Source: Candidatus Pelagibacter ubique HTCC1062 (GTDB lineage Bacteria > Pseudomonadota > Alphaproteobacteria > Pelagibacterales > Pelagibacteraceae). From it: a stretch of DNA of 32,000 bases. Below the pieces are notes generated by a model. The model did not search any database. It saw only the letters and a list, made by a program, of their open reading frames with translations, and was not told the origin of the DNA. The translations under genes and the position numbers were made by a program. Location: contig NC_007205.1 of the NCBI RefSeq assembly GCF_000012345.1, positions 810,001 to 842,000 of the forward strand, in the 5' to 3' direction. Shown piece by piece: positions 1 to 32,000 of this stretch (position 1 is the first letter of the stretch; the number at the start of each line of letters is the position of its first letter).

Positions 1-600
1 ATGAATTGATGTACCTAAAAATAAACCAACAAACATTGGTTCAGCATCAAAGTAATAATTAGCAAAATAAGGATATATAAGCATCGATAAAATTCCAAAC
101 AAAGTGATGTTAGCAATTGCATATGATACTTCATTTTTTTTTGCACCAATTACTGGAGCAGTTGCCATAATTGCTGTTGTCCCACAAACTGTGCTACCAA
201 TAGATATTAAGTAAGCCATTCTTGTTGGGATTTTAAGTTTTTTAATTAACAGTTTTATAACTATTAGTACTGTTACAATACAAATTATAATTAAAGGTAT
301 AGCCACAGCTCCAAATTCTAAAAACTCAAAAGGTTTTAATTGAATTCCTAAACAAATTATTCCAAGTTTGAGAATATATGATTGAGTAAAGTCCAAACCC
401 TTTACAAAGTTATCTCTTATTTTGAATATATTTCCAAAAAGCATTCCAAGTAAAATAGCAATCATGGCTGTCGATATTGGACTTTTATCGTAACCTAATA
501 ATTCAATACCAATAATATTATTAAATCCTTGAGATAAACTGTAGAGAACAAACGCTAAAACAATACCTGGCAAAATGACCAGATATTTTTTAAATAACAT
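1..600 (-). CDS. YeiH/UPF0324 (PSE family) putative sulfate/sulfite exporter, N-terminal 200 codons; gene continues beyond the left edge
   Basis: Absent from the ORF track because it has no stop inside the window. My reverse-complement translation from ATG 600..598 gives MLFKKYLVILPGIVLAFVLYSLSQGFNNIIGIELLGYDKSPISTAMIAILLGMLFGNIFK... and stays open to base 1 (...FLGTSIH). It is polytopic and hydrophobic. The SPxxxAMIAILLGMLFGN stretch matches my memory of YeiH-type proteins. Family call is from memory, not a search. Confidence 0.65.
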   Translation of the reverse strand, partial: MLFKKYLVILPGIVLAFVLYSLSQGFNNIIGIELLGYDKSPISTAMIAILLGMLFGNIFKIRDNFVKGLDFTQSYILKLGIICLGIQLKPFEFLEFGAVAIPLIIICIVTVLIVIKLLIKKLKIPTRMAYLISIGSTVCGTTAIMATAPVIGAKKNEVSYAIANITLFGILSMLIYPYFANYYFDAEPMFVGLFLGTSIH

Positions 601-618
601 TACTTTATAGATAAATTT

Positions 619-1797
619 TTAAGCACTTCTGTAAAGTTTAGTCATAACAAACTCTTTATGACCTAAAGCTTCAGCACAAGTTAATCTACCGTTAGCAACT
701 CTAATCATTGATTTGATTAATTCGTCACCAGCTTGTGATAAATTCATTTCACGAGATAGAATTTTCGATACATCACAATCAATATGCTCACCCATACCTT
801 TTACAGTTAATGGGTTGGCAGTTAACTTAACAACAGGTTCAATTGGATTACCTACGATATTACCTTGACCTGTTGGGAATAAATGAATGTTAAATCCAGC
901 AGCTGCTTGAAGTGTAATACACTCTGCTGCAGCAGATGAAGTATCCATAAAGTATAATCCTTTTCCTTTAGTAGGCTCTTCAGCTGGTTCTAAAACATCA
1001 ATAAACTTACAATTTCCAATTTTTTGGAAATTACCAAATGCTTTTTCTTCAATTGTAGTTAATCCACCTGCAATATTTCCCGCAGTTGGTTGACTTTCAG
1101 AAAGATCATCTGTTGCTTCTTTTAAAATAAAGTCGTTGTAATCGCTCCAAGTTTTCATGAATTTTTCTGAAGCTTCTGGAGTGGCACCACGTGTAGCACA
1201 AACTTTTTCAGCACCAGTTAATTCTGAGGTTTCACCAAAACATAAATGAACTCCTAATGGCTCTAATTTATCCATTAAGTTTCCAACTGTTGGGTTAGCA
1301 GCAAGACCTGATGTTGTATCAGATTCACCACATTTAACTGAAATCCATAAATCGCTTAAAGGACATTCTTCTCTTTGTTTTTCAGAAGCCCACATTGCAA
1401 ATTCTTGTGCTTTTTTAGAAGCCTTCATGATTGTTCCAATATCACCAGTTCTTTCAATGTGAAATCCTTCAACTGGTTTTCCAGTTTTAGCAATTTCATC
1501 AACAATTCTTTTTGTCCATTTAGGTTCAATTCCAATAACAATTACAGCAGCAACGTTAGGATTTTTCCCAGTCCCAATCATTGTTCTAAAGTGTAGATCT
1601 AAATCAGCACCAAATTGAAGTCTTCCGTAAGAGTGAGGAAGAGCTATTGTACCTTTAATATTATTTGCTACAGCTTCAGCACAAGCATTTGATATATCAT
1701 CTACAGGTAAGATGATTACGTGATTTCTAGTACCAACTCTGCCATTTTCTCTTTTATAACCTAAAAAACTTTTTGGAATTTCCATATTTTTTACCAC
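619..1797 (-). CDS. suyB: UxaA-family dehydratase/lyase large subunit, probably (2R)-sulfolactate sulfo-lyase beta subunit (SuyB-like)
   Basis: 392-aa [24 protein letters not shown]... and the overall length match the catalytic C-terminal part of altronate-dehydratase (UxaA) family enzymes. It follows a separate 94-aa SAF-domain ORF, the two-subunit layout described for SuyAB, and its neighbours are xsc and a PSE-type exporter. The track start at 1797 is GTG and overlaps suyA by 7 nt. ATG at 1785 (MEIPKSF...), 5 nt after the suyA stop, is an equally good start. Confidence 0.6.
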
Positions 1798-2075
1798 TTC
1801 TTCGTTTTTACATTGTGAACGTGAACATGTTCACCTTTTTTGATTGATTTAACTACTTTTCCAATATCGTGACCATATTTCAAAATAGTATCACCTTCAT
1901 TAAGGTCAACCATTGCAATTTTATGTCCTAATTGAATTTCATCTACTGATTGAATTTGAACTGTTTTATCATTCTCCATAATCCAACATGCGCAATCTTG
2001 TTTTGGAGTAATTTTATCAATAACAACTACTCCTACGTTGTCTTTCTCGTCGTGTATAATAATATCTGTAGCCAT
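1791..2075 (-). CDS. suyA: SAF-domain small subunit of a UxaA-family enzyme, probably sulfolactate sulfo-lyase alpha subunit (SuyA-like)
   Basis: 94 aa. DNVGVVV...[43 protein letters not shown] is the classic SAF/UxaA N-terminal pattern (DNVava ... GHKiAl ... G..v.kYG..IG.a...I..GehVH.HN). It is a stand-alone small ORF directly upstream of the large subunit. Confidence 0.6.
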
Positions 2076-2186
2076 AATTGTGTCGATTTGTTTGTTTGAA
2101 ATTTTTTAAATCTTATATATTAATCTTTAAAATTAACAAATTATTTATAGATTTTTTAACAACTTAAGCAGGAAGGCCTAATTATT
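2076..2186. promoter_or_regulatory. Divergent suyA / xsc control region with Shine-Dalgarno candidate for xsc
   Basis: 111-nt AT-rich spacer between divergent start codons, one of only six spacers over 100 nt here, so it should hold both promoters. AGGAAGG at 2170..2176 lies 10 nt upstream of the xsc ATG. No -35/-10 hexamers are called because such matches are uninformative at this AT content. Confidence 0.5.
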
Positions 2187-3971
2187 ATGACTAAAATGAC
2201 AACAGAAGAAGCTTTTGTAAAAGTTTTACAAATGCATGGAATTGAACACGCATTCGGAATTATCGGTTCAGCTTTTATGCCTATTTCAGATATCTTTCCT
2301 GATGCTGGAATTACCTTTTGGGATGTTGCTCATGAAACAAACGGTGGATTAATTGCTGATGGTTACACAAGATCTACTGGCAAAATGTCAATGGTTATTG
2401 CTCAAAACGGTCCTGGAATTACCGGTCTTGTAACACCAATTAAAACTGCATACTGGAACCACACACCATTATTATTAGTAACACCTCAAGCTGCCAATAA
2501 AACTATGGGTCAAGGTGGCTTTCAAGAAGTAGAACAAATGAATTTATTTAAAGATATGGTTTGCTATCAAGAAGAAGTTAGAGACCCTTCAAGAATGGCA
2601 GAAGTATTAAATAGAGTAATTGAAAAAGCGATCAGAGGATCAGCTCCAGCACAAATAAATGTTCCAAGAGATTATTGGACACAAGTAATTGATATAGATC
2701 TTCCTCCAATTGTTAGACTTGAAAGGCAAGCAGGTGGAGTTGATGCAATTAAAAAAGCAGCTGACTTATTATCAAACGCTAAGTTTCCAGTAATACTATC
2801 TGGTGCAGGTGTTGTTATTGGTGGGGCAATTGAAGATTGTAAAAAATTAGCTGAGAAATTAGATGCTCCAGTTTGTTCAGGGTATCAACATAATGATAGT
2901 TTTCCAGGAAGTCACCCATTAGCAGCTGGACCTTTAGGCTATAATGGATCAAAAGCTGGAATGGAATTAATTAAGAAAGCTGATGTTGTTCTTGCACTTG
3001 GTACAAGATTAAATCCTTTCTCAACTTTACCAGGTTATGGAATGGATTACTGGCCTAAAGATGCAAGTATCATTCAAGTTGATATGAATTCAGATAGAAT
3101 TGGTTTAACTAAAAAAGTCACAGTTGGTATTTGTGGGGATGCAAAATTAGTATCACAACAAATTTTAGCTCAACTTTCTCCAACAGCAGGAGATACAAAT
3201 AGAGAAGAGAGAAAAAATACAATTCACCAAACTAAATCTGCTTGGTTACAAGAGTTATCAAGTTTAGATCACGAAGATGATGATGAAGGTACAGTTTGGA
3301 ATGCAGAAGCAAGAAAAAGAGATGCAGATAGAATGTCTCCTAGAGAAGCATGGAGAGCAATTCAAGCAGGTATGCCTGATGATGTAATTATCTCAAGTGA
3401 TATTGGTAATAACTGTGCAATTGGAAATGCTTATCCAACATTTGAAAAAGGTAGAAAATATTTAGCACCAGGATTATTTGGTCCTTGTGGTTATGGTTTT
3501 CCAGCAATTCTTGGAGCAAAAATTGGATGTCCTGATACACCAGTAATTGGTTTTGCAGGTGACGGTGCATTTGGTATTAGCATGAACGAAATGAGCTCAT
3601 GTGCTAGATCAGAATGGCCAGCAATTTCAATGGTAATCTTTAGAAATTACCAATGGGGTGCTGAAAAAAGAAATACTACTTTATGGTTTGATGATAACTT
3701 CGTTGGAACAGAGCTTGATCCAGAATTAAGTTATGCAAAAGTTGCTGATGCTTGTGGATTAAAAGGGGTTACTGTTCGAACCATGGAAGAGACTACTGCT
3801 GCTATCAAGCAATCATGTGAAGATCAAAAGAAAGGGATTACAACATTTATTGAAGTAATTCTTAACCAAGAACTGGGAGAGCCTTTCAGAAGAGATGCTA
3901 TGAAAAGACCAGTTAAAGTTGCAGGGATCAAAAAAGAAGACATGATCAAGCAACCTTCGCTAGTTTCATAA
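2187..3971 (+). CDS. xsc: Sulfoacetaldehyde acetyltransferase (ThDP-dependent, EC 2.3.3.15)
   Basis: 594 aa. The N-terminus MTKMTTEEAFVKVLQMHGIEHAFGIIGSAFMP... closely matches the characteristic Xsc N-terminus as I remember it. The ThDP motif GDGAFGISMNEMSS...NYQWGAEK is present. Length is typical for Xsc (about 590-600 aa). No small regulatory subunit follows, as would be expected for acetolactate synthase. Confidence 0.85.
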   Translation: MTKMTTEEAFVKVLQMHGIEHAFGIIGSAFMPISDIFPDAGITFWDVAHETNGGLIADGYTRSTGKMSMVIAQNGPGITGLVTPIKTAYWNHTPLLLVTPQAANKTMGQGGFQEVEQMNLFKDMVCYQEEVRDPSRMAEVLNRVIEKAIRGSAPAQINVPRDYWTQVIDIDLPPIVRLERQAGGVDAIKKAADLLSNAKFPVILSGAGVVIGGAIEDCKKLAEKLDAPVCSGYQHNDSFPGSHPLAAGPLGYNGSKAGMELIKKADVVLALGTRLNPFSTLPGYGMDYWPKDASIIQVDMNSDRIGLTKKVTVGICGDAKLVSQQILAQLSPTAGDTNREERKNTIHQTKSAWLQELSSLDHEDDDEGTVWNAEARKRDADRMSPREAWRAIQAGMPDDVIISSDIGNNCAIGNAYPTFEKGRKYLAPGLFGPCGYGFPAILGAKIGCPDTPVIGFAGDGAFGISMNEMSSCARSEWPAISMVIFRNYQWGAEKRNTTLWFDDNFVGTELDPELSYAKVADACGLKGVTVRTMEETTAAIKQSCEDQKKGITTFIEVILNQELGEPFRRDAMKRPVKVAGIKKEDMIKQPSLVS

Positions 3972-4010
3972 ATTGTTTTAATATCAAATAAAATACCATA
4001 ATATTCTATT

Positions 4011-5612
4011 ATGGTTAGTTATGATGCTATAATAATTGGTGCAGGCTTTTCAGGTATTTATCAATTACATAGCTTAAGAGATAAATTAAAACTTAACACT
4101 CTAGTAATTGAGTCAGGTAAGGACTTAGGTGGTACTTGGTATTGGAATAGATATCCAGGGGCCAGATGTGACTCAGAAAGTCATACTTACAACTTTACAT
4201 TTTCAAAAGAGATATTTGAAAATTGGTCATGGCCAGAAAGATATTCAAAGCAAGACATCATATTAGAATATTTAAATTATGTTGTTGAAAAATTAAGTTT
4301 AAAAAAAGATATGCTTTTTGATAATAAAGTTATTAAAGCACATTTCGATGAAAAAAGTAATTTATGGAACATCAAAACCAATAAAGACAAAACTTTTTTA
4401 TGCAAATATTTAATTAGTGCTGTTGGCTGTTTATCAGCAGCAAACATTCCAAAAATAAATGGTTTAAGAAAATTTAAAGGTAAATGGTACCATACAGGAA
4501 AATGGCCTCATACTGGTGTAGATTTTAAAAATAAAAGAGTTGCACAAATTGGTGTTGGTTCTACTGGAATACAGTTGGCACCCGAGATAGCTAAATCAGC
4601 AAAGAAGCTTTCAATTTTTCAGAGATCACCAAATTTTAGTATTCCAGCAAGAAATGAAATTGTTAATGATAAATATAAGAAAAAGATAAAAGATAATTAT
4701 CAAGAAATTAGAGATTTAATTAAGTCAACACCAACTGGTCACGCTTTTCATTTTTCAAGTCAGTCCACTTTTGATGTCAGTAATGAAGATAGAAAAAAAA
4801 TTTATGAAAACGGGTGGCAAAAGGGTGGGTTGGGTTTTCGCGGTCTTTTTAAAGATATAACAACAAATTTGGATGCTAATAAAACAATTGTTAATTTTAT
4901 TAAAGAAAAGGTAGAGACAACAATGCTAAATAAACATTATGCTAAAGTTGTGACAGATTTTAAATATCCATTTGCAACTAGAAGACCAACTTTAAATACT
5001 GATTATTATGAAACTTTTAATAAAGATAATGTCGAATTAATTGATATCTCGAAAGACTCAATAAAAGAAATTACTGAAACTGGAATCAGCACCATAGAAA
5101 ATAACTATGAATTTGATATAATTGTATTTGCAACAGGGTATGACGCTATTACAGGTGCACTATTATCAATTGATATGGTGGGTAAAAATAATATCAAACT
5201 AAGTGAATTATGGAAAAATGGTCCATTAACTTATTTAGGTCTACAGATACCTGGATTTCCTAATTTTTTTACCATTACCGGACCTGGAAGTCCCTCAGTA
5301 TTAACAAATGTTCCAATGGCTATAGAGCAACATGTCGAGTTTATAACTGATTGTATTTCACATATGGAAAAAAATAAATATTCAACAATTGAAACTAATA
5401 ATGATTACTCTTTAAAGTGGAGAGGGGTAATTGATAAAGCTGTAGAAGAAACATTAATACCAGAGTCTAAAAGCTCATGGTTGTATGGCGGTAATATTGA
5501 AGGAAAACCCAAAGTTTTTATGCCTTACCCATCTGGACTTCCAAAGTATAAAAAGATTTGTGAAGACATTGTTTTAAAAAACTATGAAGGTTTTAATTTT
5601 GATAAGCATTAA
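4011..5612 (+). CDS. Type I Baeyer-Villiger monooxygenase (cyclohexanone/acetone monooxygenase-like, FAD + NADPH)
   Basis: 533 aa. Has an N-terminal GAGFSG Rossmann motif, the GGTWYWNRYPGARCDSES block typical of CHMO/PAMO-type BVMOs, an exact BVMO fingerprint FxGxxxHxxxWP (FKGKWYHTGKWP), and a second dinucleotide motif GVGSTG. Confidence 0.85.
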   Translation: MVSYDAIIIGAGFSGIYQLHSLRDKLKLNTLVIESGKDLGGTWYWNRYPGARCDSESHTYNFTFSKEIFENWSWPERYSKQDIILEYLNYVVEKLSLKKDMLFDNKVIKAHFDEKSNLWNIKTNKDKTFLCKYLISAVGCLSAANIPKINGLRKFKGKWYHTGKWPHTGVDFKNKRVAQIGVGSTGIQLAPEIAKSAKKLSIFQRSPNFSIPARNEIVNDKYKKKIKDNYQEIRDLIKSTPTGHAFHFSSQSTFDVSNEDRKKIYENGWQKGGLGFRGLFKDITTNLDANKTIVNFIKEKVETTMLNKHYAKVVTDFKYPFATRRPTLNTDYYETFNKDNVELIDISKDSIKEITETGISTIENNYEFDIIVFATGYDAITGALLSIDMVGKNNIKLSELWKNGPLTYLGLQIPGFPNFFTITGPGSPSVLTNVPMAIEQHVEFITDCISHMEKNKYSTIETNNDYSLKWRGVIDKAVEETLIPESKSSWLYGGNIEGKPKVFMPYPSGLPKYKKICEDIVLKNYEGFNFDKH

Positions 5613-5627
5613 AATTATTTAATAATT

Positions 5628-6377
5628 ATGAATAAAATTGATTTAAAAAATAAAATTGCAGTAGTAACTGGAGGAGCTCAAGGTTTTGGATTGGCTATTT
5701 CAAAACGCTTTATAGAATCTGGTGCAACTGTTGTAATTTGGGATATAGATTCAATAGCTACTAAAGACGCAATAAAAATTATAAATTCAAAGAAATGTTA
5801 TGCTTTTCCAATTGATATAACAAATTATAAAAAAGTTAAAGAAGGCATCAAACAAGTTTTAAAGATTTGTAATAAGATAGATATTTTTGTTAACAACGCT
5901 GGATACCATGGGATAAATGCAAATACATGGGATTACCCAATTGATGAATGGGAAAAGATTTTAAAAATTAATTTAACAGCAACATACTACTGCTGTAAGG
6001 CTGTTGTTCCTCACATGATTAAAAATAATTATGGAAGAATTGTTAACATTTCATCAAATGCTGGAAAAGAAGGAAACCCAACTGCAGCATGTTACAGTTC
6101 TGCTAAAGCTGGAACTATCGCTTTAACTAAATCTTTAGGAAAAGAATTAGCTGATAAAAATATTTCTGTTAATTGTGTTACACCTGCAGCTGCAAAAACA
6201 AGAATTTTTGATGAAATGGAACCTGAATTTATAGACTATATGCTTTCAAAAATTCCTAGAAAAAGATTTGCTAAAGTTGAAGAGTTAGCCTCTTTAGTTT
6301 CCTGGCTTTCTAGTGAAGAAAATTCTTTTGCTACTGGTGCCGTTTATGATCTTACGGGCGGAAGAGCAACATACTAA
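5628..6377 (+). CDS. Short-chain dehydrogenase/reductase (SDR), copy 1 of a paralogous pair
   Basis: 249 aa with TGGAQGFG cofactor motif, NNAG, and catalytic YSSAK (YxxxK). It is 15 nt downstream of the BVMO stop. About 58% identical (my hand alignment) to the SDR at 28936..29682. Confidence 0.85.
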   Translation: MNKIDLKNKIAVVTGGAQGFGLAISKRFIESGATVVIWDIDSIATKDAIKIINSKKCYAFPIDITNYKKVKEGIKQVLKICNKIDIFVNNAGYHGINANTWDYPIDEWEKILKINLTATYYCCKAVVPHMIKNNYGRIVNISSNAGKEGNPTAACYSSAKAGTIALTKSLGKELADKNISVNCVTPAAAKTRIFDEMEPEFIDYMLSKIPRKRFAKVEELASLVSWLSSEENSFATGAVYDLTGGRATY

Positions 6378-6381
6378 AAAT

Positions 6382-7686
6382 ATGAGGATAGTAAACGACT
6401 TAGGCTGTAGCTGGATTAGTGACCTTGATAGAAGATCTAATATAAAAAATTTAGATAAAGATAAATCTTGTGACTGGTTAATAGTAGGTGCTGGTTATAC
6501 AGGTTTGTCTGCTGCTAGAAAATTATCAGAACTTCATCCAGATCAAAAAATTATTGTTGTAGATGCCCAATTAGCAGGTGAGGGTGCAAGTGGAAGGAAC
6601 TCTGGTTATTTAGTTGATACTACACTTAATGATGGTTTCACGTCTAACAAAGAACTTTCTAAATATAGAAAGAAAACAGACATTTATAAATTGGGAATTG
6701 ATGTTGTAAAAAAGTTTATTAAAGAACATCAGGTAGATTGTGATTGGAATGAAAGTGGAAAATATTTTGCCTCATCAAATCAAAAAGATAGAAAGATATT
6801 AGAAAATTTTAGTAAAACTTTGTCAAAATTAAACTTCGGACATAATATTTTAGAAAAAGATGATTTAAGTAAAAGATTAGGTACAAATTTTTATAACCTT
6901 GCCCTTTATACCAAAGGTGGAGTGTTATTGCATCCGGGAAAATTAGTCAGAGCTATGATTGATACCTTACCTGATAATGTTGAGTTGCTTGAGAATTCTC
7001 AGCTAAATGAATGGGCAAAAAATACTGATAGAATTATTTGTAAATTTAATAAGCATCAAATAATTACTAAAAAGATTATTTTTTGTACTAATGGTTTTTT
7101 AAAATCACTTGGTGTAAAAAAAAATTATAATTTTCCCTTAACTTTAACTGCAAGCATGACAAGACCATTAACTGATAGAGAATTTAAGTCTATTGGTGAG
7201 CCTAGAGAGTGGGGTGTGCTACCTATTAGACCAATGGGCGCAACCATTAGAATGACAAAAGATAAAAGAATTTTAATTAGAAACACTGCTGAAGTTCATA
7301 GTCCTTTTAAAATGTCTAAAACAGAGTTGGATGAAAGATCTTTAACTCAAAAACTTGGAATAAAAAAAAGATTTCCAAGTTTAGCAGATAATATTATTGA
7401 ATCTAGTTGGTCTGGGGTTGTATCTAGAACTAGAAATAGTTCACAAATTTTTGAAAAAGTAGAAGACAATGTTTTTGTGGCAGGCTGCTATAACGGTTCT
7501 GGTATTGGAGTTGGAACTTTATTTGGTGAACAGATAGCAATTAAAGCAAGTAATGAAAATAGTGATGAAATTAATATAATAGAATCTAGAACTAAACCTA
7601 CTTGGCTTCCACCTCAGCCTTTTTTAAATATTGGGGTTAAAACAAGATTGATGTTTGAGAGGTTTAGATCTCGATCTGATGTGTAG
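6382..7686 (+). CDS. FAD-dependent (DAO-family) amine oxidoreductase, PuuB/gamma-glutamylputrescine-oxidase-like
   Basis: DWLIVGAGYTGLSAARKLSE...VVDAQLAGEGASGRNSGYL matches the PuuB-type N-terminus (VIGAGYTGLS...GASGRNGG). I place the start at ATG 6382 (MRIVNDL...), 4 nt after the SDR stop. The track start at 6313 would overlap the SDR by 65 nt. Confidence 0.7.
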   Translation: MRIVNDLGCSWISDLDRRSNIKNLDKDKSCDWLIVGAGYTGLSAARKLSELHPDQKIIVVDAQLAGEGASGRNSGYLVDTTLNDGFTSNKELSKYRKKTDIYKLGIDVVKKFIKEHQVDCDWNESGKYFASSNQKDRKILENFSKTLSKLNFGHNILEKDDLSKRLGTNFYNLALYTKGGVLLHPGKLVRAMIDTLPDNVELLENSQLNEWAKNTDRIICKFNKHQIITKKIIFCTNGFLKSLGVKKNYNFPLTLTASMTRPLTDREFKSIGEPREWGVLPIRPMGATIRMTKDKRILIRNTAEVHSPFKMSKTELDERSLTQKLGIKKRFPSLADNIIESSWSGVVSRTRNSSQIFEKVEDNVFVAGCYNGSGIGVGTLFGEQIAIKASNENSDEINIIESRTKPTWLPPQPFLNIGVKTRLMFERFRSRSDV

Positions 7687-10224
7687 TTATTGATTTCTTA
7701 TAAGTGGATAAACTTTAGGGCTTAAATACTTAAAATTAGTAATCATAATTAAGATTAATGTTGCAAGCCCAATTCCAATAGTTACCTGTAAAAATATTGC
7801 TAAATCAAACTTCCAAGTGATTTGAAAAATATTTTCAATGATAAATTGTGAACCTATGATCGCAAAAAAGAGAGCTATTAGAATTATGGATGTGAATATT
7901 ATAAAAAACTCAATAATTGAAGAAAGTATAACCTCAACTTTGGAAAAACCTAAAATTTTGAATATTAAATTTTGAAATTCTTTAATTTTACCCTGAACTA
8001 TAATTGCACTTGAAATGACAATTAAACCAATGACTATAGTTATTGCAGAGATAACGGTTACAGCAATAAACACTTTGTTTAAAAGATCTGTTACTTTCTC
8101 CAAGTAATCAGTAATTTTTATAATAGAAAGACTAGGCATTTTATCTAGTAAAGCAGTTTCGTTAAAATTCTCTAAACTTTTAAACTTTGAAGTAGCCAAA
8201 TATTCGTGAGGTATATTTTTTGCAAATTGAGGATTTAATAACATTGCAAAGTTAATAGAAAAATCTCTGTAGTCTACTAATCTAAAATTTACTATTTCAC
8301 CTTCAATTTCACGTCCATAAATATTAAGAGTAAAAATATCACCAATTTTAATATCAAAATCTTTAGCAATTTTACTATCAAGTGAAATTTGAAGTTTATC
8401 AGGTCTATCTAGATCCCACCATTTGCCTTCTACAATTGGGTTATCTTTTAAAACTTTATCAGCCCAAGAAGACCTTCTGTCATTTCTGATCACCCAGTGG
8501 CTATCATTACTTGAATCGATATAAGTATTTGGATCTATTCCATTTATTTTTACAATACCTGTTGAAACCATTGGAACAATTTCAAGGTTAGCTTCTTTAT
8601 CCATGTCAAAAATTAAATCTTCAAATATTTGTCTTTCATCACTTTGAATACCAATGAAAAAATAATCAGGCGCAAGTTCTGGTATAGATTTAGCAATTTC
8701 TCTTTTAAAATTTGAACCTACAAAAGCTAAAGTTAATAGTAAAGTGACCCCCAAACCTAAAGACATAATAGTTATAGGGGTAATACTTTTAGTTTGAGTA
8801 ATATTTTTAACTGATACTTTAATTGAAATATTTGGATGCTCTTTAAGTCCTTTAAACAATTTAATGATTAAGTTTGATAATAAGTAGAAGACTAATAAAC
8901 AAACAAAGAAAGCTCCAAAATAACCCAAACTATAAACAGGTCGAGCAGAACCGATGGTAAATAAAGAAATTAAAATTGATAATAGTAACAGACTTAAAAG
9001 AATTGATTTTTTTGAATAATAAAATTGAAGGTTTTGAAATACATTTCTAAATAAGTTTGATGCCTTAACTTGATCAATTGCATTAATGGTTGGTATAGAA
9101 AATATGATTAATACTAATAACCCTACTAAAAAAACTTTGAAATAATTAAGAATAGAAAAACTACCTTCAATATTTAATCCAAGACCAGCTGACAGATAAA
9201 CATCAACAATAGGGACTAGAAAGAAACTAAAAGAGTAGGCGGCAGTTGATATTATGAATAGTAGAATGAGCAATTGTAAATAGTAGACTATCTTTATATC
9301 CTTTGAGAAAAAGCCTAAAGACTTCTTAACTGCAATAGACATATTATTCTGATTAATGAATGAAAGTAGAGTGTTAGCAATTCCAATTCCTGCAATTAAC
9401 ATTGCACTGATTGATACAAGAGATAAGAATTGAGAGAAATTATCAATTATTCTCTTTAAAGGACCGTCAGATTTTTCGTGATATCTAATTCTAACCTTCT
9501 TTTCATTTTTGAATAACTGCTCAATTTTTTTAGATAAAGTATTTGGATTATCTCCCTCATTAAATTTTACTTTATACTCATAATTTAAAAAGCTCCCTAG
9601 ATTATTAAGTTTTAATAATTCTAATGTTTGTTTGCCAGCTAAAGCAAAATCACCAAATACAAAAGCACCCCCAATATCAGGTACTGATTTTACGATACCA
9701 ATTACAGTAAATAACTGATCTTGAACTTTGATTTTATCATTAATTTTTAAATTGAGATTTTTGAAAATGTTTTCATTAACAAGGATTGTATTCTCTATAG
9801 TTTGTAATTTTTCAAATGCACCACTTGGTTCATAACCTACCTTGCCAAATAATGGGTAATTTTGATCTACTGTTTTAATTCTAGAAAATATTGATTTATT
9901 TTTAGATTGGTTGGTAGTTGAGATCATGGTGCTAAACTCAACCATTTGTGAAACAGTAGCAAATTCTTTAACTTGGTTAATTAATTCTAAGTTGCCAACA
10001 TTACGATTATAGTCAATTTCAATATCTCCACCTAAAAGTGCTCTTGAATTATTATTTAATTCTTTATTCAAACTATCTTCAATGGTGAAAATTGAACTTA
10101 AAATAAATAGGCTGATAAAAAGTGTTAGAATAATACTAGAAATTTTTTTATAATTTCTACTCAAGTCTCTTAAGGCATATATCAAAGTTAACTTGTACTC
10201 TGAAAGCTTAGACAATTTTTCCAT
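7687..10224 (-). CDS. ybbP: ABC exporter permease with two FtsX-type domains (YbbP-like)
   Basis: About 845 aa and polytopic, with large extracytoplasmic loops, immediately downstream of a MacB/LolD-type ATPase as in E. coli ybbA-ybbP. Likely start is ATG 10224 (MEKLSKLSEY...), overlapping the ATPase gene by 17 nt. The track start at 10272 would overlap it by 65 nt. Confidence 0.75.
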   Translation of the reverse strand: MEKLSKLSEYKLTLIYALRDLSRNYKKISSIILTLFISLFILSSIFTIEDSLNKELNNNSRALLGGDIEIDYNRNVGNLELINQVKEFATVSQMVEFSTMISTTNQSKNKSIFSRIKTVDQNYPLFGKVGYEPSGAFEKLQTIENTILVNENIFKNLNLKINDKIKVQDQLFTVIGIVKSVPDIGGAFVFGDFALAGKQTLELLKLNNLGSFLNYEYKVKFNEGDNPNTLSKKIEQLFKNEKKVRIRYHEKSDGPLKRIIDNFSQFLSLVSISAMLIAGIGIANTLLSFINQNNMSIAVKKSLGFFSKDIKIVYYLQLLILLFIISTAAYSFSFFLVPIVDVYLSAGLGLNIEGSFSILNYFKVFLVGLLVLIIFSIPTINAIDQVKASNLFRNVFQNLQFYYSKKSILLSLLLLSILISLFTIGSARPVYSLGYFGAFFVCLLVFYLLSNLIIKLFKGLKEHPNISIKVSVKNITQTKSITPITIMSLGLGVTLLLTLAFVGSNFKREIAKSIPELAPDYFFIGIQSDERQIFEDLIFDMDKEANLEIVPMVSTGIVKINGIDPNTYIDSSNDSHWVIRNDRRSSWADKVLKDNPIVEGKWWDLDRPDKLQISLDSKIAKDFDIKIGDIFTLNIYGREIEGEIVNFRLVDYRDFSINFAMLLNPQFAKNIPHEYLATSKFKSLENFNETALLDKMPSLSIIKITDYLEKVTDLLNKVFIAVTVISAITIVIGLIVISSAIIVQGKIKEFQNLIFKILGFSKVEVILSSIIEFFIIFTSIILIALFFAIIGSQFIIENIFQITWKFDLAIFLQVTIGIGLATLILIMITNFKYLSPKVYPLIRNQ

Positions 10225-10873
10225 CTTTGATTTTAATTTTTCTTTTTGCTTTATTTGCAAGTTTTGGGTCATGGGTGACCATAATTAAAGATGATTTTTC
10301 TTCTTTAATATATTTGAATAAAATATCTGCAATCATTTGTGAATTTTCACTATCTAAATTTCCCGTAGGTTCATCTGCCAAAATTAGCTTAGGTTTCATG
10401 GCTATAGCTCTAGCAATTGCTACACGTTGTTGTTCACCACCTGAAAGTTGACTAGGTAAATTATTAAATCTATTTTTTAGTCCAAATCGATCCAACAACT
10501 CTTTGGCTCGTTCAGTAGGGTTTTTTAAATTATTTAACTCTAAGGTTAGAGCAACATTTTCAACAGCAGTATAATTTGGAATAAGATAGAAAGATTGAAA
10601 AACAATACCAATATTTTTTCTTCTAATTTTAGAAACTTCATCTTCACTCATTTTAGATATTTCTTGATCTTCAAAAAATATCTTACCAGAGGTTGCTTTC
10701 TCTAGTCCCCCAGCAAGCATGATTAAGCTAGTTTTTCCAGATCCACTTTCACCCACTATTGAAATAGACTCATTTTTTTTAGTTTCTAAATTAATATTCT
10801 TTAAAACCTTAATAGTATCATTACCAGTTTGGTATTTAAGATTAACGTTTTTTAGCTTAAGAAGACTATCCAT
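10208..10873 (-). CDS. ybbA: ABC transporter ATP-binding protein (YbbA/LolD-like)
   Basis: Walker A GESGSGKTS, signature LSGGEQQRVAIARA and Walker B LILADEPT are all present. Likely start is ATG 10873 (MDSLLKLKNVNLKY...). The upstream 19 codons in the track ORF run into the tesA-like gene. Confidence 0.85.
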   Translation of the reverse strand: MDSLLKLKNVNLKYQTGNDTIKVLKNINLETKKNESISIVGESGSGKTSLIMLAGGLEKATSGKIFFEDQEISKMSEDEVSKIRRKNIGIVFQSFYLIPNYTAVENVALTLELNNLKNPTERAKELLDRFGLKNRFNNLPSQLSGGEQQRVAIARAIAMKPKLILADEPTGNLDSENSQMIADILFKYIKEEKSSLIMVTHDPKLANKAKRKIKIKDGKIV

Positions 10874-11486
10874 GATTAAAAGATTTATTATTAAAATTAT
10901 TGCCGTCTGTCTAGTGAGCATAAACGTCAATGCTCTAGAAAACGTTATCTTATTTGGTGATAGCTTAATGGCAGGCTATGGTCTTCCACAGGAAAAACAT
11001 TTAGCCATTGTCCTTCAAAATAACCTTAATGATAGTGGTTATGATCTTGGAATTATTGATGGAAGTGTATCTGGAAGCACATCTGCTGGAGGATTAAATC
11101 GAGTTGAATGGTCTTTATCTCAACCGAATATTGACTTAATGATCTTAGGATTGGGTGCTAATGACATGTTAAGAGGAATAAGCCCAATCGAGACTGAAAA
11201 AAATTTAGAAAAAATTATTCAAACAGCAAAATTAAAAAATATAGAAATAATTTTAGCAGGAATGATTGCACCAACAACTCATGGAATTAGTTATAAAAAA
11301 AAATTTGATAATATTTATCCAAGTTTAGCTCAAAAATATGAGTTAAATTTAATTCCTTTTTTATTAGAGGGAGTTGCTTTAAAACCTGAACTTAATCAAG
11401 AAGACGGTATGCACCCAAATGAAAAAGGAACTATAATTATAAGTGATACACTTACAAAAAGTATCATCAATTTTATAAAAAAATAG
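10872..11486 (+). CDS. tesA: Secreted SGNH/GDSL hydrolase (thioesterase I / arylesterase / lysophospholipase L1, TesA-like)
   Basis: Signal peptide MIKRFIIKIIAVCLVSINVNA, then SGNH blocks GDSLMAGYG, GANDMLRG and DGMHPN. It is divergent from ybbA, as in E. coli. Start placed at ATG 10872; the track ORF start at 10719 lies antisense inside ybbA. Confidence 0.8.
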   Translation: MIKRFIIKIIAVCLVSINVNALENVILFGDSLMAGYGLPQEKHLAIVLQNNLNDSGYDLGIIDGSVSGSTSAGGLNRVEWSLSQPNIDLMILGLGANDMLRGISPIETEKNLEKIIQTAKLKNIEIILAGMIAPTTHGISYKKKFDNIYPSLAQKYELNLIPFLLEGVALKPELNQEDGMHPNEKGTIIISDTLTKSIINFIKK

Positions 11487-11500
11487 TATATCGTGATAAA

Positions 11501-12793
11501 ATGTTTTTAAATACTAAACTACAATCCAGAAAAAAACCGATAAAAGTTGCATTCATTGGCTGTGGAAAATTTGTAAGCATGTTTCTTGCTCAATACAATC
11601 AATTACAAAAAATTACTATTGATACTATCGTTGATATTAATATTGATAACGCCAAAAAAAACTGTCTTAAGAGCGGTTTAACTACAGAGACAGTTAATAA
11701 AATAAATTTTGTAACTACTTTAGATGAGGCAATTGATAGAGATGTTGAAGTTTTTATAGAAGCCACTGGAAATCCAATTATAGGAACAGTTCATGCTGTA
11801 AAGATTATTAAAAACAAAAAACACATCATATTAGTAAATGTTGAAGCTGATGTTACTTGTGGGAAATACCTTGCTGATCTTGCAAAAGAAAACAATGTTA
11901 TTTGTTCAATGGCATATGGTGATCAACCTTCATTAATTATGGAACAGATTGAATGGGCTAAGTTAAACGGTTTTTTTGTAGTTTGTGCAGGAAAAGGAAC
12001 GAAGTACCACCCAGATTTTGAATATTCAACACCAGACACGGTTTGGGGTCACTACGGTTTAAGTAAAGAACGTGCTGAAATTGAATCTGGTATGAATCCT
12101 AAAATGTTTAATAGTTTTTTATGTGGAGATAAATCTGCAATTGAAATGTGTGCAGTCAGTAATGCATCAGATTTAAAATGTCCAAGTAATGGATTAACTT
12201 TTCCACCTGTTGGGGTTTATGACATTGCTAAAAAATTAATTCCAAAAGTGGAAGGAGGATTAATTGATTATGAAGGTCAAGTAGAGGTGATATCTAGCAT
12301 TGATTTAAATCAAAAAGATATTCCAAATGATCTTAGATGGGGTGTTTACATAGTAATTAAAGCTCAAAATCAATATGTCAAAAATTGCTTTAAAGATTAT
12401 GGAATGGTGACCGATTTGTCTGGCAGTTATTCAGCTATATGGAGGCCATATCATTATATTGGTTTAGAACTTGCTCAATCGATATATGCAATTGCACTTG
12501 ATCAAAAAGCAACAGGTCAAACTATAAATTATAATGCAGATGTTGCAGCTTATGCTAAAAAAGATTTAAAAATTGGTGAGCGATTAGACGGTGAGGGTGG
12601 TTTTTGTGCTAGAGGGAAATTAATTACTTCTAAAAAATCAAAAGATGAAAAAATTTTACCTCTTGGTTTAACTGATGGAGCAATTGTTAAGAAAGATATT
12701 AATAAAGATCAATCTATAAGATTAGATGATGTGGAGTTAGATCTTCCAGAAGATGTTGTTAAAGCTAGACAGTATCAATATGATTTAATTTAA
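11501..12793 (+). CDS. NAD(P)-binding oxidoreductase with C-terminal SAF domain (COG4091, homoserine-dehydrogenase-like)
   Basis: 430 aa with an N-terminal Rossmann motif KVAFIGCGKF. The C-terminal KDLKIGERLDGEGGFCARGKLIT resembles a SAF domain. Family assignment is from memory of COG4091 architecture. Confidence 0.55.
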   Translation: MFLNTKLQSRKKPIKVAFIGCGKFVSMFLAQYNQLQKITIDTIVDINIDNAKKNCLKSGLTTETVNKINFVTTLDEAIDRDVEVFIEATGNPIIGTVHAVKIIKNKKHIILVNVEADVTCGKYLADLAKENNVICSMAYGDQPSLIMEQIEWAKLNGFFVVCAGKGTKYHPDFEYSTPDTVWGHYGLSKERAEIESGMNPKMFNSFLCGDKSAIEMCAVSNASDLKCPSNGLTFPPVGVYDIAKKLIPKVEGGLIDYEGQVEVISSIDLNQKDIPNDLRWGVYIVIKAQNQYVKNCFKDYGMVTDLSGSYSAIWRPYHYIGLELAQSIYAIALDQKATGQTINYNADVAAYAKKDLKIGERLDGEGGFCARGKLITSKKSKDEKILPLGLTDGAIVKKDINKDQSIRLDDVELDLPEDVVKARQYQYDLI

Positions 12794-13941
12794 AGAACAA
12801 CCAAATCCAACTTTTGCTTACCTAATCTCTCATTACCATTCTCGGTCACCAAATAGGTTTCACCTAAATTCATAGCAAGTTTACTATCTGAATCCATTAA
12901 GATCATATGCATAAAGAAGACATTACCAGGAGTTATTACATAAGGATTACCCGTGTATAACATTGGCCAGTCCATCCAATTGGGTGAGAAGGTTGTCCCT
13001 AATGAATAGCCACAAGCATTCATTCTTGATTTATTGTACCCAAGATCATCAAAAGTTTTAGCATGTACATCAAATACATCACCTGCAGTTTTTCCTGGTA
13101 TTAGGGTTTTTGCACAATTAGTTAAAGCCTCAAGACATGCCTCATGCATCTTAATATGCTTTGGATCAGCTTTACCAATAGGAATAGTTCTAAACATTGC
13201 AGAGTGATAATGTTTATAAGTACCAGCCCATTCAATAGTTAACTGATCAGTATCTGATAAAATTCTTTTCTCGGATTGATATCTGCATAATAATGCATTG
13301 TGTCCAGAGCCTATAATATATTCATTTGCTGGATAATCACCGCCACCTTCTAAAACAACTCTTTGCATTTCAGCTAAAATTTTTGCTTCACTAGCACCAG
13401 CTTTTGCATATTTCCAAGCCTCATCAAGCGCTTGATCTGCAAGTTCTGCAGCTTTTTTTACATAAACAATTTCTTCAGTAGATTTAACAACCCTATGTTT
13501 GGTGATTAATTCTGATTGATCTTCTACCTCACAATAACCTTCTAGCGATTTATTAAGTCTTAAAGCATTACGACCTGTCATACCGTAAGCTTCGTATTCA
13601 ACTCCGATTTTTTTATCTTTTAGATTTAATTCATTTAAAATTATTTTAAGATTATCTGTAGGGTTAGACTGGTCTTTATCTACCCAAATTCTTATGTCTT
13701 CAATGTTTGATGTATTTTGTGCTTGTCTTAAATCTGGAGCCCTTGTTAAAAGAATAATATCCCCTTTATTGTCCAATATTAATGTTTGAAAGAAAACATA
13801 ACCAAAGGTATCGTAGCCTGTAAGCCAAAACATAGACTCTTGACGAAACATTAAAAGAGCATCAAGATTATGCTCTTTCATTGATTTTAATGTAGCCAGT
13901 TTTCTTTTCTCAAATTCTTGTTTGCTAAAATGAAGTGCCAT
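12790..13941 (-). CDS. M24-fold (pita-bread) hydrolase with creatinase/prolidase-type N-domain; non-canonical metal-ligand positions
   Basis: 383 aa. The N-terminus KQEFEKRKLATLKSMKEHNLDALLMF... looks like a creatinase/prolidase N-domain, and the C-terminal half aligns by eye to the M24 fold. The usual D, D, H, E, E ligand motifs are not all recognisable (TIEWAGTYKHYHSAMF; CGYSLG instead of GHGIG; FMHM instead of xxEP). Confidence 0.7.
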   Translation of the reverse strand: MALHFSKQEFEKRKLATLKSMKEHNLDALLMFRQESMFWLTGYDTFGYVFFQTLILDNKGDIILLTRAPDLRQAQNTSNIEDIRIWVDKDQSNPTDNLKIILNELNLKDKKIGVEYEAYGMTGRNALRLNKSLEGYCEVEDQSELITKHRVVKSTEEIVYVKKAAELADQALDEAWKYAKAGASEAKILAEMQRVVLEGGGDYPANEYIIGSGHNALLCRYQSEKRILSDTDQLTIEWAGTYKHYHSAMFRTIPIGKADPKHIKMHEACLEALTNCAKTLIPGKTAGDVFDVHAKTFDDLGYNKSRMNACGYSLGTTFSPNWMDWPMLYTGNPYVITPGNVFFMHMILMDSDSKLAMNLGETYLVTENGNERLGKQKLDLVVL

Positions 13942-14060
13942 AATAAAAACTATAACTTTTAAAAATATTAATCACAAGTAGCCTTAAATTAAGATTTTTT
14001 TTGGTAAAACGAACCCAAATTATTGTTAAAAACTAAGGTTTTTTAAATGAAAATCTAAAA

Positions 14061-14837
14061 TTAATGAATAATAGCTTTAGCTGAACCTAGTTGATCAACT
14101 TTTCCAGTATAAAGACCTTTACCTAGGATTGGAACAACACCAACAGTCGATCCTGTAAATACATAAAAATCTTTATCAAGAATTACTTTATCTTTTTTTA
14201 ACTCATTCAAAACAAATCTAAGTGAGTTTAATGGATTTATATAAACAGTATTTGTATTTCCATTAACGCTTTGTCCAATTTTTTTATTAGCAATATTTGT
14301 CTTTAAATTTCCAATATTAATTTTTTTATATTTTTTCTTTTGCCCAATTAAAAACTTAACATTAGCGCCAAAATCACTACATAAATCTCCAAAACTAGTA
14401 ATGCCTTTTTTCTTTTGTCTGTAACCAATAACTTCAATACAAGCTGCCATGTGAGAAATATGTTTTGTTATATTTTTCGTAGTAATTGATCCTTTTGATG
14501 AGAAAAAGTTTTTCTTAATTAGGTAACAAACCTCAAGTTCTATCCCTAAAGTTGATTTATTAATTTTTACTTTTTTTCCACTTTTTATAAAATTCTTTTT
14601 AAAGATTGCAGCATAGAAAGGTTTTTTTTCTTTAAGTTTTTTCATGACAGGTATACCTGTCCCTGCAGCTTTAAATCCTATTATTGGATCTTTAACTTTG
14701 CTCTCACATAATTTTCTTAGCTTTTGAGCTTCACTTAATGTTTTTGTAAATTTTATTGGAAGTGGTGCAATTATTTTATTGTTAACAAAAGCATTAACTA
14801 ATTTATCTGCTGTTTTTTCTAATATGGTTTTTTTCAT
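14061..14837 (-). CDS. 2-keto-4-pentenoate hydratase / 2-oxo-hepta-3-ene-1,7-dioate hydratase family protein (MhpD/HpcG-like)
   Basis: 258 aa. By-eye alignment to E. coli MhpD: GFKAAGTG ~ GRKVGLT, GIELEVCYLI ~ EAEIALVL, AACIEVIGYR ~ PALEVVGSR, YVFTGSTVGVVPI ~ IILTGALGPMVAV. The ATG shares one base with the stop of the upstream M23 gene (TAATG). Confidence 0.55.
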   Translation of the reverse strand: MKKTILEKTADKLVNAFVNNKIIAPLPIKFTKTLSEAQKLRKLCESKVKDPIIGFKAAGTGIPVMKKLKEKKPFYAAIFKKNFIKSGKKVKINKSTLGIELEVCYLIKKNFFSSKGSITTKNITKHISHMAACIEVIGYRQKKKGITSFGDLCSDFGANVKFLIGQKKKYKKINIGNLKTNIANKKIGQSVNGNTNTVYINPLNSLRFVLNELKKDKVILDKDFYVFTGSTVGVVPILGKGLYTGKVDQLGSAKAIIH

Positions 14838-15637
14838 TATTGAATGTTTAATATAGTTGCAGGATCTAGTCTAGTACCAAACCAATTAAGTCTTACATCA
14901 AGATGTGGTCCAGTTGACCTACCAGAGGAACCAACTGTAGCAATGATATCTCCTTTTTTAACATGATCACCTACATTTACAAAAATTTCATCCATATGCA
15001 TGTAGAGAGTTGAAACACCATGACCATGGTCAAATATTAAAGTTGCACCTGTATAAAATAAGTCTTTTTCAGCCAGAGTAACAACACCGTTATTCATTGC
15101 TTTAACAGGTGTGCCTTTTTTTTGAGCAAAATCTAAACCGTAATGAGGCCATTTGGGTATGCCATTTAAAATTCTTTGACTACCATAAACACCAGTAATT
15201 ATTGCATCATCAACTGGGATAATAAACTTTTCTTTAAAAAACTGTAAGTCACTTTCAATTTCTCTTGCATCAGCTATTAATTTGTTTTCCTTTTTTATTC
15301 TTGCATAAAATTCTTCAGGTGGTGTAACTTTTTTTTTAGGTAAGCCTTCAATTTTTTGAATATTATATTTTCTTTTTTTAATTTTTTTTACAATTTTTTT
15401 GTTATTTTCAGTAATTGTAATGTCAAATTTTCTATCTTTTTCAATTCCAAATGCAAAATAACCATCTTTTGTGACTTTAACTTTTTTTTTATCTACAAAA
15501 ATTGATGACCCAGGCTTAGTTTTTCCAATAATGTAATGTCCTTGAATGAATTTTCCCTGAAACTCTACTGCAAAAGATTGAGTTGAAAAAAATAACGCTA
15601 CTAATGAAAGTAATCTATATATTACTTTGCTGTCCAT
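14837..15637 (-). CDS. Secreted M23 (LytM-type) metallopeptidase
   Basis: HYGLDFA (HxxxD) and GHGVSTLYMHM (HxH region), plus GSSGRSTGPHLDVRL, are typical of M23 peptidases. Likely start is ATG 15637 (MDSKVIYRLLSLVALFFSTQSFA, signal-like), overlapping the upstream SDR by 16 nt. Confidence 0.85.
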   Translation of the reverse strand: MDSKVIYRLLSLVALFFSTQSFAVEFQGKFIQGHYIIGKTKPGSSIFVDKKKVKVTKDGYFAFGIEKDRKFDITITENNKKIVKKIKKRKYNIQKIEGLPKKKVTPPEEFYARIKKENKLIADAREIESDLQFFKEKFIIPVDDAIITGVYGSQRILNGIPKWPHYGLDFAQKKGTPVKAMNNGVVTLAEKDLFYTGATLIFDHGHGVSTLYMHMDEIFVNVGDHVKKGDIIATVGSSGRSTGPHLDVRLNWFGTRLDPATILNIQ

Positions 15638-16380
15638 CCACCGTCTACTAGGATTGATGTGGCTGTAATCATCGATGAAGCGGATGAAGCTAAAAAACAA
15701 ACGCTTGTTGCAACATCACTTTCTGTTGCTAATTTTCCCATAGGAATATTGCCTAAAGCTAGTTTTTTAAATTCTTTGTTTTTAAAAAATCTTTTAACCA
15801 TCGGTGTTGCTACAAAAGTAGGGGCCACTGTATTTACTCTAATATTGTTTTTTGCAAGCTCAACACCCATACCTTTAGTCAAACCTTCAATACCAAATTT
15901 TGTCATATTATAAACATTTCTACCAGACATTCCAACATGACCAAGTTGAGATGACATATTAATAATAGATCCACCTCTTTTTTTATTCTTTAACATTTTT
16001 TTAACAACTAATTGAGCAACATTAAAAGCAGCTTTAAGGTTTAAATCTACTAAGTAGTTCATGTTTTCTTGTTTAATTTTTTCAAAAGGTTCTGGAATAT
16101 TTGTCCCAGCATTATTAACTAAAATATCTATAATCTTAATCTTATCTAGTTTTTCTTTAAGATCTTCATAATTCATTACATCACAATTAACTTTGATAAC
16201 TTTACCTTTTATCTTTTTTATTTCTTTTTCAAGTTTATCAAGATCTGATTGAGTTCTACTTAAAGCAATGATTGTAGCTCCAGCTTCAGCAAGAGCAATT
16301 GAGCAAGCTCTTCCCAATCCTTTACCTGCACCTGTAACTAATGCATATTTGTTTTTAAGATTTATTTTTTGTAAGTACAT
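15622..16380 (-). CDS. Short-chain dehydrogenase/reductase (SDR)
   Basis: 252 aa with TGAGKGLG, NNAG and YNMTK (YxxxK). The start codon directly abuts the TerC stop (TAA then ATG, 0-nt spacer). Confidence 0.85.
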   Translation of the reverse strand: MYLQKINLKNKYALVTGAGKGLGRACSIALAEAGATIIALSRTQSDLDKLEKEIKKIKGKVIKVNCDVMNYEDLKEKLDKIKIIDILVNNAGTNIPEPFEKIKQENMNYLVDLNLKAAFNVAQLVVKKMLKNKKRGGSIINMSSQLGHVGMSGRNVYNMTKFGIEGLTKGMGVELAKNNIRVNTVAPTFVATPMVKRFFKNKEFKKLALGNIPMGKLATESDVATSVCFLASSASSMITATSILVDGGWTAK

Positions 16381-16971
16381 TTAAATAAATAACTTTAAAT
16401 CAGTATAAATTAATTCGATAGCAACAACCAGTATAGCAATTAAACCAATCCAGGCTATCCATTTATATTCATTAATCCATCTTGATATTACAGTAGCAGC
16501 TGTTGCCATAAGAATTATTGATAAAGCTAAACCAAATATTAATAATACATAGTGATCACCAGCAGCACCAGCTACACCTAATACATTATCCAAACTCATC
16601 GTAAAATCAGCAAGTAAAACTGTCCATATAGCCTTCATAAAGCTTGAATTATCTACTTTAATATCTTCATCACCTGACTGACCTTTGATTACATCTGTAT
16701 AGAGTTTGTAGACTATATAAAGAAGAAGCAATCCTCCTATTAATCTTAATCCTGTTATTTGTAATAAATAAGCAGTTAACATGGTTAAGATAATTCTTAA
16801 AATTACTGCACCACCTATCCCCCAAAAAATTACTTTTTTTCTTTGTTCGGGTGGAAATTTAGAGGCAACCATTCCAATAATAATGGCATTATCACCAGCT
16901 AATACTAAATCGATAAATATAATTTGGCCTAAAATTATAAGTTGTTCAGGCCCGAATAATTCTGCAAACAT
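16381..16971 (-). CDS. TerC/YjbE-family integral membrane protein
   Basis: 196 aa and polytopic, with the duplicated TerC motif (LAGDNAIIIG and SLDNVLGVAGAAGD). The ATG shares one base with the GMC oxidoreductase stop (TGATG). Confidence 0.7.
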   Translation of the reverse strand: MFAELFGPEQLIILGQIIFIDLVLAGDNAIIIGMVASKFPPEQRKKVIFWGIGGAVILRIILTMLTAYLLQITGLRLIGGLLLLYIVYKLYTDVIKGQSGDEDIKVDNSSFMKAIWTVLLADFTMSLDNVLGVAGAAGDHYVLLIFGLALSIILMATAATVISRWINEYKWIAWIGLIAILVVAIELIYTDLKLFI

Positions 16972-18566
16972 CAGCTGCTTAGTATCATATCAGCACCTTT
17001 TTCTGCAATCATTATTGTGGGTGCGTTAGTGTTTCCAGAGGTGATATTGGGCATTATTGATGCATCTATTACTCTTAAATTTTTAATTCCATGAACTTTT
17101 AGCTGATCATCAACAACGGCCATATCATCTTGACCCATTTTACATGTTCCAACAGGATGAAAAATAGTTTGAGCATAATCTGCTGCTGCTTTTAAAATAT
17201 CTTCATCTTCTGTTAAATGAATTCCAGGTCGGTATTCTTCTGGGCTAAATTTTTTAAATGTCTCAGATTCTAAAACAATTTTTCTTGTTAATTTAAGACC
17301 AGCTGCTGCAATTTTTCTATCTTCATCTGTCGACAAATAATTCATTTTTATTTTTGCGTAAGTTCGTGAGTCTTTATCTGTTATACTAATATGACCTCTA
17401 CTAGTTGGTCTAATTTGTGAAACTGTTGGAGTAAAACCATGAAAATCATGGTTTTTGGTAGCTCCCAATGTATCCATACTCATTGGCTGAACATGCCATT
17501 GTAAATCAGGCAGCTCTAATGAAGGATCACTTTTTGCAAACATACACATTTGACTTGCACCCATAGTCATGGGCCCACTTCTATTAAAGATATATTCCAA
17601 TCCAATTAACAAGTTACCAAATAAACTATTAATTTTTTTATTAAGAGATTTTATATTTTGTATTTTATATATTGGTCTAAACATTAAATGGTCTTGTAAA
17701 TTTTCACCTACACCCTTTAATTCATGCACCATTTCAATTCCTAGTTCCTTTAATTTATCTGAATTTCCAACTCCAGATACTTGTAATAATTGTGGAGAAC
17801 CTATTGCTCCTGAAGATAAGACAATTTCTTTATTTGCACTTACAGTGAATATTTCATTTTCAATCCAATACTCAACTTCTTTAGCAACTTTGTTTTCAAA
17901 ATTAATCTTTTTAACATGAGCTTTTGTAACTATTTTTAAATTAGGTCTTTTCTTAGCTGGGTTTAAATAACCAACAGCAGTACTACATCTAAAGCCATCC
18001 TTTTCTGTTACTTGAAAATAACCACAGCCATGATTGTCTCCTGTATTAAAATCTTTAGTTTTTGGAATTCCAAATTCCTCAGCCGCTTTTTGAAACTGAT
18101 TTAATAAAGGCAATTGTATTCGTTGGTCAGAAACAGACAAAGGACCTCCTACACCATGAAATTCACTTTCTCCTCGTTCTTGATTTTCAGCTTTGATGAA
18201 ATAAGGTAATACATCTTCCCAACTCCAGCCTTTATTTCCTAGCTGCCTCCAAACATCGTAGTCTCTGTGTTGACCCCTAACATAAAGTAGACCATTTATT
18301 GATGAGCTACCTCCAAGAGTTTTTCCTCTAGGATACCTTATGGACCTATTGTTCATAGTTTCATCCGGTTCTGTATTATAACACCAATCAACATTGGGGT
18401 TATGCATAGTTTTGAAATATCCTACTGGTATATGAATCCATGGGTAATTATCTTTACCACCAGCCTCAATTAAAAGGACTTTGTTTTTTGGATTTTCAGA
18501 TAATCTATTTGCTAAAACACAACCTGCTGATCCAGCTCCAATAATAATGTAGTCAAAATTATCCAT
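16971..18566 (-). CDS. GMC-family FAD oxidoreductase (choline/alcohol dehydrogenase-like)
   Basis: 531 aa. Has FDYIIIGAGSAGCVLANRLSE, GKTLGGSSSINGLLYVRG, and C-terminal HPVGTCKMG ... NTNAPTIMIAEK, all GMC signatures. Confidence 0.85.
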   Translation of the reverse strand: MDNFDYIIIGAGSAGCVLANRLSENPKNKVLLIEAGGKDNYPWIHIPVGYFKTMHNPNVDWCYNTEPDETMNNRSIRYPRGKTLGGSSSINGLLYVRGQHRDYDVWRQLGNKGWSWEDVLPYFIKAENQERGESEFHGVGGPLSVSDQRIQLPLLNQFQKAAEEFGIPKTKDFNTGDNHGCGYFQVTEKDGFRCSTAVGYLNPAKKRPNLKIVTKAHVKKINFENKVAKEVEYWIENEIFTVSANKEIVLSSGAIGSPQLLQVSGVGNSDKLKELGIEMVHELKGVGENLQDHLMFRPIYKIQNIKSLNKKINSLFGNLLIGLEYIFNRSGPMTMGASQMCMFAKSDPSLELPDLQWHVQPMSMDTLGATKNHDFHGFTPTVSQIRPTSRGHISITDKDSRTYAKIKMNYLSTDEDRKIAAAGLKLTRKIVLESETFKKFSPEEYRPGIHLTEDEDILKAAADYAQTIFHPVGTCKMGQDDMAVVDDQLKVHGIKNLRVIDASIMPNITSGNTNAPTIMIAEKGADMILSS

Positions 18567-18654
18567 ATATATTTTTATAAATTAATTTTTATTAATAATC
18601 TAATAATATATAGAAAAGCATATTTATTTCTGATATTTGAACAACTACAAAATA

Positions 18655-19401
18655 ATGAAAAAAATATTAATATTTATATGTACAATTTTTTTATCTTTAT
18701 CATTTCACGTTCAGTCTGTTGAAATTGAAATTATTAATGATAAGCCTGGTACGGGAAAAAAGATTATAAAGCATTCTTGGGTTCAGCTTGAATACACAGG
18801 CTCATTTGAAAATGGAAAAGTTTTTGATACAAATATTGGTAAAGATAGACCTTTAGTAGTACAAATGAGTATGAAAGAGGTAATTCCTGGTTTTGAACAA
18901 GGAATAATGGGAACTACCAAAGGAACTAAAAGAAAAATTAAAATTCCAGCTGAATTAGCCTATGGAAAAAAGGGTGGTGGAGATATTATACCACCTAATA
19001 CAGATCTAATATTTGAATTTGAAGTAATTGACGTTTTAGATCCTAGTTATAAATCAGTTTCATCAGATGAATTGATAGAAATGATTGAAAATAATGCTGT
19101 GGCACTTGATATTAGAACAGAAGAAGAGTGGGATAAAACAGGTGTTATCAAAGGTTCATTCCCAGAAACAGCTTTTGATAAAAATGGTAAATTTCAAGTG
19201 TATGTTATGGATAAAATTAGAGCACTAGCTGCTTCTCAATCTCAAGATGTTAATTTGATTTTTATAAGTCATGATGGAGAAACGGCATCAATGTTGGCTA
19301 ATTCATTTTCTGAAGACTTGGGCTTTACTAATGTTTCGGTTTTAAAAGGTGGAATTAAAGCTTGGCAGAGTGAAAATAAAAAACTTGGCCCTCATAAGTA
19401 A
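18655..19401 (+). CDS. Secreted FKBP-type peptidyl-prolyl isomerase fused to a C-terminal rhodanese-like domain
   Basis: Signal peptide MKKILIFICTIFLSLSFHVQS, then an FKBP core (VQLEYTGSFENGKVFDT...VIPGFEQG...IPAELAYG...IPPNTDLIFEFEVIDV). The C-terminal roughly 110 aa aligns by eye to GlpE-type rhodanese (ALDIRTEEEW...IFISHDGETAS...GGIKAW). Start set at ATG 18655; the track uses TTG 18637. Confidence 0.8.
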   Translation: MKKILIFICTIFLSLSFHVQSVEIEIINDKPGTGKKIIKHSWVQLEYTGSFENGKVFDTNIGKDRPLVVQMSMKEVIPGFEQGIMGTTKGTKRKIKIPAELAYGKKGGGDIIPPNTDLIFEFEVIDVLDPSYKSVSSDELIEMIENNAVALDIRTEEEWDKTGVIKGSFPETAFDKNGKFQVYVMDKIRALAASQSQDVNLIFISHDGETASMLANSFSEDLGFTNVSVLKGGIKAWQSENKKLGPHK

Positions 19402-19408
19402 TATCATT

Positions 19409-19825
19409 CTATCGATAAAAGTTTTTTCTTTGTAAGTTTTTAAATCTAATTTCATCATTTAATAAATCAATTGCTCTTTCCTGGTCTTTTCCAATAACGC
19501 TTGACATTTTCCTTTTATTAATACTTCCCCATTTAATTAAAGCTCTAATTATTGGTAAGCTAGAGCTGCCAAATTGTGTTAAAGAATATTCAACAGTTAT
19601 TGGGTTTGATTTAATAACCTTTCTTTTTACTAGAGTGTCATTCTCCATTTCTTTTAATTGTTTAGACAACATTTGAGCAGTTATCGTATTTAAATCTTTC
19701 TTAAGTTTACCAAATCTTATTGGTTTATTAATTAACTTTTCAAGTATCTTAATTTTCCACTTTCCACTAATTAATTTTAAAGCATTATTTAATGGATCTT
19801 TATTTATTTCTAATTTATTTACCAT
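19409..19825 (-). CDS. HxlR-family winged-helix transcriptional regulator
   Basis: 138 aa. LISGKWKIKILEKL...PIRFGKLKKDL..ITAQMLSKQLKEMENDTLVKRKV....PITVEYSLTQFG is the HxlR-type HTH pattern. It is divergent from an SDR-ALDH-HIBADH operon. Confidence 0.8.
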   Translation of the reverse strand: MVNKLEINKDPLNNALKLISGKWKIKILEKLINKPIRFGKLKKDLNTITAQMLSKQLKEMENDTLVKRKVIKSNPITVEYSLTQFGSSSLPIIRALIKWGSINKRKMSSVIGKDQERAIDLLNDEIRFKNLQRKNFYR

Positions 19826-19949
19826 GGTATGTTTAATATACTAGTTTAGTTTTAATACCAAAAAAATTTTATATTTAATAATTCTTTTGATTAATATTTT
19901 AAAAAGTAATAACTTAATTAAAATTAAAAATTTTTATAACAGGATTTCA
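19826..19949. promoter_or_regulatory. Divergent control region between the HxlR-family gene and the SDR-ALDH-HIBADH operon
   Basis: 124-nt spacer between divergent starts. An imperfect 36-bp palindrome TGGTAT-N24-ATACCA (19825..19860, centre ACTAGT) begins at the regulator's start codon. AGGA at 19941..19944 lies upstream of the SDR ATG. Confidence 0.45.
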
Positions 19950-20726
19950 ATGAAACTAAAAGATAGAATAGCAATAGTCACAGGTGGTGGAAAAGGAATT
20001 GGTGCAGAGATTTGTGTAAGACTAGCAAGTGAGGGAGCAAAAATTGTTATAGCTGAAATGGATATTGAAAATGGTGAAAAAATTTCTAAAAAAATTCAAG
20101 GTAATAATGGTGAAGCAATTGTTGTAGAAACAAATGTTGCCGAAGAAGATAGTGCAAATAACATGGCTGATGTTGCTATTAAAAAATTTGGTAAGATTGA
20201 TATTCTTGTTAATAATGCTGGTATAAGACATATTAACAATATTCTAGATCATACAAAACAGCAATGGGATGACATGATATCGGTAAACTTAACCGGACCA
20301 TATCTATGCTGTAAGTCTGTTATTCCTCATATGATAAAAAATGGTAAAGGAAAAATTATTAATTTTGGATCTATTGCAAGTTTTATGGGTAGACCTGATA
20401 GAGTAGCCTATGTTGCTGCAAAATCTGGTATACTAGGTTTAACGAGAGCCTTAGCGGTCGATTTAACTGGGAAAAATATTAACGTAAATACTATTTGTCC
20501 TGGGTTAATTTCAACACCTTTCAATCAAAAATTTGCTGAAGATCCTACTCACGGTAAAGCTTGGGGCAAAGAAACTATAGTTGGACGTTGGGGTTTGCCA
20601 TCTGATATATCTGGTGCAGCTGTTTTTCTATCTAGCGATGATGCAGATTTTATAAATGGATCTGAAATAAAAATTGATGGTGGATGGTTAGCAGCAAAAA
20701 CTAGAAAAGGTGAAATAAGTAATTAA
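19950..20726 (+). CDS. Short-chain dehydrogenase/reductase (SDR)
   Basis: TGGGKGIG, NNAG, YVAAKSG (YxxxK) and a C-terminal IKIDGGW are present. Start set at ATG 19950 (MKLKDRIAIVTGG); the track uses TTG 19887. Confidence 0.85.
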   Translation: MKLKDRIAIVTGGGKGIGAEICVRLASEGAKIVIAEMDIENGEKISKKIQGNNGEAIVVETNVAEEDSANNMADVAIKKFGKIDILVNNAGIRHINNILDHTKQQWDDMISVNLTGPYLCCKSVIPHMIKNGKGKIINFGSIASFMGRPDRVAYVAAKSGILGLTRALAVDLTGKNINVNTICPGLISTPFNQKFAEDPTHGKAWGKETIVGRWGLPSDISGAAVFLSSDDADFINGSEIKIDGGWLAAKTRKGEISN

Positions 20727-22246
20727 TGAGTGATGATTTTAAAAATAATTTAGAACTAGCACTAGGTAATGCAAAAAGATTATCTAATAAAATTTTAATT
20801 AATGGAAAATTGTCACCTGCTAAAGCTGAAGCTAAAATTAGCGTATTAAATCCAAGTACAGGTGAAAATATTGGTGAAGCTCCACAGTGCAATAAGGTTG
20901 ATGTGAATATAGCGGTTGATGCAGCAGAAGCTGCATTTCAAAAATGGAAAAAAGTACCTGCGAGAGAACGTGGTAAAATAATGACGGCTGCTGCTAGAAA
21001 ATTAGAAGATAGAAAAAATGAAATTGAAACATTATTAGCTTTAGATACTGGTAACGCACTTAGAACTCAAGCCATACCGGAGACAGCAGCATCAATTGAA
21101 TTAACTCATATGTTTGCTGGACTTGCAGGAGAAATAAAAGGTGAAAATTATCCACCAAACATTCCAAATACAATTCATTACACAACCAAAGATCCAATTG
21201 GAGTTGTTTGTGCAATTATTCCTTGGAATGCTCCTTTATTTTTGACTGTTGCAAAAATTGCACCAGCTATTGTAGCGGGAAATACTGTAGTGTTAAAAAC
21301 TGCTGAGCAAGCACCACTTTGTGCTTTACTCTTATGTGAAATATTACAACAAGAACTTCCTCCTGGAGTTTTAAATGTAATTTCAGGCTATGGAGAAGAG
21401 TGTGGTGAACCATTAATTGATCATCCTAAAGTTAGAAAGGTTACTTTTACAGGATCGTTTTCTGTTGGAAAAATTATTGCAATAAAAGCTGCTCCAAAAT
21501 TATGTCCAGTTACATTAGAATTAGGTGGAAAAAATCCAAATATTATAATGAGTGATGCTGACTTAGATATAGCAATACCAGGCGTAATTGATGGTATGAG
21601 GTATACTCGTCAAGGACAGGCTTGCACCGCAGGATCAAGAGTTTATATACACGAAAAAATTTATGATAAAGTTTTAGAAGGTGTAGTTTCTAAATTAAGT
21701 AAACTTAAGATGGGAAATGCACTTGATAGTAAATCTGATATTGGCGCAATAATATCTAATGAACAACTCAAAAGAACCTTACATTATATGGACATTGCTA
21801 AAAAAACATCATCTGCAAAGGTTTTACATGGTGGCAATCAACCTAAAGGAGGAGATTATAAGGAAGGTTTCTTTTATGAACCAACCTTATTGTCAGGCGT
21901 TCCTGTAGAATCTCCTGTATGTCAAGAAGAGGTATTTGGCCCTGTTGCTTGCGCAATTCCGTTTAAGAGTTTTGATGAAGTTATGAAAAGCGCTAACGAC
22001 ACACCTTTTGGTTTATCAGCCGTTTTATGGACTCAAAACTTATCTAGAGCATTGCAATTTGTAGATGAAATTGAAGCTGGCTTTGTTCAGGTAAATCAAT
22101 GCGTTGCTCCAAGAGCCAATGTTTCTTATGGAGGAATTAAAATGAGTGGTTTAGGTAAAGAATATGCTTTTGATAGTATGATTAACCACTTCACACAAAG
22201 TAAAACAGTTTTAATTAATAGAGGTAAATCAAATTTAGATGACTAA
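20726..22246 (+). CDS. NAD(P)-dependent aldehyde dehydrogenase
   Basis: 506 aa with FTGSFSVGK, the catalytic Glu in LELGGKNP, the catalytic Cys in GQACTAGSR, and EEVFGPV. The ATG shares one base with the SDR stop (TAATG). Confidence 0.9.
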   Translation: MSDDFKNNLELALGNAKRLSNKILINGKLSPAKAEAKISVLNPSTGENIGEAPQCNKVDVNIAVDAAEAAFQKWKKVPARERGKIMTAAARKLEDRKNEIETLLALDTGNALRTQAIPETAASIELTHMFAGLAGEIKGENYPPNIPNTIHYTTKDPIGVVCAIIPWNAPLFLTVAKIAPAIVAGNTVVLKTAEQAPLCALLLCEILQQELPPGVLNVISGYGEECGEPLIDHPKVRKVTFTGSFSVGKIIAIKAAPKLCPVTLELGGKNPNIIMSDADLDIAIPGVIDGMRYTRQGQACTAGSRVYIHEKIYDKVLEGVVSKLSKLKMGNALDSKSDIGAIISNEQLKRTLHYMDIAKKTSSAKVLHGGNQPKGGDYKEGFFYEPTLLSGVPVESPVCQEEVFGPVACAIPFKSFDEVMKSANDTPFGLSAVLWTQNLSRALQFVDEIEAGFVQVNQCVAPRANVSYGGIKMSGLGKEYAFDSMINHFTQSKTVLINRGKSNLDD

Positions 22247-23165
22247 TCACATTGCATTTATAGGTGTTGGAAATATGGGAAACCCTATGGCTGATCAATT
22301 AGTAAAAGCTGGCAAAGAAGTAAAAGCTTTTGATGTTTCACCAGAGGTAATAAAAATTGCAAAAGAGTCAGGTTTAAACGTTGTATCCACTATTGATGAA
22401 TTATTAGATGGCGCTAGTACTGTTATATCTATGCTACCAGAGGGAAAGCATGTTCGATCTCTTTATTTAGGAGACAAAGGAATATTAAATAAAATTCCAA
22501 AAGAATGTTTGATAATTGATTGCTCAACAATTGATATTGAGACTTCTCTAGAGCTAGGTAATGAATCAAAAAAACTTGGAATTAAAATGATAGATGCACC
22601 AGTTACTGGTGGTGTGATGGGAGCAAGAATTGGAAAATTAAATTTTTTAGTTGGTGGAAGTGATGAAGCTGTAGCATTAGCAAAACCTTTATTTGATATT
22701 ATGGGACAAAAAATTTTACATGCAGGTGTTCAAGGAAGTGGAGTAGGTGTAAAAATTTGCAACAATATGTCTTTGGGAATTTCTATGATAGCAGCATCTG
22801 AATCTTTAATGTTAGCTAAAAGATTAAAAATGGATATTAAAAAGGTTCATGAAATAATAAAAGCAGCTTCAGGAAATAATTGGGCTATGACTAATTATAC
22901 ACCTTTACCAAATCTTACTGATGGAGTTCCTTCAAATAATAAATACCGACCAGGTTTTACAGCATCAATGATGAGAAAGGATTTAAGGCTAGCCATGGAT
23001 GCCGCTCAGTCTGTAGATGCCTCTACACCATTAGGTAAAGCTGCTTTAGAAATTTTTTCAAAATTCTGTGATGAGGGTGATAGTGACACTGACTATTCAG
23101 GTATATCTAAAATGATTGGTGGTGATGCTTGGAATTATCCATTTGATCCAAAAGGAAATAAATAA
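22239..23165 (+). CDS. 3-hydroxyisobutyrate dehydrogenase-family (beta-hydroxyacid dehydrogenase) protein
   Basis: 308 aa with IAFIGVGNMGNPMA, DAPVTGGV and GSGVGVKICNNM (catalytic Lys motif). It overlaps the ALDH gene by 8 nt (ATGACTAA). Confidence 0.8.
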   Translation: MTNHIAFIGVGNMGNPMADQLVKAGKEVKAFDVSPEVIKIAKESGLNVVSTIDELLDGASTVISMLPEGKHVRSLYLGDKGILNKIPKECLIIDCSTIDIETSLELGNESKKLGIKMIDAPVTGGVMGARIGKLNFLVGGSDEAVALAKPLFDIMGQKILHAGVQGSGVGVKICNNMSLGISMIAASESLMLAKRLKMDIKKVHEIIKAASGNNWAMTNYTPLPNLTDGVPSNNKYRPGFTASMMRKDLRLAMDAAQSVDASTPLGKAALEIFSKFCDEGDSDTDYSGISKMIGGDAWNYPFDPKGNK

Positions 23166-23342
23166 AAACAATATTTGTAAATTTACTTAACAGTATTAAA
23201 AGTATACCAAACAATTCAATTGATTGTAGTATATTATAGGTTGTATCGTCTGTATTTAACTTATTTTAAGTTTACTTTTCTCCTACAATAATGTTTATTT
23301 CAAATTTATTAAGACTAAATAAAAAAACAGAGAGGGATAAAC
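23166..23342 (+). promoter_or_regulatory. Long leader/promoter region upstream of the TRAP binding-protein gene, with Shine-Dalgarno candidate
   Basis: 177-nt spacer, the second longest in the window. Purine-rich AGAGAGGGA lies at about 23329..23337, 5-6 nt upstream of ATG 23343. No structured-RNA motif was recognised by eye. Confidence 0.4.
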
Positions 23343-24434
23343 ATGAAAAAAATCACATCATTGATTTTAAGTTTAGTATTTGCAGTATCTATTATTGCTT
23401 CTGCTTCTGCTAAAACTTTAAAAATACAAATGACCTTTCCAAAAACTTCTTATGATGCGCAAATCGTAGGAATGTGGGCTGAAAGAGTTACTGGCCTTAC
23501 TGGTGGTTCATTAAAATTTGAACTTCTAGGAGCTGGAGAAGTTGTAGGTGTTAAAGAAACATTAGAAGCTGTTGACAAGGGTCTTGTTGATGGTGGTGCT
23601 GCTTGGACTCATTACTGGTCTAACTATCACCCTGCTGCAATGTTATTTGGTTCGCCAGTTGCAGGTGGTGGTATTGGTTTAAGTACTAAATCTTGGTTAG
23701 CTTGGTATTTTGATAACGGTGGAAAAGCTTTATACGATCAACTATGGGATGAAATGGGTATGAACGTAAAAGGTTTCATCATGGCATCTTCTGGTCCAGA
23801 GGCTTTAGGTTGGTTCAAAGAGCCGATCAACAGTATGGCTGATTTCAGAAAATACAGATTTAGAACTCCTCCGGGAATTCCTGGTCAAACATACAAAGAC
23901 ATTGGTGTTGCATCAGTTTCAATGGGTGGTGGAGATATTCTACCAGCACTTGAAAAAGGAACAATCGATGCTGCTGAATGGTGTTGTCCAAAACCAGATC
24001 TAGTATTTGGTTTCCAAAAGGTATTGAAAAATTACTACCTTCAAGGCTTACACCAAAACGTTGTAAATGGAGATGTGTTCTTTAACAAGGATGTTTATAA
24101 TAAGTTAACTGACCAAGAGAAATATGCAATGGAAATTGCTTCTGAAGCGATGATAACTAGAAACATCACTAACAGAGCTGTTGAAAATGGAAAAGCGTTA
24201 ATTGAATTAACATCTAAGCATGGTGTTATCCTTCATGATACACCAGCTGATTACTTTGTTGAGTATATGGCTGCTGCTAAAGCTACTATTCAAAAGAACT
24301 CAAAAGAAAATAAGTTCTTTGATGAAGTTTACCAGCACATGACTGCTCACGCAAAAATCGTAGTACCTTTTATTGCTCAAATGGAAACATCTGATGCATC
24401 AATTGGAACTGCATTTGCAAAAGCGCAAAAGTAA
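23343..24434 (+). CDS. dctP: TRAP transporter periplasmic substrate-binding protein (DctP superfamily, COG4663-like)
   Basis: 363 aa with signal peptide MKKITSLILSLVFAVSIIASASA. It is followed by small and large TRAP membrane subunits, and its size and order are typical of TRAP-T systems. The symbol is generic; the substrate is unknown. Confidence 0.8.
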   Translation: MKKITSLILSLVFAVSIIASASAKTLKIQMTFPKTSYDAQIVGMWAERVTGLTGGSLKFELLGAGEVVGVKETLEAVDKGLVDGGAAWTHYWSNYHPAAMLFGSPVAGGGIGLSTKSWLAWYFDNGGKALYDQLWDEMGMNVKGFIMASSGPEALGWFKEPINSMADFRKYRFRTPPGIPGQTYKDIGVASVSMGGGDILPALEKGTIDAAEWCCPKPDLVFGFQKVLKNYYLQGLHQNVVNGDVFFNKDVYNKLTDQEKYAMEIASEAMITRNITNRAVENGKALIELTSKHGVILHDTPADYFVEYMAAAKATIQKNSKENKFFDEVYQHMTAHAKIVVPFIAQMETSDASIGTAFAKAQK

Positions 24435-24446
24435 ATAAATAATTTA

Positions 24447-24482
24447 AACGGGGACTTAATATTTTTAAGTTCCCGTTTTTTT
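24447..24482 (+). terminator. Rho-independent terminator/attenuator between dctP and dctQM
   Basis: AACGGGGACTTAA (24447..24459), loop TATTT, TTAAGTTCCCGTT (24465..24477). This is a 13-bp stem with one G-U pair and a GC core, running into a T-run (24476..24482). It starts 13 nt after the dctP stop. Confidence 0.8.
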
Positions 24483-24522
24483 AAAATAGAAAAAATTTTA
24501 ATCGACATTACCAATCAATAAA

Positions 24523-25182
24523 ATGGTCAAAAAAAAATCACATTCTGCTGGTGTTAAAGAAACTCTAGATATTACTGATGAGTTAATAGCAGAACGTCGA
24601 ACTAGTTTAAAAATGCCTAAGGATATGGTTCCTTGGATGGCAAAAACTATAGAGTTTATCGACCTTAACATGTTGAGAATTGGTAAAGTAATTTGTTGGA
24701 TGGTAATTCCTTTAATTTTTGCAATGACTTTTGAAGTTATTGGTAGACATTTTTTTAATAGACCAACTCTTTGGGCTTATGATGTAACCAGAATGATTGC
24801 AGGAGCATTTTTTATGTTGGGTGCTGGTTACGCATTATCAAAAGGTATTCATATAAGAGCTGATTTTTTATATAGAAATTGGAATGTTAAAACTCAAGCA
24901 AAAGTAGATCTATTCTTATATTTATTATTCTTCTTTCCAGGTTTCATAGTCTTCTTTTGGGTAAGTTTTGATTATGCTTATACTTCTATATGTGGGAGAT
25001 CTATTTTAGCAGAATGCTTAGATGGAAAAGTTAGAATTCAAAGAGCAATGGATACTACTTGGATGCCAGTAATGTGGCCATTAAAAAGCTGCATGCCAAT
25101 TGGAGCTTTTTTGTTATTAATTCAAGGGATATCAGAATTATTTAAAACATATTATGCGTTTGTGAAAGGTAGATGGCCATAA
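24523..25182 (+). CDS. dctQ: TRAP transporter small permease subunit (DctQ-like)
   Basis: 219 aa with four predicted TM segments, positioned between the binding protein and the large permease. A hydrophilic N-terminal roughly 35 aa makes the exact start uncertain (internal Met codons at MPKDM.., MVPW.., MAKT..). Confidence 0.7.
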   Translation: MVKKKSHSAGVKETLDITDELIAERRTSLKMPKDMVPWMAKTIEFIDLNMLRIGKVICWMVIPLIFAMTFEVIGRHFFNRPTLWAYDVTRMIAGAFFMLGAGYALSKGIHIRADFLYRNWNVKTQAKVDLFLYLLFFFPGFIVFFWVSFDYAYTSICGRSILAECLDGKVRIQRAMDTTWMPVMWPLKSCMPIGAFLLLIQGISELFKTYYAFVKGRWP

Positions 25183-26507
25183 TGGAAATTTTTTCACAAG
25201 AATTAATTGGAGCAATAATGATAGGAGTAATGCTATTTGCTATCTTTATTGGTTTTCCTATTTCATTTACATTAATATTTTTAGGTCTTGTGTTTGGTTA
25301 TTGGGGTTTTGGAAAGTTAGTTTTTTATTTAATGACCCTACAGTTTAATATGATTATGACGGAAAGTACGCTGGTTGCCGTCCCACTCTTTATATTTATG
25401 GGCATATTAATGGAATCTGCAGGTCTTATGGAAAGACTATTTTCAGCCATACAATTAATGCTATCTAGAACAAGGGGTGCATTATTTTATGCAGTTATGT
25501 TTGTGTCTACAATTTTTGCTGCTGCAACAGGAATAGTTGGGGCATCAGTAACAATCCTTGGAATCATGGCAGGTAAAACTATGATTAAATCTGGATACGA
25601 TACTAGATTATCTGCAGGCTTAATATGTGCCGGAGGAACTCTTGGAATTTTAATTCCACCAAGCATTATGTTAGTGGTAATGGGGCCTGTTTTAGAAATC
25701 CCAGTAACAGATTTATTTGCTGCAGCAATAATTCCAGGAATAATGTTGGCAGTTCTTTATGCTCTTTACACCACTGTTAGATGTTATTTTGATCCAAAAC
25801 TTGGTCCAATTTTACCAAAAAGTATGCAACCAAAAAGTATGGGTAAAGTTTGGGTAGAATTCTTTTTAGGGTTAGTACCGCCTGCGGGATTAGTATTTTT
25901 TGCTCTAGGTAGCATATTATTTGGTTTAGCAACACCTACTGAAGGTGCCGGTATTGGAGCTATTGGATCTTTGTTACTTGCTTTAGCATATAAAAAATTA
26001 ACTTTAAAAACTTTAAAAAATTCTTTAATTAAAACTTTAGAGATTACTGCATTGATAATGTTTTTAGTTGCTGCATCGAATTTCTTTGGAGCAGTTTTTT
26101 CAAAATTAGGAACACCATCTTTATTAACTGAATTTTTATTAAACTTAGAAGTTAACAGATATGTTATTTTAGCTATACTAATGGCAGTAATTTTCTTGTT
26201 AGGTTGGCCTTTAGAGTGGGTACCAATAGTTCTTATTGTATTACCAATATTTGTTCCATTGATTAAAGAATTAGACTTCAACTTGACTTGGTTTGCAATA
26301 CTTGTAGCTGTGAATTTACAGACCGCCTGGTTATCTCCACCTGTAGCTCTATCTGCGTATTTTTTAAAAGGTGTTGTGCCAGAATGGGAACTTAAAGATA
26401 TTTATCTTGGTATGATGCAGTTTATGGGAATACAGCTTTTAGGTTTAATTTTGATCATCGCATTTCCTCAAATTGCACTTTGGTTACCTAGCGTAATGTA
26501 CCCTTAA
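25173..26507 (+). CDS. dctM: TRAP transporter large permease subunit (DctM-like)
   Basis: 444 aa and polytopic, with typical DctM-like stretches (VAVPLFIFMGILMESAGL, GTLGILIPPSIMLVV). Start is either ATG 25173 (10-nt overlap with dctQ) or ATG 25182 (TAATG, 1-nt overlap). Confidence 0.85.
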   Translation: MAIMEIFSQELIGAIMIGVMLFAIFIGFPISFTLIFLGLVFGYWGFGKLVFYLMTLQFNMIMTESTLVAVPLFIFMGILMESAGLMERLFSAIQLMLSRTRGALFYAVMFVSTIFAAATGIVGASVTILGIMAGKTMIKSGYDTRLSAGLICAGGTLGILIPPSIMLVVMGPVLEIPVTDLFAAAIIPGIMLAVLYALYTTVRCYFDPKLGPILPKSMQPKSMGKVWVEFFLGLVPPAGLVFFALGSILFGLATPTEGAGIGAIGSLLLALAYKKLTLKTLKNSLIKTLEITALIMFLVAASNFFGAVFSKLGTPSLLTEFLLNLEVNRYVILAILMAVIFLLGWPLEWVPIVLIVLPIFVPLIKELDFNLTWFAILVAVNLQTAWLSPPVALSAYFLKGVVPEWELKDIYLGMMQFMGIQLLGLILIIAFPQIALWLPSVMYP

Positions 26508-26511
26508 GAGT

Positions 26512-27402
26512 TTATTTTTTATTTATATAAGGAATTACAGTTCCAACTAAAATAATTCCCAATGAAATAAATATCTTTAAAGTAATTTCTGCATCAATTA
26601 CTACCCAGGCAGATAAAGCTCCTATGGGCCCTGTTAAAGGATACATAAGACTAATTCTTCCTATTGGAACCCTTCTCAAGGCATAATTATAAAATAAATA
26701 AGAACCAAAAGTTATAAAAGATAAAGTGATTGCAGCTATTACTGATGGTGTAAATTCTAAATGAAATGAATATCCAAAGGTAGAGTTAGGCCAAATAATA
26801 AATAATATTAAAAATGATAAAATGAAACCAGTAAAATATTGGTAAGTATTTACACCTAGCTGGTTAACATTAGTTTGCATTTTTTTTCTACCAATAACTT
26901 CATTAATTGAAGCCAAAGTCATTCCTGCAAAAATAATAAAGTCCCCAATATAATTTCCCTGACCAATAATAGTTTGACTTGATAAGAGGATATAAGTTCC
27001 AATAATTGTTATAAAAGCTCCTATTAAAACCTTTATCTCAATTTTTTCATTTAAAAATATTTTAGCAACAAAAGGTTGCATGATTGGCATTGTACTTATA
27101 ATAGCAACACCATTAATAGGCGACGTAAGCATTAAACCTACATGGAATGCTAATGTTACAAGAAAAGGGTTTAGCAAACCCATCAAGAAAGGTGCTAGAC
27201 CTATTTTTTTAATTGACAAGTCAACTCTCATTATTAAAGCAAAAGTTAACATAAGCAAAAAAGCAATTGCAAACCTTACAGCTAGTAAATCAACAATTTG
27301 AAATTCTTCTAGAGCAAGTTTTACAAACGGAGGACCTGAGCCAAAACCAATTACAGCAAGAAACATTGCCAAGTAACCAATATTTTTTTTAAGAAAGAGC
27401 AT
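26512..27402 (-). CDS. DMT-superfamily (EamA-like) transporter
   Basis: About 296 aa with roughly ten hydrophobic segments in two similar halves, and an EamA-like N-terminus (AVIGFGSGPPFVKLALEEF). Start set at ATG 27402; the track uses TTG 27411. Confidence 0.65.
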   Translation of the reverse strand: MLFLKKNIGYLAMFLAVIGFGSGPPFVKLALEEFQIVDLLAVRFAIAFLLMLTFALIMRVDLSIKKIGLAPFLMGLLNPFLVTLAFHVGLMLTSPINGVAIISTMPIMQPFVAKIFLNEKIEIKVLIGAFITIIGTYILLSSQTIIGQGNYIGDFIIFAGMTLASINEVIGRKKMQTNVNQLGVNTYQYFTGFILSFLILFIIWPNSTFGYSFHLEFTPSVIAAITLSFITFGSYLFYNYALRRVPIGRISLMYPLTGPIGALSAWVVIDAEITLKIFISLGIILVGTVIPYINKK

Positions 27403-27473
27403 TAGATCCAAAATACTATTACAAATGAAAAAAAAAGATATTCCATTTTAACTTATTAGTTTATTATTTATTA

Positions 27474-28931
27474 GTGATTCAGCGTAAAAATAAAATTAAT
27501 CTTATTAACTGGGAATTAGTGTCAGTTAACCCAAATGATAAAACTTGGAATTGGAAGGATATTTTTTGCTTTTGGGGCATTAATATACAAAGTGTTATTG
27601 CTTTTTCCTTAATAGCATCATTGTATCTTGTTTATGACTTAAACATTGCAGTTGTTTTTTTAGGAAGTTTAATTGGTTCTCTTCTAGTTTATTTTTTAGC
27701 TAACTTGATAGGAAAACCCTCTCAAAAATATGGTCTTCCATTTCCCGTTATCTTAAGGACTTCATTGGGTGTGTTTGGGGCAAAATATTTTTCTTTAATA
27801 AGAGGTCTTGTTGGTATCTTCATGTTTGGAATTCAAACATATTTTTTATCAAAAGCATTTAGTTATTTAATTCGAATATTTTTCTTTTCGGTTGATAATA
27901 CTTTCCTTCAGCATGATATTTTTTTAATTTTTGTTTCAGGTCTTAACATTATTGATTGGGCTGCTTTTTTAATAGCAATTCTATTACAATCTTTTTTATT
28001 CAGTAAAAGTCATAAATTTAATAAGCTAATTATTAATTATTCAGCAATAACAGTTTACACAGGGATGCTATTATTTTTTTTTGTTGTACTTCTCTTAGAT
28101 GTTAAGGAGGTTTCAAGATCATTTGCTGACATTTTTACTTATAGCAATATATTTCTTAAGAGTAATATTGCTCCCTTGATTACTGTAGTTGGAATAGTAT
28201 TTGCTTACTTTTCAATTATTCTTGTAAATTTTGGAGACTTTGCCCGTTACGTTAAAGATGAAGAGGAATTAAAAAAAGGTAATTTGAGTTTATTTTTAAA
28301 TCTTATTATATTTTCATTTTTTGCTGTATTTATAGTTGTCGGGGCTGATGTAATTTTTCATCAGAAACTTGAGGAAATTGGAAAGATACTTACAAATCCT
28401 ACAGATATTATAGGAACTTTAGATAACACTATTATAACTGTAATAGTTTTATTTTTTATTATTGTAGCTTCAGCATCTACTAATCTAATTGCAAATTATG
28501 TGCCTGCTCAAAATTCTTTGTTAAATTTTTTTCCAAGTAAACTTAATCTAAAAACTTCCTCTTATATAATTATTATTTTTGGATTTATAATTGGTATTTT
28601 TTGGTTACCATTATTAAGTCAGATAGGAATTTTATCTTTTATTGATACATTTGCTGCATTTTTTGGACCTCTTTTTGGTGTTATAATCATAGATTATTAT
28701 TTAGTTAAAAAATCAAACTTAGATAATAAAGATATACTTTCAGCAGAACCTGATGGAGTTTACTTTTACTCTAATGGATGGCATATAAAAGCGGTATACT
28801 CTATTACTCTAGGTTTTATTTTTGCTGCTTCAACAATTTGGAATGAAAGTTTAATGAATTTTAATTCTTACTCTTGGTTAATTGGTGCTTTTGTCTCTTC
28901 ATTGACTTACTATTTATTAACAAGTAAATAA
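27474..28931 (+). CDS. NCS1-family (nucleobase/hydantoin/vitamin:cation symporter-1) transporter
   Basis: 485 aa with about 12 TM segments. The N-terminal NWKDIFCFWGINIQSVIAFSLIA and overall layout resemble the cytosine/allantoin/hydantoin permease family. GTG at 27474 is the only plausible start (no in-frame ATG nearby). Confidence 0.65.
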   Translation: MIQRKNKINLINWELVSVNPNDKTWNWKDIFCFWGINIQSVIAFSLIASLYLVYDLNIAVVFLGSLIGSLLVYFLANLIGKPSQKYGLPFPVILRTSLGVFGAKYFSLIRGLVGIFMFGIQTYFLSKAFSYLIRIFFFSVDNTFLQHDIFLIFVSGLNIIDWAAFLIAILLQSFLFSKSHKFNKLIINYSAITVYTGMLLFFFVVLLLDVKEVSRSFADIFTYSNIFLKSNIAPLITVVGIVFAYFSIILVNFGDFARYVKDEEELKKGNLSLFLNLIIFSFFAVFIVVGADVIFHQKLEEIGKILTNPTDIIGTLDNTIITVIVLFFIIVASASTNLIANYVPAQNSLLNFFPSKLNLKTSSYIIIIFGFIIGIFWLPLLSQIGILSFIDTFAAFFGPLFGVIIIDYYLVKKSNLDNKDILSAEPDGVYFYSNGWHIKAVYSITLGFIFAASTIWNESLMNFNSYSWLIGAFVSSLTYYLLTSK

Positions 28932-28935
28932 TTTC

Positions 28936-29682
28936 ATGCATCAATTTGATTTAAAAAATAAAACAGCAATTATCACCGGTGGTGCACAAGGTTTTGGTTT
29001 AGATATTGCTAAACGGTTTTTAAAGTCAGGAACAAAAGCTATTATCTGGGACATCGATGAAGAAGAATTAAAAAAAGCTGTTAAAGCTGTGAACGATCCA
29101 AATCTTTCATATAATGTTGTTGACGTATCTGATTTCAAAAATGTCAAAGATACAGTTGATGAAATAGCAAAATCTTCAAATATTGATATTTTAATTAATA
29201 ATGCAGGTATTACTGGGTCTACGTCTTCACTTTGGGATTACGATGTAGTTGAATGGAATAAAATAATAGAAATTAACTTAATGGGTACATTTAACTGTTG
29301 TAAATGTGTGGTGCCTTATATGATTAAAAATGATTATGGTAGAATAGTTAATGTTGCTTCTGTTGCTGGAAAAGATGGTAATGCAAACGCAAGCGCTTAT
29401 AGTTCAGCAAAAGCGGGTGTTATTGGTTTAACAAAATCGCTAGGAAAAGAACTGGCTGATAAGAATATAGCTGTAAATGCTGTCACTCCAGCAGGAGCTA
29501 AAACAAGAATTCTTGATCAAATGTCAAAAGAACATGTTGCCAGAATGCTTTCTAAGGTTCCTAGAGGTAGATTTTTGGAGATAGAAGAGTTTACTTCATT
29601 AATTTGTTGGCTAGCTTCAGAAGAAAACTCATTTTCAACAGCAGCTGTTTTTGATATTAGTGGTGGTCGTTCTACTTACTAA
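28936..29682 (+). CDS. Short-chain dehydrogenase/reductase (SDR), copy 2 of the paralogous pair
   Basis: 248 aa with TGGAQGFG, NNAG and YSSAK. It begins 4 nt after the NCS1 stop. 144 of 249 aligned positions are identical to the SDR at 5628..6377 (my hand alignment). Confidence 0.85.
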   Translation: MHQFDLKNKTAIITGGAQGFGLDIAKRFLKSGTKAIIWDIDEEELKKAVKAVNDPNLSYNVVDVSDFKNVKDTVDEIAKSSNIDILINNAGITGSTSSLWDYDVVEWNKIIEINLMGTFNCCKCVVPYMIKNDYGRIVNVASVAGKDGNANASAYSSAKAGVIGLTKSLGKELADKNIAVNAVTPAGAKTRILDQMSKEHVARMLSKVPRGRFLEIEEFTSLICWLASEENSFSTAAVFDISGGRSTY

Positions 29683-29791
29683 CTAGCACTTTAGAATCAA
29701 TATTAAGAGACTTACTTTCTTTAGAAATAACTGGTGCCAGTAGAATTATGGACCAATATATTAATAAAACAAATATAGAAATTAATTTCAT
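29672..29791 (-). CDS. Candidate 39-aa small membrane/secreted peptide (below ORF-track cutoff)
   Basis: My translation gives MKLISIFVLLIYWSIILLAPVISKESKSLNIDSKVLVSK, with a hydrophobic N-terminal half. It lies in the longest spacer of the window and its end overlaps the SDR end by 11 nt. No homology evidence; it could be chance. Confidence 0.2.
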   Translation of the reverse strand: MKLISIFVLLIYWSIILLAPVISKESKSLNIDSKVLVSK

Positions 29792-29883
29792 TCTATTTAT
29801 ATAGTATCCAATATTGATAATTTAATGATTAAAGTGTGTTCAAATATTGTTTTAAAATTTAATTTAGATATACCCCCATACTG

Positions 29884-30525
29884 ATGAAATTTTTTTTAAT
29901 ATTATTAGGATATTTATTTTTAATAACAAAACCTTTGTTAGCTGAAAATGTTTACGTTTTTGATTTTACTAACAATGAGCTAAATACATTAAAAGTTAAA
30001 AAAGTTAAAGGAGAGACCAGCTGGAAAGTTGGGTCTAACGAAAATGGTAACTTTATAAGAGCAGAGGCTGAAGGTGTTGGGTCAGGCTTGGGAAAAGAAA
30101 TTAAAATTGATCTTAATAAAACTCCTTTTATTAATATTACATGGAAAGTTGAGAAAGATTTATCTGGAATTATAGAAAATAGTAAAAAAGGGCACGATTA
30201 TGCCGCTAGAGTTTTTGTAATAAAGAAAACAGGTTCTACACCATTATCTAACAGGGCAATTAATTATATTTTTTCAAGTAATAATGATGTTGGAAAATAT
30301 TGGCCAAGTCCATATACAAAAAAATCTATTGATTATGTTCTCTCAACTACAAAAAATAACAAAAATACATGGGTTACTGTTAAAGCAAATGTGCAAAAAG
30401 ATTTTAAGAAACTTCATGAAATTGATGTTACAGAAATTTCAGGTATTGCTATAATGACTGACACTGATAATTCGAAATTAAAAGCTATATCTTATTATCA
30501 AGATATTTATTTTTCAGCTGAATAA
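29884..30525 (+). CDS. Secreted protein of unknown function, DUF3047-like
   Basis: 213 aa with signal peptide MKFFLILLGYLFLITKPLLA. The motifs GHDYAARVFVI and IAIMTDTDNS resemble the conserved (D)DYAARVYV and ALMTDsDNT blocks I remember for DUF3047. Recall-based. Confidence 0.45.
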   Translation: MKFFLILLGYLFLITKPLLAENVYVFDFTNNELNTLKVKKVKGETSWKVGSNENGNFIRAEAEGVGSGLGKEIKIDLNKTPFINITWKVEKDLSGIIENSKKGHDYAARVFVIKKTGSTPLSNRAINYIFSSNNDVGKYWPSPYTKKSIDYVLSTTKNNKNTWVTVKANVQKDFKKLHEIDVTEISGIAIMTDTDNSKLKAISYYQDIYFSAE

Positions 30526-30527
30526 GA

Positions 30528-30665
30528 TTATTTAAATACTTTTTTAAGACCAATACTTAAAAAAGATAAAAGTACCGCAACAATTACATCTTCAATGGGT
30601 GCAGCATTAGGGACCAAATAATTCCAAGCAATTACACCTAAAAGCCAAGTTATATAAACTTTCAT
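30528..30665 (-). CDS. Hypothetical small membrane protein (45 aa)
   Basis: MKVYITWLLGVIAWNYLVPNAAPIEDVIVAVLLSFLSIGLKKVFK has two hydrophobic segments. The track ORF (GTG 30743) would overlap the ybgC start; ATG 30665 avoids this. Confidence 0.3.
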   Translation of the reverse strand: MKVYITWLLGVIAWNYLVPNAAPIEDVIVAVLLSFLSIGLKKVFK

Positions 30666-30722
30666 TGTTATATTATATCTTAGTTTGATGTTAAAAATAT
30701 TTATTTTTGATAGTATAAATTC

Positions 30723-31148
30723 ATGCACAAAAATTTTTTTCACAATATAAAGGTTTATTATGAAGACACTGATGCTGGTGGTGTTGTTTATTATGCGAAC
30801 TATTTGAAGTTTCTTGAAAGAGCAAGAACAGAAGCATTGTTTACAATCGGTTTTAATAATAAAAAAATTAAAGAAGATTATGGAGCCTTAATTGTTGTTA
30901 AATCTTGTAACATTGAGTACAAAAAACCCTCTTATCTTGAAGACGAGTTAAAAATTAGATCCTTTGTTAAATCTATTACAAAGACTTCTTTTTTTATGTC
31001 ACAATTTATTTCTAGAGATGAAGAATTAATTGTTGAGGCAAAAGTACATTTAGTTTTTGTAGATAAAAATGGAAAACCTATAAAAGTTCCAGAGGACATT
31101 TTCAAAGATTTTAAACCTTATTTTTGCGATAACATTAAAATTAAATAA
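30723..31148 (+). CDS. ybgC: YbgC/4-hydroxybenzoyl-CoA-thioesterase-family acyl-CoA thioesterase (hotdog fold)
   Basis: 141 aa. VYYEDTDAGGVVYYANYLKFLERARTEAL is the signature N-terminal block of YbgC/4HBT thioesterases, including the catalytic Asp in YEDTD. Confidence 0.8.
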   Translation: MHKNFFHNIKVYYEDTDAGGVVYYANYLKFLERARTEALFTIGFNNKKIKEDYGALIVVKSCNIEYKKPSYLEDELKIRSFVKSITKTSFFMSQFISRDEELIVEAKVHLVFVDKNGKPIKVPEDIFKDFKPYFCDNIKIK

Positions 31149-31815
31149 TTTTCTTAGCCTTCTTTAACAAGCTTACCATTTTTTGTGTATTAATTATTTT
31201 TCTATTAACATTTCTTGGACTAGGGTGATAACTAGGAATTAGAATTTTATTATCTGGTAATAAATATTTTACACCATGTATGAAGATTAATTTTTTATCA
31301 AAATGATAATTTTTTTTATAAAATTCTATACAATTATCAAATGAAACTTTACCTAACGCTATAATAACTTTTAAATTTTTTAATAAGATCAATTCATTTT
31401 TAAAAAATGTTGAACAGTTGATTAATTCATTTTTTAAAGGTTTATCTTCTGGAGGGACACATTTAAGAATATTTGTAATATAGGTTTTATTTAATTTTAA
31501 ACCATCATCAATATGCGTAGAAGTTGATCTATTCGATATGTTAGCTTTAAATAAACAGTTAAATAGAAAATCTCCAGATTTATCTCCAGTGAAGGCTCTG
31601 CCTGTCCTAGTACCTCCATGAGCTGCAGGTGCTAGACCTACTATTAATAGTTTAGCGTTAATATCACCAAATCCTGTAACTGGTTTAGCCCAATAAGTTT
31701 CTTTCATATTTTGTTTTCTTTTTTTTACAGAAATTTTTTTACTAAATTCAATTAACCTAGGACAACTTTTACATTTAACTATTGAATTATTTAATTTTTT
31801 GAATTTTATACTCAT
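31141..31815 (-). CDS. Uracil-DNA glycosylase superfamily, family 4/5 (UdgB-like), Fe-S type
   Basis: 224 aa with CKSCPRL cysteines. Motif A is GLAPAAHGGTRTGRAFTGD (GLAPA rather than GEAPG, pointing to family 5) and motif B is YHPSPRNVN. It overlaps the ybgC end by 8 nt (convergent). Confidence 0.75.
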   Translation of the reverse strand: MSIKFKKLNNSIVKCKSCPRLIEFSKKISVKKRKQNMKETYWAKPVTGFGDINAKLLIVGLAPAAHGGTRTGRAFTGDKSGDFLFNCLFKANISNRSTSTHIDDGLKLNKTYITNILKCVPPEDKPLKNELINCSTFFKNELILLKNLKVIIALGKVSFDNCIEFYKKNYHFDKKLIFIHGVKYLLPDNKILIPSYHPSPRNVNRKIINTQKMVSLLKKAKKII

Positions 31816-31817
31816 AT

Positions 31818-32000
31818 ATGCAATTTATAAAATTTTTTTTATTAATACTTTTATCTTTCAATATTTCAGTAAAAGCAAATTCAAATGATGAAATACAAAG
31901 TTTGTTAAAAGAAGGTAAAAAATTAATATTTATAAGACATGCAATTGCACCAGGTGGAGGTGATCCGTTAGATTTTGATATATTAAATTGTGAAACCCAA
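31818..32000 (+). CDS. Secreted histidine-phosphatase (phosphoglycerate-mutase-like) family protein, N-terminal fragment; continues beyond the right edge
   Basis: Not in the ORF track (no stop). My translation from ATG 31818 gives MQFIKFFLLILLSFNISVKANSNDEIQSLLKEGKKLIFIRHAIAPGGGDPLDFDILNCETQ. It is signal-like, followed by the RHA..PG catalytic-His motif of the histidine phosphatase superfamily. Confidence 0.5.
   Translation, partial: MQFIKFFLLILLSFNISVKANSNDEIQSLLKEGKKLIFIRHAIAPGGGDPLDFDILNCETQ

Follow-up and report, generated by a model that had tools for sequence, protein, structure and literature searches.

Organization of the locus

[quoted passage not shown] All open reading frames on which the original prediction was built are found in its first part (positions 1 to 3971), and the genes at and to the left of this part are listed below, those outside the window in contig coordinates.

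1-600, minus strand: 5' part of a yeiH/suyZ-like gene of the PSE family, continuing to contig position 809527 (whole protein 357 aa)
619-1785, minus strand: suyB, catalytic subunit of (2R)-sulfolactate sulfo-lyase, 388 aa, with GD_AH domains, SuyB clade
1791-2075, minus strand: suyA, SAF-type small subunit, 94 aa, with a SAF domain match
2076-2186: divergent spacer of 111 nt between suyA and xsc
2187-3971, plus strand: xsc, ThDP-dependent sulfoacetaldehyde acetyltransferase, 594 aa, above the cut-offs of TIGR03457 and NF005713
Contig 808448-809530, outside the window: tauE-family gene, converging with yeiH
Contig 807867-808217, outside the window: orf116
Contig 805989-807848, outside the window: aprA, passing TIGR02061
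Contig 805519-805989, outside the window: aprB, passing TIGR02060
Contig 804704-805498, outside the window: aprM-like gene
Contig about 804200-804599, outside the window: HIT gene

The small-subunit gene adjoins suyB in all 77 loci compared, and suyAB is divergent from xsc in 73 of the 75 loci from relatives, as the synteny expected by the original prediction would have it, a count to be read in the light of SAR11 genomes being broadly syntenic (pabBAC and metZ also travel with the block) and of these kin not being independent. The spacer is strongly conserved at about 2080-2140 in an alignment of 66 loci, and this stretch is presumed, from its conservation, to be the divergent promoter region. 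A promoter and terminator scan of the locus gave no signal above shuffled sequence, and no regulator gene adjoins the suyAB-xsc spacer. Downstream of xsc a DAO-type gene is frequent (28 of 67 relatives, within the fetched flank). A BVMO gene following xsc was considered as a feeder and discarded as strain-specific, given that it was not found in the 67 testable relatives.

Identity of SuyAB and Xsc

The original prediction described a split UxaA-type enzyme, of which the 94-aa SAF subunit stands, whereas the catalytic subunit is better read as 388 aa from the ATG at 1785 than as 392 aa from the GTG at 1797, as the proteins of relatives are mostly 388 aa long and the GTG is merely the end of suyA. 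The small subunit matches altronate hydrolase in its SAF-type N-terminal domain (PDB 3k3s, E 1e-9), and the large one, with its stop at 619 on the minus strand, carries GD_AH_second and GD_AH_C domains and no SAF domain. Adjacent genes for a SAF small and a GD_AH large subunit, a feature necessary and not sufficient for SuyAB, are thus present. SuyA is 40-50% identical to proteobacterial SuyA. SuyB shares 65% identity with the SuyB of the Cupriavidus pinatubonensis hps cluster and 68% with that of Paracoccus versutus suyRABZ, reference proteins drawn from plasmid records in which P. versutus and C. pinatubonensis HN-2 serve as proxies with the same cluster. Among the SuyB matches in 468 plasmid records, 13 lie at 60-70% identity and all others below 40%; the five annotated high-identity matches inspected all sit in sulfonate-type clusters, namely hpsRNOUP-suyAB, suyR-A-B-Z with hpsNOP and a sulfite oxidase, hpsNOP-suyAB-ldh-yeiH, and two with Ldh-family genes.

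In a maximum likelihood tree, built on these references rather than on the biochemically characterised SuyBs of P. pantotrophus NKNCYSA and Desulfovibrio DF1, the SAR11 proteins are nested in the SuyB clade with support of 100/100 and group with alphaproteobacterial SuyB at 98/98, with GarD, the fused altronate dehydratases and the split sugar-acid enzymes falling elsewhere. The superfamily keeps four cysteines, sulfolactate sulfo-lyase excepted (PMC6336799), and three of the four dehydratase cysteines are replaced in SAR11 SuyB as in the reference SuyBs, one being kept; 21 of the 23 SuyB-diagnostic columns match. The proposed assignment of the split pair to SuyAB is therefore borne out by tree, cysteine pattern and synteny. 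Recombinant SuyAB from other genera is active (PMC6278857) and a SAR11 MAG expressed SuyAB during an algal bloom (bioRxiv 2024.12.10.627767); a literature search, with most subscription journals outside its coverage, found no assay of SAR11 SuyAB or Xsc.

Xsc (EC 2.3.3.15) scores 961.6 bits on the equivalog TIGR03457 (cut-off 676.4) and 1035 on NF005713 (cut-off 620), whereas the best acetolactate synthase (AHAS) model reaches 295, below its cut-off of 538. Three TPP domains, the catalytic Glu50 and a GDG motif at 458 are present, and with the conserved position beside suyAB this upholds the original assignment.

Feeder genes and substrate uptake

The absence of partner genes reported by the original prediction is accurate for positions 1 to 3971, and most of them have counterparts nearby in the genome. 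The lack of feeders that it implied is not supported, as genes of hpsN-like, pta-like, ComC-like and taurine type are found 25-35 kb from the locus (the pta-like gene at 35 kb) and a DHPS/isethionate binder is encoded within the window itself. The HpsN-like protein is 57-62% identical to HpsN of sulfonate clusters. Two further groups of genes are relevant here.

19950-23165, plus strand: genes for an SDR, an aldehyde dehydrogenase and a beta-hydroxyacid dehydrogenase (Pfam and NCBIfam), upstream of the TRAP genes
23343-26507, plus strand: TRAP transporter with DctP and DctM matches, its binding protein SAR11_0864 at 23343-24434

These genes are candidates for isethionate/DHPS oxidation steps. 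The SDR is 31% identical to HpsO; the beta-hydroxyacid dehydrogenase scores above the HIBADH cut-off, which makes its part in sulfonate use a putative one. The binding protein can be equated with SAR11_0864, since the published intergenic region after that gene starts at 834435 (PMC2704228) and the open reading frame ends at genome position 834434. Substrate binding by SAR11_0864 and SAR11_0807 has been shown by others, the former binding isethionate and R/S-DHPS (PMC11485210, PMC13335735).

Sulfite oxidation and the YeiH protein

The original prediction also implied that a sulfite-oxidising partner is missing; instead, aprM-aprB-aprA lies 2-5 kb to the left of the window and is adjacent in nearly all relatives, with aprA at most 8 kb from suyB in 64 of 65 loci. 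AprBA is of the dissimilatory APS reductase type, AprA scoring 990 against a cut-off of 642 (TIGR02061) and AprB 188 against 136 (TIGR02060). Of 301 genomes, 253 carry aprA and 243 carry suyB; in one genus both occur together in the same 16 of 25 genomes, and four genera have neither. Counter-evidence comes from one family that has aprA (13 of 20 genomes) and xsc, yet no suyB. In a search of the genome for other sulfite dehydrogenases the sole Oxidored_molyb protein was MsrP-like. By size alone, the two molybdopterin proteins (688 and 923 aa) resemble NuoG and formate dehydrogenase. The conserved orf116 after aprA has no Pfam match and gives a weak SnoaL/DUF4019-like lead.

The yeiH gene starts at 600 on the minus strand, 18 nt past the end of suyB, and continues beyond the window edge. 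Its product, assigned to the PSE/YeiH family TC 2.A.98, matches PF03601 (E 7e-68, 229 bits against a cut-off of 24.5) and has at least seven hydrophobic segments, but it scores below the TIGR00698 subfamily cut-off (164 against 232.6) and is 26% identical to P. versutus SuyZ. Directly behind suyB the gene is present in 47 of 75 relatives and missing in 28, and the protein varies much more than SuyB does (64-84% against 93-99% identity); yeiH is dispensable to the suyAB-xsc locus. Of its proposed role as the outlet of the locus, the Paracoccus-like order suyA-suyB-suyZ remains, and the frequent absence, the variability and the low scores speak against it. The PSE name, earlier traced to TauZ, derives from SuyZ of P. 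pantotrophus (PMC11582611), an origin that suits a suyAB-yeiH locus better.

Comparison with known systems

Paracoccus suyABZ (described in 2005, as cited in PMC11582611 and PMC6278857; proxy P. versutus pTAV3) likewise has a small and a large subunit gene followed by a PSE/YeiH transporter (SuyB 68%, SuyA 40% identity). In SAR11, in contrast, the GntR-type SuyR is lacking, the divergent partner is xsc, the distantly related YeiH is often absent, and the sulfite sink is AprMBA instead of a Mo sulfite oxidase. The DHPS pathway of C. pinatubonensis JMP134, reportedly described by Mayer and co-workers in 2010, is said to be encoded by hpsRNOUP-suyAB. Measured against this cluster (proxy HN-2), SuyB is 65%, SuyA 48% and the HpsN homologue 57% identical, whereas the SAR11 hps genes are scattered, have no LacI regulator nearby and are accompanied by TRAP uptake. 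Ruegeria pomeroyi soeABC-pta-xsc (PMC13335735) shares the physical linkage of xsc to cytoplasmic sulfite oxidation; SAR11 differs in having AprMBA rather than SoeABC, a distant pta-like gene, and SuyAB rather than CuyA as the C3 lyase. The order aprM-aprB-aprA is that of Allochromatium vinosum sat-aprMBA, with which P. ubique AprBA is placed in SOB Apr lineage I (PMC2211403, PMC3779200), but SAR11 has no sat there, a HIT or HIGH gene before aprM and orf116 after aprA.

A probable terminal desulfonation node

The suyAB-xsc block is very probably the terminal desulfonation node of SAR11, freeing sulfite from sulfonates of algae and animals, this sulfite being mainly oxidised by AprBA/AprM and YeiH being optional; the C2 plus C3 node of the original prediction is thereby retained. 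Family membership, clade position, synteny and co-distribution are demonstrated here; we infer the activity of the SAR11 enzymes, the direction of AprBA, the substrate of YeiH and the APS-removing step. SuyAB (EC 4.4.1.24), Fe2+-dependent and of UxaA fold, would convert (R)-3-sulfolactate arising from DHPS oxidation to pyruvate and sulfite, and Xsc would split sulfoacetaldehyde derived from taurine or isethionate into acetyl phosphate and sulfite. Most of the sulfite would then be oxidised in the cytoplasm by AprBA/AprM, which is encoded nearby and anchored to the membrane (sulfite + AMP to APS, with electrons passing to the membrane), and YeiH may be an optional exporter that, like SuyZ, handles sulfite or sulfate.

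It is highly improbable that the split pair forms a heteromeric dehydratase of sugar acids (UxaA/GarD/L-fuconate type) and that its proximity to xsc is incidental. The Pfam domains are identical, GarD is the only solved relative, and splitting is not peculiar to SuyAB, as fucose and KDG clusters have split homologues, but the large subunit shares 60-70% identity with SuyB, as against 35-40% with split sugar enzymes and about 30% with GarD/UxaA, the clade support is maximal and the dehydratase cysteine set is lost; where SAR11 strains have a fused UxaA, it is a separate paralogue at 29-31%. A SuyB-clade lyase whose main SAR11 substrate is something other than DHPS-derived (R)-sulfolactate, e.g., sulfolactate made from cysteate through the ComC-like protein, or some related lactate substituted at position 3, is improbable, if less so. 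It would fit the Km near 100 mM for DHPS in SAR11 HpsN and HpsO homologues (PMC11131964), the hps genes being unlinked to suyAB, and an Ldh_2 protein scoring under the sulfolactate dehydrogenase cut-off, while the proven DHPS-binding protein of the region, the well-matched hpsN-like gene and SuyAB expression in the algal bloom point to DHPS.

We also regard it as unlikely, though less remote than either, that sulfite simply leaves the cell through YeiH or through the TauE protein encoded next to it, with AprBA doing something else, as the earlier outlet model would have it. The gene order shared with Paracoccus suyABZ, the missing Sat, and a Hyphomicrobium YeiH up 526-fold with thiosulfate and proposed as a sulfite exporter (PMC11582611) favour export; however, among the 72 near-complete genomes from this genus, nearly all with suyB and xsc, 14 yielded no yeiH, YeiH homologues also occur in genera without the pathway, and suyB is tracked more closely by aprA than by yeiH. 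The TauE gene occurs in 22 of 22 tested genomes, including ones without apr, suy or xsc, is housekeeping-like, and was dropped as evidence for a dedicated sulfite exporter.

No marine bacterium is more abundant than SAR11, and DHPS, taurine and isethionate rank among the main organic sulfur compounds of the sea; a large part of the turnover of sulfonates thus probably passes through the desulfonation node. In essence the finding is known, since suyAB, xsc and aprAB have been published as core or near-core genes of SAR11 (Pelagibacteraceae) and AprBA has been proposed to remove sulfite (PMC12636525, PMC5069961); the passages of these reports available to us give the same near-core genes but describe neither physical clustering nor an APS-consuming enzyme. 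The present analysis confirms SuyAB at the level of the clade, shows that the physical link to aprMBA is conserved, and puts forward two small candidates, easy to express, for the step that removes APS, which genome studies have long noted as missing.

Candidates for APS removal

Sat occurs in 13 of 301 genomes against 253 with aprA, and the present genome has no Sat (no PF01747 match), no acetate kinase and no acylphosphatase. Ahead of aprM lies a HIT gene in 54 of 62 loci and a small HIGH nucleotidyltransferase gene in 7, and the HIT protein (here at contig 804204-804599) and the 124-aa HIGH protein (here at contig 1199269-1199640), recurring beside aprMBA, are candidates for APS disposal. 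We tentatively propose, with slightly less than even confidence, that SAR11 finishes sulfite oxidation without canonical ATP sulfurylase, the APS made by AprBA being removed by the HIGH protein, as a minimal NadM-derived APS:pyrophosphate adenylyltransferase yielding ATP and sulfate, and/or by the HIT protein encoded ahead of aprM, as an APS hydrolase/phosphorylase. If so, the suyAB-xsc-aprMBA block would be a compact sulfonate-to-sulfate energy module, and a positive assay of the HIGH protein would establish a new minimal type of ATP sulfurylase, of which a literature search, with most subscription journals outside its coverage, found no description.

The HIGH protein was not classed as Sat when Sat was defined by a PF01747 match and the TRNPxH active-site motif. 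Profile comparison with Sat gave a probability of 7.5%, with NadM as the nearest solved sequences, and its model (pLDDT 91.8) gave fold Z-scores of 10.6 for PPAT, 9.8 for NadM and 8.6 for Sat 1v47 (rmsd 3.4, 117 aligned); neither comparison grouped it with Sat. A role as the NAD adenylyltransferase of the cell is less likely, as the genome has NadD above cut-off. Fusions of this type of protein with APS kinase occur in haloarchaea, on a rhizobial plasmid and in phages.

Identity of the sulfonate-cleaving enzymes

The four open reading frames described in the original prediction were found at the start of the window:

window 619-1785, minus strand, suyB (large subunit of the split enzyme)
window 1791-2075, minus strand, suyA (small subunit)
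window 2187-3971, plus strand, xsc
window from 600, minus strand, yeiH

In a profile search the 594-aa protein scored far above both curated Xsc models and below every acetolactate synthase model, which sustains its assignment as Xsc. The 94-aa protein matched the SAF-type N-terminal domain of altronate hydrolase, and the large subunit contains both GD_AH domains without SAF. The latter had been read as 392 aa; its most likely start is ATG 1785, 5 nt past the suyA stop, giving 388 aa as in relatives. YeiH comprises 357 aa once read past the window edge and matched PF03601, with the TIGR00698 cut-off not reached.

Given that heteromeric sugar-acid dehydratases exist (PMC6336799), split architecture is insufficient for a SuyAB call. 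Against 468 plasmid records, with reference SuyBs serving as same-cluster proxies for the assayed proteins, the large subunit showed 60-70% identity to 13 and less than 40% to all others. The former group includes the hpsR-hpsNOUP-suyAB cluster of C. pinatubonensis (65%), GntR-suyA-suyB-yeiH of P. versutus, flanked by hpsNOP and a sulfite oxidase (68%), and other clusters of similar kind. Maximum likelihood analysis placed seven SAR11 proteins within this SuyB group (support 100/100) as sister to alphaproteobacterial SuyB (98/98), with GarD, fused altronate dehydratases, split sugar enzymes and the fused SAR11 paralogue all apart. The superfamily keeps four cysteines, sulfolactate sulfo-lyase excepted (PMC6336799); in three such columns the window protein has the very substitutions of the reference SuyBs, one of them to Arg, and 21 of 23 SuyB-specific columns are matched. 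Since identity, tree and column tests concur, the split enzyme is most probably SuyAB, as predicted. Proteins of close relatives carry the JGI annotation "(2R)-sulfolactate sulfo-lyase subunit beta".

The enzymes were read correctly, and the finding is real and essentially known already. According to one study, suyAB, xsc and aprAB are core or near-core in Pelagibacteraceae and AprAB is tied to sulfite removal there (PMC12636525); SAR11 SuyAB expression in a bloom has also been reported (bioRxiv 2024.12.10.627767). The useful additions are the conserved island and the candidates for an APS sink.

Conservation of the island and the probable sulfite-oxidizing partner

In a survey of 80 Pelagibacteraceae loci, with testable cases as denominators, the predicted adjacency proved conserved, suyA adjoining suyB in 77/77 and xsc being divergent in 73/75. 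The exporter had been included in this block as its own outlet. YeiH, where present, would probably export sulfite or sulfate, but it is not required: yeiH directly follows suyB in just 47/75 loci, and a search of 72 near-complete genomes from the genus failed to find it in 14. It is also far more variable than SuyB (64-84% versus 93-99% identity among relatives), and its 66-91% identity in close relatives whose SuyB is 99% identical suggests allele exchange. Insertions are frequent in the DNA downstream of xsc and in that separating tauE from yeiH. The BVMO behind xsc (window 4011-6377 region) was found in 0/67 testable relatives, and the SDR after it was likewise not seen at that position.

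A probable sulfite-oxidizing partner lay outside the view of the original prediction. Just left of the window, HIT, aprM-like, aprB, aprA, orf116 and a TauE-family gene converge on yeiH (C1, the genome's single contig of 1,308,759 bp, with the window at C1:810001-842000; L, further sequence stretches):

L001:9204-9599, HIT gene before aprM
C1:804704-808217 (L001:9704-13217), aprM-aprB-aprA and the 116-aa gene (orf116)

In 64/65 loci aprA and suyB are separated by less than 8 kb, and in some close strains by 20-40 kb. Of 301 genomes from the order, 253 have aprA and 243 have suyB; both occur in the same 16 of 25 genomes of genus g8, four genera lack both, and family f2 has aprA without suyB, a co-distribution that is descriptive only because kin are not independent. 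The TauE-family gene is no evidence for the pathway, as it occurs in all 22 tested genomes, pathway-less ones included. In all intact loci examined, distant family f2 included, aprA is followed by the gene of the soluble, conserved 116-aa protein, which has no Pfam match and a weak SnoaL/DUF4019-like lead, and is possibly an unrecognized Apr accessory protein.

Proposed route and feeder genes

By established chemistry, taurine or isethionate is converted to sulfoacetaldehyde, which Xsc cleaves to acetyl phosphate and sulfite. A PTA_PTB protein would turn acetyl phosphate into acetyl-CoA. In the likewise established C3 route, DHPS is converted to sulfolactate, which SuyAB cleaves to pyruvate and sulfite (PMC6278857). 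The simplest fate of sulfite would be conversion with AMP to APS by AprBA, for which AprM would be the membrane link (PMC2211403); an earlier study proposed the AprBA route for HTCC1062 (PMC5069961). Candidate feeders, among them counterparts of the pta, comC, hpsN and taurine genes noted as absent from the window, are encoded elsewhere in the genome and in the window itself:

C1:775-786 kb cluster, hpsN-like gene, 57-62% to cluster HpsN
C1:776343-777254 (L141:11343-12254), same cluster, PTA_PTB acyltransferase
C1:775-786 kb cluster, ComC-like Ldh_2 protein
C1:775-786 kb cluster, taurine ABC transporter, SAR11_0807 by gene order
C1:775-786 kb cluster, omega-aminotransferase and alanine dehydrogenase
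window 19950-26507, SDR, aldehyde dehydrogenase, beta-hydroxyacid dehydrogenase and TRAP system with SAR11_0864

The PTA_PTB protein, of phosphate butyryl/acetyltransferase type, is the genome's only stand-alone one and directly precedes hpsN. Searches of this genome for acetate kinase, acylphosphatase and Sat gave no match. Taurine binding by SAR11_0807 has already been shown. Two published HTCC1062 intergenic regions start at 834435 and 786467 (PMC2704228); the first begins exactly one base after the end of the DctP gene (window 24434), the second exactly one base after the end of an ORF (786466). The genome is therefore that of HTCC1062 and the window DctP is SAR11_0864, whose ligands are isethionate and both enantiomers of DHPS (PMC11485210, PMC13335735). 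The three dehydrogenase genes preceding it are plausible candidates for oxidation steps, and as DhpA of Desulfovibrio DF1 belongs to the same dehydrogenase group (PMC6278857), this region may be a DHPS/isethionate oxidation operon.

Candidate genes for the removal of APS

APS would have to be consumed downstream of AprBA, mostly without Sat, which exceeds its cut-off in just 13 of 301 genomes. Two small genes recur beside aprMBA, encoding a HIT protein and a 124-aa nucleotidyltransferase with a HIGH motif. HIT proteins hydrolyze or phosphorolyze APS in vitro (PMC4613722). The HIT gene directly precedes aprM in 54/62 loci, and in g8 a 50%-identical HIT often lies immediately behind suyB instead; the protein was not found in 16 pathway-less genomes, nor in three aprA-positive ones. 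In HTCC1062 the HIGH gene stands 390 kb from aprMBA and follows an APS-kinase-like gene:

L134:968-1749, APS-kinase-like gene and 124-aa HIGH nucleotidyltransferase

It precedes aprM in g8, and with the kinase it converges on aprA-orf116 in 10/10 loci of f2. The HIGH protein occurs in 243/301 genomes, within f2 in exactly the 13 aprA-positive ones; it was not found in genera g3, g5, g6, g7 and g10, all without aprA, and seven genomes carry the HIGH protein but no aprA. Homologues occur as fusions with APS kinase, in either order, adjoin sulfotransferases in three haloarchaeal plasmids, and are present, by a by-eye reading, in a presumed nod sulfation cluster alongside CysD/N-like genes. The HIGH protein has an invariant GR(D/G) motif that resembles GRDH in Sat. 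The sequences nearest to it are of NadM type, profile comparison with Sat gave a negligible match, and Sat was not ranked first in a fold search; the HIGH protein is no member of the Sat family, and it may work like Sat. We tentatively propose, with slightly less than even confidence, that SAR11 removes AprBA-made APS without canonical Sat, via the candidate HIGH protein and/or the HIT protein.

True Sat is confined to few SAR11 genomes (L143-L147), where it has about 345-350 aa and is encoded away from apr, and some of these genes adjoin a CysC-like gene and cytidylate kinase, which suggests that true Sat belongs to island-borne sulfation genes. A kinase-HIGH fusion also occurs in Xanthomonadales phages, namely Xylella phage Sano (L171:3593-4330) and 11 other phage records.

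In genus g8 (L097:14564-15235; L148-L152), the position of pabB-pabA-pabC is taken by the gene of a TenA/PqqC/heme-oxygenase-like protein of 221-223 aa. This protein presumably resembles CADD-type self-sacrificing p-aminobenzoate synthases, so the folate precursor pathway may have been replaced in situ.

Follow-up and report, generated by a model that had tools for sequence, protein, structure and literature searches.

The xsc-DAO junction of SAR11 is a variable gene slot with a BVMO and an SDR as optional cargo

Introduction

The enzyme Xsc uses phosphate to split sulfoacetaldehyde into acetyl phosphate and sulfite. In Candidatus Pelagibacter ubique HTCC1062, its gene is followed by genes for a BVMO, an SDR and a DAO-family flavoprotein. 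Do these three neighbours jointly supply Xsc with its substrate by an undescribed route, as a sequence-only reading of the locus had proposed, or does their adjacency have another origin? The locus was analysed in a window of 32,000 nucleotides (NC_007205.1:810001-842000; positions are counted from its first letter) and compared with related loci.

Organization of the locus

The four reading frames were found on the plus strand, with the short spacers that had been described for them (Table 1); the co-directional run ends at a YbbP-like permease gene. For the DAO gene, a GTG start at 6313 proposed by the ORF finder is an artefact, and the ATG at 6382 is favoured, because homologues as well as alleles with xsc directly before DAO begin at the equivalent ATG.

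The tight spacing of the run is the background of this genome and not above chance: across the whole window, the median gap between adjacent genes is 4 nt, 14 of the 19 same-strand neighbour pairs are at most 39 nt apart, convergent pairs are separated by -8 to 7 nt (two of four overlap), and the coding fraction is ~97%. Scanning for terminators turned up no candidate between the four genes. The claim that no hairpin lies between them needs qualification, as a 9-bp perfect stem (ACCATAATA-TTC-TATTATGGT) encloses the BVMO start codon, its 71-nt fold reaching -12.3 kcal/mol (z = -2.5). The hairpin, also kept in a related locus (L002), lacks a T-run and is hence not terminator-like. As nothing terminator-like lies in between, the BVMO and SDR genes would probably be read through from the xsc promoter, and we infer co-transcription of the run. 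With the cargo co-oriented with xsc and devoid of obvious terminators of its own, co-expression and some functional coupling are possible.

Table 1. Features of the xsc locus (window coordinates).
Feature	Position	Strand	Remarks
SuyB-like large subunit, UxaA/GD_AH family	619..1797	-	Pfam GD_AH_C, GD_AH_second
SuyA-like small subunit	1791..2075	-	matches N-terminal part of galactarate dehydratase model
suyA/xsc divergent intergenic region	2076..2186	.	111 nt
xsc	2187..3971	+	sulfoacetaldehyde acetyltransferase, ThDP enzyme, core gene
Cargo segment (spacer, BVMO and SDR)	3972..6381	+	lineage-specific; missing in direct xsc-DAO alleles
Spacer	3972..4010	+	39 nt, within four-gene run
AT-rich hairpin	3995..4015	+	9-bp perfect stem over BVMO start codon
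BVMO, type I, PAMO-like	4011..5612	+	accessory gene
Spacer	5613..5627	+	15 nt, within four-gene run
SDR, classical	5628..6377	+	accessory gene
Spacer	6378..6381	+	4 nt, within four-gene run
DAO-family FAD oxidoreductase, SAR11-specific family	6382..7686	+	conserved partner downstream of xsc
YbbP-like ABC permease	7687..10272	-	convergent with DAO, 0 nt gap

Sulfonate context of xsc

In profile searches, Xsc scored well above the cutoffs of TIGR03457 (961.6 vs. 676.4 bits) and NF005713 (1035 vs. 620 bits). The Pfam TPP_enzyme_N, M and C domains are all present, with a GDG...N ThDP motif at aa 458, and identity is 78-80% to annotated xsc genes of taurine and isethionate clusters and 93-100% across SAR11 loci. 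The identity to these annotated genes supports a predicted sulfoacetaldehyde cleavage with phosphate for the window enzyme.

Upstream and divergent from xsc lies suyAB, which is part of the core sulfonate context and core or near-core in Pelagibacteraceae (PMC12636525). The larger gene probably encodes the large subunit of (2R)-sulfolactate sulfo-lyase: its product is 65-70% identical to UxaA-family genes of Paracoccus and Sinorhizobium, and it is kept with xsc in every locus long enough to reach that far, while the SuyA-like gene is paired with it in all related loci. The gap between suyA and xsc is among the longer ones (6 of the 29 gene junctions in the window exceed it) and is the likeliest site of the xsc promoter. 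The hexamers at 2105..2133 and 2156..2185 resemble promoter elements by consensus alone, and the gap has no Rfam match.

It had also been claimed that the usual suppliers of sulfoacetaldehyde are absent. No TauX or TauY orthologue was indeed found; however, with suyAB upstream and a GMC oxidoreductase gene in the window (16971..18566) that shares 44% identity with the GMC gene adjoining S. meliloti xsc on pSymA, the claim is not fully secure.

A variable slot between xsc and DAO

Searches with the DAO protein retrieved 80 metagenome loci, 73 of them informative and 7 uninformative; loci were sampled around DAO and BVMO, not around xsc, and the metagenome contigs are short. Among the informative loci, xsc directly precedes DAO in 34, with a 39-nt spacer (42 nt in L088), and unrelated cargo separates the two genes in another 34. 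The BVMO occupies the slot in the remaining five, once with an intact SDR and four times with an SDR remnant. The full xsc-BVMO-SDR-DAO order was encountered elsewhere in a single locus (L038), essentially identical to the window. Two loci encoding an Xsc 100% identical to that of the window (L039, L053) nevertheless lack both BVMO and SDR.

The slot is thus empty, holds the BVMO with or without the SDR, or holds one of at least 10 other cargo families, mostly of the glycan or envelope-modification type. A carbamoyltransferase (25 loci) and an SxtJ-like membrane protein (17 loci) are accompanied in this inventory by a Wzy_C O-antigen ligase, FkbM and other methyltransferases and an AT3-SGNH acyltransferase. 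Additional genes also lie between xsc and the BVMO in L001 and L032; in one genome, these are two unrelated genes. The flanks are conserved (xsc 93-100%, DAO 81-98% identical). The annotated cargo families include no integrase, and flanking repeats are missing from the window. Some inserts (L032, L094) are bordered by degenerate copies of the 3' end of xsc.

The xsc-DAO junction is a flexible-island or polymorphic gene-indel site. Given the presence/absence pattern, the unrelated slot content and the occurrence of the BVMO in other contexts, BVMO and SDR are optional cargo of this island. The cargo would be exchanged by recombination between the conserved flanks. Hypervariable regions and polymorphic gene indels have been described in SAR11 (Wilhelm et al. 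2007, PMC2217521); like the slot, they have conserved flanks around strain-variable cargo, including cell-surface genes, and no evident integrase. The slot differs in size (0-8 kb, compared with 48 kb for HVR2; PMC2217521) and in being flanked by two metabolic genes, whereas HVR2 is flanked by rRNA genes. As far as can be told, it is not among the four named hypervariable regions.

The BVMO

Type I BVMOs were identified by the fingerprints FxGxxxHxxxW[P/D] and [A/G]GxWxxxx[F/Y]P[G/M]xxxD and by two Rossmann GxGxxG motifs. The description of this protein as a textbook member proved correct: both fingerprints (FKGKWYHTGKWP at aa 155-166, 4473..4508; GGTWYWNRYPGARCD at aa 40-54, 4128..4172) and both Rossmann motifs (GAGFSG, aa 10; GVGSTG, aa 181) were found, and the top PDB match is phenylacetone monooxygenase (PAMO, 1w4x; 522 bits, residues 4-528, E=1e-155). 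The equivalents of PAMO Asp66 (the RCD Asp) and Arg337 (the Arg of F-x-T-[KR]-R) are kept, and the enzyme is predicted to be catalytically complete.

Among 5.8 billion proteins searched, only three BVMO clusters reached at least 73% identity, whereas for DAO, more than 120 clusters reached 82% or above. SAR11 BVMOs occur in three different genomic contexts. A 73%-identical one lies in a GSDH-BVMO context without xsc (L031), and a 58%-identical one in a PhyH-BVMO pair between GMC and FKBP-rhodanese genes (L037). No homologue of xsc, DAO or SDR was found within flanks of up to 10 kb per side of the relatives at 54-57% (L033, L035, L036) or at 41-54% identity (27 loci), and outside SAR11, none of the BVMO relatives surveyed lies near xsc.

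The window BVMO is most plausibly the counterpart of SAR11_0845, a proposed 'acetone/cyclohexanone monooxygenase' with 32% identity to Gordonia AcmA (Moore et al. 2021, PMC9300024). That proposal rests on whole-cell acetone use by HTCC1062, which metabolises the compound (PMC9300024). Both are type I SAR11 BVMOs, and SAR11_0845 is patchy across subclades and was proposed to act on acetone and other ketones. Annotated as a 'steroid monooxygenase', it was never found on syntenic fragments in the Sargasso Sea data (Wilhelm et al. 2007, PMC2217521, Table 3). These papers do not mention its neighbours, the SDR or a variable slot.

The SDR

The SDR has the complete classical TGxxxGxG/NNAG/YxxxK set (TGGAQGFG, aa 14; NNAG, aa 89; YSSAK, aa 156) and matches Pfam adh_short (6e-54). 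Its top PDB match is 6D9Y, a putative L-KDR dehydrogenase (PMC11199699), and on sequence it is assigned to an L-2-keto-3-deoxyrhamnonate-4-dehydrogenase-like group. A paralogue in the window (28936..29682) is 58% identical; the nearest relatives (68-73%, SAR11) lie in a TctCBA-SDR-FAA-hydrolase cluster. K208 and R246 correspond to the Lys/Arg pair of the 6D9Y family, a proposed binder of anionic groups that has been compared with the sulfonate ligands of S-HPCDH (PMC11199699). By this analogy, a sulfonated hydroxy or keto compound is conceivable as substrate.

The gene is decayed in eight of the nine other BVMO-bearing loci. An identical in-frame remnant of 28 codons is shared by the complete genomes of three close Pelagibacter relatives and by several contigs from metagenomes (L002, L003, L001, L032, L044, L046, L061), so the SDR appears dispensable.

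The DAO-family flavoprotein

The fourth gene product matches Pfam DAO (2e-40). Its AF2 model (pLDDT 92) has a glycine/sarcosine-oxidase fold, with structure matches to glycine oxidase, sarcosine oxidase and L-proline dehydrogenase beta (TMq 0.65-0.70). The nearest outgroup is at 47% identity. The designation 'PuuB-like' holds at the superfamily level only: identity to E. coli PuuB is 25% (E=2e-26), and without puuA/puuC/puuD-type neighbours, orthology was rejected. TauY orthology was likewise rejected, as the TauY-position protein of Paracoccus shares 32% identity with PuuB but only 22% with the window protein (E=2e-19). A TauXY dehydrogenase was discarded for want of an adjacent TauX; there is no room for one, since the upstream spacer measures 4 nt (39 nt where xsc directly precedes DAO) and the convergent downstream gene follows at 0 nt. 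The match to NCBIfam TIGR03329, 'putative aminophosphonate oxidoreductase', reaches 108 bits, far below the cutoff of 633.

Of the supposed linkage of xsc to its three neighbours, the part concerning DAO stands, as this gene keeps its linkage to xsc throughout SAR11, while BVMO and SDR are optional. Its other flank varies (YbbP adjacent in 37 loci, something else in 34). A role in making sulfoacetaldehyde is possible.

A composite locus

We consider it likely that the locus is composite, made of a suyAB/xsc/DAO core, a variable slot and a BVMO(+SDR) cargo outside sulfoacetaldehyde supply. The stable core would be suyAB divergent from xsc, with the DAO gene downstream; the slot would be empty in about half of the SAR11 genomes and filled with assorted cargo in about half, the BVMO being present in a small minority, including the window with its intact SDR. 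With NADPH and O2, the BVMO would convert a ketone to an ester, and the SDR most plausibly makes the ketone from a secondary alcohol or hydroxy-acid. Such an alcohol-ketone-ester module would fit the acetone/cyclohexanone proposal for SAR11, and BVMO and SDR would take no part in supplying sulfoacetaldehyde. The substrates of all three enzymes, DAO included, are predictions from sequence. The synteny evidence favours the alternative that the earlier reading had itself offered, an acetone or ketone BVMO placed beside xsc by accident of genome architecture.

An alcohol dehydrogenase combined with a BVMO is the standard logic of ketone and cycloalkanol catabolism; ChnA, an SDR-type cyclohexanol dehydrogenase, works with the cyclohexanone monooxygenase ChnB. 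In Gordonia, the acetone monooxygenase AcmA acts with the esterase AcmB (Kotani 2007, as cited in PMC9300024). The window shares with these modules a dehydrogenase (SDR) that would make the ketone and a type I BVMO that would make the ester or lactone. In contrast to them, no esterase or lactonase gene adjoins, and the SDR belongs to the 2-keto-3-deoxy-sugar-acid dehydrogenase-like group and is lost in most relatives.

Alternative explanations

A tentative alternative, to which we give a modest chance, is that Xsc and DAO work as a pair, DAO making sulfoacetaldehyde from taurine, N-methyltaurine or a related aminosulfonate as an FAD amine dehydrogenase or oxidase of a single subunit. DAO would then do in SAR11 what TauXY or Tpa does elsewhere, and the proposal is compatible with the composite locus. 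In every SAR11 locus readable to xsc, DAO follows it downstream on the same strand, directly in 35 loci and with cargo between in the rest, and this linkage holds although the other flank varies. However, adjacency is weak evidence where gene order is 96% conserved in general, as in SAR11 (PMC2217521), and the 1-6 kb of unrelated genes often inserted suggest that the two genes need not be tightly coupled. Outside SAR11, relatives with 37-47% identity lack xsc in their neighbourhood in four of four contexts (L118-L122). The amine-oxidising fold, the distant kinship to PuuB and TauY and the place of TIGR03329 among the weak best NCBIfam matches are in agreement with an amine substrate, and the taurine route of SAR11 still awaits elucidation according to one study (bioRxiv 10.1101/2024.12.10.627767); on the other side, a TauX-like partner is missing, and tpa/toa transaminase genes have been reported in SAR11.

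A precedent exists in PbfB/C/D, which share only 20-31% identity with the functionally characterised enzymes used for comparison, and 23-31% with PuuB (Zangelmi et al. 2023, PMC10590968). The flavoenzymes PbfC and PbfD convert (N-methyl-)2-aminoethylphosphonate to phosphonoacetaldehyde (PMC10590968). Shared features are a DAO-family protein (PF01266) beside a C-X bond-cleaving step and, on this proposal, an aminoethyl-X to X-acetaldehyde conversion; the Pbf enzymes, however, act on phosphonates and do not oxidise taurine (PMC10590968). The tauKLM-tauXY-xsc-tauZ-pta clusters of the Paracoccus and Rhodobacter type also have a DAO-superfamily FAD oxidoreductase beside xsc on the same strand, with an Xsc 78-79% identical to that of the window. 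In Paracoccus, TauY (463 aa) is encoded upstream of xsc together with TauX, a transporter, tauZ and pta, whereas the window flavoprotein gene lies downstream, its product 22% identical to TauY, without TauX, tauZ or pta beside it. A more far-reaching proposal, speculative and rather unlikely, is that DAO is the missing TauX-independent oxidiser of aminosulfonates (taurine, N-alkyl or related forms) in SAR11, yielding sulfoacetaldehyde directly, and the slot an undescribed micro-island. If so, DAO would be the sulfonate counterpart of the phosphonate enzymes PbfC and PbfD in the ocean's most abundant heterotroph, and the slot a micro-island for strain-swapped accessory genes, including the BVMO.

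It is very unlikely that BVMO and SDR are an optional add-on acting on a keto- or hydroxy-sulfonate, through which some strains bring a wider set of sulfonates to Xsc or SuyAB. In one such scheme, a hydroxyalkanesulfonate would be oxidised by the SDR, and the BVMO would place an oxygen beside the ketone. The cassette does lie inside a sulfonate gene neighbourhood, strain-variable accessory genes often widen substrate range, the SDR conserves the proposed anion-binding pair K208/R246, and a structural parallel has been drawn between its group and the sulfonate-binding HPCDH enzymes (PMC11199699). Against this, the cluster around the closest SDR relatives has the typical make-up of deoxy-sugar-acid catabolism, in which a carboxylate would be the anion, the BVMO is retained where the SDR is lost, esterase and sulfoacetate-activating genes are missing from the locus, and the same slot carries unrelated cargo. 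We know of no precedent for such an add-on.

Hardly credible, finally, is the joint route of BVMO, SDR and DAO to sulfoacetaldehyde: the single strand with short spacers and no terminator-like site, the sulfonate setting with suyAB upstream and the Lys/Arg pair of the SDR are in its favour, but the spacing is background, the gene order recurs in one of the 73 informative loci and, by a criterion for refutation that the earlier reading itself had set, shows no synteny outside the lineage, the SDR is decayed in most BVMO-bearing relatives, unrelated cargo is swapped into the identical slot, and most xsc-DAO loci have no BVMO. A conserved catabolic xsc-BVMO-SDR-DAO operon was rejected on the decay of the SDR in relatives and the presence of the BVMO in three other SAR11 contexts; it is improbable that BVMO and SDR represent a new pathway for sulfonates. 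The contig with the PhyH-BVMO pair (L037) carries, elsewhere, xsc directly before DAO.

Gene Content and Spacing of the Four-Gene Run

The best explanation for the adjacency of xsc and the type I Baeyer-Villiger monooxygenase (BVMO) gene is a flexible-gene slot. The junction between xsc and the gene of a DAO-family FAD flavoprotein (DAO) is a small site of variable content, of which the BVMO and a short-chain dehydrogenase (SDR) form one minority cargo. As the sequence-only reading had found, the four genes are those listed in the table below, on one strand and separated by 39, 15 and 4 nt. The window xsc shares 78-80% identity with the annotated xsc of Azospirillum, Sinorhizobium and Paracoccus. 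The BVMO carries FKGKWYHTGKWP, GGTWYWNRYPGARCD and two GxGxxG motifs, and it matches phenylacetone monooxygenase with 522 bits, the catalytic Asp and Arg being aligned. For DAO, the longest open reading frame starts at GTG 6313, with a signal-peptide-like extension overlapping the SDR gene (6313..6381); this start is an artefact, homologues indicating ATG 6382.

The window is AT-rich (~30% GC) and ~97% coding, both usual for SAR11. Its neighbouring genes are separated by a median of 4 nt, and convergent ones lie end to end or overlap, so the close packing of the four genes is uninformative. A scan of the spacers revealed no terminator-like site. The claim that they also lack a hairpin is contradicted by a perfect 9-bp AT-rich stem with a 3-nt loop, which spans the BVMO start codon, is kept in the Pelagibacter genome L002, and may damp BVMO translation. 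An Rfam search of positions 1..12000 gave no match, and no repeats flanking the BVMO-SDR cassette were found within the window.

Features of the window and of related loci (window coordinates unless a locus is named)
Feature	Location	Strand	Remarks
xsc	2187..3971	+	TIGR03457, 962 bits vs. cutoff 676
BVMO, complete type I	4011..5612	+	motifs; phenylacetone monooxygenase match
SDR, classical	5628..6377	+	family and motif matches
DAO flavoprotein	6382..7686	+	Pfam DAO
Hairpin	3995..4015
SuyAB-type pair	619..2075	-
YbbP/ABC/GDSL/DRL block	7687 onward
GMC oxidoreductase	16971..18566	-
GMC/FKBP-rhodanese junction	18566/18637
Dehydrogenase-TRAP block	19887..26507
NCS1-family transporter and SDR paralogue	27474..29682		paralogue at 28936..29682
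Commonest slot cargo	L001 7597..9977; L086 5610..7992; L032 1..1863		25 loci in all
Degenerate xsc ends	L032 1891..1963; L094 5653..5751
Inverted segment	L058 1..640
PhyH-BVMO insert	L037 9106..11468

The xsc/DAO Junction across SAR11 Populations

Scanning metagenomes with the DAO protein gave 80 SAR11 loci (DAO 81-98% identical). In 34 of them, xsc leads directly to DAO over 39 nt (42 nt in L088). The order xsc-BVMO-SDR-DAO occurs once, in L038, which is essentially the window's own sequence, and four loci hold the BVMO with an SDR remnant. Other genes, 1-6 kb in extent, separate xsc from DAO in 17 loci; a further 17 have other genes upstream of DAO on contigs not extending to xsc, and seven are uninformative. 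The cassette is absent from L039 and L053 although their Xsc is 100% identical to that of the window. The spacer before the BVMO resembles the one before DAO in empty alleles.

The alternative cargo includes a carbamoyltransferase (25 loci) and an SxtJ-like protein (17 loci), besides a Wzy_C O-antigen ligase, FkbM and other methyltransferases, an AT3-SGNH acyltransferase, GDSL-like proteins and others. In its commonest form, a 129-aa SxtJ-like membrane protein is paired with a 612-aa NodU/CmcH-type carbamoyltransferase, often alongside variable GDSL-like, methyltransferase, Wzy_C or AT3-SGNH genes; the pair recalls the way SxtI and SxtJ are associated in saxitoxin clusters.

With the intact order so rare, the SDR decayed and the other cargo unrelated, the proposal that BVMO and SDR belong to a sulfoacetaldehyde route is not supported. 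The alternative offered with it, a SAR11 ketone BVMO placed there by genome architecture, is favoured, refined in that the placement reflects a polymorphic slot for cargo and not compaction alone. Hence, the BVMO should not be taken forward as a sulfonate pathway prediction. A BVMO within a sulfonate cluster would have meant new chemistry; the outcome is mostly deflationary, and the locus holds nothing categorically new. The junction is nonetheless a compact, well-delimited gene-content polymorphism, either empty or with ketone-oxidation or envelope-modification cargo, and could mark strain-level ecology and accessory-gene exchange in streamlined SAR11 genomes.

Degenerate copies of the final 24-33 xsc codons stand directly before the spacer, beyond the inserted cargo, ahead of the BVMO in L032 and of DAO in L094, whose contig also retains the intact xsc end. 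They suggest recombination at the xsc 3' end as the route of cargo exchange. L058 contains an inverted segment (xsc 3' end, 39-nt spacer and a BVMO N-terminus, 75% identical) fused to xsc near codon 516, with a normal xsc end and DAO following; it may be a true inversion or else a chimera of metagenome assembly. The flank downstream of DAO varies too (e.g., L043, L047, L064, L070, L080, L087, L100): the YbbP/ABC/GDSL/DRL block adjoins DAO in 37 loci and is missing, or parted from it by other genes, in ~34. DAO is thus bounded by two variable junctions.

Relatives of the BVMO

The genome scan with the BVMO used very specific peptide patterns, and its close matches came from three complete Pelagibacter genomes only (L001, L002 and L003; 94-96% identical). 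In L002 and L003, suyBA is followed by xsc-BVMO-DAO, and all that is left of the SDR is an in-frame remnant of 28 codons (MNKIDLKDKVAAVKGAAYDLTSGRARY*). In L001, the SxtJ-like protein and the carbamoyltransferase also lie between xsc and the BVMO. The TARA contig L032 (BVMO 88% identical) has the carbamoyltransferase, another gene and the degenerate xsc end upstream, and an SDR remnant, then DAO, downstream. In L031, a 73% identical SAR11 BVMO has a GSDH-family gene on one side and an unrelated gene on the other, and neither xsc nor DAO is present. The remaining 27 loci of the genome scan, chiefly soil and freshwater metagenome-assembled genomes, have BVMOs 41-54% identical. Within flanks of up to 10 kb per side, no homologues of xsc, DAO or SDR were found near these 27 or near the 54-57% relatives (L033, L035, L036). 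BVMO and SDR lack synteny outside the lineage, which tells against both as parts of the proposed route.

In another SAR11 lineage (L037), a 58% identical BVMO stands behind a PhyH-family dioxygenase gene, between GMC oxidoreductase and FKBP-rhodanese genes, a junction uninterrupted in the window. On the same contig, an xsc sharing 98% identity with that of the window is followed by 39 nt and a DAO orthologue (80%). The PhyH-BVMO insert marks a second BVMO insertion site, independent of the xsc/DAO slot and ~11 kb from it.

BVMOs at least 73% identical to that of the window fall into only three 90%-clusters, vs. more than 120 for DAO at 82% or above, in agreement with the locus-by-locus pattern. 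The SAR11 "acetone monooxygenase" is a rare, mobile accessory trait, not a core function. Independently, Wilhelm et al. (PMC2217521, Table 3) list SAR11_0845 among genes never encountered on syntenic fragments of the Sargasso Sea data. The numbering from SAR11_0845 (BVMO) to 0852 ("homoserine dehydrogenase"-like) in that paper appears to fit the window gene order roughly, and the window xsc is putatively SAR11_0844.

The DAO Flavoprotein and xsc

DAO is the part of the locus that remains with xsc. Its family is compact (202 50%-clusters at E 1e-30 or better), the nearest non-SAR11 relative being 47% identical. DAO shares 25% identity with E. coli PuuB and 22% with the protein at the TauY position in a Paracoccus tauKLM-tauXY-xsc-tauZ-pta cluster, and these two share 32%; no TauX partner lies beside DAO. 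The confident AlphaFold model (pLDDT 92) has the fold of glycine oxidase, sarcosine oxidase and L-proline dehydrogenase (TMq 0.65-0.70), which is consistent with C-N oxidation and silent on substrate. Profile and Foldseek searches likewise gave only generic, substrate-uninformative matches to the glycine/sarcosine-oxidase fold, and a PDB search with the DAO sequence alone gave none below 1e-5.

SAR11 is a major taurine consumer. Its taurine route is described as unresolved (bioRxiv 10.1101/2024.12.10.627767), and DAO is a cheaply testable candidate for the sulfoacetaldehyde-forming step. A SAR11-specific protein of amine-oxidase fold is persistently linked to xsc, and PbfB/C/D, DAO-family proteins that make phosphonoacetaldehyde in aminoethylphosphonate clusters (PMC10590968), are a good analogy. 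However, gene order is generally conserved within SAR11 (PMC2217521), unrelated genes are frequently inserted between xsc and DAO, and outside SAR11, where relatives are 37-47% identical, xsc is absent from all four contexts (L118-L122). A functional pair is rather unlikely, and the linkage is a modest lead. No clue to function came from the contexts of these distant relatives; an aminotransferase near L118 may be BioA, judging by sequence. Literature on N-methyltaurine dehydrogenase genes and on HTCC1062 taurine enzymology yielded nothing useful. A functional pairing of DAO with the BVMO was rejected, the two adjoining only where the cassette occupies the slot.

Putative Function of the Cassette

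Read most economically, the cassette would be an alcohol dehydrogenase-BVMO module, a familiar catabolic pairing: the SDR would convert a secondary alcohol or hydroxy acid to a ketone, and the BVMO the ketone to an ester. This reading agrees with PMC9300024, where acetone, cyclohexanone and other ketones are the proposed substrates of the SAR11 BVMO. The closest solved relative of the SDR is 6D9Y, considered a putative L-2-keto-3-deoxyrhamnonate 4-dehydrogenase (PMC11199699); 9JVE and 9KQ1 are also close. Relatives at 68-73% are common across Pelagibacteraceae in a TctCBA-SDR-FAA-hydrolase cluster (e.g., L127). The window holds a 58% identical paralogue, 4 nt behind an NCS1-family transporter gene. 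The cassette, NCS1-linked and TctCBA-linked SDRs are three groups of one family. The cassette SDR retains a Lys/Arg pair proposed to bind an anionic group. This anion is more simply read as a carboxylate, although a sulfonated substrate keeps a slight chance.

Sulfonate-Related Neighbours

The xsc side of the neighbourhood is truly sulfonate-related, because the genes lying divergently upstream of xsc form a split UxaA/GD_AH pair of SuyAB type (sulfolactate sulfo-lyase), and suyAB and xsc are reported to be core or near-core among Pelagibacteraceae (PMC12636525). The sequence-only reading had overlooked this pair.

Elsewhere in the window, a co-directional block conserved in L037 encodes an SDR, an aldehyde dehydrogenase, a 3-hydroxyisobutyrate-dehydrogenase-type enzyme and a TRAP transporter (DctPQM). 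The third enzyme scores above the TIGR01692 cutoff and is also similar to sulfolactaldehyde reductase; the block is possibly a unit for uptake and oxidation of hydroxy acids or C3-sulfonates.

The usual sulfoacetaldehyde suppliers had been read as absent, which is less than certain. The GMC oxidoreductase of the window belongs to the choline-dehydrogenase subfamily, passing the NCBIfam cutoff narrowly. It shares 44% identity with the GMC gene of the S. meliloti pSymA IclR-GMC-MFS-xsc cluster, an isethionate-dehydrogenase-like context, and is a possible IseJ-like supplier inside the window.
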